From IMG/VR virus record IMGVR_UViG_3300005537_000001, positions 304,055 through 368,054 of that record: 64,000 bases of DNA; one strand, given 5' to 3'. The translations under genes and the position numbers were made by a program. Positions 1 to 64,000 of the stretch are shown here, one piece after another; within the stretch, counting starts at the first letter, position 1, and each line of letters begins with the position of its first letter. The notes below the pieces were generated by a model that did not search any database, was not told the origin of the DNA, and was given only the letters and a program-made list of their open reading frames with translations.

Positions 1-511
1 GAGCTTCGGAGCTTGTTGTCCCGACAAGGGGGAAAACAAGCTGGACAGTATCGGATTTTGTTCCAATCTTTGGGTAGAAATTAAATTCGCGCGAATCGAT
101 GAACCCGCTGCCGTCATTGACCTCGATGAGAACTTTGTAAAGCTTATTAGCATTCGCGCCGGAGACCGTTCCACTTAGCAATCCAGTTAGCGTATTGAAT
201 GATAGTTCCGTAAGCGGTGATAATCCTGAGCTGCCGTTGACCGCTATCTGCCAACCTGTTGCTGTTCGCGTGGAGCTTGGCGTAAGCTTGAAGGTAACAT
301 TGACGTTCCCGTTAAGATCAGACGTAAGTGAGGTGTTGTTGATGAGGTTTGGAGTTGTACCACCGATATCATTCTTCAGCCCCGAAACCGAGCCTGCTCT
401 CCGCATGTAACAATCCAGATTTTCGCCAACTTGAATTTGCGTTGGCTGACGATATTCTGGTATCGGGGCCCACAGCGGTGTTCTATCGGGAGGGGTGCAG
501 CTGCAACTCAT
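1..511 (-). CDS. Partial ORF running off the window start; putative virion/lysis-region protein with an Ig-like segment
   Basis: Not in the ORF track. ATG at 511-509 overlaps the o-spanin stop (TAATG). Frame is open to base 1: MSCSCTPPDRTPLWAPIPEYRQ...LSFNTLTGLLSGTVSG...YKVLIEVNDG...; the LSFN.LTG.LSGT segment resembles putative Ig (He_PIG) repeats. Confidence 0.7.
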   Translation of the reverse strand, partial: MSCSCTPPDRTPLWAPIPEYRQPTQIQVGENLDCYMRRAGSVSGLKNDIGGTTPNLINNTSLTSDLNGNVNVTFKLTPSSTRTATGWQIAVNGSSGLSPLTELSFNTLTGLLSGTVSGANANKLYKVLIEVNDGSGFIDSREFNFYPKIGTKSDTVQLVFPLVGTTSSEA

Positions 512-924
512 TATTTCTTCTGCGTTAAGTTTGTTTCCACTTTCTTCTTTGCTGCATCGGCTGTTTCCGCGGCTTGAGCTGCATCAGACAGCTGCTTCTG
601 CTGAATGTTCTGAGCTGCAGCGGTTTGATCAAGCTGAGCTTGTTGCCCAGTGAAAAACGTAGCTATGTCCTTAAGCTGATTTTCAAGGGAACGAGTGTAC
701 TGTTCCTTAAGCAGCAACCACGCCGCTACGTCAGATTGCTTTGCAGTATCAACGTTGATAGGTGCTACTGGAGCTGGTAGAGTCATTAGCTGAGCTGGTG
801 GAATCTTGATAACGTATTCAGTTTGGGTAATGATCTGCTTCTCAAGTGGAACCGGTTTTACGCGCGCTGGGATGCACGCGCTTAGAGATACGCAGAGGGC
901 TAGCGTGATGAGTATGTTTTTCAT
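511..924 (-). CDS. Outer-membrane spanin (Rz1-like lipoprotein)
   Basis: Signal peptide with lipobox LSAC, Pro-rich segment (IPPAQLMTLPAPVAP), coupled by a 1-nt overlap to the upstream TM/coiled-coil gene. Confidence 0.75.
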   Translation of the reverse strand: MKNILITLALCVSLSACIPARVKPVPLEKQIITQTEYVIKIPPAQLMTLPAPVAPINVDTAKQSDVAAWLLLKEQYTRSLENQLKDIATFFTGQQAQLDQTAAAQNIQQKQLSDAAQAAETADAAKKKVETNLTQKK

Positions 925-1361
925 TATTTTGTTCCTTCGATGCCGCGAACAGTTTCACGAAGATCTGGTGCTAGAGGACCATCATTTGCAGCATTTTTTT
1001 CCATGTCGGAAAGCTTTTTACCAAGAACACCAATTGCCGCAACGTTTGATTTTTGCTGGGCTGCTAAGCTTGTAACTGCAGCTTGAGCATCGCTTCGTTC
1101 TTTAATTAACCCGGCGATTGTAGCTTGATCTGTAGAATTTACGCCAGTGCACGTGTTTAGATTTGCCTTGAGCACGTCGTTGTTTTCTTGAAGAATTTTG
1201 TTATTTTGGGTTAGCGTTGTATTGTTTTGTTCGAGGCGGTGAAAATAATCCCACTCATGTTTAATCCAAAAACCACCGCCCAAAGCTAAAGCTACGCAGG
1301 CGAGCGCGATGAGCATCTTGACTTCTGTTACGCCAGGAATTAGATCTGAAAGTAATCCCAT
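924..1361 (-). CDS. Inner-membrane spanin (Rz-like)
   Basis: N-terminal TM helix (LIALACVALALGGGFW) followed by a long coiled coil; SD GGAG upstream; directly precedes the lipoprotein gene. Confidence 0.75.
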   Translation of the reverse strand: MGLLSDLIPGVTEVKMLIALACVALALGGGFWIKHEWDYFHRLEQNNTTLTQNNKILQENNDVLKANLNTCTGVNSTDQATIAGLIKERSDAQAAVTSLAAQQKSNVAAIGVLGKKLSDMEKNAANDGPLAPDLRETVRGIEGTK

Positions 1362-1383
1362 ATATTATCTCCTATCTGATAGT

Positions 1384-1420
1384 AAAAGGGGCCGACTGAT
1401 TAAAAGGTCAGTCGGCCCCT
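1384..1420 (-). terminator. Rho-independent terminator after the fibre gene
   Basis: 13-bp stem AGGGGCCGACTGA/TCAGTCGGCCCCT with an 8-nt loop, T-run on the minus strand. Confidence 0.8.
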
Positions 1421-1440
1421 GTACGACGCTCTAGAGCTCA

Positions 1441-4400
1441 TTAGCCATGAGCGGCTGGTGTAATACCAGGTACACCCTCGATGACAACGAATATGTTGAT
1501 CGCTGAAGTTAGCGTAACGATAAGGTTGTTTGCATCGACGAACAATACCTGCTGTGGAAGCAGCATGCTTGGACCAACGTAGATCGTACCAAGAGCACCG
1601 CCGGTTGTTACCGCGGATGTTACCGTTATCACGGTGTTACCTCCGGTAAATACCGAGCTTGATACCGTCCACGTACCATCATTGCTCGTAGAGCCAACTA
1701 CCGCAAATTGGAAACCATTCACGAAGATTGCCGTTTGATCGCTACCCGCGATGGTGAACGATGTGGTAGAGGTTGTATTGACAGCAAAGCTGGCAGGTAC
1801 CGTTGAATCATAGCACACGACAGATACACATTCCTGGTTGAGGTTGTGGTTAATCTTGTATGCCTTCTTAGCACCAGCATCTGCAGCTGAACTGTACGTA
1901 AACTGAACTGGAGAAGCTGTAAAGACTCCGGTAGCAGAAGCAACTAGAACAGTTCCAACGACAGCGGCTGAGTTGTTGACGCCAGTGCCACCAGATGTTG
2001 AGCCTAGAATTCCAGCTAGAGTCACGGCGCCCGTAGTAGATGCGCTTGGTGTCAATCCGGATAGTGATGTCTGGAATGATGTAACGCCGGTGTTGTTGAC
2101 TGTTACAGCTCCAGTGCCACCAGAGATCGATATGCCAGTTCCAGCAACGATGGATGTAACACCGGTGTTTGCAAGTTGGATTGAACCAGCACCGTTCGTT
2201 ACTGAGATACCAGCTCCGGTAGTTGTAATGTTGGCTGCAACTGGAACATTTCCAGTAGAACCAATCAGCAGCTGACCGTTGGTTGGCGCTGAAGTGGTTA
2301 CCAGGTTGTTGCCTGCATCGGAGTATACGAATGACTTAGCGGTGTTGGTATCAACCTTAAGCGTTGTTGTTACCTCAACAGAACCAGGAGCGATGAACGC
2401 TGAAGGAACGCTGAGAGTTACGCTGCCAGTTGAAGCTGAGGCTGTAATTTCATTGGCCGTACCAGCTAGCGATGTAACGCCGGTATTCGCAAGGGTGATT
2501 GAACCAGCACCGTTCGTTACCGAGATACCAGAACCGGAGGTCACGATGTTGGCAACAACTGGGTTGGCACCAGTAGAACCGATCAACAGCTGACCGTTGG
2601 TTGGTGATGCTGATGCGACAACGTTGCTGTTAGCGTCAGAGAACAAGAAGGCGCTTGCCGTATTTGTATCAATCTTCAACGTTGTCGTTACTTCTACAGA
2701 ACCAGGCGCGATGAACGCGGTTGGAATTGCGATCGTTACGCCAGCTGGAGATGATACCGCCGTTGTTGTAATTTCATTCGGTGTACCGAAGATGTTGAAT
2801 GATGATCCAACAACCAATGGAACCGTACCAGAGCCATCGGTATCGATCGGCGTGGAATTAGTTAGGAATGTTGGGGCACCAGTTCCACCGGATAGAACTA
2901 TCTGACCGGTAGTACCAGCGGTTGAAACCGCTAGGGCTGTTCCTGTACCATAAACTAGTCCACCAGCCGTAGCCGTCAAGCTTGCATTAGTACCACCGCT
3001 TGCAAGACCGAGGGTGCCAGCTAGCGTTATGGCGCCAGTTGTTGCGGTCGATGGTGTAAGACCGGCAAGGCTTGTCTGGAAAGATGTAACGGCTGTCGTT
3101 GATGCATTTGCCCACGACGGTGCGCCACCGGTGTTACCGACAAGGATCTGACCAGTTGTACCGGCCGCGGTTACCTGCAGCGCTCCGGTTCCGTTACCGT
3201 AAACAACGCCGTCAGAGGTAAATGAGGTTGCACCTGTACCACCGTTGGAAACTACCAGCGTGCCGCCGAGAGTTACGTTACCCGCCATGGTGCTTGAAGG
3301 AGTCAAACCGGTTGTTCCACCGTTGAACGATAGAACGCCAGTGTTGCTGATTGAAGTGTTACCGTTGTTGTAGGTAACTGAAATGCCAATACCATTTACA
3401 ACGACTGGGTCGATTGAGTACCACTGGGTAGTGGTTGATGCTTGACCAGTCCAGGTACCACCAGCTGGTACGCTTATTGAATTGTTAGCACCAGCACCGT
3501 CGATGGCAGCTCCACTTGCAGGGAATACCAATACTCCCATCGAGCCAACGTTAACTACGGTAACTTCAGCACCAGCAAACGCTGGAACTGGAAGTAATAC
3601 AGCAGTATTGCCCGGTGTTGCGGTTACAACGCAGAATTCATGTCCTAGCGGAGCCGCGGCACCTTGAGTTGTGCCGTTCGCCGTTATCATGCCCGTGCTC
3701 TGATAGGTCAAACCGTCAAATTTCGCGGTTGTCGTAACTTCCAATGAACCTGGTAGAACAACCGTCGACGGTAAGCTTAGAGTTACAGAACCAACCGAGC
3801 TGCTTGCCGCGATTTCATTTGCGGTACCAGCGATGCTCGTTACCGCGAGCGTGTTGAGAGCGACGAATGTTGGATCAGCTCCGGTATTACCAGTAAGAAC
3901 GGTACCAGTTGCACCTACCGCCGTAGCGACAATTGAGCTTGTACCCTCACCAAGTAGAACACCGTGAGTCGTTAGCGTTGTAGCTCCGGTACCACCATTG
4001 CCAACCGCTAGGGTGCCAGTGACGGCATTTGCGTTTGCAAGATTTACAGCGCTCCACGTAGCTGTTGTGCCATGTGTTCCAGATGATGTTAGCACTTGAC
4101 CAGCTGTCGCTGAAGAATCTACGGCAACGTTGTTTAGACCATCGATGTATGTTGTTACACCATCGGTGCGAACGCTTATGACGTTACCAGCCGTATTCAA
4201 ACCGCTCGTAAACGTAAAGACCGATCCACCAGAGAACTGGGAGAATAGAATGCTAGTTGTACCAATTGTTATTGGGTCTTGTGTAGACTGCACCCAACCA
4301 GTTGTTGCCTGAGTTGTACCATCCGTGATGAATACCGCTGCTGCATCCATTTCAGCTGGAGTGTTGTTGTCGGTAGCGCGAGTCAATACCCAATTAGTTG

Positions 4401-7400
4401 AGCCAGATCCGGTATTTGTAACGGTGTATATACCATTCCACACACCGCTTGAATTGGTTATGTTGGATTCGTTCTTTACGAGAACTCGCTGACCAGTTGA
4501 TAGCGTGATTCCATCAAGTACGAGCGCTGCCTGAGTTCCGGCATTTGTCAGCGTAGCACCGACTCCAGAAGCACCGTTGTTATACGTTGGCGCTGTTCCA
4601 GTTAGAGTAAAGAAGTTTTCCGTGGTTCCCGCGGTTACGGCGGTTTTCCATGATAGACCATTATTTGCGGCGTCAACGTATGCCTTTGTGGCAGCATCAG
4701 TTGGGCTTGTAACTGTTCCATGCAGCGTCACACCTGAAAATGATCCAGTGCCAACGAACGATGCACCGTTGGCAACGAACATGCCAGAACCATCACCTTC
4801 GAGAATTTGATTAGTTGTTAGCGTTGATGATACAGACTGCCACGTTGGAGCACCGGTACCACCAGAGATTAGCGCTTGACCAGCTGTACCAGCTGTACCG
4901 ATAGCTAGGGCAGAAGCTGTGCTGTAGACTGGAGCACCAGCTACTGGTGTGAGGTTGGCATTTGTGCCACCATTTGTTAGACCAAGAAGACCGGTTACAG
5001 CTGCAGATTGAGCTAGATTTACGGCACCAAACGCTGGTGTTCCACCGGAACCAGCCTGTAGCACCTGAAATTGAGTACCAGCCGCGGTTACACCGACGGT
5101 GCCAGTACCATTACCGAATAGAATGCCATCCGTCGTTAGCGTTGTAGCTCCAGTACCGCCAGATGCAACGCCTAGGGTGCCAGATAGAACAACGGCACCA
5201 GTTACAGGTGAAGCTGTTATACCAGCGAGCGTTGTAGCAAACGACGTTACGCCGGTGTTAGAGATGATCGTTTCACCTGGTGAATACGTTACCGACAAAC
5301 CGGTTCCGCTCATTACGATAACTGGATCAATCGTGTACCAGTTACCAGAGTTAACGGACTGATACGTTGCAGTTCCACCCGTTGGAATCAAAACGGCGGC
5401 ACCAGTTGCACCACCGTCGATTTGGTCACCACCAGCTGGGAATACAGCTAGCGTATGAGCGCCCAAGTTAACTACGGAAATTTCAAGACCGACACCAGAT
5501 GCAGGAAGTACTACGCTGTCATTCGCGGTAGCTACGGTAGTAACTACGTTATATGAGTGAGTAAGAGGTGTGGCACCGCTCTGACCACCACCCGCAAATG
5601 CCGTGATGCCAGTTGTAGCGCTTTCAAACGTTAGACCATTTACCGTCAAGTTGCCGGTAGAAGTTACCGAGCCTGGAGCGACAAGAGTTGAGGACAAGCT
5701 TAGCGTTACCGTACCAGTTGCAGAAGATGCATTGATCTGATTAGCAGTACCGAGGATTGAGTTAGCAACGTTGGACCATGTTGGAAGGGCACCAGCTCCT
5801 GCCGATGTTAGCACCTGTCCACTAGTGCCAGCTGAACCGTTAAGGCCAAGCGCACCAGAAACTAGATTTACTCCAGTTCCGGCGCTGATGCCATTGATCG
5901 TAAGCGCCGTGCCTGAAGCTGGGGTGTTGATTGTAACGTCACCAGCAGCTGAAATTGTCATTCTTGTTGACAGTGATGTCGCGCCGGTTTGGAATTGGAT
6001 TGTACCACCAGAACCATCAGAACCACCAACGCCGGCTTCAAGATTTAGACCACCACCGTTACCACCAGAACCTGTCGCGTTACCACCCTGAAGCGTTAGC
6101 ACACCACCAGTTTGAGTTCCACCAGTACCAGTTGCAGCTCCACCAGCTACCGTAACGGCACCACCTACAGAAGCGGTACCAGTTGCAGCTCCACCAGCTA
6201 CCGTAACGGCACCACCGTTACCAGTTCCACCAGCCGCGCCGGCGGTAAGATTTACAACGCCGCCAGCCGTATTGTTTGCGGTGCTACCAGCACCGGCAGT
6301 TAGAGTAAGCGCGCGACCTGGATTGGTGTCGGTGCTTGGACCAGATTTAACCGTCAGCGCGATGTTGGAACCCATCACGATGTTGCCGCCGAGTGAAGTG
6401 TTACCAAACGCTAGCGTTTCGGTTGTGTCGGTCCACGTAAAATCGGATGTACCGGTTAGAACGCCACCAGCGCTTCCATAGCCGATAAACGTTGCGGTTA
6501 GTGGAGCAGCTGGAGCAGCCCATGTTGGAGGAGAAGTTGATGATCCTCCAGATGTTAGAACTTGACCGGCGGTACCGAAGGATGGTGTTGAACCAATGCC
6601 AAGGGCGCCAGAATCATTAATGGTGAACTGCGTTGAAACTGAAACATCACCAGTTTGCAAAATAATTGATCCACCGGTACCAGATGGTGATGTGCCACCC
6701 ATCAAAATAACTGCACCACCCGGGCCGCTCGTCATACCAGGACCACCGGATATCGTTACAGCTTCACCCCGCGCTGGTCCAGCTCCCGCGTGACCACCCG
6801 CAATTATTACCCCGCCACCTAGGCTGCCGCTTGATGTTATACCACCGGTGATAAAAACTCTACCACCTGCAACACCACTGACACCACCACCACCACCATT
6901 GATAACCACATCACCAGAAGTTTGACCGATACCAGACGCCTGTCCACCTTGAACGGTGACTTGACCGCCAACAGATGTTGACGATGTTCCGCCGGAAATA
7001 ATTACAATGCCGCCTCGACCAGATCCAGTGTTTGCGCTACCAGTGACGTTAAGATTTGGAGATGTTGCTCCAGTTGTTCCTGGGATGGTAAGTATGCCAT
7101 CTACGGTTGATGAACCAATGCTTAAAGTTTTAGTCGTTTCAGTCCAGGTAAAATCTGGAGTGCTCGTAACCGTGTTTGTCGCGCTGCCGTACGCTACCTG
7201 GGTAGCGGTAAGCGTAGTTGCCGTGGTCGTCCACGTAGGTGGTCCACCCGCGCCAGCTGACGTTAGCGTCTGACCAGCCGTACCAACTGAGTTACCAGTA
7301 CCAACGCCAAGCGCGCCTGATGGGTTAATCGTTAAAGCTAGAGCCGCGGCGGTTGTACCAGTTGTGACTGTGAATGAACCAGATGTACCAGTTGCAGAGA

Positions 7401-8337
7401 TACCGGTAGCTAGACTTACGCTACCACCACCACCCGCGCTTGACGCACCACCAGCTTGAACTATGAACGATGATCCAGCACCACCTGAAGTTGTAGCAGG
7501 AGTAGAGGCACCGGTAAACGTTATGTTGCCACCATGCGCGTTAGCTCCAGCACCAGGCGTGCCGATTGAAACTAGAAATGCACCTGATGGTTGGTTTGTT
7601 GCTCCACCAGCACCAGTCGTTAGGGTTAAATTGTTGCCAGATACCGTGGACGCGGTGCCGACGCCAGCTTGAATCTGCAGAGTGCCACCACCACCGGATG
7701 GACCAGATAGCGTACCGGTTCCGTTGGATGCACCGATGCTTAGAGTTGCTGTAGATTCACTCCACGTAAAGTCGGAAGTGCCGGTAAGAAGGTTACCAGC
7801 TGAACCATAACCAACGAACGTTGACGCTAGGGTTGCGCCAGTCGAATTTACAGTTACGGCACCAGTCGCTCCGGACACTGAAATATTGGTACCAGCAACG
7901 ATGGATGTTACGCCGGTATTGTTGATTTGAAGTGTACCAGCTCCAGCGGTTGTGGAGATACCAGTACCACTGCCAAGCGAGGTAACCGTGAATGTAGAAC
8001 CATTACCAACTAGAATTTGTCCATTTGTTGGAATGGCTGAAGCGCCGGTACCACCGCTGGCTGGCCCAAGAGTACCCGCAAGAACGATTGCTCCAGTTGT
8101 AGTTGTTGATGGAGTTAATCCGGAAAGGGTTGTCTGGAAGGATGATACGGCGCTTGAAGCTGCCGCAAACTGCTGCCAGCTAGTACCGTTGTAGTAGTTG
8201 TAGAAGTTCGTTGTCGTGTCGTAGTATATGCGACCAGCAACCGTTGTGGCTGGAGCTGATGGAAGACGTTCGATGATGGCGTTTTCAAGCTGCCCGAAAC
8301 CCAATACGTCGAATGTCAAATTACCATTAATCTTCAT
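1441..8337 (-). CDS. Long Gly/Thr/Ala-rich tail fibre / adhesin-like virion protein (2298 aa)
   Basis: Many GVTS..., GT.GQ.L.S.G and L.V..GGTGA fibre repeats; PTDAATKAYVD motif; RVLVKN...NGIY...W.LTRATD domain; SD AGGAG. Confidence 0.8.
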   Translation of the reverse strand: MKINGNLTFDVLGFGQLENAIIERLPSAPATTVAGRIYYDTTTNFYNYYNGTSWQQFAAASSAVSSFQTTLSGLTPSTTTTGAIVLAGTLGPASGGTGASAIPTNGQILVGNGSTFTVTSLGSGTGISTTAGAGTLQINNTGVTSIVAGTNISVSGATGAVTVNSTGATLASTFVGYGSAGNLLTGTSDFTWSESTATLSIGASNGTGTLSGPSGGGGTLQIQAGVGTASTVSGNNLTLTTGAGGATNQPSGAFLVSIGTPGAGANAHGGNITFTGASTPATTSGGAGSSFIVQAGGASSAGGGGSVSLATGISATGTSGSFTVTTGTTAAALALTINPSGALGVGTGNSVGTAGQTLTSAGAGGPPTWTTTATTLTATQVAYGSATNTVTSTPDFTWTETTKTLSIGSSTVDGILTIPGTTGATSPNLNVTGSANTGSGRGGIVIISGGTSSTSVGGQVTVQGGQASGIGQTSGDVVINGGGGGVSGVAGGRVFITGGITSSGSLGGGVIIAGGHAGAGPARGEAVTISGGPGMTSGPGGAVILMGGTSPSGTGGSIILQTGDVSVSTQFTINDSGALGIGSTPSFGTAGQVLTSGGSSTSPPTWAAPAAPLTATFIGYGSAGGVLTGTSDFTWTDTTETLAFGNTSLGGNIVMGSNIALTVKSGPSTDTNPGRALTLTAGAGSTANNTAGGVVNLTAGAAGGTGNGGAVTVAGGAATGTASVGGAVTVAGGAATGTGGTQTGGVLTLQGGNATGSGGNGGGLNLEAGVGGSDGSGGTIQFQTGATSLSTRMTISAAGDVTINTPASGTALTINGISAGTGVNLVSGALGLNGSAGTSGQVLTSAGAGALPTWSNVANSILGTANQINASSATGTVTLSLSSTLVAPGSVTSTGNLTVNGLTFESATTGITAFAGGGQSGATPLTHSYNVVTTVATANDSVVLPASGVGLEISVVNLGAHTLAVFPAGGDQIDGGATGAAVLIPTGGTATYQSVNSGNWYTIDPVIVMSGTGLSVTYSPGETIISNTGVTSFATTLAGITASPVTGAVVLSGTLGVASGGTGATTLTTDGILFGNGTGTVGVTAAGTQFQVLQAGSGGTPAFGAVNLAQSAAVTGLLGLTNGGTNANLTPVAGAPVYSTASALAIGTAGTAGQALISGGTGAPTWQSVSSTLTTNQILEGDGSGMFVANGASFVGTGSFSGVTLHGTVTSPTDAATKAYVDAANNGLSWKTAVTAGTTENFFTLTGTAPTYNNGASGVGATLTNAGTQAALVLDGITLSTGQRVLVKNESNITNSSGVWNGIYTVTNTGSGSTNWVLTRATDNNTPAEMDAAAVFITDGTTQATTGWVQSTQDPITIGTTSILFSQFSGGSVFTFTSGLNTAGNVISVRTDGVTTYIDGLNNVAVDSSATAGQVLTSSGTHGTTATWSAVNLANANAVTGTLAVGNGGTGATTLTTHGVLLGEGTSSIVATAVGATGTVLTGNTGADPTFVALNTLAVTSIAGTANEIAASSSVGSVTLSLPSTVVLPGSLEVTTTAKFDGLTYQSTGMITANGTTQGAAAPLGHEFCVVTATPGNTAVLLPVPAFAGAEVTVVNVGSMGVLVFPASGAAIDGAGANNSISVPAGGTWTGQASTTTQWYSIDPVVVNGIGISVTYNNGNTSISNTGVLSFNGGTTGLTPSSTMAGNVTLGGTLVVSNGGTGATSFTSDGVVYGNGTGALQVTAAGTTGQILVGNTGGAPSWANASTTAVTSFQTSLAGLTPSTATTGAITLAGTLGLASGGTNASLTATAGGLVYGTGTALAVSTAGTTGQIVLSGGTGAPTFLTNSTPIDTDGSGTVPLVVGSSFNIFGTPNEITTTAVSSPAGVTIAIPTAFIAPGSVEVTTTLKIDTNTASAFLFSDANSNVVASASPTNGQLLIGSTGANPVVANIVTSGSGISVTNGAGSITLANTGVTSLAGTANEITASASTGSVTLSVPSAFIAPGSVEVTTTLKVDTNTAKSFVYSDAGNNLVTTSAPTNGQLLIGSTGNVPVAANITTTGAGISVTNGAGSIQLANTGVTSIVAGTGISISGGTGAVTVNNTGVTSFQTSLSGLTPSASTTGAVTLAGILGSTSGGTGVNNSAAVVGTVLVASATGVFTASPVQFTYSSAADAGAKKAYKINHNLNQECVSVVCYDSTVPASFAVNTTSTTSFTIAGSDQTAIFVNGFQFAVVGSTSNDGTWTVSSSVFTGGNTVITVTSAVTTGGALGTIYVGPSMLLPQQVLFVDANNLIVTLTSAINIFVVIEGVPGITPAAHG
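6125..6216. repeat. Perfect 41-bp direct repeat (6125-6165, 6176-6216) inside the fibre gene
   Basis: GTACCAGTTGCAGCTCCACCAGCTACCGTAACGGCACCACC twice at a 51-bp period, encoding GGAVTVAGGAATGT. Confidence 0.9.
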
Positions 8338-8363
8338 TGAAATTGCTCCTTAGCCAAATATGT

Positions 8364-8594
8364 TTACAGTGTTCTGCGAGATGCCGTCGTGAGGGCCTTT
8401 ATCGCAGAATTAAACGAAACGGGTTCAACCACTAGGTTGCCCAAATCATAGTCGTTGACGATTGATTCATCTACTTCGTTAAAGAAGAAGATACCTTTAT
8501 TTCCAATTTTTTGGATAGTGTCAAGACGATAGCCTAGAACTTTTAGCGTTGCAGCAAGAACGATATCCTGCGTCTCTATTGTTTTCTTAGACAT
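8364..8594 (-). CDS. Small conserved phage protein (DUF5659-like)
   Basis: T.DI.LAA.L...GY.L......K..F.F...YD.G.L.VEP pattern; late promoter upstream. Confidence 0.55.
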   Translation of the reverse strand: MSKKTIETQDIVLAATLKVLGYRLDTIQKIGNKGIFFFNEVDESIVNDYDLGNLVVEPVSFNSAIKALTTASRRTL

Positions 8595-8637
8595 GCGTCA
8601 TCCTATGGGATCTGAGTTGTTGGTGGATTGTCAGATA

Positions 8638-8645
8638 TATTTATG
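8638..8645 (-). promoter_or_regulatory. gp55-type late promoter CATAAATA
   Basis: Intergenic match to the T4 late box TATAAATA; the same motif recurs at many intergenic sites. Confidence 0.75.
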
Positions 8646-8656
8646 GATGAGTGAGA

Positions 8657-9049
8657 TTAGAAGAGGATTATTAGCGCTACTCCAGCTTGTGGGGCGTTAA
8701 ATGAAACTTGTACGTGGTTGGCATCAATTATCTTTACGCCTTGAGGATATATTTCTTCATTACTTGTGTCATAAATCGTTGCAACCGCTCTAAGCGTGTT
8801 GCCACCATGATTTATCAGCCACGTTACTACAGGAGAAGCTTGAACAAATTCGAAGCCGCTAACCGGTGAACCGGTGCCCGCTCCCTGTAAAAGTACCGGT
8901 ACCCCACCAACCGTAAATGACGATTGGGATGTACCACCGGCATTAATGACAGCTCCGCTCGGTAGCTCACCAAGCACACCATCAGATTCGATGAATACCG
9001 GTTTTACGATTGATGGAACAGTATTTGGTGGATTAGGTGGGTTTGTCAC
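8657..9049 (-). CDS. Small virion/tail-fibre-associated protein
   Basis: W.INH...V..YD....P..V...DAN.V.V.F domain, also present at the fibre C-terminus. Confidence 0.6.
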   Translation of the reverse strand: MTNPPNPPNTVPSIVKPVFIESDGVLGELPSGAVINAGGTSQSSFTVGGVPVLLQGAGTGSPVSGFEFVQASPVVTWLINHGGNTLRAVATIYDTSNEEIYPQGVKIIDANHVQVSFNAPQAGVALIILF

Positions 9050-10065
9050 GGTCTAATCCTAATCGCCGGCCCAATGTTTAGCACAATCGCGTTAGGTGCG
9101 TATACATATCCGACTACCTGTATCACCCCGGTGGCGGGTGGTGTTAGCGATAGAACACCCTGTGGACCTAGAAAAAGAGGTGCGTTTGCGAGTGACGGTG
9201 CCCAATTCCAAGTATCATTGGTTATGACACCGTTAAGCACGACTCTTCCAGCTTGCGATGAAAATAGTGGTGAGGTGACGATACCGTTAGCAAACGTGGC
9301 AAACGTGTACCCGTTGCTATCGGCAAGCGATATGGTTTGATTTGCTGAAAATGATACCAGATAAAATGCCGGAATATTTTCAGTAGCTTCACCAAATGCC
9401 AGCACGGCATCAAGTGAAACATTTTGCCCGCTAGTTTCTTGAACGATGAGTGACGTTGACGTGTTGACAAACGTGCCATCGGAATTTTTTAAAGGCCGAT
9501 TATTTGTGCCAAGAATTATGTTTCCGGCCGCAAAGTTACCAACAATGCCTGGAGGAGGCGGCACCTGGGATCCCAGCGGCATTGGCACAAGCACGCCGTT
9601 TGAAAAATACGTTCCAGCAAAGCATCTAACCTTGTTAAGCCATATGCCTGGATTGGTACCAAGCTGCTGCCATACGTTCCATACGGTATTGACAAGATCA
9701 AACCACATCTGCCCATTTTGGGGATGCGGTGGTGGATTGATTGAATAAATTGGAGCCAGCAGGGTCCAGCCGCGTGTCAGGGCGCCAGAACCTAAGTCAA
9801 TATCCCAATAGAGATATTCAGTCAGATTCATTGGTAGCGGACCGTTGGTTGAACCAACCGTTCCACTACCCCACGCTCCAGTGACGGTATTATTTTCAGA
9901 AATTATGTAGTTTGCGGTGAGATGCGCAAACGTCACGAGCACCGGAAATCCAGGAACTACCAGTAGATCTACAGACGTCGGATTTAGCGGTGTCGGTTGG
10001 AGTAGCGTCGGTCCCGACAAAGGCGTCTGGTAACGTATAATTCCTTGCCGGAAGCTAAGCTGCAT
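9046..10065 (-). CDS. Putative tail/virion structural protein
   Basis: Beta-rich, P..PQNGQMWFD motif, inside the late tail operon. Confidence 0.55.
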   Translation of the reverse strand: MQLSFRQGIIRYQTPLSGPTLLQPTPLNPTSVDLLVVPGFPVLVTFAHLTANYIISENNTVTGAWGSGTVGSTNGPLPMNLTEYLYWDIDLGSGALTRGWTLLAPIYSINPPPHPQNGQMWFDLVNTVWNVWQQLGTNPGIWLNKVRCFAGTYFSNGVLVPMPLGSQVPPPPGIVGNFAAGNIILGTNNRPLKNSDGTFVNTSTSLIVQETSGQNVSLDAVLAFGEATENIPAFYLVSFSANQTISLADSNGYTFATFANGIVTSPLFSSQAGRVVLNGVITNDTWNWAPSLANAPLFLGPQGVLSLTPPATGVIQVVGYVYAPNAIVLNIGPAIRIRP

Positions 10066-10074
10066 GTGATTCTC

Positions 10075-10695
10075 TTACGACACAGAAGTTGTCAGAGTAT
10101 AAGTTATCACAAGCTCACGATTTGCGGTTTTCAAAATTGGTGAGAAAATTATGTGTGTTAGCAGCAGCGAATCAGCTGGAGCTCCAGTGAAGGTAAATGA
10201 TCCATTGGTGCCGAACGTATAAAGTCCCAGCTCATTAAATGCAAACTGTGAGTTGAAGTTTGAATCTGGTGGAGAATCTGAAGCATCTTGCCCAGCTGGT
10301 TCATTGGCATTTATGGTCATCGTTATGATGACGATAGATGATGTATCCGGATTGCTCTGGTACGTAACCGAATTTTGCGATTGAGCGCCCGGATCAACAA
10401 CACCAAAAAAGGTTTGATTGTATAGGCGAGCACCGGTACCAATAATATTTGGTGGTAGAAATGATATGACATCCATCGAATCAACGGTGGCTCCACCGTT
10501 ACCGAGCGCTAGAGCATAAATCTGATGGTTACCAGTCGCTAGAGAAAAATCTGAATGGGATAAGCCGCGCGCGATCGCGGTTGCCATATTCTGATTATGG
10601 ATAGCGTTTGGTCTATCTAGGAGAACCTCACCCGTTTTTGCATCCTTTATGAGAACGTGACCGTTAACGAGTATTTTGAGCGCTGCTGAGTTCAT
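10075..10695 (-). CDS. Putative baseplate/tail-collar structural protein
   Basis: GHVLIKD...N.I...ALGNGG...FNELGL...LLTH.IF.PI.K..NREL.ITYTL pattern typical of tail-collar/baseplate proteins. Confidence 0.6.
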   Translation of the reverse strand: MNSAALKILVNGHVLIKDAKTGEVLLDRPNAIHNQNMATAIARGLSHSDFSLATGNHQIYALALGNGGATVDSMDVISFLPPNIIGTGARLYNQTFFGVVDPGAQSQNSVTYQSNPDTSSIVIITMTINANEPAGQDASDSPPDSNFNSQFAFNELGLYTFGTNGSFTFTGAPADSLLLTHIIFSPILKTANRELVITYTLTTSVS

Positions 10696-10717
10696 CTTTG
10701 TCTCCGATGGTATTGGA

Positions 10718-10725
10718 TATTTATG
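10718..10725 (-). promoter_or_regulatory. Late promoter CATAAATA
   Basis: Intergenic, upstream of the 10695 start. Confidence 0.75.
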
Positions 10726-10728
10726 GTT

Positions 10729-13497
10729 CTAGACATGGATTATTTCAATATTCAAATTTTCAGTAAATTTGAGTCTAGCGTGCTGACCATAGCTTTGATC
10801 TGGTTGAACCTGTATTGAATAATGCGTGTTAAATGGTAGATAGGTCGTAAAAAAGTTTTGATCGAACACCAGCGTAGAGCTGGCAGTTCGATCAGTTTTC
10901 AGGTATCTTGGCGACAAGATAGAAAATACAAGTCTCGTAGGATCGGCTGCTGTAAAGCCCTGCGCGTAAAGCGCGAGATCTGAATAATTTGCAACGGATG
11001 TCGGACTAAATGTTCCAAAGCTGGCAGAGTTGGGGTCTACATTGTCAAAATACCTTAGCTTAATTGGTATCCAATCCGAAGCGGTAGCTCCCAGCTCGGG
11101 GTGAAACATGGAAGCGCCGGCTATTTGAAGATTTATAGCGTCGGTGAATGACTTGTTTATGACGACCGAATCACCAGCGTGAAGCTTAGTTCCAACGCCA
11201 GCACCAGGTGGCTTAAACCAGATCACCGCCCCGTGACCATGATAAAGTGGAAAAGTTTCAGCATCTACGTCAAATGGTTCTAAAATATCAGTTCGTTCGG
11301 CGTCGTATGGGGTGCTGTCATATGGCGACAAATCATATGCTGACACGATATCTACATCTCGCTGCGGAGCTATGTAGATGCTGATTGGCGTGTCACCGAC
11401 ATTTCGCTGCACCAGTGAATTTGGAGCATCTATTTGAAAGGCAACAAGTTCATCTACCGGCGCCGGGTCGTGACTTGAAATTGTATTCACGTATCCCCAT
11501 GGCTGTCCCTGTATCAATCCTTCACGATATCCGTATATGTTGTTGAATACCGATGCCTTTGCCGGTATAGATCCGCTTGTTGATGATGTCCACGTAATGG
11601 TGTAAACGGATGGTTCAGCGACAGAATTAACCGGCCCCAAGGTTGTAAAATTTATGCCCTTAACCGTTGCTACAGGAATTGAAAATCCAGATCCAGTTCC
11701 ACCAATGTTGCTTGACAGAGCTGAAAGAATATCACCTATCGTGTAGCCGCTACCAGCCTCTGTTAGGCTTACAGCTGATACTCCGCCACTGGTTACGGTA
11801 ATATTTGCGTGCGCCCCTACTCCAGTTCCACCGATAAGCGGCACGTTGGTGTAGCTACCGTTGGTGTAGCCGGAACCAGCTGCTATCGCGCCAAGCGCTG
11901 AAATTGCTGACGTGGCCGGTGAATACGTAAGCTTAGGAATTTTGAAACCGATAAAACCATTCCAATACCATTTGCCTATCGCTGCATCAGCCTGCCAGCC
12001 GGATACGCTGCCATATACCTTAAAATTATTTACCGTGCCACTAACTGTCCACGTAAATGAATCACCGGCATTCCAGCCGGTCGCGGTTGGAATCAACGTG
12101 TATGCAACGTCGGCATTTGAAAATGAGCATCCGTTGACTAAATCGATGGTTAGGATGTAGTTGCTGCCAACCGACACCTTTTGCAAGGTGTACGTGCCGT
12201 CACCTTTGAAGGTCAATGTCCATAACACAGATTCTGTAGTTCTATCCAAAGAGCGGGTATGTATTTCTATGCTTGGAATGTCTGCTCGCGGCGCACCCGG
12301 AATAAATGTTGGAGAAGCTTCAAGCGCCAGTGGGTTGGTTTTTATCAGCGACCATGTTTCAGCTGGAGCGCCTGGTGACACCGTTATTTTTGCCGCGGGG
12401 GTTATAACCCACGTATCACCAACAACCGTCGATTCATCGGTTACTGGAATAGATGTAGGTGCAAATGTGCACGTGCTTGTATTTCCAGTCCACGCGTGGG
12501 TCGCATCGGGAACACCAGTCACTGAACCGGCATCTATCGTGAGTGGACCACCTGGTGGAACCAGCGCAAATACGGTAGCCGTTGCACCAGTTACAGCCTG
12601 TGTTATCGTTTCGCCAACCAAGAACGTTGTTGATGGCGATGTAATCGTGCCAATAATTTCTTCTGGAGGAAAAGTCCACAAAAACGTTATTTCTGGAGAA
12701 GAGAAAGATGGCGCATATGGTGCCGTGGTCTGCAGTGAAAATGTTGCCGTACCAATGTTGCCGGATGTTGATCCTACGACTGAAGCTTTGTACACTCGAG
12801 CAACGTTGTCCACAAATGTCGTAGTGATCGTCCACTCTTCATAGGTTCCAGGAACGATGTGAGTTACCGTACCATTTTCCAACGCTAAAGAATCGTACGC
12901 GAGAGCTCCGCTCTGTGGAACAAACGCTGGGATTGGAGTCGCCGGGGCCTGATTGCTTTCGATGAAATTACCACTCTTCACGTTGACAGAATAAACACCA
13001 TAGCTTAGAACGTAATCAATGGTATCCTGTTGGTGAACGCCGTTGCGCTGTACGTCTGTGATGCCTGGTCCATCCCAGCGCTGTGGGTTAAATGCACCAG
13101 TTGGTAAGCCAGCTATTCCGGTGTAATCATTAACTCCAACGGTAAAATTTTGCAAGCTTGCTTGATCAGCAAATATTGGTACCGATATTAGTGGAAGTGG
13201 CCACGTGTATGTGGATCCATCCGAAATGATATCGCGCCACCAGCTTTTCGATATTCTAGCTCTTCCGCCACCAGGTATCGCGGCGGCTGGCAAAAGATCT
13301 GCACCTTGAATGATAGTCAAATCATCATCTTCAACGATGTGCACATTTATCGAATCTGAAAATTGATATCCTTCAGCTACCGCCGCTGATGCCGCAAGCT
13401 TGGTATGATATGGCTTTACGTCAAGAACGTAATTGATCAGGCTGTCAAGATACGCGCTTGATTTTGTCGCAAATTGAATCGTGTTGTTGGCGGCCAT
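10729..13497 (-). CDS. Baseplate/tail structural protein (922 aa)
   Basis: YV.DVKPYHTK motif near the N-terminus; GSGYT repeats; YD..PYD motif; located in the baseplate operon. Confidence 0.6.
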   Translation of the reverse strand: MAANNTIQFATKSSAYLDSLINYVLDVKPYHTKLAASAAVAEGYQFSDSINVHIVEDDDLTIIQGADLLPAAAIPGGGRARISKSWWRDIISDGSTYTWPLPLISVPIFADQASLQNFTVGVNDYTGIAGLPTGAFNPQRWDGPGITDVQRNGVHQQDTIDYVLSYGVYSVNVKSGNFIESNQAPATPIPAFVPQSGALAYDSLALENGTVTHIVPGTYEEWTITTTFVDNVARVYKASVVGSTSGNIGTATFSLQTTAPYAPSFSSPEITFLWTFPPEEIIGTITSPSTTFLVGETITQAVTGATATVFALVPPGGPLTIDAGSVTGVPDATHAWTGNTSTCTFAPTSIPVTDESTVVGDTWVITPAAKITVSPGAPAETWSLIKTNPLALEASPTFIPGAPRADIPSIEIHTRSLDRTTESVLWTLTFKGDGTYTLQKVSVGSNYILTIDLVNGCSFSNADVAYTLIPTATGWNAGDSFTWTVSGTVNNFKVYGSVSGWQADAAIGKWYWNGFIGFKIPKLTYSPATSAISALGAIAAGSGYTNGSYTNVPLIGGTGVGAHANITVTSGGVSAVSLTEAGSGYTIGDILSALSSNIGGTGSGFSIPVATVKGINFTTLGPVNSVAEPSVYTITWTSSTSGSIPAKASVFNNIYGYREGLIQGQPWGYVNTISSHDPAPVDELVAFQIDAPNSLVQRNVGDTPISIYIAPQRDVDIVSAYDLSPYDSTPYDAERTDILEPFDVDAETFPLYHGHGAVIWFKPPGAGVGTKLHAGDSVVINKSFTDAINLQIAGASMFHPELGATASDWIPIKLRYFDNVDPNSASFGTFSPTSVANYSDLALYAQGFTAADPTRLVFSILSPRYLKTDRTASSTLVFDQNFFTTYLPFNTHYSIQVQPDQSYGQHARLKFTENLNIEIIHV

Positions 13498-16400
13498 TTA
13501 GTAAAACTCGTTAATCTGAGTTGATTGCGTTTGCTGAGTTACATTTGTCGCTGACGATAGCGTTAGTAACGACGTCTTAAAAATATCTGTAAGCTGGTAA
13601 TTGCTTACAAGCGCGTCATTGAGCGCGTTGAAAAATATTTCATTTATCTGCGCAGCTCTTGCCGTGTTGTAGATCAAGTTCATAGTAGTTCGCGTAACAG
13701 CTGGGCTGCTAAATGATTGGGCTGTCAGCGATGCTTGAGTTGTTTCCGGCGTTATGTTCAACACCGTTATGTCATCAGTAATAACCGAATTTCCAACGGT
13801 AACGGTTACCTTGGTGTTCAAAATAGTATTGATTATGGATCCCAACGTTAAGCTCATAGGCGCGAATATCTGACCATTACCAAATCCGAACTGCGTTTGC
13901 GTGCCATACAGATTGTCATAATCTATGCGAATTTGGGATGGCAGCTGGTTTCCACCGGCATCTTGACCGCAAGCGGCATTTGTTAGCACGTTCCATAGCT
14001 GCTGTGGAATTCTGGTAGATTGATTTTGTCTTATCAGCGTCCATTCGGTATGAACGTTCTTTAGCTTCAGCTGCTCAGGATCATCGCGCAGCGTAAAATC
14101 ACGTAGGAAGCGAAGCTTAAACGTGTTTACCGCGTTCACCAGGGTTCCCAATCCGAATATAGCGCATGAATCAAATCCGGAACCACTCACTGAATTGCCG
14201 TCGGCAACTAATCTCGAAAATAGCATATAGGTGTCTTCACCCTTAGTTAAATCTTCTGAGGCTTGAACCAAGTTGAACGACTGATTTGGCAGAGGATCTG
14301 TTTTTCCTGTTACCCAGAAGTAGTAATTTGTGCCTGTTATCGCGCCTAAGCTGTTTCGCTGCACAAGCTTTGTGAATTGATAATCTTGCTTATATTGGGT
14401 TTGGATTATTGGATTGTCTTTAACGGCCGGGTTGAAGGCAAGATCGGCCGCAGTCGGCTGAAACATCCGATACAGCAATCTAACGGTTGTACCTTCTGGT
14501 AGAATATTTACGATTTGAACCAAGTTTCCGTTAATCACATACGCGGACGGATTTAGCTGAATACCGTTGGCATATACTGATAGCCTATTGGAGCTAATGC
14601 TTGTTTGATCTGCCAGCGTAAACACGACGGGCGCTGAACCATTAGATACTGTGATCTGCACTTCATCTTCAAGCTGAACAAACGGTGTCCACGATGAATT
14701 GAATCGATTTATCACTATGCCCGTTGATAGAGTAAGCGTGTTAGCTGGATCGGCCATCGCCGCAGCAACAGGTCCGGTCGCCTGTATCGTGACTGGCTGA
14801 CCAAGATATGGCAGCCACTGATTGTTTGGGGGTATTAAGTCCGAAGAAAGCTGCGCCTGAGTTGGAATCATCCAAGTTTTCCAACCAAATTCAGATGCTG
14901 GAACATCAGCCGGATTATTGTCGAGGGTTGTGCCGGTGTTGGATGGAAATGGAACTACTACGGTGTAGCTAACTTGTTCGCGCACGAAAATATCGTTAGA
15001 TGGATTAGTTAGCGCGATCGCGAGATTTGAAGCCGTTATGGTTCCCGTAGCTGAACGCGTCGCGGTTACCTGCAGGCCAAATTGATCAAACGTGTATGTC
15101 TGTTGTGAATTCGCCAAAAGGTTAGTTGACGTCCAATCGGAAAGTTGAACATCTTGAGTGAATCCACTTGATGACATCATCCGTAGAAAGAATGTTGTAC
15201 CATCGTTATTATCAACAAGCTTAAGCTGGCCTATTTGGGTTCCAAAAATGCTGCTGTTGCCAATGCTGTTTACTGTGACTGATGCTAGAACGCCTGTTGC
15301 CGGCGTCAATATTGGCACCCCTGGACCATCTAGGGCTGAACCTATATCATACCCGACGGTTGAGCCGATAAGGACCTCACTAGCCGGAACTTGACCACCA
15401 AGATTCATTGGGAGCATATTCCATGCGCCGAGACTTCTTCCAGCTACAACATTTATGTCGGCGAGTCGACCAGTATCAGCGATTAGATTGGTTCCCGAAA
15501 TGTAGAGCTTAGTGAAGAACGCTGGACCAAATGCTGGATGTGCGTTACCATTACCGACTCCAGCTTCTGACCAGGCGATTGGAGTTATCGTTATGACGCG
15601 CTGTGATGAATAGAAATTGGTAAATCCGACAGTTCCAGATAGACGAACCGCCGGGTCAATTGATGCATTGCCAGCCTGCAGCGCGGCCTGCGCGTTGTAT
15701 TCAGCTGGTGGGAATGGGCTCTTTGTCCAAACGTACAAATTCACCTTCGCGTAATCAGCTAGCGATCCCCAGCGCGTTTGACGCGTTTGACGATCTGGAA
15801 AAATTGAAGCGTCATAGTAAGGAACGTAATCCAAGTTCTTTGTATCCCACCACACTCTGCCAACTTCACGATCTGCCCATGGTTTAAGGGCAAGATAGTT
15901 TGGATTATCCGTCGTGTTTGTCGTGGTGTTATAGTGCGCTGGATCATGATCGGTAATCATGTTGATGGTTTCAAGCGCGTTAAACGCGTGAATACCAATC
16001 GCTGGATGCCAAAGCGTTATATCCCTGATGCGAACGTTGTTGACATAATCATACAGCTGGATCGGTGAAAACTTAGTTTTATTCAACCATGTAAAGCCAT
16101 TAACGGTATATGTTGCTGGAGCGAACACCTTAGCTATATTCGCGGTGATCATTACCGGCAAATCGGGCGTTGGCAAAAATGTGCTGGCACCAATAGTAGG
16201 CGCGTAGGCACTAGGCTCATTGTAGTAAATATTTTGGAGCGTTACGTATTGTGGAAATGGTCCAGCTGTGATCGTAAATGTTTCCGCTATCGACTGTGAA
16301 TCAAAGCGGAGAATCGTGCCGAGATCGTTGAATTCAAAGCGCGTTGTGTCATCGGCCTCAACTTGAATGTATAGCGGTAAGGCGCCGACAGTAGAGTAAT

Positions 16401-19400
16401 TTGGATCTGATGCAGAGAAAAATTGCAGCTGAGTATACGTTTGTGCCGTATCCGCTGGATTTATCTTTATTTCCGGGCTGGTATTTTCTCGAGCATCGCC
16501 GTATGTTGATAGCTTATATGCCCAAAATTCATCTATCGATGCATCAAGAAATGCTTTGTAGTTTGTAAATGCTTCAACAGCAAAATTTGTTCCCTTCGCG
16601 TGGATTAACCCGCGCCAAAAATCCAGCTGAGTAGTAGGGCTTATATTGAGATTGTTGAAGTATGGTTGAAGCTGGAATCCGAGAAGCGCCGTCGCATTTT
16701 TTGCTGTTACCGGATCGTTGAAGGTCTGACCAGCGTCGTAAAAATTGCTTATCTGGGCAACGCTTGACGTAATGTTGCGCGCGACGGTGTTACCCTTCAG
16801 GTAGAAACCATCAAACGTTGGTTTTCCGTCGGCAACATCCTGGCGCGTTACGGTAAGATACGCGCTGCTCAAAAATTCTCCCAGAAATGGGTTGAATATC
16901 AGCGGTGATGTGACGTCTGACGTGAAGTTATTGTTGAAGATAATCGCGTGTTCAAATTGATCAATGAATACGTGGGCCGAAAAAATCGGAGTAGTTGTGT
17001 GAGTTACAGTTTGATCGTCCGTTCTGATGATTCTCAAGTTGTTAATTGGGATTGCGTTACCCGCGACGTCGTAGGCGGCCTGCGTTGATGCAACGTCGAT
17101 GAACGCCGATGTAGAATATCTGCCCATCAAGCCGGTCGGAGTCTGTAGGAATAGCGCGTTCATAAATGGATTTAGCGAATATGCTTGTCCAGCTTGCTGA
17201 CCGGAATACACCGTGTCGATAAACTTCTCTATTTCAAGCTGCCAATCCAAGTTGCGGCCAGTTTCTTGATCTGTAATTGGGGTATCAGTTGCATTTATCT
17301 TGAACCCCTGGTTCTGTATTAGACCAACGTATCCATAGATGAAATTTAGCACATTCTGAATGCCAGTTATCTGCAGCGGTAGCATCGTCGTTTGCGTTGA
17401 TACAACCTCGGTGAATTGATTCCACTGCAGCTTAGTGTGAGCACCGCCGAGAGCTATGAAATCTTGAAATGGAGCTCCAAGATTTGTAGCAAGCTGAAAG
17501 TAATTTAGCTGTGGGTGGGCATTGTTGTAGCCGCTAATTCTGAATATCCAATCATCACCAGCTCCAACCGGAATCCATAGACCAGATTGCGTAAGAGTTC
17601 TAGCACCCATCTGTACAAGCTGAACTCTAAGCCCGGTTATCCAAAGATCAGAAGTGTTCATGGATCGCTTCAGCATCACGTTATAGGCAGTCGTTGGCAT
17701 GTCACCCTGTGACGTGTTAATGTCGATAGAATCTGGTCGAACGAGAGCACCAAGGCGATGAACAAGGTTTAGAGTCCAACCTCGATATGCCAAAGCAGAC
17801 GTGGATATATCCGTATCGATAAAGTTAAAGCGCAGCAAATCAGTAAACCACTGTCCGACGCCATTGAATATTTTTGTTTGACCTGGGTTAAACGAATATG
17901 TTGGCTGATTTACCGTTATGGTTACGGTTGATGTCGAATTTGGAGTGGCCTCATTTACGCAACCTTCGCATCCCAGTATGCCAAAGATGAAATCTTGATT
18001 GGTTACGAAGTTATTGGTCGTTATTGTGTCTCCGGGAAACGTGACAACTAAGGTATCACCCATTTCAAATGGAATACCTAAATCGTCAATCGTAACGTTT
18101 GAAAAAGTTACACCGTCAGATGAGAAGCTAAAAGGAACTCCCTCGTAAATCAATCCAATCTTGACACCATTTACAAACACGTAAAATACAGTGGATGATG
18201 GACCCATTGATCCTAGCGGGCCAACAGCTCCAGTGTTTGCGATGTGCGTAACGGTGAAGCTTACGGTACCGGAAAATGTTTGGGACCACGTAACTCCATT
18301 TGTTAGATTTACGAATCGTTGTTTTGCCTGAGCTGGTGTCCAGTTGTTTATCAAGTTTAGACGCTCACCGTGCAGCAGAAACTTTGAAGATGGAAGTGAG
18401 GCTTCCAAATTTCTCTCCACTCGTAGGTTGCTACCGGATCTTATATAGGTTTCACCCCAGGCCGCATCCAAAAATTGAAGTGGAAATAATCTGAAGTAGC
18501 TTCGCGCCAAACCATAGTTGAATTCAAGAGACTTCTTCCACACCAGCTCAACTGGACCATCATCACCAAACGCGTAGCCAAGGTTGACACCTTGAGGTAT
18601 TACGGTTAGCAGCGCTTGAGAGGATGCAAATTGCGTTGGAGATACATACGGTGGTATTAGACCATCGGTGTTTGTGTTAACGCACAGCTTAAGCGATGGT
18701 AGAGCGCCGCTAATCGCAGCCCACATTTCAGGCTTCCAGACGCGAACCTGCTTAAACGTTAAGTTGGTAGTGCCGACCGTAATTGGATTTGCCGTTGACA
18801 GCGTCCAATTTGTGTTCGCCCAAGCGAATCCATCAAGCACCGTTACGTTCATGGTAGATGTTATCACATCGGAAGATCTAGTCCACGCGCCGGCGGCTGC
18901 GATGTAGATGCCATTATTTTGTTGGGCCACCTGACCGATTACGAGAATTCTATCCCCACTTGAAACGGGTGAACCATCTACTACCTGCAACCCGCTTAGC
19001 GCGGTGTTTGACGTTGTCAGCCGATTGACGGTTGTGGTTGGGCCGCCAACTGGAAATACTGGGGCGGCCCATGTCGCGGCCCATGTCGCTGGTTCATCTG
19101 TGAAACCAAGCAGTCGCCATGGTTGAATATCCGGTCTTTCGGTTGATACTACACCAGCTCCGAATGAACCGAAATATTTGCTGTAAATGTTAAACCATCT
19201 AGCCGGAGTAGGTGTTGCTACTGATGGGATTGTCGCCTGCTTATAGTTCCACGTAAAGGCATTGCCAGGATTATAATCTGGAGCAAACGTGTCAAGGTTG
19301 AATTCAGCCGAAAACTGCGCCAATTCAAGCTGTGCATACGGTGAATTGATGATGTTGCTTGTTAGCAGGTTAAGGTTGAGCTGCTGCTGTGGATGAATAC

Positions 19401-22400
19401 CGTTGTACAGCTTATTTTCGACAGCAAGCACCAAGCTGTTCCTAATCGCCGAGGTGTTAACGGATATCCAACGCGACGCTATCGTAACTAGCGCTGGTAT
19501 CCATCCACCGCTAAAAACAAATAGCGTGTTTGTGGATCTCTGATACCAATACTGTCCAGTTGAACCATTTTGTGGCATCACGACGGTGTCAAAATCAACA
19601 TCGAACAGTGAAATTGTAAACGTGGATGGCTTCATCCACAGCTGCCTGGCGTATGGGCTTGGTGGTTGTGCCTCTGAAAAAATTCCAGGGGTTTTTGTTC
19701 CGTCAGATCGTGGTACTATAGTTTTTACCAGCGTTCGATCAAAATCTGGATCATCAGAAGCTACAACGGCAGTATGACCATCGTGATACACGATTACGGC
19801 TGAATTCAGCTCGAAATCAAATTGAACTCCAGGTACAACCTTTGGCAGTAGCCCAAGGTATGGTAGAGTTGCTGGCCAGTTAACAACTGCCGCGGTTGAA
19901 TCGCTGAACACGCTGGTGAGATTTACATCTTCACTTCTTAGCTTCTCAAAGTATGCCTCTAGAGCTTGAATATCGGGAGCTGAAGGATTGATGCTTGTAG
20001 TTTCTATGGCGCCAACGCTTGCAAAATAGATTGCAAGATTGTTTATGAGGAACTGATCAATGCTTGCTAGCGCAGTGTTGTACTGTTGCTCTGCAAAATC
20101 GATTATCGTAATGGGTGATATGTTTTGCTCGATAAGCATCGACGCGAGCAGTGGAAAGTTGCTGCTAAATTCTCTGATCTGACCACCAAGTCCGGAGTTA
20201 AAATTGAGGTTGCGAACATTGCTAACCCCAAACGCAGAGCCGATAAATCCATCTTGCCAGGCAATCGTTGATACGGCGTGATTGAAAAAATCACCGTGGG
20301 CTATCTGCTGCGCCGTCTGACGGTTTAGGTTTTGAAACATGCGGGAAGGTGTCAACCACGCGCCAACTGGAACCGGATTTGCATGATCGGCAGCATATCC
20401 ACCAGGAAAATTAACTATGCTACCATCTGGTAGCTGCTCAACGTACCGTGGTGATGTCGGTGCGTAGACGTTCCACGTAAATTTTTCACCTACCACAAAC
20501 GGGTTAATTCCCAAATCGATGAACAGGGTTAAATCATCGGTCGTGAAGGCGCTCAACGCGGTTGCAGTTCCTACATCTCCACTTCTAGTTCCCACTATGC
20601 TGAATGTTGTTTGAGATGTTGCGGTTGCAGTCCACTGTTGATTGTCTGCCGTCATAGAAACTGACGTTACGAACAGCTTTCCTTTGCCGCTGCCGCCCAC
20701 AAATATTGGCGTAGATGCTTTAGCGGCGGTAACACCAGGCTGCCATATGCTGTTAAGCTGACCGTCGTTTACCCAGTAGAGCAGCCGACCAGCCGCATCC
20801 GCGATACCAGATCCGAATACGTAATCACCGTTAACGGTTGTTACAACTCTTCGCTGTAGGATGTTGTCGGTAACGTAATTTGGACTTTCAGCGTAAAACC
20901 AGATACCGCTGGTAGATCCAGAATGGGTACCATCATAGCGCAGAAGATCAAACTGAGGTATTTGCCCAAAGCGAGTTTTTACCTGTGGTTGAAAAATATT
21001 GGCGACGCCATTTGTGGTTGCGTTAGATGGATTACCGTCACCATCTACGTACGAGTTAAGCTGAAGCGTATCCAAATATTCAATAATTGGTCGCTGTGCC
21101 TGGGTAGAGTTGTTGATCGTGAATCCGAGATCGGTAAAAAGTGGAATATCATTTTCATGAATCCAAAAATTGTTTGTCTGCCAATCATTTACTGGCGTCG
21201 GTGGATTCGCAAGATCTCTGACAAAGGTAAGATTTGTTGTGCCTATTATCTGTGGAATACCCGACGTAAATATCCACGTCGTGCCGCTCTGGGTTGCCCC
21301 AGATTCAACAAAAATGGTAATGTTGGTGTAGGTCTGACCGACGCTTAGATCGGTTGAGCGCTGCCACTTTCCTCCAGCTACGGCAATGTAGATTCCATTA
21401 TCAACCGTATTAAGCTGATCTTTAACTAGAATTCTATCACCGACCTTTATCGAAATGCCATCTATAAACATGGCTTGCGGTGTCTGACCTGGACCAAAAA
21501 TTGAATTTATTCCGGTGATCGTGCCTTTGCCAATTTGGGATATAGAATTCAGCGTCGCCAGAGTATTGCTCGTAAAATACTCTATAAAGAGAGTAAACGA
21601 ATCACCCGCCGCAAAATTGGATATGCCGGTCGTTACTGTAAACGTGGCAAGTGGTACTATCTGAGCACCATCATTTAGGCTTGGGGCAGCAACACCAGCA
21701 TCTGAAGTTTGTATTGTAAAGCTGGTTGTTACCCCGGCCTGTGGATTAGTAGGTGTGCCCGTACCAAAGTTTAGGGCGAAGGGACCAAACAGAACGTTAG
21801 CATCCAAGTTACTTGTTACGGTAAAGTGGATTGCATCGGTAAAGGTTAGAGTAAATGTTTCTGGCGGCCTATCGTTGAAGAATAGGTTTATGTTGCCAAA
21901 GGATGCCGTTGTTGCAAGACGAACCGGCATCTTGATAGAATCTGTCGGAGCTGGCCTCGCGATAACATAGTATTCTGGCAGATTATTTGGATTCCACGCT
22001 GGCCCACTACCAGCTGGTAGTGACGTACCAACCCAAAAATAATTCGTGAAGTTGATAAACTTGTCATAGTTGATCGGCGGTGCGTAGTTGAATGTTTGTT
22101 CAGCTATCCACGCTCGAAGATCATTAATGTCGATGTTAAGCGTGTTGATCTTATTGATGAAATCATCAAAGGTGAACAGAAATTGTTCGGTTCCTGCCGC
22201 GTAAAATAGACCAGGAATTAACGCATTTTCTTGACGCTCAAGAGTTGGTTCCTGAATGATTGCTTGGCCGGCAACTGGCGTGCCGATAGTTCCAGCTACC
22301 AAAACGCTTCGTTCTTCAGATACAAAGCGGTTAAACAAGTTTGAAACGAGGCTTGACAGCACCTCATTTTTGAGGTATGCGGGCAAGAGCTTGTTGAAAT

Positions 22401-22416
22401 CTAGAATTTGTGTCAT
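13498..22416 (-). CDS. Very large baseplate wedge-like structural protein (2972 aa; positional gp7 analogue)
   Basis: N-terminal LLP.YL and PPINYDKFINF.NYFW; KGT..A..AF and EFWAYK...YG motifs; two GDRILV..Q....NGIY....W.RS.D domains; lies just downstream of gp6. Confidence 0.6.
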   Translation of the reverse strand: MTQILDFNKLLPAYLKNEVLSSLVSNLFNRFVSEERSVLVAGTIGTPVAGQAIIQEPTLERQENALIPGLFYAAGTEQFLFTFDDFINKINTLNIDINDLRAWIAEQTFNYAPPINYDKFINFTNYFWVGTSLPAGSGPAWNPNNLPEYYVIARPAPTDSIKMPVRLATTASFGNINLFFNDRPPETFTLTFTDAIHFTVTSNLDANVLFGPFALNFGTGTPTNPQAGVTTSFTIQTSDAGVAAPSLNDGAQIVPLATFTVTTGISNFAAGDSFTLFIEYFTSNTLATLNSISQIGKGTITGINSIFGPGQTPQAMFIDGISIKVGDRILVKDQLNTVDNGIYIAVAGGKWQRSTDLSVGQTYTNITIFVESGATQSGTTWIFTSGIPQIIGTTNLTFVRDLANPPTPVNDWQTNNFWIHENDIPLFTDLGFTINNSTQAQRPIIEYLDTLQLNSYVDGDGNPSNATTNGVANIFQPQVKTRFGQIPQFDLLRYDGTHSGSTSGIWFYAESPNYVTDNILQRRVVTTVNGDYVFGSGIADAAGRLLYWVNDGQLNSIWQPGVTAAKASTPIFVGGSGKGKLFVTSVSMTADNQQWTATATSQTTFSIVGTRSGDVGTATALSAFTTDDLTLFIDLGINPFVVGEKFTWNVYAPTSPRYVEQLPDGSIVNFPGGYAADHANPVPVGAWLTPSRMFQNLNRQTAQQIAHGDFFNHAVSTIAWQDGFIGSAFGVSNVRNLNFNSGLGGQIREFSSNFPLLASMLIEQNISPITIIDFAEQQYNTALASIDQFLINNLAIYFASVGAIETTSINPSAPDIQALEAYFEKLRSEDVNLTSVFSDSTAAVVNWPATLPYLGLLPKVVPGVQFDFELNSAVIVYHDGHTAVVASDDPDFDRTLVKTIVPRSDGTKTPGIFSEAQPPSPYARQLWMKPSTFTISLFDVDFDTVVMPQNGSTGQYWYQRSTNTLFVFSGGWIPALVTIASRWISVNTSAIRNSLVLAVENKLYNGIHPQQQLNLNLLTSNIINSPYAQLELAQFSAEFNLDTFAPDYNPGNAFTWNYKQATIPSVATPTPARWFNIYSKYFGSFGAGVVSTERPDIQPWRLLGFTDEPATWAATWAAPVFPVGGPTTTVNRLTTSNTALSGLQVVDGSPVSSGDRILVIGQVAQQNNGIYIAAAGAWTRSSDVITSTMNVTVLDGFAWANTNWTLSTANPITVGTTNLTFKQVRVWKPEMWAAISGALPSLKLCVNTNTDGLIPPYVSPTQFASSQALLTVIPQGVNLGYAFGDDGPVELVWKKSLEFNYGLARSYFRLFPLQFLDAAWGETYIRSGSNLRVERNLEASLPSSKFLLHGERLNLINNWTPAQAKQRFVNLTNGVTWSQTFSGTVSFTVTHIANTGAVGPLGSMGPSSTVFYVFVNGVKIGLIYEGVPFSFSSDGVTFSNVTIDDLGIPFEMGDTLVVTFPGDTITTNNFVTNQDFIFGILGCEGCVNEATPNSTSTVTITVNQPTYSFNPGQTKIFNGVGQWFTDLLRFNFIDTDISTSALAYRGWTLNLVHRLGALVRPDSIDINTSQGDMPTTAYNVMLKRSMNTSDLWITGLRVQLVQMGARTLTQSGLWIPVGAGDDWIFRISGYNNAHPQLNYFQLATNLGAPFQDFIALGGAHTKLQWNQFTEVVSTQTTMLPLQITGIQNVLNFIYGYVGLIQNQGFKINATDTPITDQETGRNLDWQLEIEKFIDTVYSGQQAGQAYSLNPFMNALFLQTPTGLMGRYSTSAFIDVASTQAAYDVAGNAIPINNLRIIRTDDQTVTHTTTPIFSAHVFIDQFEHAIIFNNNFTSDVTSPLIFNPFLGEFLSSAYLTVTRQDVADGKPTFDGFYLKGNTVARNITSSVAQISNFYDAGQTFNDPVTAKNATALLGFQLQPYFNNLNISPTTQLDFWRGLIHAKGTNFAVEAFTNYKAFLDASIDEFWAYKLSTYGDARENTSPEIKINPADTAQTYTQLQFFSASDPNYSTVGALPLYIQVEADDTTRFEFNDLGTILRFDSQSIAETFTITAGPFPQYVTLQNIYYNEPSAYAPTIGASTFLPTPDLPVMITANIAKVFAPATYTVNGFTWLNKTKFSPIQLYDYVNNVRIRDITLWHPAIGIHAFNALETINMITDHDPAHYNTTTNTTDNPNYLALKPWADREVGRVWWDTKNLDYVPYYDASIFPDRQTRQTRWGSLADYAKVNLYVWTKSPFPPAEYNAQAALQAGNASIDPAVRLSGTVGFTNFYSSQRVITITPIAWSEAGVGNGNAHPAFGPAFFTKLYISGTNLIADTGRLADINVVAGRSLGAWNMLPMNLGGQVPASEVLIGSTVGYDIGSALDGPGVPILTPATGVLASVTVNSIGNSSIFGTQIGQLKLVDNNDGTTFFLRMMSSSGFTQDVQLSDWTSTNLLANSQQTYTFDQFGLQVTATRSATGTITASNLAIALTNPSNDIFVREQVSYTVVVPFPSNTGTTLDNNPADVPASEFGWKTWMIPTQAQLSSDLIPPNNQWLPYLGQPVTIQATGPVAAAMADPANTLTLSTGIVINRFNSSWTPFVQLEDEVQITVSNGSAPVVFTLADQTSISSNRLSVYANGIQLNPSAYVINGNLVQIVNILPEGTTVRLLYRMFQPTAADLAFNPAVKDNPIIQTQYKQDYQFTKLVQRNSLGAITGTNYYFWVTGKTDPLPNQSFNLVQASEDLTKGEDTYMLFSRLVADGNSVSGSGFDSCAIFGLGTLVNAVNTFKLRFLRDFTLRDDPEQLKLKNVHTEWTLIRQNQSTRIPQQLWNVLTNAACGQDAGGNQLPSQIRIDYDNLYGTQTQFGFGNGQIFAPMSLTLGSIINTILNTKVTVTVGNSVITDDITVLNITPETTQASLTAQSFSSPAVTRTTMNLIYNTARAAQINEIFFNALNDALVSNYQLTDIFKTSLLTLSSATNVTQQTQSTQINEFY

Positions 22417-22420
22417 AGGT

Positions 22421-22428
22421 TATTTATC
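22421..22428 (-). promoter_or_regulatory. Late promoter GATAAATA, 4 nt before the ATG
   Basis: Minus strand GGGATAAATAACCTATG. Confidence 0.65.
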
Positions 22429-22449
22429 CCGCGGTATAAACCTCGGGAA

Positions 22450-22689
22450 TCACGCTTTCTTCAAACCGTTGAGCCAATCTCTAGCGTCGCTCAAGGATTT
22501 CTTTGTGATTCTGTGATTAATCCCATTCTTGTTTACGGTGGCTATGTGGTAAAACGTTCCTTCCGGATGATTGGTTTGAACGATGTGATTTTCACCGCTT
22601 GTATGAATTTTTACCACGCTGTGCCCTTTTGCGGCATATAGATTCTTTATCTTGTTGGTTACGCTTTCATGCAGTTGATTAAGAAGCAT
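22450..22689 (-). CDS. Small basic His-rich protein with class-I leader (MLLNQLHE)
   Basis: ORF inserted between baseplate genes; leader resembles those of other small late ORFs. Confidence 0.65.
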   Translation of the reverse strand: MLLNQLHESVTNKIKNLYAAKGHSVVKIHTSGENHIVQTNHPEGTFYHIATVNKNGINHRITKKSLSDARDWLNGLKKA

Positions 22690-22697
22690 TTGAGTCC

Positions 22698-25600
22698 CTA
22701 GGTGGTTTGACGAAGAACTGTAGGAGTCAACGCGGTAACGATTTGCACGTTAGCTACGGTAGCGCAGGATTGAAGGACCTCATCGATGCCAGAATCAATG
22801 GTAAAGAGCGAACCGAATGAGTTGACTGAGAACGTTGGTACGATAACCACTGAGGATATCTGCGTAGGCAGTGCCTGATGAATCAACCCGATAAGTTCAG
22901 TAGCATAGAATGTTTTTCCAAAATCCCAATTTTTGATTTGGAAAAATGTGTTTATCGTGTTTATGACTTCTTGCTGAATTCTCTGGGATGTAAATGTTGC
23001 CGTTGGCGCGATGACAACCATGAACGTAGCTTGCAGCGTTTGATCTGCTTGCGGACCAAATAGCAGCTTGATTTTACCCGGATGTAAAACTACCGTATCC
23101 GAAAGCATCTTAAACTGCAGCAGATGACCATATGCCGTTAACAGATCAAGCGGCGTTGGTGGAGATGGCGCTACGTTGGTAATTCCCTTGATGAAATTTT
23201 GAATGCTGGTGTAGTATCCCTGCGTCAAGATGTAGCTGTCATGGATGTTAGATACGGATGGGTCTATCAGGTTGGCGTTAGGTGTAAAGTGCTGCCACAT
23301 GAAGTCCAAGCCGGTAGTTGTGTTGCAACCGAAGTTTCCGGTTGTTGAATTTACCGTCGCTGGTGCCGGAACAAATAGTTGCCGAGCCAGCTGAAATGAA
23401 TTGGCACCGCTTGTTACGATGTTTGACAGGAAGTTACCTGATCCGAATGAGAAATCAAGCCCCTCGTTTATCAAATTGATAGTACCCGTATCATAATCTG
23501 CTGTGTCGTATGGGTTTAAATCGAACCCCGATGCAAACACGTAATCACTACAGGGCACCGTGTCAATGATAAACGGCGCGCTTGGGTTAGTTGGAGTAAC
23601 ATTTATCAGCGTAAATTGATACGATCCAGCTGCAAAATTTTCAAACTGCAGCAGATTTCCAGGCGTGCCATTTCCAGCGGTTATGAAATTAATCGTTTCG
23701 GTTGGTAGAATTTCCAAGCTGTTTGTAAGCACGACGCCATTTTGATCAAACGCAAAGTTAACTACGTCATAGATGTCAGCTTGACCAAGCGGCTGTCCCT
23801 GAGCGTTAATGTTTGAGCGTAAGATTCGTATCTTGTCATAGAGCGGTAGAAGAGTTTCTGAGTCAATTATCTGGGTGCTTTGGTTAAACCAGAACTTGGT
23901 TGTAGGACTCGACGCGATTATTTTCATGTCGCGGTTGTAGATTGACCAGCTGGTTGGAGCTGAAACTGGTCCGCTTCTAGCCACCAGAAATACCCAATCC
24001 TGTCCAGGAACCGTAGTGTCGAAATTCATCTGCTCTACAAAATTGGGTCCGTTGCTGGCTCCACCCTGGAATAATCCCAATCCAACCGGTGGTAGGCTGA
24101 AGATTACGCTGGTAGGTATAAGCTGCCACCATCCAGTAAGGTTTGCCGTATGAGCTTGATTGATTCCAAACGCTCTAACGACGGCACCAAAAACTTGAGA
24201 TTGAACCAGCGTTCCAACGCTGATCTTGTTTGATGAATCGGTAACGCTTGGTGTGATGCTAGTTACGGTTCTGAAAATTTCTGGAACAGTAAGCTGTGCC
24301 GCGGTTGGGCCAACCGCAGCGACGGTGAGAGCGTTTCCACTAACGTCCGTTCCGACTATGGTAAATGTGTTTCCTGACATATTTCCAGCTGACGATAGAA
24401 TTACCTGAAATGGTGAAATTCCGATAAATGGACTTGACGTTAGCGTGAGAGGCGTGCTTGCGGTAGCGTGCTGCGCCGTTGAAATTGCAGATGTTTGAGC
24501 TGAAAATGGGCTAATGTCGATTACGAATGCATCTCCAGCTTGATATTCATTTCCAACAGATGAGATGATAAAATCTACCGGCACCGCGACGTCACCAGCT
24601 TGAGCTGAATATCGCTCAAGGCTTGGGCTTGAGGCGGCGACGGACAGAACATAATTTGGAAGCGCGCCTCGCACGTTGCTTATAACCGTGAAGGTATTGT
24701 TGTCGGACGTCATCTCGATGGTAATTGTTTCTACCTTGGATGATATCAATCCATTTGCTGGTGCGGGTTGTGGAACACCGCCTACGATCGTTCCATTATT
24801 TCCCGTTATCCCGTTAAGCGCGCCGTCACCATATCCCCACTGTTGATTAGGTGTAGAATCATTTGGATTGTACAGAGTTATGGTTCCACCACCAAACGTT
24901 TGAAGCAGGGGATTGAAGCGCAAACCAAAATACTGCTGCGCTGAAATTGTCTGTAAACCCGAACCAGTATCTCCAGGCGGAAAAAGATTTACACCATCAA
25001 TCGTACGAGGTAGATTAGAAACGTAGAGCTTGTCGTCAGTCATCGGATTAAGAATTGGATCTGGGACGACACCAACTTGAGTTCCATTTATGATAACGGT
25101 TGACAGCGGTTCACCAAAAAAGTGCTGATCGAGAGCTCCCTGAATTACCGTTTTTTCCAAGAGGGTTCCATTTGGTGGGGATAGTGAATTTGGAAATACA
25201 GCTCCGGCATTGTACCCGTACGGTGCTACTGGCAAACCATTGATGTCAAAGTAGATTGGGCGGTTATCCTCGATGAACACCCGGCGTGGATAGCTTACTA
25301 TTCCGACCGTCGTCCACGTAAATGCACCCTGCTCCGTTGTTGTGGTAGCTAGAATGTGCGTCATCGTGTTAAAGACCGCGTCAGTTTGTAGCTGCGGTTC
25401 GATGAACGAGTCGATGATTCCTCTTGAGCTGGCGGTAGTTACCTGAAGATCGATAGTCGTGTTTAGGGCGAGGGTAAGATCATCACCAAACAGCTTGATG
25501 TTTTGGAAAGCACCCGACGCATCGTTCCACTGAATGTATTTTGGTTGACCGGCGAACGTTCTGTTGATGGTGTTCAGCTTTAGAATGGTAGAATCCTGAA

Positions 25601-26906
25601 GCATGAACGTGTTGTAATCTTGACCATTTACCATGCGATTTTGCGCGTAGTAGGTTGATGGTGCAGCTTGGCGAACGTGCTCGATAGTTTCAGATGCCGA
25701 ATTGTTTTGCAGCGCTGACGTTAGCGAGAACGTTACGTTAAAGTTGTGCGCGAGGCCAGTTTTGTCAGAATACACAAGCGGCATCGCCTGTCCAGCTATC
25801 GAGGTTTTTGGAATGCTGATGTCTTGGTTGACCGACACTCTCGTCCAAAATTGAAATGTTCCTACCGGCGTGTCGCTGAAGTTACCATCACCGAAAAGCA
25901 GCGCTATTTGGTCATTTTCAAGTGATTCAATCTGATACTGAAAGCGCGTGTTTGTATTTGTGTTAAACGCTAAAGTTTGATCGGCGAGGTTGTTAACTGC
26001 GACCCAATTTTGGGTTATCGTGTTAGTATTATCAACTTGATATACCCAAACGTCGGTGTTGTTTACGTTAATGGCGCTTAGCTCAATTCTTCTATTTGCC
26101 GTAGGCTGGGTGATTGTGTAGTTCGTTAGGAGCAGCGTTCCCTGTTTAACAAACATCAAGAATCCAGTAAAGTCAGAACCATCCCCACGACCATCAGATG
26201 CGTACACGATGTTGAACTGCGCGTTAGAATCCGGCGCTCGCTCAAATGGGCCATTCGCATCAATATCTATCGGTACGCATTCCATTGCTACTGAGCTGGT
26301 GCTGGTAGCAGCGGTAAATGGAAATACACCATTGGTGAACGTTCCAGCTTGATTGTTTAGGGTGTAGAGCTGCAAAAGAACGTCAGCGATTTGAAACGAT
26401 TTAGATGGTTGCCCAAATGGTACGGTTAGCGCCGCGCTTATAACCAAAAAGAATTGTTCTTTCCAGTTGGTATTGTTTGGATCGTTCCACGTTATGGTCA
26501 CGTTTGCGAGGTTGTTGCCTAGTGAGTCGAAAATTGTTTGATCAGTTAGAACGGTGTTTATCTTGACTAGACCACGAGCCGGAATATTTCTTGAAGCTGA
26601 ATAGGAAATAAGTTTTGCTAGGCGAAGAATAGATTGCTTGCGCTGCGCGGTTGAGATGAAATTTTCATGCGCTGCAACGTCGGTGCGATACGCTATCAAT
26701 TCTGCGGTATAGGCAAACAGTTCAAGGAGGGCGATGAGCTCCGAGCTCTCGATGAAGTCATTGTAATCTTCAGCATAGTAAATCTGAAGATATTGTAGAA
26801 GTGATTCCTTTACTGTATCGAAGTCAAAGCTTGTAAAGTTAATCTGTTGAAAAGCGGTGTAAACTTTATTCCACGCTTCTGCCGCATATACGTTGATTAT
26901 TGTCAT
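22698..26906 (-). CDS. Baseplate wedge subunit, T4 gp6-like, with large internal insertion (1402 aa)
   Basis: DFDTVKESLLQYL...DFIESS...LLELFAY...ENFISTAQ; L.FGDG; ETIEHVRQAAP..Y..QNRMV..QDY; C-terminal FF....W.FG..FY.TEL. Confidence 0.85.
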   Translation of the reverse strand: MTIINVYAAEAWNKVYTAFQQINFTSFDFDTVKESLLQYLQIYYAEDYNDFIESSELIALLELFAYTAELIAYRTDVAAHENFISTAQRKQSILRLAKLISYSASRNIPARGLVKINTVLTDQTIFDSLGNNLANVTITWNDPNNTNWKEQFFLVISAALTVPFGQPSKSFQIADVLLQLYTLNNQAGTFTNGVFPFTAATSTSSVAMECVPIDIDANGPFERAPDSNAQFNIVYASDGRGDGSDFTGFLMFVKQGTLLLTNYTITQPTANRRIELSAINVNNTDVWVYQVDNTNTITQNWVAVNNLADQTLAFNTNTNTRFQYQIESLENDQIALLFGDGNFSDTPVGTFQFWTRVSVNQDISIPKTSIAGQAMPLVYSDKTGLAHNFNVTFSLTSALQNNSASETIEHVRQAAPSTYYAQNRMVNGQDYNTFMLQDSTILKLNTINRTFAGQPKYIQWNDASGAFQNIKLFGDDLTLALNTTIDLQVTTASSRGIIDSFIEPQLQTDAVFNTMTHILATTTTEQGAFTWTTVGIVSYPRRVFIEDNRPIYFDINGLPVAPYGYNAGAVFPNSLSPPNGTLLEKTVIQGALDQHFFGEPLSTVIINGTQVGVVPDPILNPMTDDKLYVSNLPRTIDGVNLFPPGDTGSGLQTISAQQYFGLRFNPLLQTFGGGTITLYNPNDSTPNQQWGYGDGALNGITGNNGTIVGGVPQPAPANGLISSKVETITIEMTSDNNTFTVISNVRGALPNYVLSVAASSPSLERYSAQAGDVAVPVDFIISSVGNEYQAGDAFVIDISPFSAQTSAISTAQHATASTPLTLTSSPFIGISPFQVILSSAGNMSGNTFTIVGTDVSGNALTVAAVGPTAAQLTVPEIFRTVTSITPSVTDSSNKISVGTLVQSQVFGAVVRAFGINQAHTANLTGWWQLIPTSVIFSLPPVGLGLFQGGASNGPNFVEQMNFDTTVPGQDWVFLVARSGPVSAPTSWSIYNRDMKIIASSPTTKFWFNQSTQIIDSETLLPLYDKIRILRSNINAQGQPLGQADIYDVVNFAFDQNGVVLTNSLEILPTETINFITAGNGTPGNLLQFENFAAGSYQFTLINVTPTNPSAPFIIDTVPCSDYVFASGFDLNPYDTADYDTGTINLINEGLDFSFGSGNFLSNIVTSGANSFQLARQLFVPAPATVNSTTGNFGCNTTTGLDFMWQHFTPNANLIDPSVSNIHDSYILTQGYYTSIQNFIKGITNVAPSPPTPLDLLTAYGHLLQFKMLSDTVVLHPGKIKLLFGPQADQTLQATFMVVIAPTATFTSQRIQQEVINTINTFFQIKNWDFGKTFYATELIGLIHQALPTQISSVVIVPTFSVNSFGSLFTIDSGIDEVLQSCATVANVQIVTALTPTVLRQTT

Positions 26907-26907
26907 T

Positions 26908-27561
26908 CTATTTTCCTATGCTCTTTTCAATCGCCTTGAATTCTGGATAATCATAACCATCGTCTCTGGCCATTTTGATGTACCCGCAAACCCTGTCAGT
27001 GTCATACCCATTCTTTAACAGTCGCAACAAATACTTTATTAATTTTTCCCTGTCACCAAAAGATATATCCACTAATGATGGGTGAATATAGGACCCCTTA
27101 GCCTCACCAAGTTTTCCGATGCTCTTTTCAATCGTTTTGAATTCTGGATAGTCGTACCCAGCATTCTTGCATTTTTCTATCCATTGCTCTACGTCGTTAG
27201 AAGATTGAGATGTTCCATGCTTGAGTCTATGCAAGCACAACCGAATAAATTTATCCTTGTCCTTGAACTTAACCAGCTTAAAACCACCAAAATCACCTAT
27301 TTTTATACCGTATTCTGACGTTCCCTCGGCTATTTTTCCGATGCTCTGCTCAATGGTCTTGAATTCTGAATAGTTATAACCGGCATTCTTGCACATCTTT
27401 ACCCAATATTGCACTTCACTTATACTTCCGGATCTTAATTCCTTTAGACATAGCTTGATGAATTTTTCATGATCTCGAAACCTAACTACACGTTCACCAC
27501 CCGGTTCATACACCGTGATGCCATCGTTATTTTTCTCTTGTAGAAGTTCAGCTAGCTTCAT
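26908..27561 (-). CDS. Three-repeat protein (GY.Y[PS]EFK.IE.SIGK) with class-I leader MKLAELLQE
   Basis: Three related helical units visible in the translation; AT-rich; inserted between gp25 and gp6. Confidence 0.75.
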   Translation of the reverse strand: MKLAELLQEKNNDGITVYEPGGERVVRFRDHEKFIKLCLKELRSGSISEVQYWVKMCKNAGYNYSEFKTIEQSIGKIAEGTSEYGIKIGDFGGFKLVKFKDKDKFIRLCLHRLKHGTSQSSNDVEQWIEKCKNAGYDYPEFKTIEKSIGKLGEAKGSYIHPSLVDISFGDREKLIKYLLRLLKNGYDTDRVCGYIKMARDDGYDYPEFKAIEKSIGK

Positions 27562-27929
27562 TGAGTTGGTACCTCAATGTTTAAAACGTCGGTCACGTTA
27601 AACTCAATGTAGAGTAAGTTTGCCGCGGCGATGATCGCGTTGTTGTTCGGCAGCGCCGTTACGTTGAGCGAGAGCAGCTTGACGCGCGGATCATAGTTGA
27701 ACACGGCCGTAAGATCTTCTTCGATGATGCCGATCGTTTTTGCGTCGTTTGGTTCGAACGCCATAATCGGAATTCTAGTTCCAAAGTTTGGCATCATCAC
27801 CCTTTCGCCTTTTATCGTATAGATCTGATTCAGGAGATCCTGCTTTACCAGGTCGATGTTGGTTAACACGAACGACTTGGAAACAAGCCAGTTCGCCGTC
27901 GAAAATCCTCTGTAAATTGCCTGCGCCAT
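27558..27929 (-). CDS. Baseplate wedge subunit gp25-like
   Basis: DLVKQDLLN...T.KGERVM.P.FGT.I....FEP...YDPRV. Confidence 0.9.
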   Translation of the reverse strand: MAQAIYRGFSTANWLVSKSFVLTNIDLVKQDLLNQIYTIKGERVMMPNFGTRIPIMAFEPNDAKTIGIIEEDLTAVFNYDPRVKLLSLNVTALPNNNAIIAAANLLYIEFNVTDVLNIEVPTQ

Positions 27930-27951
27930 ATGTTAGCCCCATCGAATCCTG

Positions 27952-27959
27952 TATTTATC
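27952..27959 (-). promoter_or_regulatory. Late promoter GATAAATA
   Basis: Intergenic, upstream of gp25. Confidence 0.7.
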
Positions 27960-27980
27960 CGATAGCCTGAACAATCAGAA

Positions 27981-29477
27981 TCACGGCTTCCAAAAGGGGC
28001 CACGAGGCGTAGCTGACACCGGTCTAGTCCACGGTTCGAATTCCGGCACAACGGACGGTTGCGCGGCTTGTTCAGCACAGGTTGCTGTACCGGCGGTTTG
28101 AGCGTCAGAGGCCTGTTGAGCTGGAGGAACTGGAGGAACTGGTCCGGAGGTTGCGTTGGGTTGAATGATGACTTCTGATTCATCGGTGCCGACACCCATG
28201 AAGCCGATGCCAAATACCGTCGTTACTAAGCTGCTGATGCCGACGCTGAGCTCGCCGTTGATGGTAATGTCGTTGCCACCGATATCTACCTCCGGCGCAG
28301 TCGCCCTAATTGAGCCGGCCTTCAAGCTTGTTGTGCCAGATGCAGCCATGTTAAGGTTGCCGCCGGATTTAACGTTTACGCCGGAGTCTCCGGTTACGTT
28401 AAAGCTTTGATTAGATCTTACGTTCAAATCCTTTGCCGCCGTTAGATGCATTCCCTGCTCAGCGTCCATGTCAAAGATGCCACACGCTGATTGAACGATG
28501 TTTTGAGTTGCGACAACTTGAAAGCTCCGCGCCGTAGTTATCCGCGCATCTCCAGCATTACAGATAAGGTTGAAACCCTTTCCAGCTTCCATGTTGATGT
28601 TACCATCGGCAAATAGATTGAGGTCGCTGCCAGATCGAACGCTTACGGCCTGGGCGCCAAAGATGTTGATGTGACCATCTTGATCAAGCTCAATCCAAGT
28701 ATTTCCCTTTGACGTTGAAACGTAGATACGCTCGTTAGCATCATCAAATATTATCTGATGACCTTCAGCTGTCTTCATTCTCAGGCGGGCAAAGTGTGGG
28801 TCATCTTGAATTATCATCCCGGCGCGGCCGGGAGTTATCAGACAGTAGGTCTGTGGATCAAGATATGACGGGTCAGCTGGATTCGCGGTGTAACCGTCGG
28901 AACCATTTCGGTTATTTGATCCCTGAGCTACCGCGTTCTCGTAGGCGCCGCGCGTAATGGCTTCTGATTGCGTTGTTTTGTTCTGAAATTGGGTGCGAAG
29001 ATTGTTATAAGCTGGTTGGATTGGATTTAAATTACCCTTACCATCACCAGAATCTCCCCACGGTCCCTGTCTACCGTTGAAATCAGTATTTCTTCCAGCT
29101 GGTAGGGAACGGTTGCGGTGGAGGCGAAGCGTTGACGCGAAGTAAAACCTGGCTGTTGGATTTCCATTCATGCAGAACACGCATACGGTTGAACCAATCT
29201 TTGGTATCGCCCAAAAGCCATATGCGGAATCGGCGTTGTTGGGAATAGTTGCTTCTCCAGCTGGATACGCGACGGTAAATCCACCAAATGGAGAAGCGTA
29301 GTCCGCCCAAGGAATTACGTCAATGTCAAAATCCTCACCATCTAAAGCTGGAATCCACGCGCGCACCCTGCCCATTTGATTCGGATCATTTGTGTCAACC
29401 ACCTGCCCTTCCATGATCCATGGAATGTTATCGTGATAGTATTCAGCTGGGGTTTGTATGGATTTATATTCAGCCAT
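27981..29477 (-). CDS. Baseplate central spike, gp5/VgrG-like (no lysozyme domain seen)
   Basis: OB-fold VVD..DP...GRVR..IP...W; P.IGS.V.V; T..GH...FDD..ERI; beta-helix repeats; C-terminal EPW.R. Confidence 0.85.
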   Translation of the reverse strand: MAEYKSIQTPAEYYHDNIPWIMEGQVVDTNDPNQMGRVRAWIPALDGEDFDIDVIPWADYASPFGGFTVAYPAGEATIPNNADSAYGFWAIPKIGSTVCVFCMNGNPTARFYFASTLRLHRNRSLPAGRNTDFNGRQGPWGDSGDGKGNLNPIQPAYNNLRTQFQNKTTQSEAITRGAYENAVAQGSNNRNGSDGYTANPADPSYLDPQTYCLITPGRAGMIIQDDPHFARLRMKTAEGHQIIFDDANERIYVSTSKGNTWIELDQDGHINIFGAQAVSVRSGSDLNLFADGNINMEAGKGFNLICNAGDARITTARSFQVVATQNIVQSACGIFDMDAEQGMHLTAAKDLNVRSNQSFNVTGDSGVNVKSGGNLNMAASGTTSLKAGSIRATAPEVDIGGNDITINGELSVGISSLVTTVFGIGFMGVGTDESEVIIQPNATSGPVPPVPPAQQASDAQTAGTATCAEQAAQPSVVPEFEPWTRPVSATPRGPFWKP

Positions 29478-31708
29478 TATGTTCCACTTGGATTATCGTT
29501 CTGAGTTGTGTTACCAATATCCGTTATCAGCGTCATGTTGTGGGTGAATTCTCCACCTGAAAATTTTGTTTCTACCAGGAGCAATCGATATACTCCATTG
29601 TAGAAAAATTCATCGGTGAACATTGGCCCACCAGCTATGAAATTTCCAGTCGAATCTACGTTGGGGGCAAATATTTTAATGACGACATAAATAGGATGTA
29701 CCGCTACATCTGGTCCATGCAGCAGTGGGTCATTCGTGCTGCCGGTCATAGATTTTGGTGGGCTTAAAACGTCGGCGATGCGTGGATAATAGTAGTTGGC
29801 ATAGTATGCCGCCTTCGCGCTTGAAACCGCGGTAGCTAAAAACGTGTTGAAGTTTGCCTCAGCTGTGTTTTGCCCACTCTGCGTAAACGTAGTTATCGTC
29901 TGCGGCGATTTGATAATTTGGCCATGCTGTGGATAACCACCTCGAGTATTTCTGTCTGCAAATTTCTTGATGATGTTTGGATTACCGCGAACCGTCATAT
30001 CAAGCTGCATGTTGCTTAAAAAGTGAACGCTTGCAAACGTTTGCGTGTATTGCTGCTTGATGTTTAGCTGGGATTGAGCTATGGCATCAGATATAGCTTC
30101 AGCGTTTCTTTGATCCTGGTTGTTGTCTTTCTGCGCTAGTGATTTTATCGGGAAGAATATTGGGTCATTCGCCCTTAAATCCGGAGCGTAAACGTTAAGC
30201 GCGTCCTTAGCTCCAACTGATCCCTGCGCAACGGCTGATTTTTTCTGGCCCTGCGCCGCGAGCTGGTTAAAGCGAGAAGTACCGATGTTAAGGTTTGTGT
30301 CAAGTGCCTGCACCGCAGTTTCTGGGTCAAACTTTACGTCAAGGTGAATGATAGCGTTGTTTTGCCCGCTGAACAGATAGTTGTACGTAATGACGTTTTC
30401 ATACTGGTTGACATCAGTTTGATTGGTGCTACCAGACGTTACTGTTACAGAATTAGAATTTGGCTGAGAGTTCTGAGATTTTTGCTTGTCGACGTTAATT
30501 ATCGGTAGATAGAATGGATAGATGTCATAGTGCACCAAGTATGACGTGTCATCCGACGTCACTACGGTTAATATCTTAAATGCTATCGCTTGACCATTTT
30601 GGCGCTTATCGCTGCTGGCGAGCGCCAAAATTTTGGATGATGATTCAAGAATTCTCTTTATGGCATCCGGAATAGTTGTTGAGTCAGATAGCTTCATCGT
30701 GCTGAATGAAGGACCAGGCGTTATCGTTGCCAACGCGATCTCAGCCGCTGCGCTTTTATCCGTCACATTATCCTGCGTTGCCGCGATGTACATCTTTTCA
30801 ACGTTGGTTGACTGCGGCGCGATATCGAGAGGGAATGCTCCCCAGTTGTTTGGTTCTGTAGTTGGATAGGTAATCATGTATTGAACCAGCTTACCAAGCT
30901 GCTGCCCAGGCACCGCCTTTCCAGCTATGTTTAGCGCGTTGGTGTATTTTTGAAAAAAATCTAACGATCTTACGTTGAGTTCCTTTTCAAACGCGTCAAG
31001 CATGCCACCAACCGTATTTGAAAAATTCTGGGTTGTAAACGATTTAGCATCACCAACGTAGTTAAGCTGGTCGGTGCCAGCGCCGCCACGCTCCTGCCCA
31101 CCTTCAGCTTCCCAAAACGTCATATCGAACGTCGATCCACTTGCGCTGAAGCTCAACCCCATCGTCAATATGGTCATTGGAATATACGTTACAGCTACGG
31201 TTTCTGTCGTACCATCATCTTTATGTCCGACGAATATGATCGCTAGGAGAAAGAAAGCTGAGAAGCGGGTAGATTTTATCTTGTTGCGGAATAAATCCAT
31301 CATCAAGTTGAAGAATGAAATACCGGTTGTGTCTATCAGCTGCATCGTGTGCGTGGCACCCGGCGTCGTTGGGTTGACGCTATCACCAGTGCCGTAGGTG
31401 TGGTTCATCTGCCAATCAACTATCGAATATTGGGAAAATCTACGAGTATCTAGGATAAGATAAACGTCTGAATTTCCAATGTGAAATTTTTGACCGGGCG
31501 CGTTAGCCGCGAGCACCGCGTTTAGGAGCGGCGATGGCTGGTTGGAATTACTTTGGCTGATGCTGTTTAGCCCACCACCTATCTGATCGATGAACGCCTG
31601 CGTGGTACTTGCTAGCGTCATTACGAAATGATAAGAATACGTTCTAAAGTTATCCAAGGGGTTTGGATAGTTAGCCCCCTGGTTGATAAAATCTTGTGGT
31701 GATGCCAT
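29477..31708 (-). CDS. Baseplate hub protein (gp27/gpD-like)
   Basis: NPLD.F.TYSYHF.M; MTVRGNP; YNGVYR...VE.KFSGG.F...MTL; lies between the gp53-like and gp5 genes. Confidence 0.6.
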   Translation of the reverse strand: MASPQDFINQGANYPNPLDNFRTYSYHFVMTLASTTQAFIDQIGGGLNSISQSNSNQPSPLLNAVLAANAPGQKFHIGNSDVYLILDTRRFSQYSIVDWQMNHTYGTGDSVNPTTPGATHTMQLIDTTGISFFNLMMDLFRNKIKSTRFSAFFLLAIIFVGHKDDGTTETVAVTYIPMTILTMGLSFSASGSTFDMTFWEAEGGQERGGAGTDQLNYVGDAKSFTTQNFSNTVGGMLDAFEKELNVRSLDFFQKYTNALNIAGKAVPGQQLGKLVQYMITYPTTEPNNWGAFPLDIAPQSTNVEKMYIAATQDNVTDKSAAAEIALATITPGPSFSTMKLSDSTTIPDAIKRILESSSKILALASSDKRQNGQAIAFKILTVVTSDDTSYLVHYDIYPFYLPIINVDKQKSQNSQPNSNSVTVTSGSTNQTDVNQYENVITYNYLFSGQNNAIIHLDVKFDPETAVQALDTNLNIGTSRFNQLAAQGQKKSAVAQGSVGAKDALNVYAPDLRANDPIFFPIKSLAQKDNNQDQRNAEAISDAIAQSQLNIKQQYTQTFASVHFLSNMQLDMTVRGNPNIIKKFADRNTRGGYPQHGQIIKSPQTITTFTQSGQNTAEANFNTFLATAVSSAKAAYYANYYYPRIADVLSPPKSMTGSTNDPLLHGPDVAVHPIYVVIKIFAPNVDSTGNFIAGGPMFTDEFFYNGVYRLLLVETKFSGGEFTHNMTLITDIGNTTQNDNPSGT

Positions 31709-31715
31709 ATGTTCG

Positions 31716-32135
31716 CTATGTTATGATTGGTGATATCAAGTTTACTGGTTCTCTTGTCGAATTGACGCCGCCCTGCTTTGTTGATAGCATCAGCGGTAAG
31801 CGTGAAATTGTTGGTATCAGTAGGATTCTTCCGGCAACTATTTCACCAAATGGATCTATGATGTTGTTGTACTGGCATATAAACCAGTGAAAACGAACGT
31901 CACCGTAAAATACATTCGAAATAAGGTCAGGCCTACCAGTATAAAAATTTTCAACTGTGTAGACTATGTCGGTTGGATCTCTTGGAAATATTCCTCTTTC
32001 CCACCACTCGATAAAGTTGTTAGCGACTTCAGTTGTTCCGCCGGCTACGTAGTGCGAGAATTTATTAAACAGACTGTTTGTTTGATTGTTTGATATTGGT
32101 GCCCCAGCCAATATTGTTTTTGGTTTAGTCGCCAT
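31716..32135 (-). CDS. Baseplate wedge gp53/LysM-like protein
   Basis: Y.V.....RPDLIS..FYGD....W.I.QYN.IIDPF.....G..L.IP. Confidence 0.8.
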   Translation of the reverse strand: MATKPKTILAGAPISNNQTNSLFNKFSHYVAGGTTEVANNFIEWWERGIFPRDPTDIVYTVENFYTGRPDLISNVFYGDVRFHWFICQYNNIIDPFGEIVAGRILLIPTISRLPLMLSTKQGGVNSTREPVNLISPIIT

Positions 32136-33542
32136 TTATCCTCCACCAGCCGCGCCGGCGGCTAACGACTCAAGGGTTGATACTGGCGTTGCGGTCGTGG
32201 CACCCGTAGAAGCTGCCTGCTGTGGCTTGCTAGCTCCAGCTACTTGACCTACTGTCGCCATAGTCGGTTGGGATAAATCGAGCGTATTTTGATTAGATGG
32301 AGTCAGCGGCGAAATTGGCTGCGTTGCTGAAGCTGGGTTGTTTTTACCAAGCGCGCTTACCTGTGATGTAGTGAGGCCGCTAAACGCGGCTGGTAGATTT
32401 CCATTTCTATACTGCAGCAAATTGAATGAGGAATATTCGGCTGGCGAATATGATTCCTTGAGGTTGAGCGATAGATCTAGAATAACAGGAAATGGAACGC
32501 TGCCAGACGTCGGAATGTAATCTACCTCATTTGGAAATGTCCACTGATACTGCAGCAGCACGCACTTTACTGGTCCAACCATCTGCCTACCATAGGCGGT
32601 TAGCGTCAAGATTGGGGGCGGTGCTCCCAAATATTGCGTTGTTTGGGTATTTGGAGTCCCGGTACCAGTGCCATAAAATGGCATGGTCCACGAGCGAATA
32701 AGGTTTATGTACGCTAGATTTAGATCAGCTTCCTTAGTTGTTCTGGAAATCAATCTCGCTGTGACACCCCACTGTCTCGATGATGAACCATCGTACTTGA
32801 GAATTTCACCTGGATGCTGAATTGGTGTAAATGACTTGTAGTTTGCGTCGCGCGTTTCCGAAATTGTCGGCATCACGTCAAAAACTACTTGATTGTTAGT
32901 AAGCGCTGCCGCGGCATCGCCGCTGAGAGATGGCTGCTGCGATATGGTTACCTTGAGAGCTTGAGTATTGTCGCTTGAGCTTGTAGGTAGAGTTCCAACT
33001 GGAAGCGTATTTCCGTCCGGTTGTACTGGCCCAAGATTTATCAACATCTGACCAGTCGCGGTGTTTACGGCGTGGGCGACACCATTACCAACAACGATAC
33101 CAACTCCCGATGTTATCGCCGTTAGGCTGCCGGTGAGTCCTGTCGATCCAACCTTCAGCGCCGCTTCAGCCGTAAGCTGGAATGTTGATGGTGTAGCATA
33201 GTTGGTTATTGTTTCACCATTCTGCGGGTCTGTCATTTCTGGCGCTTGAGAATTTTCTGGCGCTATAGTTGGAGGTGGTGAGGGAACGGGCTGCTGAGCC
33301 TGTTGCGCAGCAGCTACGGCCGCGTCTAGCGCTGCCTGATCAGAATTAAGTTGAATTTGGTTTTGTTCGTGTAAATTTGCTGCAGTATTAACTTCTGCCT
33401 TGGCAAGTCCAATTTCAAGCTGCGATGATCCATTTGACTGCGCCACGCCGAGCGCTGTCTGAGCTTCGATCAAATCGGTGCTAGATTGCTGAAGATTTGC
33501 CTGCGACGTGGCAACTTGAGCCTGTAGGTCAGCGATTGTCAC
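32136..33542 (-). CDS. Tail tube initiator / baseplate-tube junction protein (gp48/gp54 or CIS-tube-like) with N-terminal coiled coil
   Basis: F...PTISE.R.ANY......HP; GAPPPIL.L.AYG; VL..Y.WTFP..VDYI; P....LS.NL.ESYSP. Confidence 0.6.
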   Translation of the reverse strand: MTIADLQAQVATSQANLQQSSTDLIEAQTALGVAQSNGSSQLEIGLAKAEVNTAANLHEQNQIQLNSDQAALDAAVAAAQQAQQPVPSPPPTIAPENSQAPEMTDPQNGETITNYATPSTFQLTAEAALKVGSTGLTGSLTAITSGVGIVVGNGVAHAVNTATGQMLINLGPVQPDGNTLPVGTLPTSSSDNTQALKVTISQQPSLSGDAAAALTNNQVVFDVMPTISETRDANYKSFTPIQHPGEILKYDGSSSRQWGVTARLISRTTKEADLNLAYINLIRSWTMPFYGTGTGTPNTQTTQYLGAPPPILTLTAYGRQMVGPVKCVLLQYQWTFPNEVDYIPTSGSVPFPVILDLSLNLKESYSPAEYSSFNLLQYRNGNLPAAFSGLTTSQVSALGKNNPASATQPISPLTPSNQNTLDLSQPTMATVGQVAGASKPQQAASTGATTATPVSTLESLAAGAAGGG

Positions 33543-34234
33543 AGCGCCGCCTTGATCTTATCAAACATTTTCTTAGCGAGCTTTGGATTATGCTCAAGCC
33601 CGACGATTTTAGCAAATTCTGGTTCGTAGCCAAGCTCCACTGCCCGGCGAGCGAGAGAGGCGGAAACTTTGTCCAGCTTAACGGCGCCGTCATCCTTAAG
33701 CCCCGTCAGCGTTGAATCAACGGCCGCGTTCTTTTCTTTCTTTTTTGTTTCTACTGAATCTTCATCACGTGATAGCGCAAGTGAATGATGTACAATGGAC
33801 TTTCCATCATTGGTTTTGAAATATTTGTCGAGAATCTGCTTATATCCTGGCAGTCTCTCTGGGCCAGCTGCGACAACGATAGGTTCGTACCCTTTATCCC
33901 GAAGCATCGAAAACGCAGCAAAGGCGTCGGGTGCCGTAAAGAAAGTTACTCCATTTGCCTTGCCGCTAGCTTTCATAAATACCATGCGCTCGGCGACGCT
34001 AAGCGGGTTTTTCTTCTTGTCATCATCTGACTTACCACCCCCAATGATTACCACCGCAGGTCCAGCTTCCAGCTTCAGCTCAGGGTGCTCCCTGATAAAC
34101 TTCTTCACCGCCCCAAACACAGCGTAGTGCCCCTTAGTTGGAGGGTTAAATCGACCAATCACAACTGCAACTCGCTTTGAGCCGACGGGAGCAAGACTCT
34201 CGAAGAGAGCGTCTATGTTTTCGATATCATTCAT
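33539..34234 (-). CDS. HIGH-family nucleotidyltransferase (phage cytidyltransferase-like)
   Basis: GRFNPPTKGH, KNPLS..ER, AG.ER, SAS..R motifs; late promoter upstream. Confidence 0.8.
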   Translation of the reverse strand: MNDIENIDALFESLAPVGSKRVAVVIGRFNPPTKGHYAVFGAVKKFIREHPELKLEAGPAVVIIGGGKSDDDKKKNPLSVAERMVFMKASGKANGVTFFTAPDAFAAFSMLRDKGYEPIVVAAGPERLPGYKQILDKYFKTNDGKSIVHHSLALSRDEDSVETKKKEKNAAVDSTLTGLKDDGAVKLDKVSASLARRAVELGYEPEFAKIVGLEHNPKLAKKMFDKIKAAL

Positions 34235-34263
34235 GTGTATCCTGATGAAAGAAGTCTACGAGA

Positions 34264-34271
34264 TATTTATG
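34264..34271 (-). promoter_or_regulatory. Late promoter CATAAATA heading the baseplate operon
   Basis: Intergenic, 30 nt upstream of the 34234 start. Confidence 0.75.
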
Positions 34272-34298
34272 GGTTCAGAATTTCCTACCAGTTCACTG

Positions 34299-34327
34299 TT
34301 TACATTGGAGACAATACTGTGTATAAT
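34299..34327 (+). promoter_or_regulatory. Sigma70-type early/middle promoter
   Basis: gTTTACA-17 bp-TATAAT with TGTG before the -10 (T4 early-like). Confidence 0.8.
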
Positions 34328-34368
34328 TGCAGTTACTCTCCTAGCGTGTCACGTCCAGGAGAAATAGT

Positions 34369-35088
34369 TTGACAAAAATAAAACGCGAAAAAAGCACTAG
34401 TACTAAGGGCCATTACGTCACAAATGGAGTACTTCTTCCAGCTGTAATTGAAGCTAAAGGTCTCGGAAAGGTTACCGATAAGCTTATTCGGATGATCACG
34501 ATGATCGCCGAGCGGTATTCCAGGAAGGCCAATTTTGTTGGGTATTCGTTTCGCGAGGACATGGTCTCCGCCGCGGTAATGAACCTGTGCAACAACGCGC
34601 TTAAATTCAATCCTGAGAAGTCATCCAACCCCTTCTCATTCTACACGACTGCTATCCATAACTCATTCCTGCAGTACATGGCAGATGAGAAGAAGCACCG
34701 CAACATCCGCGACGCGCTTCTGATTGACGCTGGCTCCAACCCCTCCTTTAACTTCATGAACGGTGGCGTCGACAAGACGGAAGAAGTTGAGATACGAGAA
34801 TCGGATGAGATAATCATTCTAGACCAGAAGGAAATGTCTCCGGAGGATCTCGTTGTTGATCGGACTCCGGATGTCGTTGAATCACCAGTTCCAGCAAAAT
34901 CGCGTCATCCCAAGTGGGCTGCTCGTGAGCCAGGCCCAGTCATTACCTACAAGCCAAGCCAGTATACGGTTGATCCAATTACCAACAAGGTAACGATCAA
35001 TCCAATTCCAGAGCCGGTTGAAAAGAAAAAAGCTAAATCTGCTCCCAAGAAAAAGAAAGCTGTTAAGAAACCAGCTAAGAAGAAATAA
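34369..35088 (+). CDS. Late-transcription sigma factor, T4 gp55-like, with Lys-rich C-terminal tail
   Basis: HYV.N..L; IAE.YSRK.NF.GYSFREDM; KFNPEKSSNPF.FYT...HNSFL.....EKK; TTG start with AGGAG SD. Confidence 0.9.
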   Translation: MTKIKREKSTSTKGHYVTNGVLLPAVIEAKGLGKVTDKLIRMITMIAERYSRKANFVGYSFREDMVSAAVMNLCNNALKFNPEKSSNPFSFYTTAIHNSFLQYMADEKKHRNIRDALLIDAGSNPSFNFMNGGVDKTEEVEIRESDEIIILDQKEMSPEDLVVDRTPDVVESPVPAKSRHPKWAAREPGPVITYKPSQYTVDPITNKVTINPIPEPVEKKKAKSAPKKKKAVKKPAKKK

Positions 35089-35091
35089 CTC

Positions 35092-36147
35092 ATGCGAGTA
35101 ATTAGGGTTGGTGCCCTTAACAAGGTAGCGATGTTCACGGACATCCACTTTGGCAAAAAGAATAACTCCATACAGCACAATCAAGATTGTCTTGATTTCG
35201 TCAATTGGTTCTGTGATAAAGTTAAGAAGGATAGCGATATCAGCCATGTTGTTTTCATGGGTGATTTTTTTGAGAATCGAAATTCGGTCAACGTAATGAC
35301 TATGAATTTTGCCTATGAGGCTCTCAGTAAGCTTAATTCTCTCTGTCTTCCAATTTACATTATCGTAGGCAATCATGATCTTTACCACAGAGAAAATCGA
35401 AAAGTGTTCTCAACAAAAGTATTTGAGGAGTTTGAACACGTAAATCTTGTTAGCGAACCTCAAGTACTTGCCGATAAAATTCTTCTAGCTCCGTTCATGT
35501 TCAAGGAAGAATATCCACTTTTGGTGCAGTACAACAATTTGCCATATTGGATGGGACACTTCGAATTCAGAAACTTCATCGTCACTGGAACCGACAGAGT
35601 TATGGAGCATGGTCCCGAGCACAACTCGTTTGATGGGCCGAAGTTCATTTTCTCTGGACACTTTCACAAGCGACAGGCGAAGGACAACATCGTGTACATT
35701 GGTAATTGCTTTCCAATGGATTACGGTGATGCTTGGGACGACGCGCGTGGTATGTGCGTTCTAGATACAAAAAATGATAACGTTGATTTCATCGATTGGA
35801 TAGATTGTCCAAAGTACCGTAAGGTTAAACTATCCGACGTGCTAAATCAAGCTGAAATCAACTACCCACCTAAATGCCGCGTGCGCTGCACGATCGACAC
35901 AGAGATTGGTTATTCTGAAGCTCAGCAGCTTCGTGAGGAAATTACCAAGCTGATGGATCTCCGTGAATTTTCCCTTGAAGAAAATTTGTATGAAAAGAAA
36001 GATGCCATCGCCGGTGATAATGAGATAATCGATGATTTCGACTTAAGCTCGCTCAATGACGCTGTGGTGCGCATGCTTAAAACGGGTGTTACCGGAACTT
36101 CTACCATCGACGCCGAACGACTTATCGATATCTATCAGAGACTATAA
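35092..36147 (+). CDS. Recombination endonuclease subunit gp47 (Mre11/SbcD-like)
   Basis: FTDIHFG, GDFF, GNHD, GHFE, SGHFH metallophosphoesterase motifs. Confidence 0.92.
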   Translation: MRVIRVGALNKVAMFTDIHFGKKNNSIQHNQDCLDFVNWFCDKVKKDSDISHVVFMGDFFENRNSVNVMTMNFAYEALSKLNSLCLPIYIIVGNHDLYHRENRKVFSTKVFEEFEHVNLVSEPQVLADKILLAPFMFKEEYPLLVQYNNLPYWMGHFEFRNFIVTGTDRVMEHGPEHNSFDGPKFIFSGHFHKRQAKDNIVYIGNCFPMDYGDAWDDARGMCVLDTKNDNVDFIDWIDCPKYRKVKLSDVLNQAEINYPPKCRVRCTIDTEIGYSEAQQLREEITKLMDLREFSLEENLYEKKDAIAGDNEIIDDFDLSSLNDAVVRMLKTGVTGTSTIDAERLIDIYQRL

Positions 36148-36150
36148 CGC

Positions 36151-37908
36151 ATGAGCGCACCACTTACGCTACTTACGCTTGTCATCCGAAATTTTCTGAG
36201 CTTCGGCAACTCGATGACAACCATCGAGCTAACAGGTGATGGCACGACGCACATTACCGGCGAAAACCTAGATACCAATTCCAACAATGGAGCTGGAAAA
36301 ACGACGATCATCAACGCGATCTGCTACGCGCTTTACAACAAGCCATTCGATAACATCTCGCTGCAGCGCCTCATCAATTCAACCAATAACCTCAAAAATA
36401 CATTAATGGAGGTTAAGCTTACCTTCACCAAGGGTGAGGATGAGTACACAATTCACCGCACTCGTGGTGAAACCTTCAACATCGCCATCACCAAAAATGG
36501 TGATGACATAACGCTTGATTCCGTTACCGAAAATGACAAGGCGATTGAAGAAATTATCGGCATGAGCTATGAGCTCTTCACCAAGATCGTTGTGTTCTCC
36601 GGTAATTCCACGCCATTTTTACAGATGCCGGTATCGCAGCAGCGACAGCAGATCGAAGAACTCTTTAACATCACCCTGCTTTCTGAGAAGGCGGTGAAGC
36701 TCAAGGAAATCATCAAGTCGACTGAAAATGCCATCGCGATTCAGGATGCTGTAATCAAGGAACAAGAAGCGCAAATAACGCTGTACAACAGGCAGCTAAC
36801 CGATGCTGAGGCGCGAATTGATCGCTGGGAAAACGATCGCTTCGCGCAGATTGAAGCGTTAACTTCTGATTTGCAGCTTATCGAATTCCTGAAAACAGTC
36901 AACATGGACGAGGAAAAAGAACTTCACGCGCTAACCGATCAGCTAGAAAAAACGCTGTCACCTCTCAACAGTTCAGTTGCGATAGCTAAACGGGATCGTT
37001 CTACCGCGGCAACCGACGTTCGAAAGCTTACAGAGGAGCTTGAACATCTCATAGTTGCAAAATGTCCATACTGCCTACAAAAATACGAGAGCGCCGATAA
37101 AAAAATTCTAGAGAAGCAGGAGCTGTTCAACAAGAAGCAAGATCGCGTTATCGCGCTTGATGAAAAAATTAGGGTGCAGCAGGGTGAGATAGACAGCATT
37201 AACGAGCAGATCGGAGCTGCCCGCTCCATCATGAAATTTACTTCTTTCGCAGAAGCGGTTCGCGCAGAATCAGCCGCGATCGGCGCTCAGCAGAAAATTA
37301 ATGATCTAAGCGAAGCTATCAACCCCCATATTGACGCCTATGAGCAGCTTAAAAATACCGCGATTAAGAAGGCGTCGTACGCTGAGCTTGATTTTCTCAA
37401 GAAAGATCTTGAGCATCAGCAGTTTTTACTCAGGTTGTTGACAGATAAGAATTCATTCATCCGGCGCCGCATCATTAACAGGACAATTCCATTCCTAAAT
37501 AGTAGATTGATTCACTACACCAAGGAGCTTGGGCTCCCGCACGTAGTCAAGTTTGACGATGATATGAGCTGCACGGTTTCAGAGTATGGGAGAGAGCTGG
37601 ACTTCGGTAACCTTTCGAGCGGCGAGAAGAAAAGAGTAAACCTCTCACTGTCGCTCGCTTTTCGAGATGTTCTTCATCACCTGCACTCACGAGTTAACTG
37701 CCTCTTCATCGACGAAATTGACGGATCACTCGACGGCCCAGGCGTCGAAAGCGTGTTCCGCCTCCTCAAGCAGAAGTCTCGAGATGAGGGACTTGGATTG
37801 TGGATCATCTCGCATAGACCAGAAGCCGTTGGTCGTTTTGATCGTTACTTAATCGTACGAAAGGAAAATGGTTTCTCCCGCATCGTAGACGAAAAGGAAG
37901 CAGCATGA
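36151..37908 (+). CDS. Recombination ATPase subunit gp46 (Rad50/SbcC-like)
   Basis: NFLSFGN, Walker A NGAGKT, zinc hook CPYC, signature LSSGEK, Walker B LFIDE, IISH. Confidence 0.93.
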   Translation: MSAPLTLLTLVIRNFLSFGNSMTTIELTGDGTTHITGENLDTNSNNGAGKTTIINAICYALYNKPFDNISLQRLINSTNNLKNTLMEVKLTFTKGEDEYTIHRTRGETFNIAITKNGDDITLDSVTENDKAIEEIIGMSYELFTKIVVFSGNSTPFLQMPVSQQRQQIEELFNITLLSEKAVKLKEIIKSTENAIAIQDAVIKEQEAQITLYNRQLTDAEARIDRWENDRFAQIEALTSDLQLIEFLKTVNMDEEKELHALTDQLEKTLSPLNSSVAIAKRDRSTAATDVRKLTEELEHLIVAKCPYCLQKYESADKKILEKQELFNKKQDRVIALDEKIRVQQGEIDSINEQIGAARSIMKFTSFAEAVRAESAAIGAQQKINDLSEAINPHIDAYEQLKNTAIKKASYAELDFLKKDLEHQQFLLRLLTDKNSFIRRRIINRTIPFLNSRLIHYTKELGLPHVVKFDDDMSCTVSEYGRELDFGNLSSGEKKRVNLSLSLAFRDVLHHLHSRVNCLFIDEIDGSLDGPGVESVFRLLKQKSRDEGLGLWIISHRPEAVGRFDRYLIVRKENGFSRIVDEKEAA

Positions 37909-38078
37909 TTGACGCAAATCAGGTGTATCGAGGCGACGTAAAATATTTCATTGAGCGCTTCTTTAGGGATCCCAGTGAAAAGAAAATTAAAGCTGTAGCG
38001 GCACTTATGTATGCTGGTCTGCACAAAATACCCATTTCAGACGTGAACAAAATTACGGTTGAAATTACGACCGCATGA
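37905..38078 (+). CDS. Small hypothetical protein (57 aa)
   Basis: Below the track cutoff; ATGA overlap with the gp46 stop, SD AAGGA; MIDANQVYRGDVKYFIERFF... Confidence 0.55.
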   Translation: MIDANQVYRGDVKYFIERFFRDPSEKKIKAVAALMYAGLHKIPISDVNKITVEITTA

Positions 38079-38099
38079 GAAGAACACAAAGGAAGCAGC

Positions 38100-38543
38100 A
38101 TGAAATTGTTCGAGCGTAAAGATTATTACGAAGGTCAAAGATACCCCGATAACGTAATTCTGACTTGGGGTCACAAGTACGATGGAGCATTTGAAGAAAA
38201 GGTTGTCAATCGAGAGCTTGGTATGGTCGCCAGTGATCGCGCGTTCGTCAAGAATGGTTTCTATATCAAGCTAGAGGTTCCATTTACTTTCACGACGACA
38301 TACCTTGAGCCAACCAGTTTTCTCTATCAAACCGGTAAGGTGCGTCCAACAGTCATGTTCGCTCGACGTAAATCCAACGGCAAAATAATTAAGTGGTGGG
38401 TTAAAATTCTTAAGCCTCTCAATCCATCAAGCGACCCAATCAATGTCGAAAAGAACATTGAGAAGTTTGGCCCCGAGTTAAGCTATAGCAACTACATTGG
38501 TGAGGATACAACTCCTCCAGTATTTTTTGAGGATGGAACCTGA
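38100..38543 (+). CDS. Hypothetical protein
   Basis: ORF with AAGGA SD, co-oriented in the operon. Confidence 0.65.
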   Translation: MKLFERKDYYEGQRYPDNVILTWGHKYDGAFEEKVVNRELGMVASDRAFVKNGFYIKLEVPFTFTTTYLEPTSFLYQTGKVRPTVMFARRKSNGKIIKWWVKILKPLNPSSDPINVEKNIEKFGPELSYSNYIGEDTTPPVFFEDGT

Positions 38544-38564
38544 TACCTTTGTTTATGCACCACC

Positions 38565-38572
38565 CATAAATA
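38565..38572 (+). promoter_or_regulatory. Late promoter CATAAATA, 4 nt before the endonuclease ATG
   Basis: CCCATAAATAATTAATG. Confidence 0.7.
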
Positions 38573-38576
38573 ATTA

Positions 38577-39320
38577 ATGGGCGGTATCTATTTTATTACA
38601 TGTAGCGTAAATGGAAAAATCTATGTTGGATCCGCTAAGGATTTGCATACTCGATGGGCTGAACATGTATCTCTTCTTAATCTACAGAAGCACTTCAATA
38701 GGAATCTTCAAAGAGCATGGTTGAAGTATGATAAAGATTCATTCACATATCGAATCCATGAACAGCTTGGTGAATACAATAAGAAGTTTTTCTTTGAAAG
38801 AGAAAACTTTTGGATGGATAAGCTAAGAGCTGAAGGAAAGCGATTATTCAACATAGCTAGAGCTCAGGGTGGCTGGGGTGAAGAAACAAAACTTCGTGTA
38901 ATGGAGATAGGCGCAAAGATAGGTGCCACACTTAGAAAAATGTATAATGCTATGTCTGATGAAGAGCGTAAGCAAAAATATGGGCATCGAAAAGATATCC
39001 CGTTATCTGAGGCACATAAAGTTCACCTAAGGAATTTTTGGAAAGATAAGCCAAAATCTGAAACTCATAAAGCAAATATGCGGATTGGTCAGCGGGAAAA
39101 TGTTTCTCCGGAAAGAAAGAAACAACGGAAAAAGAATATGTCGATAGTTGGGAAGAGTAGAAGAGGCTCAATCCCATCAAATGCGAAACCAATACTTTTT
39201 AGAGGTGTTGAATACTCATCAGCCCCAGAATGTAAAAGAAAAACTGGGTTCACAATGCATCAAATATTATTAGAAGTATATGGACCAAATTATAGAAAAA
39301 CCAAAAAAGAAGCGGCTTAA
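38577..39320 (+). mobile_element. Free-standing GIY-YIG homing endonuclease with NUMOD3-like repeats
   Basis: GIYFI......KIYVGS....RW..H...L....H.N..LQ.AW.KY; SE.HK repeats; AT-rich. Confidence 0.9.
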
Positions 39321-39885
39321 TTCCAAGAGTAAAGGTTCCGGGTTCGAGGGACTTGTCGCTAACAAGCTCTCCGCGGCCCTAGCGCCGCTAAAATTCATTC
39401 GCACCCAGGGTTCCGGAGCTCGGGTTGGTGGCAAAAACTTTGAGACGCTAGGTCAAATGTTCGGTGAGGACGCGCTTAAGCTGTTTGTTGGAGATGTTGT
39501 TCCGGTTAATGAAAAGAATGCCGGCGTTACATTCCTCCACGCGATTGAGTGCAAGTCATACAAGACACCTGATAACTTTCCAGCTCTAGTTTCAGGCAAC
39601 AGCAATCTATTCAAGTGGATGAAAGAAGCTGAGGACGATGCGGTTAAGGTGAAGCGCAACCCGCTTCTTATCTTCAAGTGGAACAACACTCCTATCTTCG
39701 TAGCGCATTCAGCACAGCTCCGTCATCCCGTTCGCCTCTCCCTTCAACAGGATGCCAAGGTAATCTACATCAACTATCTGGATGATCTGCTAAAGTACCC
39801 AAAGTTTTGGTATGATGTACTAGAGCAACCTGTAATTCCCAATATTGATCAACGTGAAAACTACTCTTTACAGGATAAAAAATGA
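39280..39885 (+). CDS. PD-(D/E)xK nuclease, Holliday junction resolvase-like
   Basis: SK.KG..FE..VA..LS; R..GSGA; GDV; IECK.Y; PLLIFK. Confidence 0.75.
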   Translation: MDQIIEKPKKKRLNSKSKGSGFEGLVANKLSAALAPLKFIRTQGSGARVGGKNFETLGQMFGEDALKLFVGDVVPVNEKNAGVTFLHAIECKSYKTPDNFPALVSGNSNLFKWMKEAEDDAVKVKRNPLLIFKWNNTPIFVAHSAQLRHPVRLSLQQDAKVIYINYLDDLLKYPKFWYDVLEQPVIPNIDQRENYSLQDKK

Positions 39886-40142
39886 ATCTCAAAAAAGCAA
39901 AATCAATTCGAGCCCTTGTGTTACAATTAGTCAAGAAAGAAGTTATCAAGGGTCCATGGGCACAATATGGAACCGTCACTCACTCGAAGGAATTTCCGAC
40001 TGGAAAGTTTGACGATAAGGGTGAGAAGGTAATGGATAAAGTCGAGCACAAGCAGATCGTTCTAAATCCAAACTGCCCCAAAGGTGTCTATCGTCGCATG
40101 AAGAAGACATCAATGGCATCAGTTTTAGCTGGGCAAACATGA
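39882..40142 (+). CDS. Hypothetical protein
   Basis: Coupled ORF; KA..IR...L...C.KG.YR..KK pattern. Confidence 0.65.
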   Translation: MNLKKAKSIRALVLQLVKKEVIKGPWAQYGTVTHSKEFPTGKFDDKGEKVMDKVEHKQIVLNPNCPKGVYRRMKKTSMASVLAGQT

Positions 40143-40345
40143 GCGAGTTGACTAAACTCATCGAGGTAGAACTAGATGAAGCGCTCACCTATCTAGGTGA
40201 ACTTGATGCCGTTTGGAAAAAGAAGTGGAGCGATGAACACCCAAATAGCATCTGCAATGATGGCGTGACATCGCCTGCCATTATGATCAATTATCACTTC
40301 AACGAAATACGCAGAATTTTACGCGCGGCAACAAAACATGATTGA
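40139..40345 (+). CDS. Hypothetical protein
   Basis: ATGA-coupled ORF. Confidence 0.55.
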   Translation: MSELTKLIEVELDEALTYLGELDAVWKKKWSDEHPNSICNDGVTSPAIMINYHFNEIRRILRAATKHD

Positions 40346-40544
40346 AGAACAAACATTCACCGACACAGCCTCTACTGATTATGCCGGATACAACGCATGG
40401 GAAGCTAGATGTCGTGAGCTGAAGCTCAGCGGTCCTCATAGGGTATCGAATACTACCATATGGCAGTTTACGGACGAAAATGGAACTGCCGCCATCTACA
40501 ATACTTTATCCGGCGGTGGAGTGATTTTTAGAAGAGAATCATGA
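40338..40544 (+). CDS. Hypothetical protein
   Basis: Overlap-coupled ORF. Confidence 0.55.
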   Translation: MIEEQTFTDTASTDYAGYNAWEARCRELKLSGPHRVSNTTIWQFTDENGTAAIYNTLSGGGVIFRRES

Positions 40545-41047
40545 TAGAAATAAAAGCGCCAAATAGAGTCCAAGGACATTACAATTCCTGGCTGAAAATT
40601 TTTCTTGCCGGATCAATTGAGATGGGTAAGGCAGAAGCGTGGCAAGCTCGAGTAGCGGCGGACATGAAAGATTATCATGTTGTTCTTCTCAATCCAAGAC
40701 GCGATGATTGGGACAACAGCTGGGTGCAGTGCATTGAAAATGCCCAATTTAACGAACAGGTAACTTGGGAACAGGATCAAATTGCTGATGCTGACATAGT
40801 TATTTTCTATTTCGATCCAAAAACGATGTCTCCGATTACCCTGATGGAGCTTGGATTCACTTTAGGCAAAGGCTGCCAGAGCGTTATCGTGTGCTGCCCA
40901 GAGGGATATGAACGGAAGGGTAACGTGGATATCATGTGCGCCAGAGCTCCGAAAAATTACGTAACTCTCGTAGAAACATACGACGATCTCATCAAATCAC
41001 TAAAAGACCATCTAAAGTATGCTGACCTTCCATCCGCTGGATGTTGA
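40541..41047 (+). CDS. Nucleoside 2-deoxyribosyltransferase-like protein
   Basis: IFLAGSI....A..WQ; NPRR.DW; QV.WE...I..AD; SPITL.ELG; VCCP.GY.RKGNV. Confidence 0.85.
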   Translation: MIEIKAPNRVQGHYNSWLKIFLAGSIEMGKAEAWQARVAADMKDYHVVLLNPRRDDWDNSWVQCIENAQFNEQVTWEQDQIADADIVIFYFDPKTMSPITLMELGFTLGKGCQSVIVCCPEGYERKGNVDIMCARAPKNYVTLVETYDDLIKSLKDHLKYADLPSAGC

Positions 41048-42296
41048 TCGCGAGCTAGACAGATCTAATCCTCTCTTCGTTGGTAACTTTTTCGACCTAA
41101 AGGGTATGTGGTGGAGGAAGCGGAAGCAGCGTCAGGGGTTGATCATATCGGTTGCCGTCGCGTGGTATCGCATCATGAAGAGCAATCCGGCTGCGGCGGG
41201 GTTTGTCGAGAAAGAAACGCTCATAACCAACCTTACCAATCAAGTCAAGGATGCCAGAGTAATCCTTGATAAATTTTTCAACGTAACGAAGATCGGCTTC
41301 AACTTCAACAATGGTAATAAAAGCCCTTCAACCATAACGCCGAAGCGACTTGGGAAGCGGATGCTAACCGCCATCAAGGAAATTCTCAAGGAAATTTATT
41401 TTTGCCCAGGCGCTCAACCAGTAGACGAAGCGCTTACAAAAAGCTACGTCCACGTGCAGAAAAATGCGAGTCACATTCTAGCTCGACTGAAGGAAGAAAA
41501 TCGTGAGGACCTCATTCCTCCGGTATCCTGGATACTGAGACAGGACTCTCCCATCACCTTTTACTTTAGGGCGAGCGGCGCCTTGCAGCAGCGCGACACG
41601 TCAGTGTGGCCGGTGCGCGCCATCGAGATGTGGCCAGGCTGGCTGCGCAAGGCGTTGTTCGGCACCACTGTAGATATTGAAAACGCGTATTCACAATTTC
41701 TAGTTGAGCATCTTAAGCTAAAATATGAAAACAGCCCGCTGCAGCTTAAGCTGCGGTATCCGGATGTCCTTCGTAGCGACAGCGATAAGCTAAACTTCAG
41801 GCTAGAGATCTTGCAGCTGCTCAAGCTTGAAAACAGCTACGATAACATGAAATACGTAAAGCGCATCTTGATGTCGTTGGCCAATGGTTCAAATGCATCC
41901 GCCGCGCTGATGACGAATGGAAGCGGTATGTCTGAAACCGTGGCGCTCGTCAATGAAGCCAATCCTAAGCTGCTTCCAACTGAACTCGCTGTTCTTGGAA
42001 ACCGGCTTTCCAGCATCGTGAAGCAGTTTAGGGCAGCTCGGCGTGATCTCTGCCTGTACCTCTTGAAGGAAAAACCGACGCGCGCAAATCAAAAGAAAAT
42101 ATTCAAGATGTACATGGCGTGGGAACGGACAGCTCGATACAAGATATGGAATGCAGCTGGACAGTCAGGCTTGCACCTCCACGACGGCGTTGATGGAATC
42201 GTAACGGACAAGTCAGACAGTGAGCTTACCAGCCATATAGCACGACAAACTTCGCTGCGCGTAAGCGTCAGCACACCACTAGCAGAGGCAGCATAA
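41019..42296 (+). CDS. Family-A-like (TV-Pol-type) nucleic acid polymerase, stand-alone
   Basis: Ordered motifs: WP..LR..LF, motif A VDIENAY, motif B VKRILMSLANG, Y..WE, motif C LHLHDG. Confidence 0.55.
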   Translation: MLTFHPLDVDRELDRSNPLFVGNFFDLKGMWWRKRKQRQGLIISVAVAWYRIMKSNPAAAGFVEKETLITNLTNQVKDARVILDKFFNVTKIGFNFNNGNKSPSTITPKRLGKRMLTAIKEILKEIYFCPGAQPVDEALTKSYVHVQKNASHILARLKEENREDLIPPVSWILRQDSPITFYFRASGALQQRDTSVWPVRAIEMWPGWLRKALFGTTVDIENAYSQFLVEHLKLKYENSPLQLKLRYPDVLRSDSDKLNFRLEILQLLKLENSYDNMKYVKRILMSLANGSNASAALMTNGSGMSETVALVNEANPKLLPTELAVLGNRLSSIVKQFRAARRDLCLYLLKEKPTRANQKKIFKMYMAWERTARYKIWNAAGQSGLHLHDGVDGIVTDKSDSELTSHIARQTSLRVSVSTPLAEAA

Positions 42297-42688
42297 TGAT
42301 AACTGTAAAACTTCAAGAGCTTAATAAGAAAAATCTCAATGGGCGCATCTATCCTACAGCCGTAGTAGAAAAAGCGATTGAAAGCGCTAAGGAGCGTATC
42401 GAAAACGGTAATTTTTGGGGAACTCTTGGTGTACCGCAAGGTCCATCAATTCCACTTGACTTGATATCGCATAGAGTGCTTGCGCTAAGAATCGAGGGTG
42501 ACTATTTGGTCGGCGATGTAAAAATTTTAGATACGCCCATGGCTCGAACGTATCAGGAGATAGAAGAAAGTAAGCTATATTCTGTCACGTGGCGCCCGAT
42601 GGGTACAGGAAAGGTAGATAATGATGGTGTTATAACAGATTATAACATCATGGGAATAACAGCAATTCCTGCAACTGACGCAGCTTAA
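42296..42688 (+). CDS. Prohead-protease (gp21) paralogue lacking the catalytic His and Ser
   Basis: Aligns to 49241-49858: KNLNGRIYP, I.L..[IV]SH, G..[KR]IL.TP, GTG.V...G; GELNHP becomes GTLGVP and GVSSRG becomes TWRPMG. Confidence 0.75.
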   Translation: MITVKLQELNKKNLNGRIYPTAVVEKAIESAKERIENGNFWGTLGVPQGPSIPLDLISHRVLALRIEGDYLVGDVKILDTPMARTYQEIEESKLYSVTWRPMGTGKVDNDGVITDYNIMGITAIPATDAA

Positions 42689-42720
42689 AAATATGGGCTA
42701 CCTAGGTAGCCCATATTTTT
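42687..42720. terminator. Bidirectional terminator, perfect 34-bp palindrome
   Basis: AAAAATATGGGCTACCTAGGTAGCCCATATTTTT between convergent genes. Confidence 0.85.
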
Positions 42721-42750
42721 GTTCCCCGTCTGAGTGTTTGAGGTCAGGGG

Positions 42751-42948
42751 TTAATAAACAGGTGACGGTGATTTAGCTGCTATTTCCAAACGCTTGTTGA
42801 TGAATTCAACCGCCAACTCGCGTTCTGCCTGAGACATACCGAGCACGTCATGATAGCTCCATGCTCCTCTAGAAAAGTAAGATATTTCAATCGCCGATCT
42901 TACTATTCCCTTTATCTCGGAACCAAGCTTCATGATGACTCGGTTCAT
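42751..42948 (-). CDS. gp51-like small baseplate/tail assembly chaperone; possibly also the -1 frameshift extension of the upstream gene
   Basis: Y..RG.WSY..VL.MS..ER....EFI.KR motif; own ATG at 42948; frame is open back through the upstream T-TTT-TTC site. Confidence 0.7.
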   Translation of the reverse strand: MNRVIMKLGSEIKGIVRSAIEISYFSRGAWSYHDVLGMSQAERELAVEFINKRLEIAAKSPSPVY

Positions 42949-42971
42949 AGCGTCCAGATCCCCGGCCCTTA

Positions 42972-43793
42972 TTACTCTGTGAAAAAAGACACTGGGTTGA
43001 TTGGTATTTCTACGGCATAGTCGGTGCCACAATCCTTGCACTTACATGTCCATTTCAAATTTGATCCCCAGTCATTGATCTTTTCAATCTTTTCAGCTAT
43101 TCTGTTTACCACCGGTGATGGTATCTTCCTAATCCATTCTTCAATCTTGACTGGATCAGAAATCCATGCAGCCCCCGCGCTGACGGATTCAATAACTCCA
43201 AGCAGCATCATAATCAGATTTCTTTGCTGATCTTCAACAGTTATTTCTTTCTTGTTCTCGTTTGCCTTAATAAGGTCAAGCACCTGCTGGTACTTGTTAG
43301 GGCGCAGCTTAACCACTTGACCGGTTGGTAGGTTGACCGTATATTGCGACGTAATTACGGTTGGGTCAATTATCTTCATGCCGTTGATCAATTCTTCCAC
43401 GTTTGCAACGTATGAATAATCATTGAACGGTTTTATCTTGCCGTTAAACTCACCGCAGCCGTGATGGGCCATGAATTCGTATGACGCCCCATACGTAACG
43501 GTTCTTAGGAAGAGCATTATCGCGTCAACATCCTTCGAAAGCAGCTCAGATGGCTTCTTAACTCCCTTTATGCACGTCATGAACACCGTGTTAACCGCGG
43601 CTCCGCTGAACAGCTGATCTGGGTTCTTCATGTTGATTTCATCCAAGGCCGACATGGGGTAGACGTGTACCTCACCGTCCTTGACGTTTTCATCCAGCTC
43701 ACCGTTGTGGTAAAAAATACCGCGTGAAGGAAGTTGGAAGATTCTGCCTGGAAGCTTAAGCCCCTCAAGCAGTGGGTTTGACTCTGTCGTCAT
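42972..43793 (-). CDS. Baseplate hub assembly chaperone, gp26-like
   Basis: NPL; LPSRG.FY; V.PMSA.DEI; D.DAI...LR..TYG; C-terminal CKDC and terminal P..FF. Confidence 0.8.
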   Translation of the reverse strand: MTTESNPLLEGLKLPGRIFQLPSRGIFYHNGELDENVKDGEVHVYPMSALDEINMKNPDQLFSGAAVNTVFMTCIKGVKKPSELLSKDVDAIMLFLRTVTYGASYEFMAHHGCGEFNGKIKPFNDYSYVANVEELINGMKIIDPTVITSQYTVNLPTGQVVKLRPNKYQQVLDLIKANENKKEITVEDQQRNLIMMLLGVIESVSAGAAWISDPVKIEEWIRKIPSPVVNRIAEKIEKINDWGSNLKWTCKCKDCGTDYAVEIPINPVSFFTE

Positions 43794-43828
43794 CCTGGGC
43801 TCCTATGTTTTGTGAATATCTGATCAGG

Positions 43829-43854
43829 GATAAATAACGTATCGTTTATTTACA
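43829..43854. promoter_or_regulatory. Pair of face-to-face late promoters
   Basis: GATAAATA (+, 43829-43836) and TGTAAATA (-, 43847-43854). Confidence 0.55.
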
Positions 43855-43887
43855 TCGTTAGACATCTTCACCGGAAGCACATTTTCT

Positions 43888-46788
43888 ATGGCAAGATTAG
43901 ATCCCTCTCAGCAATCTTTATTTGACGCTCTAACCAAGGCGTGGGGTCGAGGTCCAGGTGATTCCGGACAAGGTGGTGGTTCAGCGTCTATCGGCGTTAC
44001 AGAATTTGTAAAGGCCGTTAAAAATTCCAAAGACAAGCTTGAAAAGCTTTCTACATCGATAGAGAAGCTGCTGGTTGAAAACGGCGATCAAGAGGATGCG
44101 GTGGAAAAGGCAACCGCCGTCCTAATCAAATCAACCCAATCATTTGGCGATCTTGACGCCGAGGTGCGAGAGCTACTTGGCAAGAGCCTACCGCAGGCGC
44201 GCGCGTATATCGAGAGCGTTTCACGGGCCAGCAAGGATCTTACTACCGGTCTTGGAAAAACAATCCGCAACCAATCGTTATTTGGTGCCGCGCTTCTAGA
44301 AAGTCACGCTGAGGTACAGCGCGGCACGCTAGCATATTCAAACATGCTTGGTAACATGTATGATGCAGCAAATGGTCTAAGCGAAGGTCTTCTGCGTCAG
44401 GCAAACTTGTGGGATGAAAATTCGAATTCGATAAGAAAAAATCTTGATCCACAGGATTTTGCTAGACTTCACGTTGCGATTGGTCAAGCTCAAACTGCCG
44501 TAGTTGAAAATTTGGGCGGCATCGAGGGTATGGGAAAACTATCAGCCCTCTCGGCGCTTAGTCAAGAACAATTCATCAATACTACCAGCGCGAACAGCGA
44601 GGCCGGTAAAAAGCTTCAATCGCAGCTGATCGCAGCGGCCCTTCAGCTTGAAGCGCTTGGGCAACATTTGGAGATACCTGGTGTTGGCGGTGCTACTGAA
44701 AAGGTCACGCTAACTCAGCATGGGCAAGTTAATCAAGCTGCCATAGATGCTCTGCAGGGAGATGCTGGTAAGCTGCAGGCGCTGACCCAAGCTCTTCTCA
44801 AGAATGTAGCTGAAAACAACGCCGCAAGCAGGAAATTCGCTGAAATAGCAAAAAATTCAAGCACGCTCGTAGGTGGTTTACTTTCTCACATAACAAGCAT
44901 CGGATCCCATTTAACTGGTTTAGAAGTTGCTGCTGAATTTGCAAAGCGTGGACTATTCTTGCTTGGCGATACCGCGACAATTAAGAAATCTTTCGACCTG
45001 ATGAAAGAAGGAGTGATGGGGGCGGTCAAGCAGATCGCCGACTTCAACAATGCCGGCGTCCCAGCTTCGTTCAAAAATGTTACGCTGGAATCATTCAAGC
45101 TGGGTATGTCCTTCTCAGAAACCGTTGAGTTCATGCAACAAAACAAACGGCAGATCGCGCTGTTCGGTGGTAGCTTTGACAGCTTGACCGATAACTATAA
45201 GGCAACCTTCCAAAAATTTGGCATAACGATGAAGCAGGGCGCTGAGGTAGTTGGCCCAGCATTTGAAGCTGCCATCGCCACCGGGATAAATGTCAAGAGC
45301 GGTGATCAAGTTAACAAGTTTACGGATTCACTACTTTCATCATTTAGCGATCTGCGCGGTGCCGTCAACGTTACGGCTGGAGAATACGCTAAGCAGACAG
45401 CCGCCCTCATCGCCTCATCGGAAGTTCAAGGCAACATCTTGGGCTTGGATAAAGAAGCATCAATCCAGCGCGTCAAGGATATCTTTCAACAGCAAAAATA
45501 CTATGTGTCTCAGGGGTTATCCCTGGAGGCAGCTAACGATCTTATCAAGGCCCAAAACGCTCAGAAGAATGAAGCTGTAAAGGATCAACTTGCCAATGCT
45601 GCAAAGTTGGCTCTCGGCGCGCAAATCGCCGGACTCAACGGTCAACAGGTAGCCCAGATACAAAGACTGTATCTCAAGGGCGCCGCTAGAACTAAGGAAG
45701 AAAATGTCCAGTTTGATAAGCTGAAACAGCAAAGAGCCGCGGGGTTAGCTGGTAGAACCGCGCGGGCCAACGCTACCGGTGATATTGGTACAATTCTCGG
45801 CACTCAAGTTGGAAATCAATTTGTAGAAAATCTCACTGGTTCGGCCGCCGCCGGTCAGCAGGCAGCCAACACTGAGGCTGCATCGGCTAAAGCTGGAAAT
45901 CAACTCACGGATGATCAGCTAGCTCAGGCTGCTGCAGCAGCAAAAGGCAGCGAGTCTATCGCTGGATTAGGTAACGTTGCTAATACCTTAACATCTGTAT
46001 TTTCGAATCCCCTAACCAAGTCAATATTTGGCGCTACCGGTGGCCTGATTGGTCTCGCGCTTCAATCGCTGTTAACAGCTCGTTCCCTTGGACAAATCGG
46101 TGGAAGCTTTGGCAACCTCGGTGGTCTATTCAAGAAGCTGTTCGGTGGAGGTGCGGCTACAGCTGCGGTAGAAGGAGCTGAAAAGGTTGTTGAATCATCT
46201 GGCGCCAAGGCGGCAGAAAAGGTAGCTGAAAAAGGTGGACTAAAGGTCGCCGAGAAGATCGGTGCAAAAACCATCGGTAAATCCCTCCTAAAAGCTATCC
46301 CAGGTATTGGTTTGATCGCCGCCCTTGGCTTCGGCGCCCAGAGAGCCTTCGGCGGAGATTTCAAGGGAGCAGGTTTGGAAGTCGCTTCGGGTGCCGCGAG
46401 CCTTATTCCAGGAGTCGGCACCGCAGCATCTCTAGCTATTGACGCTGGTATAGCAGGTCGAGACTTCGTTAACGCGAGTGAGGCAGCTGGCAAACCTCCA
46501 ATCCCTGGTCAGCCTGGCGCAGGTGAGACTGCAGTAAATACTACAGGTACGACTGGTGAAGCATCTCCAACCGATAAATCATGGGTTGTTCAGGATCCTA
46601 CGTCTCATGATTATTTGAGCGCGATCGCCGACAGCATGATTCAAGCCGTAAAGCTTCTTCAGATGATATCCGATAACGGTAATCCTGAAGCTAGCAACGT
46701 GGTCGTAGAGCGGCTTAAGGCTGGTGGCGTCAAGAATATACCAACCGCTACCTCATATACGACTGGCAGGCAGATGGCTGCAGCTTAA
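43888..46788 (+). CDS. Tape-measure-like protein (966 aa)
   Basis: Ala/Gly/Gln-rich and helical; C-terminal K.IPG.G...G..R...GD..GA.L...G.AS.IPG.GT motif; next to the gp26-like chaperone. Confidence 0.65.
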   Translation: MARLDPSQQSLFDALTKAWGRGPGDSGQGGGSASIGVTEFVKAVKNSKDKLEKLSTSIEKLLVENGDQEDAVEKATAVLIKSTQSFGDLDAEVRELLGKSLPQARAYIESVSRASKDLTTGLGKTIRNQSLFGAALLESHAEVQRGTLAYSNMLGNMYDAANGLSEGLLRQANLWDENSNSIRKNLDPQDFARLHVAIGQAQTAVVENLGGIEGMGKLSALSALSQEQFINTTSANSEAGKKLQSQLIAAALQLEALGQHLEIPGVGGATEKVTLTQHGQVNQAAIDALQGDAGKLQALTQALLKNVAENNAASRKFAEIAKNSSTLVGGLLSHITSIGSHLTGLEVAAEFAKRGLFLLGDTATIKKSFDLMKEGVMGAVKQIADFNNAGVPASFKNVTLESFKLGMSFSETVEFMQQNKRQIALFGGSFDSLTDNYKATFQKFGITMKQGAEVVGPAFEAAIATGINVKSGDQVNKFTDSLLSSFSDLRGAVNVTAGEYAKQTAALIASSEVQGNILGLDKEASIQRVKDIFQQQKYYVSQGLSLEAANDLIKAQNAQKNEAVKDQLANAAKLALGAQIAGLNGQQVAQIQRLYLKGAARTKEENVQFDKLKQQRAAGLAGRTARANATGDIGTILGTQVGNQFVENLTGSAAAGQQAANTEAASAKAGNQLTDDQLAQAAAAAKGSESIAGLGNVANTLTSVFSNPLTKSIFGATGGLIGLALQSLLTARSLGQIGGSFGNLGGLFKKLFGGGAATAAVEGAEKVVESSGAKAAEKVAEKGGLKVAEKIGAKTIGKSLLKAIPGIGLIAALGFGAQRAFGGDFKGAGLEVASGAASLIPGVGTAASLAIDAGIAGRDFVNASEAAGKPPIPGQPGAGETAVNTTGTTGEASPTDKSWVVQDPTSHDYLSAIADSMIQAVKLLQMISDNGNPEASNVVVERLKAGGVKNIPTATSYTTGRQMAAA

Positions 46789-46813
46789 GATAAAATCTCA
46801 AAGGAATAACTAA

Positions 46814-48448
46814 ATGGCATCTTGGGTAGATTATTGGCGAATCGTCACTCCCGCGTCGCGCAAGGCACAATATCAAAATCCTAACATCAACCTAGATGAT
46901 GGTATGGATCTCAATACAGCTGGGTACGCTTCATTCTCCACCGTAGCTTGGTTCTCGAACCTTCTCAAGGGAGCCACGGCCCGCCTGCAGCGCTACAAGC
47001 AGTACGATGCCATGGATTACGGTGACGTTGGTAGGGCCTTAGACATTATTTCTGAAGAACTTTCTAACGAGGACAAGCGCACCGGATTGCCGTTCATCAT
47101 TGATTATCAGACAGAAGAAAATCAACAGATTTCTGAAACTACGGTAACGACAGTTCGTGCCGCCCTGCGCCATTGGTCAAAATTTCACTCACTTGAAAAG
47201 CGCGTGTTTAACGTGGCGCGAGTGCTGTGCAAGTATGGTGATTGTTTTTTCCGCAAAACATCAGATACAAAGAAATGGGAATACGTAGATCCAACCCGCG
47301 TGATAGGTATTGAAATTAACGCTGAGGGTGAAAAGAAAGCATATCACATTCGTCCCTCCAGCTTCTCGAACTCAGTTGCCAGCGCCAAGGGAACAGCAAA
47401 GGGCGTAAGCTCATCGATGGAGTCAGTCGAAATTTCTCCAGCTTCAGCTATAATCCACTTCACGCTGTCGGACGACATGGGCGAGAGCGCGCCGTTTGGA
47501 TTGTCAATTCTTCAGGCAGCGTTTAAGGATTTCCAAAAGCTGACGATGCTGGAAGATGCGGCAATTATCTACCGCATAGTGAGAGCTCCAGAGCGCCGAG
47601 TATTCTACATTGACGTAGGCAACATGCCGCCGCAGCGCGTTAAGCAGTACATTGAGCAGGTGCGAAACGACATTAGGCAAAAGCGCCAGCCCAATACCGC
47701 CAACGCGAATCAAACTGATTCTCAGTACAACGCCGAAAGCATTCAAGAAGATTATTTCTTCCCAACGACCGCGAGTGGTCGCGGTAGCCGCGTTGAAACC
47801 CTCCCCGGCGGTGCAACGTGGGAAATTCCAGAGCTTGATTACTTCCTCAAGAAGGTGTTTAGAGCTCTCCGAGTACCTTCGTCGTACATGATTGGACAGG
47901 AGGCAGCCCCGCCGGGTGCGCAGTTCAACGACGGAAAGGTTGGCGTCGCTTACATGGAAGAGCGCATCTTCGCGAACTTCGTAATTCGCCTGCAGCAGTG
48001 CGTTGAGACAACCTTCGATGAGCAGTTTAAGACGTATCTCAAGGTAACTGGGATCAGCGTTGACCCTGAACTTTTCAAGCTTACGCTACCAGAACCACAG
48101 AACTTCGCTCTGTATCGTCAAGCCGCGCTTGACACCGATCTCATCGCGTCGTTCAAGGCGATTGAGGAAACCGGTTATCTTTCCAAGAGAATGATGATTG
48201 AGCGCTTCCTCGGACTTACCAAGGATGACATCGCGGCAAATGAGGTACAGATTAGACAGGAACGTGGCATCAAGGATGGTCTAAACATAGATGTCATACA
48301 GCAGATCTATGACCCAGCCGTTTATGAAAATCGCGACAAGCTTAAGGTAGATGATTCCGGTGAAGCCCCGCCTCCAGAGGCTGGCGGTGAAGAGACACCA
48401 GCTCCAGAAGCCGGAGGCGGTGAAACTCCAGAGACACCAGCAGCTTAA
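46814..48448 (+). CDS. Portal vertex protein gp20
   Basis: RY.QYD.MD; PFG.SIL; LEDA.IIYRI.RAPERRVFYIDVGNMPP; EDYFFP; GRGSRVETLPGG; ALRVPSSY. Confidence 0.95.
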   Translation: MASWVDYWRIVTPASRKAQYQNPNINLDDGMDLNTAGYASFSTVAWFSNLLKGATARLQRYKQYDAMDYGDVGRALDIISEELSNEDKRTGLPFIIDYQTEENQQISETTVTTVRAALRHWSKFHSLEKRVFNVARVLCKYGDCFFRKTSDTKKWEYVDPTRVIGIEINAEGEKKAYHIRPSSFSNSVASAKGTAKGVSSSMESVEISPASAIIHFTLSDDMGESAPFGLSILQAAFKDFQKLTMLEDAAIIYRIVRAPERRVFYIDVGNMPPQRVKQYIEQVRNDIRQKRQPNTANANQTDSQYNAESIQEDYFFPTTASGRGSRVETLPGGATWEIPELDYFLKKVFRALRVPSSYMIGQEAAPPGAQFNDGKVGVAYMEERIFANFVIRLQQCVETTFDEQFKTYLKVTGISVDPELFKLTLPEPQNFALYRQAALDTDLIASFKAIEETGYLSKRMMIERFLGLTKDDIAANEVQIRQERGIKDGLNIDVIQQIYDPAVYENRDKLKVDDSGEAPPPEAGGEETPAPEAGGGETPETPAA

Positions 48449-48451
48449 AGG

Positions 48452-48459
48452 CATAAATA
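48452..48459 (+). promoter_or_regulatory. Late promoter CATAAATA
   Basis: Directly after the portal stop. Confidence 0.75.
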
Positions 48460-48484
48460 CATGGTCCATAATTGAGACCATGAA

Positions 48485-49159
48485 ATGCTAGTTTGTGAAC
48501 TCCTAGAAGACGATCAATCGCGCGTAAATGTGGGCGGAAGCGCTCAAGCATCATTCGCGCGCGTTTTCAAGAAGAAATTTCCTAATTCCCGCGTAATATC
48601 TATCTCGCCGCGGTCATCGCAGGCAGCTGACATCATCGTGAAGCACAACGGTAAGAAGCTGCAGTTTGAGGTAAAGGCGAGGACTGGACCAGAAAGAACC
48701 AACGTGGTTTATGACAAGTCGCTAAGACGCGGCGCCCACGACCCTATCTTGGATGCTTTCGCGCGATCATTTGGCAAGGAACGCACGTTTAGCGAGCTTA
48801 TTGATTCGTATCGAAAGAAGGATTCTAGAATTGGTTTCCCAGGGGATCTAGGAGTTGTTTCATCCGGAAAGATACCACGTGAGTTCAACTCAACCGATCC
48901 AACGTTTCTTTCACAGCTGCGACAAGCTGTTATCAGGCGCCTGCAGGCTAACGGTGATAACTATTTTGCGATCCATGATCTTTCTACGGGTATCACTTCG
49001 GTGTATTTCACCGGTTTAGGTGATAACGTGCTTGGAGCTAAACCATATCCGAAGCTTTCATCTGTTCAGATAGACACGTACGGTGGAGGATACAAAGGTG
49101 GTATGCGGGTTGGGATCAAGGCCGTTATCGCGGCTTCGAGCAAAACTATCGCGCTGTAG
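48485..49159 (+). CDS. PD-(D/E)xK-type nuclease with class-I leader MLVCELLE
   Basis: ADI.V......QFEVK core; basic protein. Confidence 0.6.
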   Translation: MLVCELLEDDQSRVNVGGSAQASFARVFKKKFPNSRVISISPRSSQAADIIVKHNGKKLQFEVKARTGPERTNVVYDKSLRRGAHDPILDAFARSFGKERTFSELIDSYRKKDSRIGFPGDLGVVSSGKIPREFNSTDPTFLSQLRQAVIRRLQANGDNYFAIHDLSTGITSVYFTGLGDNVLGAKPYPKLSSVQIDTYGGGYKGGMRVGIKAVIAASSKTIAL

Positions 49160-49189
49160 CGTATATTTTGACTGTTCTCATTGGCTCCC

Positions 49190-49197
49190 CATAAATA
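49190..49197 (+). promoter_or_regulatory. Late promoter CATAAATA
   Basis: Intergenic, upstream of the prohead protease. Confidence 0.75.
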
Positions 49198-49240
49198 ATC
49201 TGTGAATTCAATGTGTTCAGGTTATCTGACGGGAGACTCT

Positions 49241-49858
49241 ATGTCAAAGCTTATTCCTCTGTATGAGTATTTCAACCCAGTTGAAGCTCAATTGGTTGAG
49301 TCTCGGGACGCGCAGAAGAATCTTTATCTAGCTGGTAGAATGATGGCGGGTGAGGCAAAGAACCTCAACAACCGCAGCTATCCAGTTACCGAAATTGCTA
49401 AGGCGGTTGGTCTCATCAACCAACGAATTAAGGAAGGTGCCTTCATCGCTGGTGAGCTGAATCACCCAGACAACCTTTCAATCGATCTAAAGAATGTTTC
49501 ACACATCATCATCGAAGCATGGATGGATGGAAACAACGCCGTCGGTAAGTGCAGAATTTTGAACACCCCATCTGGACAAATAGTTCAGAGCCTCATTGAG
49601 GGTGGAATGAAGCTTGGAGTTTCTTCGCGTGGAACTGGAAACGTAAACCACAACGGCATAGTTGAGGATTTTTCGTTCGTAACGCTCGACATCGTAGCCC
49701 AACCATCCGGTCCAGGCTGCTACCCAGATGTAGTTCGTGAAGGTTTGGAACAGCCAAAGATTCGCACCCTCGCCGAAATGGCGGTGGAAGATGTCAAGGC
49801 GCAAAAATTCTTGACGCGTGAAGTGTTCAAGTTCATCGCATCACTGACGAAGAAGTAA
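49241..49858 (+). CDS. Prohead core protease gp21
   Basis: N.N.R.YP, GELNHP (His), VSH.I, IL.TP.G, LGVSSRG.G (Ser), D.VA.PS; ATG 49241 has a GGGAG SD. Confidence 0.93.
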   Translation: MSKLIPLYEYFNPVEAQLVESRDAQKNLYLAGRMMAGEAKNLNNRSYPVTEIAKAVGLINQRIKEGAFIAGELNHPDNLSIDLKNVSHIIIEAWMDGNNAVGKCRILNTPSGQIVQSLIEGGMKLGVSSRGTGNVNHNGIVEDFSFVTLDIVAQPSGPGCYPDVVREGLEQPKIRTLAEMAVEDVKAQKFLTREVFKFIASLTKK

Positions 49859-49859
49859 A

Positions 49860-50636
49860 ATGTTAATCCAAGATCTTCTAAACATTTCAGAGGCGATGGC
49901 TAAAAATCCTGGTGACGAGGGTATGCGTCAGCGCGCGATTAAGGACATTCTTCGCAAGCTTAACAACGGCGTCATTACCAAGAAATCAGCTGATAAGCAG
50001 TTGAAAGATAAAGGACATCCCGGAGTTGATCTCGTTGAAGCTTTCCCTATGCCGCGCGGAGAGGAAGGCAAAAAGGAGCACAAGAAGAAGCTTGACGCGA
50101 TGTCTCCAAAGGAGCTTCTCGCTCACGTGATGAAGCACGCGTCAGAAGAAAAGGATGACGGTCCAGTTACTGCAGCTGACATCAAGAACCATGCTCGCCG
50201 GCTTGCCAAGCGTCTTGGACATGATAACGCAGAGCACTACGCTGACAAGATTAAGGATCACGTAACCGAAGCCGTGAGCGAAAAAGCATCAGCGGAAATG
50301 ACGCGAATCAGAGCTGAAATGAAGAAGGTTAGCAGCGAAATAGATTCAATCATAGCTGATGGTGGCCAAGTTAGCACGACCGATCCACTCAACGTGAAGC
50401 TATCAAAGCTTAGAAAGGATCTTGTCAAGCTGCGTCGTTCTGTCAATGAAGAATTTCTAGAAGAAGCAAAAATGCCTTCTAAAGCATCAATGATGCGGGT
50501 AGCGATGGCGATCGCTAAGAAGCACAAGGTAGATTTTGACGACAAAGATGGTGCCGTGGTAAAGGCGGCTATCGTTGAGTGCTATGCTCAAGGTTATGAG
50601 GACGGCATAATATCGGTAGAGGGTGGAGAAGTATAA
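49860..50636 (+). CDS. Prohead core / internal head protein (multi-segment)
   Basis: Leader MLIQDLLNISE; charged segments separated by LVE, VTE, VNE and LEE. Confidence 0.6.
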   Translation: MLIQDLLNISEAMAKNPGDEGMRQRAIKDILRKLNNGVITKKSADKQLKDKGHPGVDLVEAFPMPRGEEGKKEHKKKLDAMSPKELLAHVMKHASEEKDDGPVTAADIKNHARRLAKRLGHDNAEHYADKIKDHVTEAVSEKASAEMTRIRAEMKKVSSEIDSIIADGGQVSTTDPLNVKLSKLRKDLVKLRRSVNEEFLEEAKMPSKASMMRVAMAIAKKHKVDFDDKDGAVVKAAIVECYAQGYEDGIISVEGGEV

Positions 50637-50947
50637 TGGATCAAGCAGCACGAGACGCTCTGCGCGCGCTAGCCGGAATAAAACCAGCACCCAAAGGTGC
50701 TCCAGGTGTTCTCAAGTCGGTATTCGAAGGAATGCCAACCGATAAGAACGCGCTGCGGGTAATGGCTGGCCTCCCAGTTAAAGAGGATACTACCGGTCCA
50801 GCTATCGTACAGCCAGTAGTACCAACACCAGCTCCACCACTAACGCAGGGTGGTCCAGTAGAAGCACCGGAAACAGATTTGGATAAGGTCGAGAAGCTTC
50901 TTCACGAAGCAATCGCTCTTTTGAATAACGTTAAGAAGGCCAAGTAG
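50636..50947 (+). CDS. Small head-module protein with two LR.[LM]AG motifs
   Basis: ALRALAGI and ALRVMAGL. Confidence 0.65.
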   Translation: MDQAARDALRALAGIKPAPKGAPGVLKSVFEGMPTDKNALRVMAGLPVKEDTTGPAIVQPVVPTPAPPLTQGGPVEAPETDLDKVEKLLHEAIALLNNVKKAK

Positions 50948-50968
50948 GCTAACCACAAGGGGATATAA

Positions 50969-52309
50969 ATGGAAAACCAGAGACTAAAAGAACTAGCTGG
51001 ACTCATCACTGAAAAGAAGTGGTCTGGTGAAGTTAAGACAAAGTGGAAGCCTACCGAAGGTACATTCACCGGTAAGGCAGGATCAATCGTTAAGGCTCTC
51101 TTGGATGCTCCAGGTGGTGCCAAGAAGGCCATGTCGCGCTTGAACTTCTACATCAACCGCGCCGGCGATAAGCTTGAGAACAGGGAAGAGCTTGAAAAAG
51201 CTAAGGCCGCTCTCGAGAAGAAAATTGCCGCCATGAAGGAAGAAGTAGAGGGTGTCGCTCGTCGCGCTGGCATCATTCTTGAAAAGAAGAGTGAACCAGA
51301 GGACATGGAACCAGATATGGACATGGGTGATGGCGATGAGGCTCCAAAGGCTAAGGGCGATGATGAAGAGGAAGAGTCACTTCCAAAGATCGTCAAGAAG
51401 ATCGCTAAGAAGGCGGTCGGTAAAGATGTCGAGGAACTCGAAGAGCTCATCATGAAGGTTTACAGCGCTGGCCACAAGGACGGTGAGAAGGAAGCTTCAG
51501 AGAAGAAGGAAAAATCCGTCAAGGAGAGCGTCAGCCTAACTGAAAAATTCCACGTTAAGAAAGGCAAAAAGGTTATGATGAGCGGCTCAAAGGCCGAATG
51601 TGAGGAATTTGCCGACGAGCACGGTGGTGAAGTCGTTAAGGGCGAGCCTATGACCGAGCAGGAGCTAGCTGAGCGTCATCACGTTAAGAAGAAGGGTAAG
51701 GTTGTCAAGAGCGGATCGAAGGCTGAAATGGATGCCATGGCTGCTGGTGACAAGGAAATGACCGTTCACAAGGGTGAGGAAATGACCGAGGAAGAACTTT
51801 CCGAGAAGCACCACGTTAAGAAGGGTGGTAAGGTAACGTTCAAGGGCAGCAAGAAAGGCGCTATGGATCACGCCGATGAGCATGGTGGTCAAATAGTTAA
51901 GGGCGATCCTGATGAGCAGATGGACGAAGAAATCGATCTTGAGTCCGCCATCCTAGAGGATGAGGCGGCAGCCAAGAAGATGCTGTCAATGCTTGACCAT
52001 CATGGTAAAACTGTAATGACGTCGATGGGCAAGGGAGTAATCACCGGCATCGTTAAGCAGGCGAAGACGACTGCTGACGGTAAGGCTGGTCCATACGTTC
52101 ACAGCGTAACCGTAAGGATGGGCGACAACACAGTTCACGTGATGCCTGCAAATCAAGTTAAGCTCTTCAAGGGCAAGAAACCCGATGGCAAGATGCTACC
52201 AAAGGGTGTTGGCTCACTAGCCATCGCGAGCGCTGACAAAGGCGTAGTTGCAAATGGTGGTAAGGAGTCAGGAACTAAGCCATCCGGCAAGAGCATGTGG
52301 AAGGCCTAA
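50969..52309 (+). CDS. Internal head/core protein: LAG tag, DUF3175-like domain, three His/Lys repeats
   Basis: RLKELAGLITE; KWS...AMSRLNFYINRAG..L....LEKAK (DUF3175-like); three copies of E[KR][FH]HVKK.....GSK. Confidence 0.65.
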   Translation: MENQRLKELAGLITEKKWSGEVKTKWKPTEGTFTGKAGSIVKALLDAPGGAKKAMSRLNFYINRAGDKLENREELEKAKAALEKKIAAMKEEVEGVARRAGIILEKKSEPEDMEPDMDMGDGDEAPKAKGDDEEEESLPKIVKKIAKKAVGKDVEELEELIMKVYSAGHKDGEKEASEKKEKSVKESVSLTEKFHVKKGKKVMMSGSKAECEEFADEHGGEVVKGEPMTEQELAERHHVKKKGKVVKSGSKAEMDAMAAGDKEMTVHKGEEMTEEELSEKHHVKKGGKVTFKGSKKGAMDHADEHGGQIVKGDPDEQMDEEIDLESAILEDEAAAKKMLSMLDHHGKTVMTSMGKGVITGIVKQAKTTADGKAGPYVHSVTVRMGDNTVHVMPANQVKLFKGKKPDGKMLPKGVGSLAIASADKGVVANGGKESGTKPSGKSMWKA

Positions 52310-52594
52310 GTGGATGAATCTCGCCTCAAGAGACTCGCTGGTATTTTAACCGAAGAGGCCGATAAGAAGGTAATTCCTATCGGCCTCCACTTCGGTCTTG
52401 GCGACGGAGGCAACATGCACAAGGCGGTCGACGCGCTGCTTGAAGCTGGAATTGAAGTGGACATGAATTATTCGATGGGTGTTTATTATTTCAACTTCAA
52501 GAGTGAAAAGCTTGCCGATGAAGCTCACAGGATTGTAGCTAAAGTTATCGATAAGAAAAAAGAGCAGAAGTGGAGCGAAAATGCTAGTACGTGA
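52310..52594 (+). CDS. Small protein with LAG tag; paralogue of the next gene
   Basis: GTG start; RLKRLAGILTE; HFG...KA..AL..A.[IV]E.D....G..YF.F. Confidence 0.7.
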   Translation: MDESRLKRLAGILTEEADKKVIPIGLHFGLGDGGNMHKAVDALLEAGIEVDMNYSMGVYYFNFKSEKLADEAHRIVAKVIDKKKEQKWSENAST

Positions 52595-52850
52595 ACTGTT
52601 GGAAGCAAAAATGACCAAACCAGATTATAAGAACTGGTATGGTAATATACATTTCGGTTTTGAACATAAGCCAAACGCTACCAAGGCTGCAGCAGCTCTG
52701 AAGAAAGCTGACGTTGAATTTGATAGCGATACTAACGGCGGCATCACCTATTTCTATTTTGATACCAAATCTGACATGAAGAAAGCTATCAAGATTGTAA
52801 CCCCAGTTATTGATGCATCCAAGGAATCCGAATGGGGTTCATCCGAATAA
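52581..52850 (+). CDS. Small protein with class-I leader; paralogue of the previous gene
   Basis: MLVRELLE; same HFG...KA..AL..A.VE.D...G..YF.F...VID..KE..W core. Confidence 0.7.
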   Translation: MLVRELLEAKMTKPDYKNWYGNIHFGFEHKPNATKAAAALKKADVEFDSDTNGGITYFYFDTKSDMKKAIKIVTPVIDASKESEWGSSE

Positions 52851-53459
52851 ATGGATATTAGCAAGTTACGAAAATTAGCTGGAATGCCATCTGCCACGGT
52901 TAGCAAGAAGATACTAACTGAAGCTGCAGAGTCAAAGCGCGTAATCGTGCTAAATGGATCACTGCACCCACCTGGTAAATCCCACACACGAAAGATAGCT
53001 GAAAAATTTCTTAAGCTGATACCGAATTCAACCGGTGAAATAGTTGATTTGGTTGACTACGACATTAAGCCCGGTAACGGTGCTGATGCTGCTGATGATG
53101 ATTGGAAAACTATTCTACCAAAGATACTTGAGTGCGATGTTCTAGTATGGGCTACACCTCTCTGGTGGGGTAACCACTCATCGCTTATTCAACGAGCGAT
53201 CGAGAGAATGGATTCGCTAACCGACAAGAAGGGATTTCCGGTAACGATTAAGAATAAATTTGCCGCGATATTGATTAGCGGTGCCGATGATGGCGCTCAA
53301 TCAACTCAGGCGGGTTTGATGGAAGTATCTACCTATTTCGGATTTACACTTCCACCAGTGTGTGGATTTTATAGTTTGGAAAATGGTAAGTGGGATGATG
53401 AATCCGAAAAACAGTTGAAAATTACAGCTGATAATTTGGCGCAGGCTCTGTCTCGCTAA
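52851..53459 (+). CDS. Flavodoxin-like NAD(P)H-dependent FMN reductase with LAG tag
   Basis: VIVLNGS.....S.T; DDW..I..KILE.D.LV.ATP.WWG..SS.....IERMD; NK.A......DG. Confidence 0.85.
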   Translation: MDISKLRKLAGMPSATVSKKILTEAAESKRVIVLNGSLHPPGKSHTRKIAEKFLKLIPNSTGEIVDLVDYDIKPGNGADAADDDWKTILPKILECDVLVWATPLWWGNHSSLIQRAIERMDSLTDKKGFPVTIKNKFAAILISGADDGAQSTQAGLMEVSTYFGFTLPPVCGFYSLENGKWDDESEKQLKITADNLAQALSR

Positions 53460-53516
53460 ATTTCAGAACTCGCGCTGCAATCACATTGACGGCGCTATAA
53501 CAATAAGGAGACGACA

Positions 53517-53717
53517 ATGGCTGATACAAACGCTCTAAAGAGCATGTTGAACAACTTTATTAATGATAAGCCTGAAGAGGCTACTCTTGATCTTCATGGT
53601 TACTTGACAACAAAGATGAAGGACGTTGCGGGTATTAGCGTAGCTGATGAACCACTTGTGGATGACGACACCGTTCCAGAAGTTGACCCCGAAGCTACCC
53701 AAGAAGCTACAGAGTAA
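53517..53717 (+). CDS. Small acidic prohead core protein (gp67/gp68-like position)
   Basis: SD AAGGAG; acidic tail; KMKDVAGI motif; precedes the scaffold. Confidence 0.55.
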   Translation: MADTNALKSMLNNFINDKPEEATLDLHGYLTTKMKDVAGISVADEPLVDDDTVPEVDPEATQEATE

Positions 53718-53788
53718 GCCTGATAAGTTGAAAGCAGGTAAGTTGAGGCGCCAAAAGCGCCGGTTTTTAGCGAATTTTTCGTGTGGCC

Positions 53789-53796
53789 CATAAATA
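53789..53796 (+). promoter_or_regulatory. Late promoter CATAAATA for scaffold-MCP
   Basis: Intergenic, about 110 nt upstream of the scaffold start. Confidence 0.75.
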
Positions 53797-53905
53797 AAAT
53801 CGTACGTTTCACGTAGATTTGTAATATGCAAACGCGTAAGGTTCAAAGCCTTTAGAGACGAATAAAAATCAGTCTCTATCCCACCCTTTTATAGGAGTTA
53901 AACTG

Positions 53906-54793
53906 ATGGATGAAATCCTACAGAAATTGCTAAGCTCTGAGCTACTCAGCGAAGAAGCCAAGGCAGAAATCTCCACTCAGTGGACTACCGCGGTTGAGTC
54001 TTACAAGACTACAGTTCGCGAGGAAGTAACACTCGAAGTGAGAAATGAAATTGCCGAACAGTGGGCAACTGAACGTGACGCTCTAGTTGAGAATGTCGAA
54101 ACGTTCGTTGCAAAGAAACTTGATGAAGAAATTGCAGAGCTAAAGTCAGACATTGAGCGCTTTCGCGACCTCGAGGCAGAATACGCCGAGAAGATCGTTG
54201 AAGAAAAGCACGCGATGGCCGAAACCCTCTCAGCAGAACTTGATGCGCTAGTTGAGAAAATGGATGCCTTCTTTGAGCTACGCCTCAGCGAAGAATTCCA
54301 AGAGCTCAAGGAAGATCTCCAGATCGTTCGCGAGAATGAATTCGGTCGTCAGATTTTCGAAGCCTACTCAACGACGTTCAACAAGAGCTTTGTTGATGAA
54401 GAGTCAACAGCCTCTAAGCTTGCAGCTGCAAACACAGAACTCGAAGAAGCTCAAAAGAAGATCAGCGCCCTTGAGGAATCAGGTGCGAAGATGGTTCGTG
54501 AAGCTAAGCTCGAAAAGATCCTTGCTCCTCTCAACGGTAAGAAGAAGGAACAGATGGCATTCGTACTTGCCAATGTTGAAACTTCCCGCCTTGAAGAAGC
54601 ATACAACCACTTCATTGGTCGCGTTCTGAAGGAAGAGCCTTCAGCGCAGCCTGGAAGCGATGCATCGCCAGCTCAGATCACTGAGTCAGCGTCCGTTGTA
54701 GTAACTGGCAATGAGTCTACCGAGACGCCAGCAAAGCCAGCAGTAGCCACCGACAAGTTTCGTGAACTCAAGAAACTTGCTGGCATTGCCTAG
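53906..54793 (+). CDS. Prohead scaffold protein gp22
   Basis: Acidic coiled coil, LSEE.K..I, N.FGR.IFEAY, C-terminal FRELKKLAGIA; directly upstream of the MCP. Confidence 0.85.
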   Translation: MDEILQKLLSSELLSEEAKAEISTQWTTAVESYKTTVREEVTLEVRNEIAEQWATERDALVENVETFVAKKLDEEIAELKSDIERFRDLEAEYAEKIVEEKHAMAETLSAELDALVEKMDAFFELRLSEEFQELKEDLQIVRENEFGRQIFEAYSTTFNKSFVDEESTASKLAAANTELEEAQKKISALEESGAKMVREAKLEKILAPLNGKKKEQMAFVLANVETSRLEEAYNHFIGRVLKEEPSAQPGSDASPAQITESASVVVTGNESTETPAKPAVATDKFRELKKLAGIA

Positions 54794-54818
54794 TAACTAG
54801 TCCAAAAGGAGAATTTCA

Positions 54819-56087
54819 ATGGAACTATTTGAAAATTGGAGCGAAACCAAAGAGACACTTCTTGAAGGTCTCAGCGAAAGCAAGAAGAAGATTCTAGGCC
54901 CAGTCCTAGAGAACCAGATGGCTCACTTGCAGGAAACTGCAGCAGCTGGTACTTCCTCAGCAGGAGCTATTGGTAACTTCCAGAAGATCGTTATCCCAAT
55001 GATCCGCAGAATCATCCCAGGCACGATTGCAACCGAACTCGTTGGTGTACAGCCAATGGCCGGTCCAGTTGGCTTGGTCTACTCACTCCGCTTCTTGTTC
55101 TCAGAAGCAGTCACCGGTCCAGCAGCTACGGTTTCTGGTTTGGATGACAACTTCGTAACCAACCCAGGGGACGAAGTCTTCGCGAACAACTCTAAGACAA
55201 AGCGCTTCTATTCCACGTCTGACGCCCCAGCGGCTCCAGGTGGTCCAGCGGCTTCTACGTCTCAGGGCTTCGCGGCAACCACTTCTGATTACGAAGCCTT
55301 CGGCGGTCGTGCAATGACCTTGGAAGTCTTGAAGCAAACTGTAACCGCGGGTTCCCGTAAGTTGCAAGCTCGCTGGACTCCAGAAGCGATGCAGGATATC
55401 AAGGCCTCTCACGGCCTAGACCTCGAAGCAGAAATCACTGCTTCACTATCCGCTGCAGTCGTTTCCGAAATCGACAACGAAATCATCAACGACTTGATCG
55501 CTCTCGCGGGCACAACCCAGTCGTTCGATATGTCAGGTACCTTCACCGGTGTTCCTAACTACGTTGGCGATCGTCATGCAGTTCTTGGTGTGCTCATCAA
55601 CCAAGTTGCAAACGAAATTGCACGTAAGACGCGTCGCGGCCCAGCTAACTGGATCGTTGTTTCCCCACTCGTAGTTTCCGTTCTTCAGTCTGCCGCTAAG
55701 TCAGTCTTCGCGCCAGCCGTAAGCGGTTCCTTCGATGGTCCAAACAACACCAAGCTAGTTGGTACGTTGAACGGCTCAATCAAGGTATACACCTACATCT
55801 ACTTCGACGGATCACCACAGTCAATCGGTGGTTTGCCATCTGGTCAAGTAGAGCCAATCCTCCTTGGTTTCAAGGGTGGTTCAGGTGAAATGGACTCTGG
55901 CTACTTCTACTGCCCATACATCCCATTGATGTCAAGCGGTGTCGTAGTTGACCCAAATACTTTTAATCCACACGTATCGTTGATGACTCGTTACGGTAAG
56001 GCCACGTTCACCTCGACGGCAACGTCTCTTGGTAACTCGGCAGATTACTATGGCAGAATCAGCGTCGCTAACCTCTCATTCGTCTAA
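54819..56087 (+). CDS. Major capsid protein gp23
   Basis: LENQ; IP.IRR..P..IA.ELVGVQPM.GP.G; A.SRKL.ARWT.EA.QD....HGLD.E; YCPYIPL; TRYG. Confidence 0.97.
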   Translation: MELFENWSETKETLLEGLSESKKKILGPVLENQMAHLQETAAAGTSSAGAIGNFQKIVIPMIRRIIPGTIATELVGVQPMAGPVGLVYSLRFLFSEAVTGPAATVSGLDDNFVTNPGDEVFANNSKTKRFYSTSDAPAAPGGPAASTSQGFAATTSDYEAFGGRAMTLEVLKQTVTAGSRKLQARWTPEAMQDIKASHGLDLEAEITASLSAAVVSEIDNEIINDLIALAGTTQSFDMSGTFTGVPNYVGDRHAVLGVLINQVANEIARKTRRGPANWIVVSPLVVSVLQSAAKSVFAPAVSGSFDGPNNTKLVGTLNGSIKVYTYIYFDGSPQSIGGLPSGQVEPILLGFKGGSGEMDSGYFYCPYIPLMSSGVVVDPNTFNPHVSLMTRYGKATFTSTATSLGNSADYYGRISVANLSFV

Positions 56088-56132
56088 CACCGAAAGAGAC
56101 AAAGCAAACGTCAAGTTGATTGTTTGAAAGTA

Positions 56133-56165
56133 GACGGGATATCGAAAGATATCCCGTTTTACTTT
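56133..56165 (+). terminator. Rho-independent terminator after the MCP
   Basis: ACGGGATATC-GAAA-GATATCCCGT then TTT. Confidence 0.9.
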
Positions 56166-56186
56166 GCGTGGGAATTGTGATATAAT
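56158..56186 (+). promoter_or_regulatory. Sigma70-type promoter overlapping the terminator tail
   Basis: TTTACT-17 bp-TATAAT with TG at the extended -10. Confidence 0.65.
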
Positions 56187-56216
56187 TGGTACTTCACTAG
56201 ATTATCGGAGTATTGG

Positions 56217-56525
56217 ATGAAGGTTCACGATAGAATCTGTCCTAAGTGTAATGGCGTTTTGGAACAAACTCGCACTCGATCAGATCAATGTAAAGCTTGC
56301 TTCTTGATCGAGAAACGGGAACTGGATATTCTTTCCGAGAAAGATAGAATAGCTGAGTGGGGTTATAAGTTTCTCGAAGGCCCATGGGTAGACAAATTCA
56401 ATCATCGCTGCTATAAAATTTTAACACCATGCGGGCATGAATGGTCTTTGCCATTTACAAATCTCATCAAAAATATCAAGAAAGTGCCAAATTCCAAGCC
56501 ATGTGGTATATGTAGAGGTAGATAA
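56217..56525 (+). CDS. Zinc-ribbon protein
   Basis: CPKC, CKAC, PCGHEW, CGIC. Confidence 0.65.
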   Translation: MKVHDRICPKCNGVLEQTRTRSDQCKACFLIEKRELDILSEKDRIAEWGYKFLEGPWVDKFNHRCYKILTPCGHEWSLPFTNLIKNIKKVPNSKPCGICRGR

Positions 56526-56527
56526 TT

Positions 56528-57088
56528 TTGATCAATCATGATTGGTATGTTTATCTTTGGATTGATCCCGCAAATAATATTCCACGTTATGTTGGTAAAG
56601 GTAGAAAAGGCAGAGCATTTGATCACATTGAAGCTGAATCACCTTATCGATACGCATGGATGTTAAAGAAGCGTCATCGCGAAGGATATGTTTGCTTACC
56701 ACGTATTGTTTGGGTGAATGGCGCAGTTGAAGCTAAAGAATTAGAAATTTTTCTCATAGCATGGATTGGACGTGAGGATAAAGGACTCGGGTCACTATGG
56801 AATAAAACAGACGGCGGTGAGGGCACTATTGGATTGTCACGCAAAATGATCGATGCGCGAAATAGGGCCATTGGAAATACCCAAAGAAACATTCCAAAAA
56901 CACCGCAACATATCGCAGCCCTCAAGCAGGGTCAGCGCAAAAGAACAGCTAGATCAGCAGCATTTATTGGAGTGTCATTAGATGAGTGGTATGCTATGCC
57001 ACGTAATGAACGTGTTCGTAGACGGAGAAAAATAGCTAAGACCATACCTCGCATTTTGCTCGCTGAGTGGGGCCGCTTTCTAGTTTGA
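56528..57088 (+). mobile_element. GIY-YIG (LEM-3-like subtype) homing endonuclease
   Basis: YVY...DP....RYVGKG...RA..H; A..LE..LI...GR....G.L.N.TDGGEG. Confidence 0.8.
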
Positions 57089-57189
57089 ATATTTGGATTA
57101 ATGATTGGACTCCGAAAAAGCAGCCACCGCGTCGGTGGTGGCTAATCTACAAATGCTACAATGGACCAAAATTTGGGTAAAGGTGCATA

Positions 57190-58089
57190 ATGAAAATTTT
57201 TACAAAAACCAAGTGCTGGATTTTACGAAAAGCACTAGAAAACAATCTTTTCACGGTGATGTTACCGCTGAAAGGTAAAATTAACAGTCTCCCCAAAAAG
57301 TGCTACAACATTTTTTCATATGCGGACCACGAGGGGTTAAAACGCTATCGTTTAGAATATGTTGCCGGAGATAAAATTCTAGCTAGACCATTTATCAAGC
57401 ATGAATCTACCACTGATTCATTACCAGAAACCGTTGAAATACATGCGTCTGACATTTTCAAAGGAAAATTGAGCATTCATGTATGGGCCAAAAACACCAA
57501 AGTTGAATGGCAAGAAGCTGATGATAACTTCTACCTTTTAGGGAATGATCGTCAATATACTAGCGTCTGGGATATTTTGATTTATGAGTGGTTGTTCGGT
57601 AGACTGCTTCACGACGCGTGGGAATGGTTTAAGCAAAAGTGGTTCAATTCCAGATTCAAAACTATCCAAGATCTACAAGAGGTCCGACGATCGTGCATAA
57701 ATGTGCTCATGTCAAAAAGTCCATTTAAAGCTGATGATGTTATGGAAAATCTATATGATATGTCTAAATTGAAGTGGATGAAGCTTTACAGATTACCGGA
57801 TGGTGGATATGGAAAAACAAAAAAGAAATTAAACATGTATCTGACAGATTTAGTTAATGGAGAAGAATTGCAACGTGGGCCAAATGATAGTTTTGTGCAA
57901 GGTAAAATTTTTGGAGTGTACGAAGATATCGACACCAAGGATCGCGAATACACATCTACTAGGAAGCTTACGTTGTTACTTTTGATTGCAACTTTAATTT
58001 CAGCTTTTGCTTCAGTTATTGAAATCGTGCATCATTGGGATAAGGTAATTTTGCTTTCTGATTTTTGGCTTAAACATCAAGGAGTATGA
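57190..58089 (+). CDS. AT-rich hypothetical protein with C-terminal TM helix
   Basis: LTLLLLIATLISAFASVIEIV near the C-terminus; followed by a terminator. Confidence 0.65.
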   Translation: MKIFTKTKCWILRKALENNLFTVMLPLKGKINSLPKKCYNIFSYADHEGLKRYRLEYVAGDKILARPFIKHESTTDSLPETVEIHASDIFKGKLSIHVWAKNTKVEWQEADDNFYLLGNDRQYTSVWDILIYEWLFGRLLHDAWEWFKQKWFNSRFKTIQDLQEVRRSCINVLMSKSPFKADDVMENLYDMSKLKWMKLYRLPDGGYGKTKKKLNMYLTDLVNGEELQRGPNDSFVQGKIFGVYEDIDTKDREYTSTRKLTLLLLIATLISAFASVIEIVHHWDKVILLSDFWLKHQGV

Positions 58090-58159
58090 AATTGGAACAT
58101 ACGCTCTCTAAGATATAAAGTTTGAGGCTGTCAAGCAGAAGGATCAAGTAAAACTCAAG

Positions 58160-58193
58160 AAGGGCAGGTGCTTAAACATCTGCCCTTTCTTTT
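58160..58193 (+). terminator. Rho-independent terminator
   Basis: AAGGGCAGGTG-CTTAAA-CATCTGCCCTT then TCTTTT. Confidence 0.75.
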
Positions 58194-58210
58194 GCTCCGG
58201 GTCTGGATGC

Positions 58211-58218
58211 ACTAAATA
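58211..58218 (+). promoter_or_regulatory. Late promoter variant ACTAAATA
   Basis: Between the terminator and the GGAG SD of 58239. Confidence 0.55.
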
Positions 58219-58238
58219 GTCTACCAGCTGGAGATAAC

Positions 58239-58808
58239 ATGCTAGTCCGTGAACTGCTTCAAGAAATAGAAAAATTGAACCTGCCAAAAGGTGATTACGC
58301 GCTAGATCAAGTAATGCGCGGCATGTTTGATACCTCAGCATACCGTCCGTACAAGAAGATAGGTTCTGCCGGTGGTTACGATTTTCTTATCTATCAGCAC
58401 ATAATCGGTAAGCTGAGCGACCTAATGGGCATCATCAAGCGCGGCAAGGAAATTGTTGGGTCGGTAGTTCTCAAGAAGCTGCCATCCAGCGAGGCTGGCA
58501 CCCACGCCTACGTTACCGACGCGGTACAGGTTAAGGAAGCTCACCGTGGAAAAAATCTCGGGGTTGAGCTTTATCGCAAGCTCATAAGCTACGGTCTTAT
58601 CTTGGTAAGTTCCGACAAGCAATCTGCTGGTGGTCAGGCGATCTGGAAAAAGCTGCTGCAGGACAAATCAATCAACGTAGAACGGTTCAACATGCATGAT
58701 GATTTTCACGGCAGGAAAAATTTCTCGAAGCCGGTAAAATCCCTTGCCGCGATGTATCATTCACCATTTAACTCGCAGTTTGACAAGCGCTTCGTAGCGT
58801 TCAAATAA
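58239..58808 (+). CDS. GNAT-family acetyltransferase with class-I leader MLVRELLQE
   Basis: V.V...HRGKNLG..LY acetyl-CoA motif; L.SS..QS.GG..IW..L. Confidence 0.8.
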   Translation: MLVRELLQEIEKLNLPKGDYALDQVMRGMFDTSAYRPYKKIGSAGGYDFLIYQHIIGKLSDLMGIIKRGKEIVGSVVLKKLPSSEAGTHAYVTDAVQVKEAHRGKNLGVELYRKLISYGLILVSSDKQSAGGQAIWKKLLQDKSINVERFNMHDDFHGRKNFSKPVKSLAAMYHSPFNSQFDKRFVAFK

Positions 58809-58818
58809 GGAATAATCT

Positions 58819-59148
58819 ATGCTTCTTGAAGAACTTAAATCGGGTGATACTGACACATACTTTCGAAATATGTTTCGTAGCCACATGAACGCGGATAAGA
58901 TCAAACAGATAGTGGACAAGTTAAGATCTGAAAATAAACTTGACAAGGGAAAGATAGTGAAGGGAATTCTGCATGCCATCAAGGATGACGGCGCCGCCAA
59001 TCTTTTTATCACGGTTGGCGAGGATAGATATCCATCTCTATTTTTGGGTACCTTAAAACGTATTAGGCGCGCGCTCGGTGATGATGATCCGGGTGAAGAG
59101 CTTGACGCTATCCAAAAATCATTGGAATACAACACGGATGAAAAATAA
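58819..59148 (+). CDS. Small protein with one degenerate copy of the ...E[LF].AI.KS repeat domain
   Basis: MLLEEL leader; DK.KIVK.IL..IKDD ... EELDAIQKSL. Confidence 0.65.
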   Translation: MLLEELKSGDTDTYFRNMFRSHMNADKIKQIVDKLRSENKLDKGKIVKGILHAIKDDGAANLFITVGEDRYPSLFLGTLKRIRRALGDDDPGEELDAIQKSLEYNTDEK

Positions 59149-59726
59149 TGAATAACTTTACAACAGCCCTAAATCACGTCATGCTCTACGAGGTTGGACC
59201 ATGGTTCAACACCAACGATCCAGACACTATCGCGGGCACCACCGGTACCCCCCAGCTCGACCGCAAGTGTGGCTTCGTGAACATCGCCGGCGACGCCGGT
59301 GGAGTAACGAAGTACGGAATAGCGTCAGCCGATAATCCAGGCGTCGACGTTGCTAACCTCACCCTCACCCAGGCATCCCAGATCTACCAGGAGAAGTATT
59401 GGCTAGCTGGGCACTGCGACAAGATCTCTAGCGGACCGGTCACCATCTTCCAGTTCGACATGATCGTGAACAACGGCGGTGGTCGCGCCGCCAAGATCCT
59501 GCAGCAGGCAGCTGGAGTCACGGTTGATGGTAGCATCGGTCCTGGCACCCTTGCCGCGGTAAACGCGCTCGATCCAGCTACCCTGATCAATTCCCTGTCA
59601 ACAATCCGCGCCGCCCGCTACAACGCGATCGCGCAGAACGACCCTTCCCAGGCTCGCTTTCTAGCTGGCTGGTTGCGCCGGTGCACAGAGGTTACCCAAT
59701 TTGCTTTAGCGCAGATTCAGCCATAA
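59148..59726 (+). CDS. Glycoside hydrolase family 108 endolysin with PG-binding C-terminus
   Basis: E.G...GFVN..GD.GG.TKYGI; LT..QA..IY...YW; FD..VN.G...A...LQ...GV..DG.IGP.TL; RF..GW.RR. Confidence 0.88.
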   Translation: MNNFTTALNHVMLYEVGPWFNTNDPDTIAGTTGTPQLDRKCGFVNIAGDAGGVTKYGIASADNPGVDVANLTLTQASQIYQEKYWLAGHCDKISSGPVTIFQFDMIVNNGGGRAAKILQQAAGVTVDGSIGPGTLAAVNALDPATLINSLSTIRAARYNAIAQNDPSQARFLAGWLRRCTEVTQFALAQIQP

Positions 59727-59729
59727 ATA
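59722..59729 (+). promoter_or_regulatory. Late promoter CATAAATA
   Basis: Overlaps the endolysin stop. Confidence 0.7.
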
Positions 59730-59750
59730 GAATATCAATTGGAGGCTTGA

Positions 59751-60032
59751 ATGCTTACGCGCGAATTGCTCAGTGAAAAGGTTGCACCGCTACCAGCTGG
59801 AATGTCCATTGAGGATTCATTCGTTGAGCTGCAGAAGCGGCTTGGTGCCGCCAAGGCAGCGTTTGGCATCATCAACAAGATCAAGGACAAGGAGCAGCGC
59901 AAGAAGCACTTTTCCTCCGTCACTGGAAACATGAACACGCTTCGAGCCCAGCTTTCAAGGCTTGACAAGCAGCTTAACGATTTTTACCGAGCCGAAAGAA
60001 GCTACGAGCGCGGTGAGCTTCACGCAGAATAA
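59751..60032 (+). CDS. Small helical protein with class-I leader MLTRELLSE
   Basis: GGAGG SD, late promoter. Confidence 0.7.
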   Translation: MLTRELLSEKVAPLPAGMSIEDSFVELQKRLGAAKAAFGIINKIKDKEQRKKHFSSVTGNMNTLRAQLSRLDKQLNDFYRAERSYERGELHAE

Positions 60033-60043
60033 CGGAGACAACC

Positions 60044-60631
60044 ATGTCAAATTTCAATGAATTACGCAAGCTAGCTGGCATTCCCATCATTGTGGAAGAT
60101 CAACCATATACCAACGCCGAAGCTCCACAGCGTGAGATACGAGAGCCAAAAGTTGGACCAGATGGTTTGTTTGTTCAACCACGAGATTTTAGCGCGGCTC
60201 GAGAAATTCTTGAGGTAGAAAACCGCACCCGCTTTGCCGGTCACTTCAAGTTTGCCGACATGTACACCGGGCAAACTCGTACCTACGATGAGCTTGGACG
60301 CTACAACTGTGGTCGCTGCAACCAGTACCAAGATCCAGGCGATCAGTGCCTGCTCTTGAAGATTAAGAAGGTTGATCATCAAGCTGGAAGCTGCGGTGAC
60401 TGGGAAAATATCTGCGCCGGCGATCCAGAGATGCTCCTCCATCTCAAGAGCGTCGAGTCAGCTGGATATGGCGTTGCCAAGAATGGCATCGGCTTTGGCT
60501 GCCTCCGCTGTCCATACGCATCGGCGGCGTACAAGCCAGACAGTCGCGGCCGCGATCTCTACTGCGGTAAGGGCGACTTCAGAACGTTTTCCACCGCGTG
60601 CTGCGGGTTGAACGGCGCGCCGACAGTATGA
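60044..60631 (+). CDS. Cys-rich protein (two HiPIP-like/metal-binding units) with LAG tag
   Basis: NELRKLAGI; CGRC.QY....QC......V....GSC..W; CLRC.YA...YC.......ACC. Confidence 0.6.
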   Translation: MSNFNELRKLAGIPIIVEDQPYTNAEAPQREIREPKVGPDGLFVQPRDFSAAREILEVENRTRFAGHFKFADMYTGQTRTYDELGRYNCGRCNQYQDPGDQCLLLKIKKVDHQAGSCGDWENICAGDPEMLLHLKSVESAGYGVAKNGIGFGCLRCPYASAAYKPDSRGRDLYCGKGDFRTFSTACCGLNGAPTV

Positions 60632-60735
60632 GCGATTGGCTTCGCTACCGGCTTGCGTGGATATGTCCGAGGTGCGGGAAGGCGCAGTGGATTTGGAGCC
60701 TACATCTACGCTGTCCGGCAGATAAGGATAAATAG
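60628..60735 (+). CDS. Possible 35-aa Cys/Trp-rich peptide
   Basis: ATGA-coupled; MSDWLRYRLAWICPRCGKAQWIWSLHLRCPADKDK. Confidence 0.35.
   Translation: MSDWLRYRLAWICPRCGKAQWIWSLHLRCPADKDK
60727..60734 (+). promoter_or_regulatory. Late promoter GATAAATA
   Basis: Upstream of the AGGAG SD of 60762. Confidence 0.7.
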
Positions 60736-60761
60736 CAAGTCTTTCAACAGGAGTACCTGCT

Positions 60762-61529
60762 ATGACCCATTCATACTATCACGCACCGCGCACCTTCAAG
60801 GTCGTGCGCAGCGTTCCAGATCCTAGCGTACAAAATTTCCTATCAATATCAAAACCAGTAGCTCTTCCAGCGGCTGTAGATCTTCGCCCTAGCTGCCCAC
60901 CGGTATATGATCAGGGCGATCTTGGCTCATGCACCGGCAACGCGATCGCGGCGGCGATTGAATTTGATCTCATGAAGCAGGGAAAATCACCCATCGCACC
61001 GTCACGCCTGTTCATCTACTACAACGAGCGCCTGATGGAAGGTGACGTTGGCGAGGATGCCGGCGCCCAAATTCACGACGGCATCAAGTGCATCGCCACC
61101 TACGGTGTTTGCGCCGAAGCTCTATGGCCATACAACCCAGCTGCATTTACCGTAAAGCCGAGCGCTGAAGCTTATGCCGCCGCGGCAGCTGAAAAGGCGC
61201 TGAGCTATTACGCGCTCGACATCACCGTTGACGCAATGAAGCAGGCGCTTGCCCAAGGCTATCCGATCGTTATTGGGATGCAGGTATTTGGAGAGATGGA
61301 AAGTGAATACGTAGCAAAAACCGGCCACGTTTCAATGCCATCAAATCCAAGCGACAGCCTTGGTGGTCACTGCGTGCTAGTAGTTGGGTATGATGACTCG
61401 AAGCAGTGCCTGATAGTGCGCAACAGCTGGGGTGCCGATTGGGGCATCGGCGGGTACTTTACCCTGCCGTATGCGTACGTAACTCCTGAGCTGATGACCG
61501 ATTTTTGGGTTATTACCGCGGTAGCATGA
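60762..61529 (+). CDS. Papain-like C1 cysteine peptidase
   Basis: LP..VDLR; DQG.LGSCT (Gln, Cys); SRLFIYY; GGHCV (His); RNSWG..WG..GY (Asn). Confidence 0.92.
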   Translation: MTHSYYHAPRTFKVVRSVPDPSVQNFLSISKPVALPAAVDLRPSCPPVYDQGDLGSCTGNAIAAAIEFDLMKQGKSPIAPSRLFIYYNERLMEGDVGEDAGAQIHDGIKCIATYGVCAEALWPYNPAAFTVKPSAEAYAAAAAEKALSYYALDITVDAMKQALAQGYPIVIGMQVFGEMESEYVAKTGHVSMPSNPSDSLGGHCVLVVGYDDSKQCLIVRNSWGADWGIGGYFTLPYAYVTPELMTDFWVITAVA

Positions 61530-62389
61530 TGAAGCTTGTAGCTGAACTTTCTAGGTTGATTCCACGCGGCCTCCTGCAGGAGGCCGATTTGTCTGGTGAG
61601 AGGGATTCTGCTGGAAAATTCACGAGAGTTGCGCGCGGCAGGCTTATTGGAAGGTTTGCTCAAGGATTTAGCCTACAGCAAATTCACAGCATGATGAAGG
61701 TTAAGAAATTAGATAGCGCGGAGCAAGATGACATCTATGACGAGATTCTAGCTGAAAAGGATGTCGTCATTAAGCGCGCGCTGCACTACCTGAAGGATGA
61801 TGATGTCGCGGCGCTAAAGCAGCTGATATTTTACGCTAAAAAGTTTGGGCATTATTACCCAGAATTCAAGGCGATAGAAAAGAGCATGGGAGTACAAGAA
61901 GGTTCCTCGCAGCGCGCGTTCTCAGCTGGATATGGTGACGATGAAAACATTCAATTTGTAAATCGACGCCGTGGAAAGAAGGTTGTAAAGAGCGTCATCG
62001 TGAAGGAAGAGAAGCTCACCTTTACCGCGCAGGAACTAACGCTAGATAGCCTACGCAGTCAAGGAGATTTGGTGGTATTAGTAATGAGCGATTTAGATAT
62101 TGGTGACTATTACGGCATTTCCGTAATATTTAGGCGCAATGGTAAAATTGAATCCTCGATTGGAGATGCTGCTGCAAAGGCTGAATGGAAGAAATACAAA
62201 AATGAAATTATCAAAACAGCACTCGATTTTCTGCACATTGGCAACAAAGAAAAGCTTCTCAAGGACATCCTAACCGATTACAAAGACGATCTTATCTATC
62301 TTGTAAAAGCGCTCATAAACCTTTCGCGAAAACAAGGTTTTGACTACCCTGAATTCAAGGCAATTGAGAAGAGTTTAAAAGCAAAGTAA
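61526..62389 (+). CDS. Multi-segment protein with two YPEFKAIEKS repeat domains
   Basis: ATGA-coupled to the peptidase; GHYYPEFKAIEKSM and GFDYPEFKAIEKSL; LQE and VQE junctions. Confidence 0.7.
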   Translation: MMKLVAELSRLIPRGLLQEADLSGERDSAGKFTRVARGRLIGRFAQGFSLQQIHSMMKVKKLDSAEQDDIYDEILAEKDVVIKRALHYLKDDDVAALKQLIFYAKKFGHYYPEFKAIEKSMGVQEGSSQRAFSAGYGDDENIQFVNRRRGKKVVKSVIVKEEKLTFTAQELTLDSLRSQGDLVVLVMSDLDIGDYYGISVIFRRNGKIESSIGDAAAKAEWKKYKNEIIKTALDFLHIGNKEKLLKDILTDYKDDLIYLVKALINLSRKQGFDYPEFKAIEKSLKAK

Positions 62390-62438
62390 CCTGATTAAGA
62401 ACCTGGTAAATATAGCATGATCCACAGTAGGGCGTATC

Positions 62439-62693
62439 ATGCTATCAATCTTCAAGCGCAAACCAAAACAAATACAGGATAATCATATGGAATATTTCTC
62501 TCAAGAATTTCTCGATCAGCTTATCAACGAGCACAAGCTTGTTAACGCGTCAATTCACCAGCTTACAGACCGCTACAAGCAGTACGTTCAAGCTCACAGC
62601 CCAGATGCTCTTACCGCTGCCCTCACAACTCTCCGCGGCAAGAAGGTAGAGCTTGAGGCGAAGATAGATGTTTTATCGGAATATTTGAAATAA
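62439..62693 (+). CDS. Hypothetical coiled-coil protein (alternative start 62487)
   Basis: ORF track; GGTAAATA box at 62405-62412. Confidence 0.55.
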   Translation: MLSIFKRKPKQIQDNHMEYFSQEFLDQLINEHKLVNASIHQLTDRYKQYVQAHSPDALTAALTTLRGKKVELEAKIDVLSEYLK

Positions 62694-63383
62694 ATGCTAA
62701 AATGGTATGTTTATCTGTGGAGGGATCCACAAGATAATATTCCACGCTATGTTGGCAAGGGTCAAGAAAATAGAGTTTGGGATCATATTCAAAAATCTTC
62801 TGCAACCTATTATTCGCGTCTACTAAAGAAAAGATACAGGGACGGATATATCTGTCTACCTCAATTGATATGGGTGAATACGGAAAAAGAAGCTTATGAA
62901 CTCGAGACACTCCTCATTCAAACAATTGGTAGAAAAGATCGGGGTGAAGGTCCCCTTCTTAATAATACCGATGGTGGCGGTTCACTTAATCCATCTCCCG
63001 AAACTAAATTGCTAATAGCTGAGAGGGCTCGCATAAGCACGAAAATTTCATGGACCATTCCTGTTATCAGAGAAAAACGAACAGCATCTCTGCGTTTAGC
63101 AGCTTCAGATCCAGAAGTTCAGCGTAAAAAGGGAAATTCCCTAAAAATAACGTTATCTACACCAGAAGCTAAACTCAAAAGAAGTGCTACTATTAGAGAG
63201 ATGCTTTCTAGACCAGAGGTGCAGACCAAACGAAGTGCATCTATTAAATTAGCATTTTCTCATGAAGAAACTAAAGCGAAAAGATCAGCTTATCTTACAT
63301 TACCTGCTTCTTGCATCGTATGTCGTAAAACAACCTCTGTTGCAGGCGTGAACGCACATTTTAAGTGCCACCCTAAATCATGA
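62694..63383 (+). mobile_element. GIY-YIG (LEM-3-like subtype) homing endonuclease, paralogue of 56528-57088
   Basis: WYVYLW.DP..NIPRYVGKG; L.N.TDGG; about 16-aa PE...KRS repeats; C-terminal CIVC...H..C. Confidence 0.8.
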
Positions 63384-63386
63384 GAG

Positions 63387-63394
63387 CATAAATA
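63387..63394 (+). promoter_or_regulatory. Late promoter CATAAATA
   Basis: Intergenic, before 63429. Confidence 0.75.
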
Positions 63395-63428
63395 CTACAT
63401 GCAACTCTCTAACCAATAAGGTTTAGCA

Positions 63429-64000
63429 ATGTCAGTATCTACGCAAATCACAACGCAGGACCTGTGGAATGACGGGCAAGCGATAACGATTACCCAAACA
63501 TTGGTTGGAAATACGCTGGTGCTAAAGTGGGTGCCACCAGCCCATCCGGTCGCGTATGATGGTGCCGTTGTTGTCGTTGGAACTAAACCGCAGGGTGGCC
63601 TTGAACAACCTCTAGATGGAACCCACTATAACGCATCGTCAAACTTTGGCGCTCCAGCTCAGCCAAATGGAATGATCGGTGACGCGCAGGTAGTTGCCGC
63701 CTACTACGGTTATTTCGGTGACAGCATAACGTCAAACACGACAGTTACCGTTACTAACATCGACCCAACAAAAATTTACTACGCGTCAATCTACGCCGCG
63801 TCCAACGTTCTTCAATACTATTCTGTCGGATCTCAATCATACCCCCTGCAGTCGGGGCCGCAAGATAAGGACATAATGCCGTACGCTGGATCTATCCCGA
63901 CGGCATTTTCACCACCGCTAAATCCAACCCCCGGTCAAGCTTACTTTGATCCATCATCTAACGTTGTGTTCATTTATGATGGTCAACAGCAGGCATGGGC
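63429..64000 (+). CDS. Partial ORF running off the window end; putative virion structural protein
   Basis: Not in the track; open from ATG 63429: MSVSTQITTQDLWNDGQ...P.NPTPGQAYFD...YDG; late promoter; shares the P..GQ.[WY]FD motif with 9046-10065. Confidence 0.65.
   Translation, partial: MSVSTQITTQDLWNDGQAITITQTLVGNTLVLKWVPPAHPVAYDGAVVVVGTKPQGGLEQPLDGTHYNASSNFGAPAQPNGMIGDAQVVAAYYGYFGDSITSNTTVTVTNIDPTKIYYASIYAASNVLQYYSVGSQSYPLQSGPQDKDIMPYAGSIPTAFSPPLNPTPGQAYFDPSSNVVFIYDGQQQAW

What the first reader, a model, noticed from the sequence alone, without database searches (positions are those of the whole stretch)
42296..42688. Catalytically dead prohead-protease paralogue at the end of the sigma70-driven block
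Seen: colinear with gp21 (KNLNGRIYP vs KNLNNRSYP; ISHRV vs VSHII; ILDTP vs ILNTP; GTGKV vs GTGNV). The His motif GELNHP is replaced by GTLGVP, the Ser motif GVSSRG by TWRPMG, and the termini are shorter. Inference: a pseudo-protease that could restrain gp21 (functional analogue of T4 Inh), protect Glu-site cargo from premature cleavage, or act as a decoy for host sensors of phage proteases.
Basis: partly seen in the sequence, partly recalled or inferred. Interest (0 to 1): 0.65.

Follow-up and report, generated by a model that had tools for sequence, protein, structure and literature searches.

The report
Dead stand-alone prohead-protease core protein
A 130-residue gene of a 368-kb jumbo phage encodes only the folded core of the capsid-maturation protease, with all three catalytic residues replaced. 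It belongs to a large, unnamed and fast-evolving family of such small proteins that jumbo phages carry among their early DNA-metabolism genes, and its function is still unknown.

Summary
ORF 42296..42688 (+) is a real, intact gene. Its product is 34% identical (E 3e-18) to the window's own gp21-type prohead protease (49241..49858). The AlphaFold model (pLDDT 95.5) superposes on T4 gp21 residues 39-172 (Z 16.3, rmsd 1.6 A). The T4 triad His85/Ser140/Asp168 is replaced by Val46/Arg100/Thr122, and gp21's N-terminal pro-segment and C-terminal tail are missing.

It is neither a pseudogene nor a recent in-genome duplicate. Three orthologues are all 130 aa, with pN 0.16-0.20 against pS 0.69-0.78. A profile search finds at least 120 clusters of 115-150-aa relatives. 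None of these has both His and Ser, and 71% carry Arg at the Ser position. True gp21s form a separate clade.

In 9 of 9 independent contexts the gene sits among replication, recombination or nucleotide-metabolism genes, not in the head module. Here it is the last gene of a block headed by a near-consensus sigma70 promoter, in a variable cargo slot before a strong terminator. It diverges much faster than gp21 (22-44% against 72-81% identity in the same genome pairs).

Function is inferred only. The likeliest reading is a cytoplasmic, non-cleaving binder built on the protease cleft. A co-fold with gp21 gave no verdict. A conceptual precedent exists (SPN3US gp117), so this is a new variant of a known kind.

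The parts
42296..42688 (+). CDS of the 130-aa non-catalytic gp21-core protein (P0002). Val46 (42431-42433) stands at the His position, Arg100 (42593-42595) at the Ser position and Thr122 (42659-42661) at the Asp position.
42285..42288 (+). GAGG Shine-Dalgarno-like sequence 7 nt before the ATG. The ATG overlaps the upstream stop codon (TAATG), which suggests translational coupling.
   Evidence: read from the sequence; the same 1-nt overlap is seen in L003/L004/L005
42686..42721 (.). Perfect 16-bp hairpin flanked by an A-run and a T-run. It looks like a bidirectional terminator between convergent genes and marks the end of the + strand block.
   Evidence: -22.2 kcal/mol, z -6.1, 0 of 200 shuffles fold as well
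41019..42296 (+). Upstream 425-aa ORF of unknown function, conserved across the clade at 48-56% identity. It precedes the variable slot that holds the short gene.
34299..34327 (+). Sigma70-type promoter-like site TTTACA-17-TATAAT (11 of 12 matches) ahead of the gp55-like / gp47 / gp46 ... block that ends with the short gene.
49241..49858 (+). The phage's genuine gp21-type prohead protease with the His/Ser/Asp triad intact. The [C/G]ATAAATA late-type motif lies at 49190. The likely start is ATG 49241, because homologues are 203-206 aa.

Best explanation
What it is (shown): a stand-alone pseudo-protease. The gene encodes only the globular core of a T4-gp21-type capsid-maturation protease. It lacks the catalytic His/Ser/Asp, the N-terminal pro-segment that plugs gp21's active site, and the C-terminal tail. 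It belongs to a large, unnamed family of 115-150-aa phage proteins. In that family the catalytic Ser column is mostly Arg and the His column is hydrophobic, while the loops that form the protease cleft stay the most conserved parts.

How it most likely works (inferred): it is made as the last cistron of the early, sigma70-type gp55/gp47/gp46 operon, so independently of and probably before the late head genes. Lacking the tail, it probably stays in the cytoplasm rather than entering the prohead core. Under this reading it uses the remodelled cleft to bind a peptide segment without cutting it. The most probable targets belong to gp21's own pathway: gp21's termini, its Glu-site substrates, or host proteins that gp21 would otherwise cut. 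The effect would be to damp proteolysis outside the capsid during the long infection cycle of a jumbo phage. Its patchy presence in a variable cargo slot and its fast divergence mark it as an accessory, probably host-interaction, gene rather than a core assembly component.
For: Homology and fold:
- BLASTP E 3e-18; hhalign 99.5% against the window's gp21 and 97% against T4 gp21.
- AF2 model with pLDDT 95.5.
- 5JBL is the top hit by Foldseek (E 3.6e-8) and by VIA-align (Z 16.3, rmsd 1.6 A over 125 residues, covering gp21 39-172).

Triad lost: V46/R100/T122. Of 124 short relatives, 0 have both His and Ser, and 88 have Arg at the Ser column.

Selection: the orthologues are intact at 130 aa, with pN 0.16-0.20 against pS 0.69-0.78.

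Cleft loops conserved family-wide: DxPNxNGRxY, GxxG, SH, LxTPxG, (F/W)RxxGxG.

Context:
- In 9 of 9 contexts the gene lies among replication or nucleotide-metabolism genes.
- The sigma70-like promoter is at 34299. No late [C/G]ATAAATA motif lies between 38573 and the gene, whereas such motifs precede gp21 and other structural genes.
- A terminator follows the gene.

Accessory character: the slot is variable, and the gene shows 22-44% identity where gp21 shows 72-81%.

Literature:
- The gp21 N-terminus blocks the active site (PMC9958956).
- The C-terminus of a related protease is implicated in prohead targeting (PMC7411985).
- Free gp21 activity triggers CBASS (PMC12991175).
Against: - No binding partner has been shown. 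The co-fold with gp21 scored ipSAE 0.09, which counts as no verdict.
- gp21's invariant Arg in SSRG is not conserved in the short family (A/R/V/S at that column), so recognition of P1-Glu may not be retained.
- The steady neighbourhood of DNA and nucleotide-metabolism genes could mean a job unrelated to head maturation.
- A late-type motif at 38565, 3.7 kb upstream on the same strand, could also drive late transcription, so the timing is not settled.
- I had no model coordinates, so I could not map the conserved residues in 3D.
Confidence: 0.35

Rival explanations
1. The fold has been recruited for a job unrelated to capsid proteolysis. On this view the remodelled cleft (Arg plus a hydrophobic residue) binds a host protein or a small acidic ligand. 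The protein would then serve host take-over, anti-defence or nucleotide/DNA metabolism, like its neighbours.
For: - All 9 contexts are replication or nucleotide-metabolism neighbourhoods: gp46/47, PDDEXK, deoxyribosyltransferase, PRPP synthetase, ThyA, Tmk, gp32, UvsX, RNR, NAMPT/Sir2/Nudix/PhoH.
- Presence is patchy and the slot is variable.
- Divergence is fast and the family is acidic, with median pI about 5.1.
- gp21's invariant SSRG Arg is not kept.
Against: - The most conserved positions are exactly the loops shared with gp21.
- Wherever a contig reaches the head module, the genome also carries a genuine gp21.
- No consistent partner gene sits next to it.
Confidence: 0.27
2. It is a dominant-negative subunit. 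On this view the core domain co-assembles with gp21 protomers, which form a pentamer in T4, and holds the zymogen inactive in the cytoplasm. This would make it a functional analogue of T4 Inh.
For: The protein has the same core fold as gp21. gp21 is pentameric (PMC9958956). Early-type expression would put it in place before gp21 appears.
Against: - The co-fold gave no support (0.09, no verdict).
- If only an oligomer interface mattered, the former active-site loops would be free to drift, yet they are the best conserved part and show a family-specific Arg.
- It shares only 34% identity with its own gp21, and it diverges about three times faster than gp21. That is hard to reconcile with a co-evolving interface.
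- It is not homologous to Inh.
Confidence: 0.15
3. It is still an enzyme that uses another active site, for example the conserved Ser58-His59 pair or Arg100.
For: Ser58 and His59 are conserved in 84% and 89% of the family, and Arg100 in 71%.
Against: - The same SH pair is nearly invariant in true gp21s of this clade and absent from active T4 gp21 (AA at that position). It is therefore shared and structural rather than a new catalytic centre.
- Adjacent residues rarely form a dyad.
- No other conserved nucleophile exists; position 98 is A/V/D/G.
Confidence: 0.05
4. It is a decaying duplicate (pseudogene) or a chance ORF.
For: The catalytic residues are lost and the termini are truncated.
Against: - There are three intact 130-aa orthologues with saturated synonymous sites but pN of only 0.16-0.20.
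- At least 120 clusters of full-length relatives exist.
- The model is a compact, complete domain with pLDDT 95.5.
- The RBS and translational coupling are conserved.
Confidence: 0.02

Closest known systems
T4 gp21 prohead protease (MEROPS S77, Pfam PF03420, PDB 5JBL) and the window's own gp21 (49241..49858)
   Same: It has the same core fold (Z 16.3, rmsd 1.6 A over gp21 residues 39-172). It shares the cleft-loop motifs NxNxRxYP, GxxG/N-x-P, (SH), LxTPxG and GxG. Identity to the window's gp21 is 34%.
   Different: - His85, Ser140 and Asp168 are replaced by Val, Arg and Thr.
- There is no N-terminal pro-segment and no C-terminal tail.
- It scores below the Pfam cut-off.
- It is encoded in the early-type replication/recombination block, not between portal and scaffold.
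- It has no late-promoter motif of its own.
- It evolves about three times faster than gp21.
SPN3US gp117, the 'cryptic', truncated, presumably inactive paralogue of the phiKZ-type prohead protease gp245 (PMC5694885)
   Same: The concept is the same: a jumbo phage carries, far from its head protease gene, a short, diverged protease-fold protein that lacks the aligned catalytic His.
   Different: It is a different lineage (S80 type). hhalign of the family profile against gp117 finds nothing (probability 0.1%). gp117 is reported to keep the Ser and Asp; the window protein keeps none of the three.
Serratia phage BF gp116, Erwinia phage pEa_SNUABM_12 gp116 and Yersinia phage fHe-Yen9-04 g109 (Eneladusvirus jumbo phages)
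   Same: These are members or near-members of the same short family in cultured phages: hhalign 99.6% for BF gp116 and BFVD TM 0.93 for the Yersinia phage protein. They are 144-154 aa and are encoded among NAD and nucleotide-metabolism genes, with a separate full-length gp21 elsewhere in the genome.
   Different: BF gp116 still has the SSRG serine and the Asp and lacks only the His. Databases label these proteins 'capsid maturation protease' or 'prohead core scaffolding protein', which the missing His makes doubtful.
T4 Inh (inhibitor of the gp21 protease)
   Different: There is no sequence relationship (hhalign probability 0.5%). Inh is a 226-aa minor head protein encoded next to hoc.

Membership tests
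Peptidase S77 (T4 gp21 prohead protease) | Herpesvirus-assemblin-like protease core fold | tested here: met
   Foldseek gives 5JBL at E 3.6e-8 and TMq 0.76. VIA-align gives Z 16.3, rmsd 1.6 A over 125 residues.
Peptidase S77 (T4 gp21 prohead protease) | Pfam PF03420 score at or above the gathering cut-off (27 bits) | tested here: not met
   16.7 bits, E 0.005.
Peptidase S77 (T4 gp21 prohead protease) | Catalytic His (T4 His85, GELNHP) | tested here: not met
   Val46 in the window protein and Ile/Val in the orthologues.
Peptidase S77 (T4 gp21 prohead protease) | Catalytic Ser (T4 Ser140, GVSSRG) | tested here: not met
   Arg100 by hhalign and MAFFT, or Thr98 by BLASTP with Ala in the orthologues.
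Peptidase S77 (T4 gp21 prohead protease) | Third triad residue, Asp (T4 Asp168 by alignment) | tested here: not met
   Thr122. The triad is described as His/Ser/Asp in PMC5694885.
Peptidase S77 (T4 gp21 prohead protease) | N-terminal pro-segment and C-terminal tail that are removed on activation or used for prohead incorporation | tested here: not met
   The protein spans only gp21 residues 39-172, and the alignment shows both extensions missing.
Peptidase S77 (T4 gp21 prohead protease) | Gene in the head module (portal - protease - scaffold - major capsid protein) behind a late promoter | tested here: not met
   The gene lies 6.5 kb upstream of gp21, at the end of the gp55/47/46 block. No [C/G]ATAAATA motif lies within 3.7 kb upstream.
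Peptidase S77 (T4 gp21 prohead protease) | Proteolytic activity after Glu (L/I-x-E) | not testable with these tools
   This needs a biochemical assay.
Unnamed family of short gp21-core proteins (defined here, alignment A3) | Length of 115-150 aa covering only the protease core, end to end | tested here: met
   The protein is 130 aa. The best 150 representatives are mostly 115-140 aa and are aligned over their full length.
Unnamed family of short gp21-core proteins (defined here, alignment A3) | His column hydrophobic, Ser column Arg within (F/W/Y)-R-x-x-G-x-G, and no member with both His and Ser | tested here: met
   The window protein reads GTLGV46P and W99-R100-PMGTG.
Unnamed family of short gp21-core proteins (defined here, alignment A3) | Encoded outside the head module, with a separate full-length gp21 in the same genome | tested here: met
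   Window; L008-L011, L014, L104-L106 and phage BF.
T4 Inh (protease inhibitor) | Sequence homology to Inh | tested here: not met
   hhalign probability 0.5%.
SPN3US gp117-type cryptic protease | Sequence homology to gp117 | tested here: not met
   hhalign probability 0.1%. This was a single-sequence target, so a remote link through the fold is not excluded (BFVD lists short phiKZ-like proteins at TM about 0.6).

The most novel reading that the evidence does not exclude
The family is a phage counter-measure against protease-sensing immunity. Under this reading it is an early-made, non-cutting copy of the prohead protease cleft. It would occupy the Glu-containing 'tripwire' loops of host sensors, such as the CBASS CD-NTases recently reported to be switched on by gp21 cleavage, or it would mop up stray gp21. 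Late capsid maturation would then not set off abortive infection. That would make it the first anti-defence protein derived from the phage's own trigger enzyme.
Probability: 0.12. Interest if true: 0.85.

Novelty: new variant of a known kind. Interest (0 to 1): 0.55.

Why it matters
Pseudo-enzymes that keep a binding cleft but lose catalysis are common regulators in cells, but they are hardly described in phages. This work defines a large family of at least 120 clusters at 50% identity, found mostly in jumbo and huge phages and present in cultured Serratia, Erwinia and Yersinia phages. In databases its members are either unnamed or mislabelled as 'capsid maturation protease' or 'scaffolding protein'.

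The family's conserved Ser-to-Arg swap, its early-gene location and its rapid turnover suggest a regulatory or host-directed role linked to the capsid protease. That question has become timely because free gp21 activity was recently reported to trigger CBASS immunity. At the least, the result corrects annotation and gives a clean, foldable, testable candidate.

Tried and rejected
- **Co-fold of gp21 with the short protein.** ipSAE was 0.09 and the controls were not run. The tool's verdict is 'no answer', so this is not evidence either way.
- **T4 gp68 and T4 Inh as relatives.** hhalign probabilities were 0.2% and 0.5%. Both rejected.
- **SPN3US gp117 as a member of the same family.** Probability 0.1%. 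Rejected at the sequence level.
- **Recent duplication of the phage's own gp21.** Rejected for three reasons. The protein is as similar to cyanophage gp21s (37-38%) as to its own (34%). It clusters with other short proteins in the tree. RsoM2USA lacks it.
- **Pseudogene.** Rejected on pN/pS.
- **Canonical T4 late promoter TATAAATA.** There are 0 matches. The phage instead uses [C/G]ATAAATA.
- **IMG/VR scans.**
  - The single-protein scan found nothing.
  - The full family alignment had no stretch usable for patterns.
  - The 12-sequence alignment returned 80 loci that all proved to be genuine gp21 genes.
- **NCBIfam and PDB sequence searches** on the short protein and the 425-aa neighbour gave nothing.
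- **One script call returned no answer** and was repeated.
- **Virion mass-spectrometry table of the Erwinia Eneladusvirus paper.** It lists one 23.2-kDa 'prohead core scaffolding protein' with a single spectrum. I could not tell which of the two genes this is, so it was not used.
Full report
**1. The observation**

Window 42296..42688 (+) is an open frame of 130 codons. Its ATG overlaps the TAA of the preceding 425-codon ORF by one base (TAATG), and GAGG lies 7 nt upstream. The window also holds a T4-type head module:
- portal at 46814..48448 (Pfam Portal_T4, 1.5e-82);
- a genuine gp21-type protease at 49202/49241..49858 (Peptidase_S77, 2.2e-23; phrog_207, 8.9e-53).

BLASTP of the short protein against that protease gives 34% identity over 119 residues, E 3e-18. 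The short protein hits phrog_207 at 2.4e-19. It stays below Pfam's cut-off for Peptidase_S77, at 16.7 against 27 bits.

**2. Catalytic residues**

The T4 gp21 crystal construct 5JBL reads GELNAP and GVASRG where the window's gp21 reads GELNHP and GVSSRG. This is the H85A/S140A inactive mutant also used in PMC12991175. PMC5694885 describes the T4 triad as His/Ser/Asp. In my alignment, which includes T4 gp21 taken from NC_000866, the triad columns are His85, Ser140 and Asp168.

The short protein has Val46, Arg100 and Thr122 at these columns. BLASTP alone places Thr98 opposite the Ser, but the two orthologues have Ala there. No nucleophile is conserved under either alignment.

**3. Fold**

An AlphaFold2 model built on a 124-sequence family alignment has mean pLDDT 95.5 and pTM 0.86, and it forms one compact domain.
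- Foldseek against the PDB puts 5JBL first (E 3.6e-8, TMq 0.76). Herpesvirus proteases follow far behind.
- The Foldseek-independent search gives 5JBL Z 16.3, rmsd 1.6 A over 125 residues, with model residues 1-126 on gp21 residues 39-172. Herpesvirus proteases come next at Z 8.7 and 6.7.

The protein is thus the complete protease core and nothing else. The missing N-terminal segment is the part that blocks the active site in the pre-active T4 enzyme (PMC9958956). The C-terminal region has been implicated in prohead incorporation for the related SPN3US protease (PMC7411985).

**4. Not a pseudogene**

The word-index search found two orthologues (68% and 65% identity, both 130 aa) on three metagenomic contigs with the same gene order. 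Pairwise Nei-Gojobori counts give pS 0.69-0.78, which is saturated, against pN 0.16-0.20. This is strong purifying selection.

**5. A large family, not a private paralogue**

A profile of the three orthologues was searched against 1.84 billion representatives. It returned 2602 hits at E <= 1e-3 and 313 at E <= 1e-10. The best 150 are overwhelmingly proteins of 115-140 aa aligned end to end.

Among the 124 relatives of 150 aa or less:
- none has both His and Ser;
- the Ser column is Arg in 88;
- the His column is Met/Tyr/Val/Ile/Phe;
- the Asp column is Asp in 47 and Asn in 27.

The best conserved positions are DxPNxNGRxY, GxxG, Ser58-His59, LxTPxG and (F/W)-R-x-x-G-x-G. These are the loops shared with gp21. 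The SH pair is also nearly invariant in this clade's true gp21s and absent from T4 gp21, so it is not a new active site. gp21's invariant Arg of the SSRG motif is not kept in the short family. Instead an Arg sits two residues earlier, at the Ser column.

In a maximum-likelihood tree, 17 of 18 genuine gp21s form one clade (SH-aLRT 89). The window protein groups with its two orthologues (support 100) inside the short proteins and not with its own gp21. Deep branching within the short family is unresolved.

The sources give these proteins no name beyond 'hypothetical protein'. Several cultured Eneladusvirus jumbo phages have 144-154-aa members or near-members: Serratia phage BF gp116, the Erwinia pEa_SNUABM phages and Yersinia phage fHe-Yen9-04. 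These are annotated 'capsid maturation protease' or 'prohead core scaffolding protein'. BF gp116 keeps the Ser and the Asp but not the His. A 595-kb uncultured huge phage (LR756511) has a member with GELGMP/FRSRG.

**6. Genome and context**

The window is the last 64 kb of a 368,054-bp viral record with direct terminal repeats. Its nearest cultured relative is Ralstonia jumbo phage RsoM2USA (portal 49% identity). RsoM2USA has only one gp21-like gene and an unannotated gap at the equivalent place. The window's own genome has exactly two matches to the family profile.

The short gene is the last gene of a + strand block. In order, the block holds:
- a gp55-like sigma factor (weak Sigma70_r2 match);
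- gp47-like Metallophos;
- gp46-like SMC_N;
- a GIY-YIG endonuclease;
- PDDEXK_15;
- small ORFs;
- a nucleoside deoxyribosyltransferase;
- the 425-aa ORF;
- the short gene.

A near-consensus sigma70-type site (TTTACA-17-TATAAT, 11 of 12 matches) precedes the block. A perfect 16-bp hairpin with flanking A and T runs follows the short gene (-22.2 kcal/mol, z -6.1).

The phage's late-type motif appears to be [C/G]ATAAATA. CATAAATA occurs 11 times against 2.4 expected (0 of 100 shuffles reach this). Most occurrences lie just upstream of structural genes, including gp21. None lies between 38573 and the short gene. One at 38565, directly before the GIY-YIG gene, could add late read-through, so the timing is probable but not proven.

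**7. Variable slot, non-head neighbourhoods and fast divergence**

In related 70-340-kb contigs the position after the conserved 418-429-aa ORF holds different things:
- the short gene (window, L003-L005, L010);
- a histidine phosphatase (L013);
- nothing (L014, L016);
- other small ORFs (L008, L015).

In L008/L009 and L014 the short gene sits instead right after gp46. In more distant phages it lies:
- after PRPP synthetase among dUTPase, ThyA and ligase genes (L011);
- among ThyA, helicase and Tmk (L104);
- among gp32, UvsX and RNR (L105);
- among PTH2, NADAR and RNA ligase (L106);
- among NAMPT, Sir2, Nudix and PhoH in phage BF.

That makes nine independent contexts, and none of them is in the portal-protease-scaffold-capsid module.

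For the same genome pairs, identity is 72-81% for gp21, 64-75% for the portal, 48-56% for the 425-aa neighbour and only 22-44% for the short protein.

**8. Interpretation**

Shown: this is a selected, folded, non-catalytic, stand-alone protease core. It belongs to a widespread family, is encoded with early-type genes and is an accessory gene.

Inferred: it is not packaged, because it has no tail. It uses the remodelled cleft to bind rather than cut. Conservation is concentrated on the cleft loops, and the family-specific Arg argues for a binding site rather than a mere oligomer interface.

The target is unknown. gp21's own pathway is the most economical guess. It is topical because free gp21 activity alone activates a CBASS CD-NTase through cleavage of a Glu-containing loop (PMC12991175). 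Three points weigh against a simple 'binds Glu sites' model: the loss of gp21's invariant SSRG arginine, the metabolic neighbourhoods, and the lack of any support from the co-fold (ipSAE 0.09, 'no answer').

T4 Inh and T4 gp68 are unrelated. The published precedent is SPN3US gp117, a truncated and presumably inactive paralogue of the phiKZ-type protease (PMC5694885). It is conceptually the same but not detectably homologous. BFVD does show many 124-150-aa proteins with this fold in phiKZ-like phages at lower TM-scores. Stand-alone protease-fold proteins may therefore be a general feature of jumbo phages.

**9. Verdict**

'Dead and maintained' is correct. 'A paralogue of this phage's gp21' is too narrow. 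The function remains open.
- Novelty: a new variant of a known kind.
- Interest is moderate, and higher if the anti-defence reading holds.

Noticed in passing
window 41019-42296 (+): A 425-aa ORF with no Pfam, PHROG, NCBIfam or PDB sequence match. It is conserved at 48-56% identity across the jumbo-phage clade and always follows the deoxyribosyltransferase gene. It is translationally coupled to the short gene here and in L003/L004/L010.
   Followed up: partly
window 42689-42750 and the equivalent positions in L008, L010, L013-L016: The position between the 425-aa ORF and the convergent baseplate-hub gene is a variable cargo slot. It holds the short protease-like gene, a His_Phos_1 phosphatase, other small ORFs or nothing. 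This looks like an accessory-gene hotspot.
   Followed up: partly
window, e.g. 8638, 10718, 22421, 27952, 34264 (-); 43829, 48452, 49190, 53789, 60727, 63387 (+): [C/G]ATAAATA is enriched (CATAAATA 11 against 2.4 expected) and lies mostly just upstream of structural genes in the right orientation. It is probably this phage's late promoter, one base off T4's TATAAATA, which is absent from the window.
   Followed up: partly
window 38577-39320 (+): A GIY-YIG homing-endonuclease-like gene lies between the gp46-like gene and PDDEXK_15, with a CATAAATA motif only 5 nt before its ATG. It may be a mobile insertion, and it is a possible source of late read-through into the downstream genes.
   Followed up: no
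window 49202 vs 49241: The longest gp21 ORF starts at GTG 49202 (218 aa), but more than 100 homologues are 203-206 aa long. The real start is probably ATG 49241 (MSKLIPLYEY...).
   Followed up: yes
window 34369-35088 (+): The first gene of the block has a weak Sigma70_r2 match (E 0.002) and sits next to the gp47/gp46 homologues, as gene 55 does in T4. It is probably the late sigma factor.
   Followed up: no
window 43888-46788 (+): A 966-aa Ala/Gly-rich protein lies between the baseplate hub and the portal. Its C-terminal part matches phage peptidase and endolysin PHROGs (phrog_23178, phrog_34252). It is probably a tail-associated lysin or tape-measure-like protein.
   Followed up: no
window 1441-26906 (-): Three giant ORFs of 2298, 2972 and 1402 aa lie in a row on the minus strand. 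They were not examined.
   Followed up: no
L016 7010-9901: In a related 233-kb contig the portal gene is 963 aa long and carries an intein (a PF14890 Intein_splicing match between two Portal_T4 matches).
   Followed up: no
Serratia phage BF NC_041917.1 61464-61928 (L097 5947-6411), and Erwinia pEa_SNUABM_12 gp116: These 154-aa family members lie among NAD-metabolism genes and are annotated 'capsid maturation protease' or 'prohead core scaffolding protein', although the catalytic His is missing. This is probably a propagated mis-annotation.
   Followed up: partly
family alignment A3, C-termini: Of 124 short proteins, 65 end in Ala (-AA 28, -GA 19, -PA 15), often as (D/E)AA-COOH as in the window protein (ATDAA). 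The stretch resembles gp21's segment just after the core (T4 SAPDAW). Whether it is a degradation signal is unknown.
   Followed up: no
window 52310-52850, 53460-53905, 59727-60043, 62390-62693: These 'gaps' between the larger head-region ORFs contain small open frames of under 100 aa. Two in 52310-52850 look like paralogues of each other (…YYFNF… and …TYFYF…). They were not analysed.
   Followed up: no

What the first reader, a model, noticed from the sequence alone, without database searches (positions are those of the whole stretch)
42751..43000. Probable programmed -1 frameshift joining gp26-like and gp51-like ORFs (lambda G/GT-style)
Seen: on the minus strand, GTG TCT TTT TTC ACA GAG TAA contains the slippery heptamer T-TTT-TTC (42987-42981), two codons before the stop. 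The -1 frame (TTT TTT CAC AGA GTA...) is open and continues into the 42948-42751 ORF. Established: tail assembly chaperones beside tape-measure genes commonly use -1 frameshifts. Inference: this gp26/gp51-like pair works as G/GT, although here the tape-measure-like gene is divergently transcribed.
Basis: partly seen in the sequence, partly recalled or inferred. Interest (0 to 1): 0.6.

Follow-up and report, generated by a model that had tools for sequence, protein, structure and literature searches.

The report
Frameshift in jumbo-phage hub chaperone gene
A soil jumbo phage very probably makes a short and a long version of one tail-baseplate assembly protein by letting some ribosomes slip back one base, so one gene does what phage T4 does with two genes (26 and 51).

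Summary
On the minus strand a 273-aa ORF (43793..42972) of the T4 gp26/gp51 family (PF12322) ends ...NPVSFFTE*. It carries an in-phase slippery heptamer, T_TTT_TTC, at 42987..42981. The -1 frame is open from there for 78 codons, to the stop at 42753..42751.

In 77 non-identical homologous loci (identity down to about 21%), the downstream domain always lies in the -1 frame and always overlaps the upstream ORF.
- 69 of the 77 keep a canonical in-phase heptamer.
- The codon before the heptamer ends in T in 74 of 77, although it encodes 8 different amino acids.
- The 0-frame stop sits at 12 different distances from the heptamer.
- No start codon is conserved.

The added domain is homologous to the C-terminal tail of T4 gp51 (hhalign probability 89%, E 2e-6). 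T4 gp51 is itself a PF12322 paralogue of gp26. Two metagenomic lineages carry the body and tail fused in frame, each next to a short paralogue. PRF-type genomes have one PF12322 gene; T4 has two.

The likeliest reading is a programmed -1 frameshift giving a gp26-like short form and a gp51-like 347-aa long form, in the style of lambda G/GT. Membership of the tail-assembly-chaperone fold has only weak support (Z 5.5-5.7). No protein or RNA data exist.

The parts
42972..43793 (-). 0-frame ORF of 273 aa: the gp26-like baseplate-hub assembly protein (short form). It ends ...NPVSFFTE followed by TAA TAA.
   Evidence: PF12322 T4_baseplate at E 1.2e-10, 41.8 bits against a cut-off of 24.5. PHROG 150 'baseplate hub'. 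BFVD fold matches to 'baseplate hub assembly protein, T4-like' down to E 2e-20.
43800..43804 (-). Shine-Dalgarno-like AGGAG, 6 nt before the ATG at 43793.
   Evidence: Read directly from the sequence.
42981..42987 (-). Slippery heptamer T_TTT_TTC (U_UUU_UUC) in X_XXY_YYZ phase. It spans the last base of Ser269 and the codons of Phe270 and Phe271.
   Evidence: The site is conserved in phase in 69 of 77 unique homologous loci. The preceding codon ends in T in 74 of 77 while encoding 8 different amino acids.
42972..42974 (-). 0-frame stop TAA, followed by a second in-frame TAA at 42969..42971. The -1 frame bypasses both.
   Evidence: In homologues the 0-frame stop lies 7 to 43 nt from the start of the heptamer, at 12 different distances.
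42751..42987 (-). -1 frame extension of 78 codons (FF + 76 new residues, HRVIRAGD...SPSPVY) plus stop. It is a Gp51_C-like helical domain.
   Evidence: AlphaFold model with pLDDT 88 and four helices. hhalign against the C-terminal part of the T4 gp51 family gives probability 89%, E 2.3e-6. A profile search finds 189 relatives.
42751..43793 (-). Inferred trans-frame product of 347 aa (residues 1-271 in frame 0, then 76 residues in frame -1): the gp51-like long form.
   Evidence: Built only inside a script. It aligns through the junction with natural in-frame proteins, namely T4-type gp51 and the fusions P0161 and P0265.
42946..42948 (-). First ATG of the -1 frame (codon 13 after the heptamer). 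This is the start required by the rival 'independent 65-aa ORF' reading.
   Evidence: There is no convincing Shine-Dalgarno sequence upstream (read). The position of the first start codon is not conserved among homologues.
42687..42720 (.). Palindrome AAAAATATGGGCTACC/TAGGTAGCCCATATTTTT, 30 nt past the extension's stop. It is a likely bidirectional terminator closing the unit.
   Evidence: Read. The consensus scan did not call it, because its loop is shorter than the scan's minimum, so this is inference only.
43888..46788 (+). Divergently transcribed 966-aa ORF, tape-measure-like, followed by the portal gene at 46814..48448.
   Evidence: No Pfam hit. By ESM-Atlas features, 29 of the 30 nearest named clusters are tape-measure families at score 0.92 (a lead only). 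The portal is PHROG 213 at E 1e-86. The PA5oct counterpart is a virion protein by MS according to its record.

Best explanation
The gene at 43793..42972 encodes a protein of the T4 gp26/gp51 family of baseplate-hub assembly proteins. Most ribosomes terminate at the TAA and make the 273-aa short form, which is gp26-like (body only). At U_UUU_UUC (42987..42981), a fraction of ribosomes carrying two tRNA-Phe slip back one base. They read past the stop in the -1 frame and add 76 residues, a four-helix tail homologous to the C-terminal tail of T4 gp51. The result is a 347-aa long form that is gp51-like (body plus tail). One gene therefore supplies, at a ratio fixed by the frameshift efficiency, the two related assembly factors that T4 encodes as separate paralogous genes.

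Shown:
- the site and its phase;
- conservation of the site and the frame in homologues;
- homology of both parts;
- the natural in-frame fusions;
- the copy-number pattern.

Inferred:
- that slippage is ribosomal and actually occurs;
- its efficiency;
- that the two forms act as chaperones for hub or tape-measure assembly, as lambda G and GT do.
For: 1. The site is exact and in phase. Its -1 frame is the longest of the 64 in-phase heptamers in the window.

2. Across 77 unique loci from isolates and metagenomes (identity to the window 83% down to about 21%), the extension is always in the -1 frame and always overlaps the body ORF at the ..FF site. 69 of 77 have a canonical in-phase heptamer. 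The preceding codon ends in T in 74 of 77, using 9 T-ending codons for 8 amino acids. The first Phe codon is TTT in 73 of 77, against 56% elsewhere in the same genes.

3. The 0-frame tail varies in length (stop 7-43 nt from the heptamer). The -1 peptide directly after the slip is conserved (FF-x-R/x-h-L...PEEI / ..GD..), including in lineages where the 0 frame stops at once.

4. No start codon is conserved. The first ATG/GTG/TTG in the -1 frame lies anywhere from codon 3 to codon 69, or is absent. RsoM2USA has none before the conserved core. Gene callers start the small ORF at about ten different profile positions.

5. Natural in-frame versions exist. P0161 (334 aa) and P0265 (320 aa) are body plus tail in one ORF, each beside a shorter paralogue without the tail. 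T4 gp51 is PF12322 (residues 1-201, E 4e-52) plus Gp51_C, whereas gp26 is PF12322 alone.

6. The extension family matches the gp51 C-terminal part by hhalign at probability 89%, E 2.3e-6, over 53 columns. Trans-frame products align through the junction with gp51 and with the fusions.

7. Copy number fits. There is one PF12322 gene in this complete 368-kb genome and in RsoM2USA, XacN1, PA5oct and A4, and two in T4.

8. In the separate models, the helix begun by PVSFF in frame 0 (residues 267-271) is continued by a helix at residues 2-8 of the extension.
Against: There is no direct evidence of the long protein. No RNA runs are held and no proteomics are available here.

No stimulatory RNA structure was found. 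The 116-nt fold has z = +1.04, and RNAalifold predicts 0 conserved pairs in the window's clade. From my own knowledge, U_UUU_UUC is not among the most efficient bacterial shift sites, and the host is unknown.

Eight of the 77 loci lack a strict heptamer at the aligned position: T_TTC_TTC in three loci, G_TTT_TTT in two, an out-of-register T run in one, and two where the canonical site is the adjacent A_AAT_TTT. One of the T_TTC_TTC cases, L063, has a canonical T_TTT_TTC one codon upstream.

In 31 of the 77 loci, a start codon lies 3-4 codons after the heptamer. In many close relatives this is an ATG overlapping the TGA stop (GAATGATC). Termination-reinitiation could therefore also make a free tail peptide in those phages.
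Confidence: 0.85

Rival explanations
1. There are two separate genes. The tail is translated on its own as a small protein (65 aa from the ATG at 42948 in this window), by independent initiation or by termination-reinitiation. The heptamer is merely how the conserved Phe-Phe happens to be encoded.
For: Every GenBank record examined either annotates the small ORF separately or omits it. 31 of the 77 loci have a start codon 3-4 codons after the heptamer, often as an ATGA overlap with the stop. A single in-phase T_TTT_TTY at an FF dipeptide is expected about 16% of the time.
Against: The start position is not conserved, ranging from codon 3 to codon 69 or absent. Conserved residues lie upstream of the first start in many lineages, including RsoM2USA, A4, Munch, L061, L097 and L105. 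In this window the ATGA position reads GTA, and the ATG at 42948 lacks a Shine-Dalgarno sequence. The -1 phase and the overlap back to the heptamer are invariant. The third base of the preceding codon is constrained to T across 8 amino acids. In-frame fusions and gp51 show that the tail is a C-terminal domain of this protein family.
Confidence: 0.08
2. The long form is made by transcriptional slippage. RNA polymerase adds one extra U in the T run, so a subset of mRNAs carries body and tail in one frame.
For: The shift site is always a T run: T6 in 44 loci, T7 or longer in 22, and T9 in RsoM2USA. Inserting one base in the transcript gives the same protein as a -1 ribosomal shift. No stimulatory RNA structure for ribosomal shifting was found.
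Against: From my own knowledge, a run of six T, as in this window, is short for efficient polymerase slippage. The strict X_XXY_YYZ phase of the run in 69 of 77 loci is a requirement of tRNA re-pairing, not of polymerase slippage. The lineages with T_TTC_TTC keep the -1 arrangement although the run is broken to three T.
Confidence: 0.05
3. It is an artefact or decay product. A once-fused gene was split by a frameshift mutation or by an assembly error in a homopolymer, and the downstream part is no longer expressed.
For: Homopolymer runs are prone to sequencing errors, and the window comes from a metagenome assembly.
Against: The same arrangement occurs in 77 independent, divergent loci, including finished isolate genomes. 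The tail remains under clear protein-level conservation. The -1 frame never carries a stop between the heptamer and the end of the domain.
Confidence: 0.02

Closest known systems
Phage lambda G / GT (and HK97 gp13 / gp13-14) tail assembly chaperones, made by programmed -1 frameshifting
   Same: A -1 slip at an in-phase heptamer a few codons before the stop of an assembly-chaperone gene gives a short form and a C-terminally extended form. No strong RNA stimulator is evident. The gene neighbours a tape-measure-like gene. The best PDB fold matches of the body are HK97's chaperone and YqbN.
   Different: The protein family differs: PF12322 here, against PF06222 and relatives. Profile comparison with the HK97 family is not significant. 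The gene is divergent from the tape-measure-like gene rather than lying between the tube and tape-measure genes. The body is about twice as long and carries a Cys-rich knuckle. The slippery site is U_UUU_UUC rather than G_GGA_AAG.
Phage T4 gp26 and gp51 (baseplate hub assembly proteins; gp51 is required but absent from the particle, PMC3004832)
   Same: The family and domain logic match. gp26 is the PF12322 body and ends just after ..EFF. gp51 is the PF12322 body plus the Gp51_C tail. The tail is homologous to the -1 extension here, and the junction aligns (DVF|KLLVNPDEI against SFF|HRVIRAGD). Both lie next to the hub and tape-measure genes.
   Different: T4 uses two separate, divergently transcribed paralogous genes and has no slippery site (gene 26 reads GAG TTC TTT GAG). 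The T4 tail is shorter, about 48 aa against 76, and lacks most of the long first helix. T4-type proteins lie on the other side of a 100/99-supported split from all PRF-type genes.
Tandem short and long PF12322 paralogues in two low-GC metagenomic phage contigs (L030, L031)
   Same: The long paralogue carries the same tail in frame, and the short one lacks it. This gives the same two products as proposed here.
   Different: These use two genes and need no frameshift. Both paralogue pairs nest inside the PRF-type clade (98/94 support), which suggests that a frameshifting gene was resolved into two genes there (long branches make this tentative).
Phage P2 E / E+E' and Mu tail chaperone frameshifts (contractile-tailed phages)
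   Same: This is a myovirus context: -1 frameshifting in a small assembly gene beside the tape measure (own knowledge, following Xu, Hendrix and Duda 2004, cited in PMC9024508).
   Different: The protein families are unrelated by sequence, and those genes are co-oriented and immediately upstream of the tape measure. This comparison was not tested here.

Membership tests
PF12322 T4_baseplate (T4 gp26/gp51 family) | The Pfam model matches above its gathering score. | tested here: met
   P0001 scores 41.8 bits against a cut-off of 24.5, E 1.2e-10, covering profile positions 36-218 of 219. All 19 aligned relatives match. Six-frame search of the own genome gives 38.3 bits.
PF12322 T4_baseplate (T4 gp26/gp51 family) | Shared fold with annotated T4-like baseplate hub assembly proteins. 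| tested here: met
   Foldseek against BFVD gives 64 matches at E <= 1e-3. The top matches are named 'Baseplate hub assembly protein, bacteriophage T4-like', with TM 0.76-0.79 and E 2e-20.
Gp51_C (PF28602), the C-terminal tail of T4 gp51 | Sequence-profile similarity of the -1 extension to the gp51 tail. | tested here: met
   hhalign of 56 extensions against the C-terminal part of 92 gp51 homologues gives probability 89%, E 2.3e-6, over 53 columns. The narrower profile A1 against T4 gp51 alone gives E 0.025. The Pfam model itself is not in the local library, so its gathering score could not be applied.
Programmed -1 ribosomal frameshift site | An X_XXY_YYZ heptamer in the 0-frame phase, with an open -1 frame that overlaps it. 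| tested here: met
   T_TTT_TTC at 42987..42981, with the -1 frame open for 78 codons.
Programmed -1 ribosomal frameshift site | The heptamer and the relative frame are conserved in homologues, beyond what the protein sequence requires. | tested here: met
   The -1 frame holds in all loci with both parts. 69 of 77 have a canonical site. The preceding codon's third base is T in 74 of 77 across 8 amino acids. TTT is used in 73 of 77, against a 56% background.
Programmed -1 ribosomal frameshift site | A downstream stimulatory stem-loop or pseudoknot, or an upstream Shine-Dalgarno-like element. | tested here: not met
   The fold has z = +1.04. RNAalifold on 13 relatives predicts 0 pairs. No AGGAGG is seen upstream. 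This feature is not obligatory; from my own knowledge, lambda G/GT lacks one.
Programmed -1 ribosomal frameshift site | The trans-frame protein is detected. | not testable with these tools
   Only the source DNA run holds the sequence, and no RNA or proteome is available.
Tail assembly chaperone (lambda G/GT type) | Tail-assembly-chaperone fold or sequence family. | tested here: inconclusive
   A VIA-align search of 48,161 chains ranks YqbN (3klu, Z 5.7, 83 residues) and the HK97 chaperone (2ob9, Z 5.5, 89 residues) first and second. In the second look, only these two and 5ir0 exceed Z 4. Foldseek gives 2ob9 a probability of 0.54. However, Z below 8 is within the tool's stated noise range. hhalign against the HK97 family gives E 0.36, and no chaperone Pfam family matches.
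Tail assembly chaperone (lambda G/GT type) | The gene lies between the major tail/tube gene and the tape-measure gene, on the same strand. | tested here: not met
   The gene is head-to-head with the tape-measure-like ORF 43888..46788, and a convergent unit lies downstream.
Tail assembly chaperone (lambda G/GT type) | The protein binds the tape measure, and the long form binds the tube protein; both are absent from virions. | not tested
   No complex prediction was run. The only hint is that the PA5oct record marks the neighbouring large protein, but not the hub protein, as found by virion MS. T4 gp51 is absent from particles (PMC3004832).

The most novel reading that the evidence does not exclude
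PF12322 proteins (T4 gp26/gp51) would be the T4-type counterparts, and distant homologues, of lambda-type tail assembly chaperones. Their original mode of expression would have been a G/GT-like -1 frameshift. That mode survives in a large clade of jumbo phages and was resolved at least twice into separate short and long genes: in T4-like phages as genes 26 and 51, and in the L030/L031 lineages. This would explain why T4 lacks the otherwise near-universal chaperone frameshift, and it would assign a concrete role to gp26 and gp51.
Probability: 0.35. Interest if true: 0.75.

Novelty: new variant of a known kind. Interest (0 to 1): 0.62.

Why it matters
Programmed -1 frameshifting in tail assembly chaperone genes is a hallmark of long-tailed phages. 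[quoted passage not shown]

This finding links the two. A large and diverse group of jumbo myoviruses, including the isolates RsoM2USA, XacN1, Xoo-sp13, Atu_ph07, PA5oct and the Rak2-like phages, carries one gp26/gp51-family gene. A conserved slippery site in that gene would yield both a gp26-like and a gp51-like product.

If confirmed, several things follow.
- It corrects the annotation of dozens of published genomes, where the tail is a 'hypothetical protein' or is missing.
- It gives a natural experiment on why both forms are needed, since one gene with a shift can be compared with two separate genes.
- It makes the function of gp26 and gp51 testable by analogy with G/GT.

None of the annotated GenBank records examined marks the shift, and six full-text searches found no paper that reports it.

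Tried and rejected
DNA similarity and family searches on the locus and the extension:
- A DNA-level search of the locus against phage records gave no match, so the work moved to protein searches.
- Pfam and PHROG scans of the extension gave no hits. Homology to gp51 appeared only by profile-profile comparison.

RNA structure:
- A single-sequence fold and RNAalifold were run to look for a stimulator, and none was found.

Structural searches:
- Foldseek against the PDB for the extension model gave only noise, such as STING at E > 1.
- A sequence search of the PDB with the family profile, T4 gp51 and T4 gp26 found no solved relatives.
- hhalign of 74 gp26-like sequences against the HK97 chaperone family gave E 0.36, which is not significant, although the same region aligns as in the structural match.

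Comparisons with T4 proteins and the neighbouring ORF:
- The idea that the small ORF corresponds to T4 gp25, the gene downstream of gene 26 in T4, was rejected (hhalign E 0.21).
- BLASTP of the 966-aa neighbour against T4 gp29 was not significant. tblastn against phages matched only its Gly-rich segment.

Sequencing runs and literature:
- Only the source soil metagenome holds the sequence, as contigs, and no RNA run does.
- Six full-text literature searches found no report of this frameshift.
Full report
**1. What is in the sequence.**
On the minus strand, an ORF runs from the ATG at 43793 to the TAA at 42974..42972 (273 aa, P0001). An AGGAG sits 6 nt before the ATG. The ORF ends ...CKDCGTDYAVEIPINPVSFFTE. 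The last three sense codons before ACA GAG TAA are TCT TTT TTC, so T_TTT_TTC occupies 42987..42981 in exact X_XXY_YYZ phase. Read one base back, the frame (TTT TTT CAC AGA GTA ATA AGG ...) stays open for 78 codons, up to the stop at 42753..42751. About 30 nt further on lies a GC-rich palindrome flanked by A5 and T5 (42720..42687), where a convergent plus-strand unit also ends.

A single in-phase T_TTT_TTY at a Phe-Phe pair is not rare. It occurs at 5 of the 28 FF dipeptides in the window's long ORFs, against about 16% expected from 55% TTT usage and 29.5% third-position T. However, among all 64 in-phase X_XXY_YYZ sites in those ORFs, this one has the longest open -1 frame (78 codons; median 11, 90th percentile 29). 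It is also the only one that leads usefully past the 0-frame stop.

**2. What the two parts are.**
P0001 belongs to PF12322 'T4_baseplate' (41.8 bits against a cut-off of 24.5) and to PHROG 150 'baseplate hub'. Its AlphaFold model (pLDDT 85) matches predicted structures of 'baseplate hub assembly protein, T4-like' from many myoviruses (E down to 2e-20).

The window is the right-hand end of a complete 368,054-bp virus record with terminal repeats, from a soil metagenome. Its relatives by tblastn are jumbo phages: RsoM2USA (43%), Xoo-sp13, XacN1, CM1, Atu_ph07, Phosso, PA5oct, SCTP-2 and the Rak2-like phages A4 and Munch.

The -1 extension has no Pfam or PHROG match. It folds confidently into four helices (pLDDT 88), with no informative PDB match.

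**3. Comparative test of the frameshift.**
I collected 28 loci in a first round (17 IMG/VR loci and 11 isolate loci) and 80 more IMG/VR loci with a family alignment. I located the extension in each with an HMM, independently of any ORF call.

- In every locus that contains both parts, the extension lies in the -1 frame relative to the body. Its open frame reaches back to overlap the body ORF by at least 10 nt, at the conserved (N/D)P..FF end.
- The single apparent exception, L082, has an upstream frame break, and its junction is canonical (AGT TTT TTT ATG TGA).
- After removing duplicates, 77 unique loci remain. Of these, 69 have a canonical in-phase heptamer: T_TTT_TTC in 44, T_TTT_TTT in 22 and T_TTT_TTA in 3.
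- The codon before the heptamer ends in T in 74 of 77. It is TCT, AGT, ACT, GCT, GTT, CAT, GAT, AAT or GGT, encoding eight different amino acids.
- The first Phe codon is TTT in 73 of 77, against 56% elsewhere in the same genes.
- The 0-frame stop follows at 12 different distances (7-43 nt), with unconserved tails such as TE*, M*, RES*, VQGF*, IRPSSPKTQP* and DLSFSSQTQKK*.
- The extension is always 70-85 codons long.

This is the signature of selection on the nucleotide sequence of a shift site and on the -1 reading frame, not merely on a Phe-Phe pair.

**4. Is the tail translated on its own?**
This is the main rival. Several observations argue against it.

- The first ATG/GTG/TTG in the -1 frame lies anywhere from codon 3 to codon 69 after the heptamer, and one locus has none. 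RsoM2USA has no start before the conserved core, and its record annotates nothing there. Atu_ph07's record annotates only a 40-aa remnant.
- A profile search of 1.8 billion representative proteins found 189 relatives. Almost all are small ORFs whose called starts map to about ten different profile positions.
- The residues directly after the slip are conserved upstream of those starts. Examples are FFHRVIRAGD, FFYSAIKSKD, FFRIQLLIAKPEEI, FFRKWLLIAEPEEI and FFRMRLFVLEPEEI. They remain conserved where the 0 frame terminates at once, so the -1 frame is the one under selection.
- In this window the first ATG (42948) is codon 13 and has no visible Shine-Dalgarno sequence.

Two observations favour the rival.

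- In 31 of the 77 loci, including many close relatives of the window, a start codon lies 3-4 codons after the heptamer. It is often an ATG overlapping the TGA stop (GAATGATC), so reinitiation could add a free tail peptide in those phages.
- Three lineages have T_TTC_TTC. This is a weaker site, although the -1 arrangement is kept.

**5. The tail is a bona fide C-terminal domain of this family.**
Two of the 189 profile hits are long proteins: P0161 (334 aa) and P0265 (320 aa). Both are a PF12322 body continuing in frame into the tail. On their contigs, each is preceded by a second, shorter PF12322 gene without the tail.

More tellingly, T4 gp51 is itself a PF12322 protein (residues 1-201, E 4e-52) followed by about 48 residues that newer Pfam releases call Gp51_C (PF28602). 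T4 gp26 is PF12322 alone and stops five residues after its own ..EFF.

Profile-profile comparison of 56 extensions with the C-terminal part of 92 gp51 homologues gives probability 89%, E 2.3e-6, over 53 columns. The shared motifs are NPDEI matching PEEI, and Y-x-l-x-x-I-x-x-M-x-P-x-ER-x-x-x-L-x-L-I-E-K matching s-Y-x-x-v-l-x-M-S-x-a-ER-e-x-a-x-e-F-I-n-e-r. An alignment of conceptual trans-frame products with gp51 and with the in-frame fusions runs straight through the junction.

In T4, gene 51 is not downstream of gene 26. It is divergent, heading the 51-27-28-29 operon, and gene 25 follows gene 26. The tail is not gp25-like.

**6. Copy number and phylogeny.**
This genome and the complete genomes of RsoM2USA, XacN1, PA5oct and A4 each have one PF12322 gene, while T4 has two.

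A maximum-likelihood tree of 38 bodies gives three results.
- It separates all PRF-type genes from T4-type gp26 plus gp51 by a branch with 100/99 support.
- It places both paralogue pairs of L030 and L031 inside the PRF-type clade (98/94). This suggests that there a frameshifting gene was resolved into a short gene and a long gene.
- It leaves the order of events for T4 open. The tree is unrooted, some branches are long, and gp26 monophyly is weak.

**7. Mechanism.**
The most likely mechanism is tandem -1 slippage of two tRNA-Phe on U_UUU_UUC. It would give a 347-aa protein (residues 1-271 plus 76 new residues) alongside the 273-aa product.

No stimulatory structure was found. The fold has z = +1.04, and RNAalifold predicts 0 conserved pairs among 13 relatives. 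The efficiency cannot be predicted.

Transcriptional slippage would give the same protein and cannot be excluded for the T7-T9 lineages. However, the strict codon phase of the run, and its survival as T_TTC_TTC, point to the ribosome. In the separate models, the last helix of the body (PVSFF, residues 267-271) is continued by the first helix of the extension, as expected for one polypeptide.

**8. Is it 'G/GT'?**
In function and logic the resemblance is close. The review PMC3004832 lists T4 gp26 and gp51 as hub assembly chaperones and states that gp51 is required but absent from the particle. The gene here sits head-to-head with a 966-aa ORF whose nearest named clusters by language-model features are tape-measure families (29 of 30, score 0.92; a lead only).

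Structurally, an exhaustive VIA-align search of 48,161 PDB chains ranks two proteins first and second.
- YqbN (3klu; Z 5.7, rmsd 3.3 over 83 residues).
- The HK97 tail assembly chaperone (2ob9; Z 5.5, rmsd 3.2 over 89 residues).

In the second look, only these two and 5ir0 exceed Z 4, and the next match is at 2.5. Foldseek gives 2ob9 its highest probability, 0.54. YqbN is the skin-prophage counterpart of PBSX XkdN (my recollection), and XkdN is described as the PBSX tail assembly chaperone (PMC9406221).

Two chaperones at the top of an unbiased search is suggestive. However, the Z values are in the range the tool calls common, and sequence profiles do not connect the families (E 0.36; no chaperone Pfam hit). 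The canonical gene position is also not met. I therefore say that it works like G/GT, and I leave membership of that family open.

**9. Novelty and verdict.**
None of the annotated GenBank records examined marks a joined CDS here. The tail is either a separate 'hypothetical protein' or unannotated. Six full-text searches found no paper describing a frameshift in a gp26/gp51-type gene.

The kind of mechanism is well known, whereas the family, the clade-wide conservation in jumbo phages and the link to T4's 26/51 pair appear new. I rate it a new variant of a known kind. My confidence that the frameshift is real and functional is about 0.85. The remaining uncertainty comes from the complete lack of protein or RNA evidence.

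**10. Procedural notes.**
No alternative genetic code was used. The trans-frame protein was assembled only inside a script for alignment and was not sent to tools that require letter-for-letter translations.

Noticed in passing
window 42296..42688 (+) and 49202..49858 (+): There are two ORFs with head-maturation-protease similarity (PHROG 207). One is a 130-aa partial match (profile 48-151) that ends at the same palindrome as the hub-gene unit. The other is a fuller 218-aa copy in the portal/prohead module. The short one may be a fragment or a diverged paralogue.
   Followed up: no
window 43888..46788 (+), residues about 785-876: The only part of the 966-aa tape-measure-like protein that matches other phages is a Gly/Ala-rich hydrophobic stretch. 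It is shared with cyanophage ORFs annotated 'peptidase M15' or 'late control gene D' and with Xanthomonas phage X1. The protein shows no significant similarity to T4 gp29.
   Followed up: partly
L030:1959-2789 and L031:2980-3939: The short PF12322 paralogues that precede the in-frame body+tail genes still carry an in-phase T_TTT_TTA or T_TTT_TTT at their (N/D)F(F/L) end, although no tail follows in the -1 frame. This may be a relic of a former shift site.
   Followed up: partly
L029 (T4) 7803-8429, minus strand: T4 gene 26 also yields two products, by internal initiation (gene 26', annotated at 7803..8090 of the locus). Two-isoform expression thus recurs in this family by a different route.
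   Followed up: no
L007/L008, L016/L020 and L062/L104: Some lineages have T_TTC_TTC instead of T_TTT_TTC, yet keep the -1 arrangement and a conserved tail. L094 and L095 have G_TTT_TTT, and L080 has the T run one base out of register with an ATGA overlap. These are natural variants for testing how much slipperiness is needed, or cases that rely on reinitiation.
   Followed up: partly
window, long ORFs on both strands: Four other FF dipeptides carry an in-phase T_TTT_TTY, and there are 64 in-phase X_XXY_YYZ sites in all. None has a -1 frame that runs usefully past its stop. The only other case, TTTAAAA at 62374 (+), gives 6 codons.
   Followed up: yes
PDB 5ir0 (fold match to residues 147-245 of P0001): ORF19 of a Vibrio cholerae PICI-like element, of unknown function, is the third-best fold match (Z 4.0-4.3), after the two tail assembly chaperones. 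It may itself be chaperone-like.
   Followed up: no

Follow-up and report, generated by a model that had tools for sequence, protein, structure and literature searches.

In an uncultured jumbo phage related to T4, the last few residues of the predicted capsid scaffold protein also occur at the front of several unrelated head-module proteins, each time followed by a [ILV]-x-E protease cut site, an arrangement that looks like a removable address label for loading proteins into the capsid. The window analyzed is a 64,000-nucleotide stretch of the virus record IMGVR_UViG_3300005537_000001 (positions 304,055 to 368,054), and coordinates below refer to positions within it; all genes described lie on the plus strand. 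The initial annotation had recognized the shared motif and its following cleavage sites, and this observation proved correct for every copy listed. Its interpretation, that a scaffold-mimic peptide docks enzymes inside the prohead and is then clipped off in an encapsulin-like addressing code, was only partly supported.

Distribution of the motif in the window and in related loci

The motif L[KR]xLAG occurs six times in the proteins of the window; one copy is the scaffold C-terminus and five sit at residues 6-15 of unrelated head-module proteins. Residue shuffling of the 61 predicted proteins gave a mean of 0.083 strict matches (maximum of 2 in 5000 shuffles), and a mean of 0.013 for matches at a protein terminus, where all six were observed. 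A six-frame scan found no copy on the minus strand or in a non-coding frame. Equal frequency of the motif in early genes had been put forward with the original observation as grounds for rejecting a packaging role; all copies were found to lie at 50.6-60.1 kb, with none in the tail, baseplate, or DNA-metabolism genes at 0-50 kb.

In 79 related loci, a looser form of the motif was found 131 times on the gene strand, against about 4 in shuffles, and twice on the other strand. These occurrences fall into three classes, namely the scaffold tail, N-terminal tags 2-5 kb upstream of the capsid gene, and a conserved internal copy in a small acidic protein. Of 38 N-terminal tags, 37 lie 2-5 kb upstream of the capsid gene and, apart from that of the window's own 60044 gene at about +5 kb, there is none elsewhere within 10 kb on either side. 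The N-terminal copies are conserved at protein N-termini in relatives and are attached to at least 13 body families that BLAST does not link. Synonymous codons differ among the 8 copies examined, indicating that selection acts on the peptide.

The tail itself is conserved across the scaffold family. It was present in 120 of 120 close homologs and in PA5oct, XacN1, and Xoo-sp13, while among 150 diverse representatives 91 matched and most others were near variants. However, PA5oct, XacN1, and Xoo-sp13 show no N-terminal copies nearby, and the tags are therefore a clade-specific addition that is not intrinsic to the role of the tail. Tags also track lineage-specific changes in the scaffold tail. 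One clade has the tail FLKRIAGI and tags ending in IAGI, RsoM2USA has the tail LKELGGV and the tag LKHLAGV, and in the related locus L047 the tail is IRMLSLAGV and the tag NRMCQLAGI; neighboring L048 has a similar tag, QRMQQLAGM, but its scaffold ORF ends without the tail motif. Permutation gave p = 0.0002-0.004 for this co-variation, although the test is not corrected for phylogeny and rests on about three independent events. A T4 gp21-type [LIV]-x-E site follows within 8 residues in 23 of 33 non-redundant tags, against a background of 14% (p about 1e-12), whereas three of the 33 have no such site within 20 residues.

Proteins of the head module

The head module begins with a portal protein (46814-48448), so assigned because its position and size match the annotated portal genes in the same place in RsoM2USA (ORF378, called a portal vertex protein; PMC8504454) and PA5oct; no family search was run on the window protein itself. 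A prohead protease of the T4 gp21 family is encoded at 49202-49858 (Pfam Peptidase_S77, E 2.2e-23), its likely true start being Met14, near 49241. The major capsid protein (54819-56087) belongs to the gp23 family (Pfam Gp23, E 2.2e-93), is 61% identical to the RsoM2USA protein, and carries an N-terminal propeptide that probably ends at HLQE.

The scaffold protein (53906-54793; 295 aa) is encoded immediately upstream of the capsid gene and ends FRELKKLAGIA, with the tail motif LKKLAGI at 54767-54787. Its identification rests on synteny, predicted structure, and weak N-terminal matches to Pfam T4_CASP in 5 of 12 family members (best E 6.7e-6). The window copy scored E 0.41, short of the cut-off, which leaves membership of the T4 gp22 family undecided, and BLASTP and hhalign comparisons with T4 gp22 were negative. 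AlphaFold2 predicts long helices, a disordered tether at residues 241-281 (pLDDT below 50), and a terminal helix at 282-291 ending at LAG, a layout that agrees with the tethered C-terminal peptides of P22- or 80alpha-type scaffolds. Contact of this peptide, or of the N-terminal tags, with the major capsid protein was not modeled, and no solved relative was found. Just upstream, a 66-aa acidic protein (53517-53717) contains an internal copy, KMKDVAGI (MKDVAGI at 53616-53636), that is conserved in most relatives as [KR]M[KR]x[VIL]AG[ILV]. It occupies the place of gp67/gp68-type core proteins in T4 but has no detectable similarity to T4 gp67, such that a core-protein role is inferred from position and composition only.

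Two of the tagged proteins carry more than one copy. The 103-aa product of 50636-50947 has ALRALAGI at residues 8-15 (LRALAGI at 50660-50680) and ALRVMAGL at residues 39-46 (LRVMAGL at 50753-50773), followed by VFE and VKE sites; multi-copy relatives exist, for example in the related loci L007, L012, and L018. The 446-aa product of 50969-52309 opens with RLKELAGLITE (LKELAGL at 50984-51004, ITE ending at 51013) and has a DUF3175-like segment, a degenerate second copy (ARRAGIILE, about residue 100), and three repeats of about 40 aa. It belongs to a family of 24 in relatives, 21 of which carry the N-terminal tag and several a second copy near residue 105. These two proteins may be core components rather than the enzyme cargo initially proposed.

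The 94-aa product of 52310-52594 has RLKRLAGILTE (LKRLAGI at 52325-52345, LTE ending at 52354); its GTG start is supported by ATG-started homologs with the same tag. The following gene (52581-52850; 89 aa) encodes a paralog with a homologous body (31% identity) but a swapped N-terminus, MLVRELLE (52581-52604). The product of 52851-53459 (202 aa) is an FMN reductase or WrbA-like flavoprotein with a 28-aa N-terminal extension bearing KLRKLAGM (LRKLAGM at 52866-52886) and ILTE at 52911-52922. Pfam FMN_red covers residues 30-169, all seven homologs examined lack the extension and start directly at the first strand, and in the AlphaFold2 model the tag helix spans residues 3-9, the linker at 16-25 has low confidence, and the fold starts at 29, placing the tag outside the folded domain; Foldseek recovered RosB, MsuE, and WrbA. 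The Cys-rich 195-aa product of 60044-60631 carries ELRKLAGIPIIVE (LRKLAGI at 60062-60082, IVE ending at 60097). Its family has 160 homologs with hypervariable N-termini, residing in head modules of P22-like, T4-like, and HK97-like phages, and only the window copy has LRKLAG. Part of this tag (G-I-P-Phi-Phi-x-E) also occurs in homologs from P22-like phages whose scaffold tails differ (RKMRGLN); this segment may be inherited rather than copied from the scaffold. An [ILV]-x-E site follows every N-terminal copy in the window, 3-5 residues after the tag in 50969, 52310, 60044, and the second copy of 50636, 12 residues after it in 52851, and 16 residues after the first copy of 50636.

Two features had been missed in the initial annotation, namely the relationship between 52310 and 52581 and a second recurrent N-terminal motif, MLVRELLE-like, on at least six neighboring genes. 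Besides 52581, it is seen in a 224-aa protein (48485-49159; MLVCELLE), a 258-aa protein (49860-50636; MLIQDLLNISE), a GNAT acetyltransferase-like protein of 189 aa (58239-58808; MLVRELLQEIE; Pfam Acetyltransf_1, E 4.6e-5), a 109-aa protein (58819-59148; MLLEELK), and a 93-aa protein (59751-60032; MLTRELLSE). The protease also has an N-terminus of this type. By eye, this motif (MLVRELLE, or MKLRELFE in relatives) resembles the T4 capsid targeting sequence (CTS), MKTYQEFIAE. Three families carry the scaffold-tail tag, the CTS-like tag, or no tag on the same body.

Interpretation and alternative explanations

The explanation we favor, with moderate confidence, is that the N-terminal copies constitute a cleavable prohead-targeting propeptide that shares the binding site of the scaffold tail. 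In this view, Phi-[RK]-x-[LM]-A-G-[ILM] is a short helix with a Gly cap that forms the tethered C-terminal docking peptide of the scaffold and, in this clade of uncultured jumbo phages, has been placed about five residues after the start Met of many unrelated proteins encoded between the protease and the scaffold. During prohead assembly, the N-terminal copy would occupy the site used by the scaffold tail, either on the inner face or propeptide of the gp23-type capsid protein or on another core component, and the tagged protein would thereby be co-assembled inside the shell. The gp21-family protease would then cut at the [LIV]-x-E site just after the tag and free the mature protein inside the head. 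The second, interchangeable tag (M-[LK]-Phi-x-E-[LI]-[LF]-E) would serve the same purpose. The analysis directly establishes the motif, its positions, conservation, modularity, and co-variation with the tail, together with the enrichment of cut sites and the presence of the protease, whereas binding, packaging, and cleavage are deduced from these. There is no experimental evidence of any kind; the only relevant proteome, that of RsoM2USA, covers just 10 gel bands and no tagged protein, and neither packaging of a foreign protein by the tag nor its removal in the virion was assayed. On comparative evidence, the N-terminal copies behave as modular, selected, cleavable tags that match the scaffold tail.

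It is possible, although less likely, that the motif mediates core-to-core assembly, with the scaffold tail, the small acidic protein, and the tagged proteins all binding a common site on the scaffold rod, or one another, without contacting the capsid shell; targeting and cleavage would still occur. The motif is shared by three classes of presumed core proteins, including multi-copy proteins (50636, 50969, and relatives) that look like cross-linkers, and in T4 internal proteins co-purify with gp22 and are said to have affinity for the core (PMC9026906). Conversely, in the scaffolds solved so far (P22, 80alpha), the tethered C-terminal peptide contacts the capsid protein (PMC5644958), and the predicted tether and helix found here match that pattern. 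Nothing in our data separates the two partners.

A role as a docking site (exosite) for the S77 protease, marking substrates for cutting rather than addressing them to the capsid, appears very unlikely. Every carrier is a likely substrate and a cut site follows the tag closely, but the capsid protein is also a substrate and lacks the motif, the scaffold copy lies at the extreme C-terminus beyond any useful cut site, gp21 is held to need no determinant beyond L/I-x-E (PMC9026906), and the protease bears its own CTS-like N-terminus. Least likely is that the shared N-termini are only a trace of common descent or local recombination with no targeting role. The genes are clustered and some carriers are paralogs (52310 and 52581); however, codons have diverged while the peptide is kept, the motif occurs on families that BLAST does not link and on an FMN reductase whose cellular relatives lack it, its position from the Met is fixed, cut sites are enriched, and it co-varies with the scaffold tail. 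A lipoprotein signal peptide (lipobox L-A-G-C) was also excluded, since the residue after Gly is always I, L, M, or V, the preceding residues are charged, and the same motif ends the scaffold.

Relationship to known packaging signals

The closest known system is the T4 CTS of internal proteins IPI, IPII, and IPIII, which is removed by gp21 (PMC9026906), rather than encapsulin cargo loading. Both are short N-terminal peptides on unrelated, non-essential head proteins, followed by an L/I-x-E site, in phages with a gp21-family protease and a gp23-family capsid protein. The LAG tag has no sequence similarity to the T4 CTS, starts about 5 residues after the Met, and matches the phage's own scaffold C-terminus, a link not described for T4, in which gp22 ends VYAKVASRF; the partner of the T4 CTS is still unknown (PMC9958956). 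The precedent for tail mimicry is the C-terminal "helix-and-hook" of the 80alpha scaffold, which is also carried by the unrelated SaPI1 protein CpmB, cryo-EM showing that the two bind the same capsid-protein site (PMC5644958). The layout here (tether, 10-residue helix, Gly, hydrophobic residue) is similar, but in 80alpha the mimic is C-terminal, sits on a competing scaffold encoded by a satellite, and redirects capsid size, whereas here the copies are N-terminal, phage-encoded, present on many proteins, and followed by protease sites. Encapsulin peptides likewise address enzymes to the interior of an HK97-fold shell, but they are C-terminal with a different consensus, are not cleaved, sit on cargo encoded next to a stand-alone shell gene, and work in shells without a portal, scaffold, or protease, whereas the tags here are N-terminal, followed by protease sites, and encoded in a tailed-phage head module with all three; the resemblance is functional only. 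The N-terminal packaging signal of P1 DarB and the head-protein propeptides of phiKZ and SPN3US are also found on packaged, ejected proteins (PMC9024508; PMC10052503), but no shared consensus with a scaffold terminus has been reported for them, and their cleavage motifs differ (S/A-x-E in phiKZ).

A broader and more tentative possibility, not excluded by the evidence but considered unlikely, is that head cargo in T4-related phages is addressed by copying the ends of the scaffold itself. The LAG tag copies the scaffold C-terminus in this clade, and the CTS-like tag may copy its N-terminus, since the window scaffold starts MDEILQKLL..E, against tags such as MLVRELLE. In T4, gp22 starts MLKEQLIAE|A, IPIII starts MKTYQEFIAE|A, and gp21 starts MNEPQLLIE. 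If this holds, cargo proteins enter the prohead as "pseudo-scaffold subunits," which would explain the long-unknown receptor of the T4 CTS and give a portable two-tag code. The 60044 family, with its lineage-specific N-termini in T4-like, P22-like, and HK97-like head modules, fits this idea.

How proteins are chosen for packaging into T4-type heads is still an open question. Here the proposed address label is the same peptide as the scaffold's own docking tail and the two change together across lineages, which points directly to a shared receptor and provides a concrete, testable model. It also offers short modular tags, with a built-in release site, for loading foreign proteins into large capsids. 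Furthermore, the model predicts that these jumbo phages deliver enzymes into the host, including an FMN reductase, a Cys-rich protein that may bind metal, and a GNAT acetyltransferase.

Head module and distribution of the motif

The window comprises the last 64 kb of the 368-kb uncultured viral contig IMGVR_UViG_3300005537_000001 and encodes a capsid protein of the T4 gp23 family, for which the nearest isolates are Ralstonia phage RsoM2USA (61% identity), Xanthomonas phages XacN1 and Xoo-sp13 and, more distantly, Pseudomonas phage PA5oct. The head module lies on the plus strand and consists, in order, of the portal (46814), a gene for a 224-aa protein, an S77/gp21-family protease (49202), eight small genes, a 295-aa helical protein (53906) and the capsid protein (54819). 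The 295-aa protein is considered here to be the scaffold because it sits immediately upstream of the capsid gene, its predicted structure is rod-like, and five of 12 family members give weak N-terminal matches to Pfam T4_CASP. Direct comparison with T4 gp22 by BLASTP and hhalign was negative, T4 gp22 does not share the tail and ends VYAKVASRF, and a PDB sequence search returned only spurious SRP54 hits. In the PA5oct record (locus L085, 7221-8972) the label "prohead assembly (scaffolding) protein" is on the gp21-like protease gene, while the likely scaffold (EST35_0153) is annotated as hypothetical; it is the only gene in that block without a virion mass-spectrometry flag, which fits a protein that is degraded during maturation.

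The recurrence of the scaffold tail on other proteins, as described in the initial annotation, is confirmed. The strict motif L[KR]xLAG occurs six times in the window, always in real plus-strand genes; one copy forms the last residues of the scaffold (ELKKLAGIA) and the other five start at residue 6-9 of proteins 50636, 50969, 52310, 52851 and 60044 (named here by start coordinate), although the start codons are predicted. Looser copies occur a second time in 50636 and inside the 66-aa protein 53517. Chance was rejected by residue shuffles of the 61 predicted proteins, which gave 0.083 strict hits on average and never more than two, while hits at protein termini averaged 0.013 against six observed. 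Enrichment in late genes had been proposed as a test of the targeting idea, and none of the genes at 0-50 kb carries the motif; however, the T4 late-promoter consensus TATAAATA, sought as a way to time the genes, is absent from the whole window (0 found, 1.85 expected), and late transcription signals in this clade probably differ from those of T4.

The motif generalizes to relatives. In 79 related loci from IMG/VR the loose motif occurs 131 times on the gene strand and twice on the other, against about four in shuffles. The hits fall into three classes, namely the scaffold C-terminus (63 hits), N-terminal tags (40 hits, with consensus M-D-x-N-x-L-R-K-L-A-G-L-P-x-Phi-x-E), and internal copies, which are either the conserved [KR]M[KR]x[VIL]AG[ILV] of the small acidic protein next to the scaffold or second and third copies inside proteins that already have an N-terminal tag. 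Of 38 N-terminal tags, 37 lie 2-5 kb upstream of the capsid gene, between protease and scaffold; apart from the window's own 60044 at about +5 kb, none lies elsewhere within 10 kb either side, the extent to which the relatives were examined, so that tags elsewhere in these genomes are unknown. The scaffold tail itself is an old, conserved feature. All 120 close scaffold homologs end in [FY]-[SA]-x-L-[RK]-[KR]-L-A-G-[IML] plus 0-5 residues, and PA5oct ends EELRRLAGIK, Xoo-sp13 LHLQRLAGINH, XacN1 NMMKLAGIKG and RsoM2USA ARLKELGGVN. A profile search of 1.8 billion representatives found 770 family members; of the best 150, 91 match a loose tail pattern and most of the rest are near variants or truncated fragments. 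AlphaFold2 places the tail as a 10-residue helix (282-291) ending at L-A-G, after a 40-residue low-confidence tether, a layout that resembles the tethered capsid-binding peptides of other scaffolds, notably the 80alpha "helix-and-hook" (PMC5644958).

N-terminal tags, cut sites and co-variation

The N-terminal copies are modular add-ons. The FMN reductase 52851 (Pfam FMN_red, residues 30-169) has a 28-residue extension that all seven detectable homologs lack, these beginning directly at the first beta-strand. In its model the tag is a short helix (3-9), followed by a low-confidence linker and then a confident flavodoxin fold, with RosB, MsuE and WrbA as the nearest solved structures. After removal of the first 30 residues, the tagged proteins of the relatives fall into at least 13 families that BLAST does not connect, and PHROGs returned no family for any cargo protein. 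The 446-aa tagged protein 50969 (50969-52309) has a DUF3175-like segment (residues 52-84, E 1.4e-6), three tandem repeats of about 40 aa (HHVKKGKKV..SGSKAE..) and a degenerate second motif copy (ARRAGIILE) near residue 100. The eight copies in the window use different synonymous codons for the conserved Leu, Ala and Gly, indicating that the peptide is being selected and is not a recently copied piece of DNA; recent DNA duplication and gene conversion were rejected on this basis.

Among 33 non-redundant tagged proteins, [LIV]-x-E follows the tag within 8 residues in 23 and within 12 residues in 27, whereas background rates at random positions are 14% and 21.5% (binomial p about 1e-12). This is the specificity established for T4 gp21 (PMC9026906), and the module encodes a gp21-family protease; cleavage itself is inferred, not shown. 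Three lineage-specific changes appear in both the tail and the tags. In the clade formed by related loci L050-L065 the scaffold ends FLKRIAGITS and the tags read ..ELFEIAGIK or ..KLMKIAGIT, so that Leu became Ile in both. In locus L047 the tail is IRMLSLAGV and the tag NRMCQLAGI, both losing the basic residue and gaining Arg-Met; neighboring L048 has a similar tag, QRMQQLAGM, but its scaffold ORF ends without the tail motif. In RsoM2USA the tail has G-G-V and the tag A-G-V. Across 28 de-replicated loci, tags are more like the tail of their own phage than those of other phages (permutation p = 0.0002 by identity and 0.004 by BLOSUM62), in a test that is not corrected for phylogeny and rests on about three independent events.

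A second, interchangeable tag and the Cys-rich protein family

At least six further window genes, 48485, 49860, 52581, 58239 (a GNAT), 58819 and 59751, all on the plus strand, begin M-L-[VTIL]-x-[ED]-L-L, and relatives have MKLRELFEAK, MLLQELFEAK and similar. The motif can be written M-[LK]-Phi-x-[ED]-[LI]-[LF]-(x)-E and was also noted at 26908-27561 (minus strand) and about 61526 (plus strand); prohead proteases in relatives also start this way (MKQQILIEH..). The pattern occurs at 29 of 1106 unique ORF starts in relatives against 4 of 5546 internal Met residues (odds ratio 37, p = 4e-19), and the Glu that completes a Phi-x-E site is usually at residue 8 or 9. It resembles the T4 capsid targeting sequence (CTS), read from the T4 record as MKTYQEFIAE|A in IPIII and MKTFKEF.. 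in IPI. In T4 (locus L083, 5024-6927, and L084, 297-416), gp22 (MLKEQLIAE|A), gp21 (MNEPQLLIE) and IPIII share a Q/E-Phi-Phi-x-E N-terminus, and T4 gp68 ends ..KRRKALGLS, faintly like RKLAGLS. In PA5oct, gp150 (MKINDIITE..) is a virion protein by mass spectrometry according to its record. The two distant genes at 26908-27561 (minus strand) and 61526-62389 (plus strand), which both start with MK[L]..EL-type N-termini, also share a C-terminal motif, ..DYPEFKAIEKS.., contained twice in the plus-strand one; one of the two lies among the tail genes.

Three protein families carry either tag on the same body. These are the family of 52310 (52310-52594) and 52581 (52581-52850), adjacent, overlapping paralogs of 31% identity that carry the LAG-type and the CTS-like tag, respectively; a 95-aa family in relatives; and the family of the Cys-rich protein 60044. 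Hybrid N-termini such as M..ELFEIAGIK also exist. This interchange is the strongest sign that both peptides do the same job, and T4 has defined that job experimentally.

The 160 homologs of 60044 (60044-60631) share a conserved body but have hypervariable N-termini. Only the window copy has LRKLAG; many have [RK]F[LK]GIP[VI]V.E, a few are CTS-like, and some have no extension. Their genes sit between portal and scaffold in P22-like modules (loci L087, L088 and L089), next to the portal in a T4-like module (L090) and after the ClpP protease in an HK97-like module (L091). In L091 (8001-8979) the protein and an adjacent unrelated GGACT-like protein share another N-terminal peptide, MTDRxxWIxxQLx[VI]AA[SG]F, which supports the idea of a mobile cargo that takes on a local address. 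The G-I-P-Phi-Phi-x-E part of the window tag may, however, be inherited within that family rather than copied from the scaffold. Tail-tag mimicry was sought in the other lineages carrying this family, but P22-like tails RKMRGLN against tags FLGIPVV, and a T4-like tail AAHLRALR, gave no convincing match. Scaffold-position proteins of the P22-like phages end ..RKMRGLN (L087, 10668-11879) and ..RKQRGLS (L088, 10699-11886), loosely resembling the jumbo-phage tail ..RKLAGMN, which could be chance or a common basic-Phi-x-G-Phi docking theme. A language-model atlas places 60044 nearest a viral cluster in which 12% of members carry the HiPIP iron-sulfur domain (score 0.87, a lead only); together with the tagged FMN reductase, this hints at packaged redox proteins.

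Other genes around the head module include a GH108 lysozyme with a peptidoglycan-binding domain and a papain-family (C1) peptidase (59148-59726 and 60762-61529), which lie downstream of the capsid gene and are both without a tag. A 966-aa protein with a peptidase/endolysin-like domain (43888-46788) sits just upstream of the portal, and genes at the same position exist in RsoM2USA (851 aa) and PA5oct (a 798-aa structural protein). Three genes (56528-57088, 62694-63383 and 38577-39320) look by eye, without a family search, like GIY-YIG-type homing endonucleases, two of them (..YVYLW.DP..NIPRYVGKG..) being paralogs that flank the region downstream of the capsid gene.

Interpretation and relation to known systems

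The best reading is a cleavable prohead-targeting propeptide that uses the binding site of the scaffold tail. The initial annotation, which proposed a scaffold-mimic peptide that docks enzymes in the prohead and is then clipped off, is thus supported in part, but its encapsulin-like addressing code is not upheld, since this is not an encapsulin-type peptide. That the tags are targeting propeptides is considered probable and that they use the same site as the tail somewhat more likely than not, whereas placement of that site on the capsid protein rather than on the core is considered slightly less likely than not. The evidence is computational throughout: the motif, its recurrence, the enrichment of cut sites and the tail-tag correspondence come directly from the sequences, while targeting and use of a shared site are inferred. 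Multimer modelling was not carried out, and the presence of tagged proteins in virions was not addressed by any proteome, that of RsoM2USA having only 10 identified bands and so saying nothing about its ORF380. The proteins with several copies, 50636 and 50969, whose relatives have two or three, each with a cut site, may be multivalent core components rather than cargo. The 66-aa protein occupies the place of T4 gp67/gp68 but shows no similarity to gp67 detectable by BLASTP. A lipobox or signal peptide was rejected, as no Cys follows the Gly and there is no hydrophobic stretch before the motif.

In this reading the system works like the T4 CTS plus gp21 system and fits the criteria for it that were tested, with the exception of sequence similarity. 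No report of a scaffold-tail/N-tag identity in phages was found in the literature searched, which was incomplete, although the mimicry of a scaffold tail has a solved precedent in 80alpha/CpmB. What differs here is that the copies are N-terminal, encoded by the phage itself, numerous and, if cleavage occurs as inferred, releasable.
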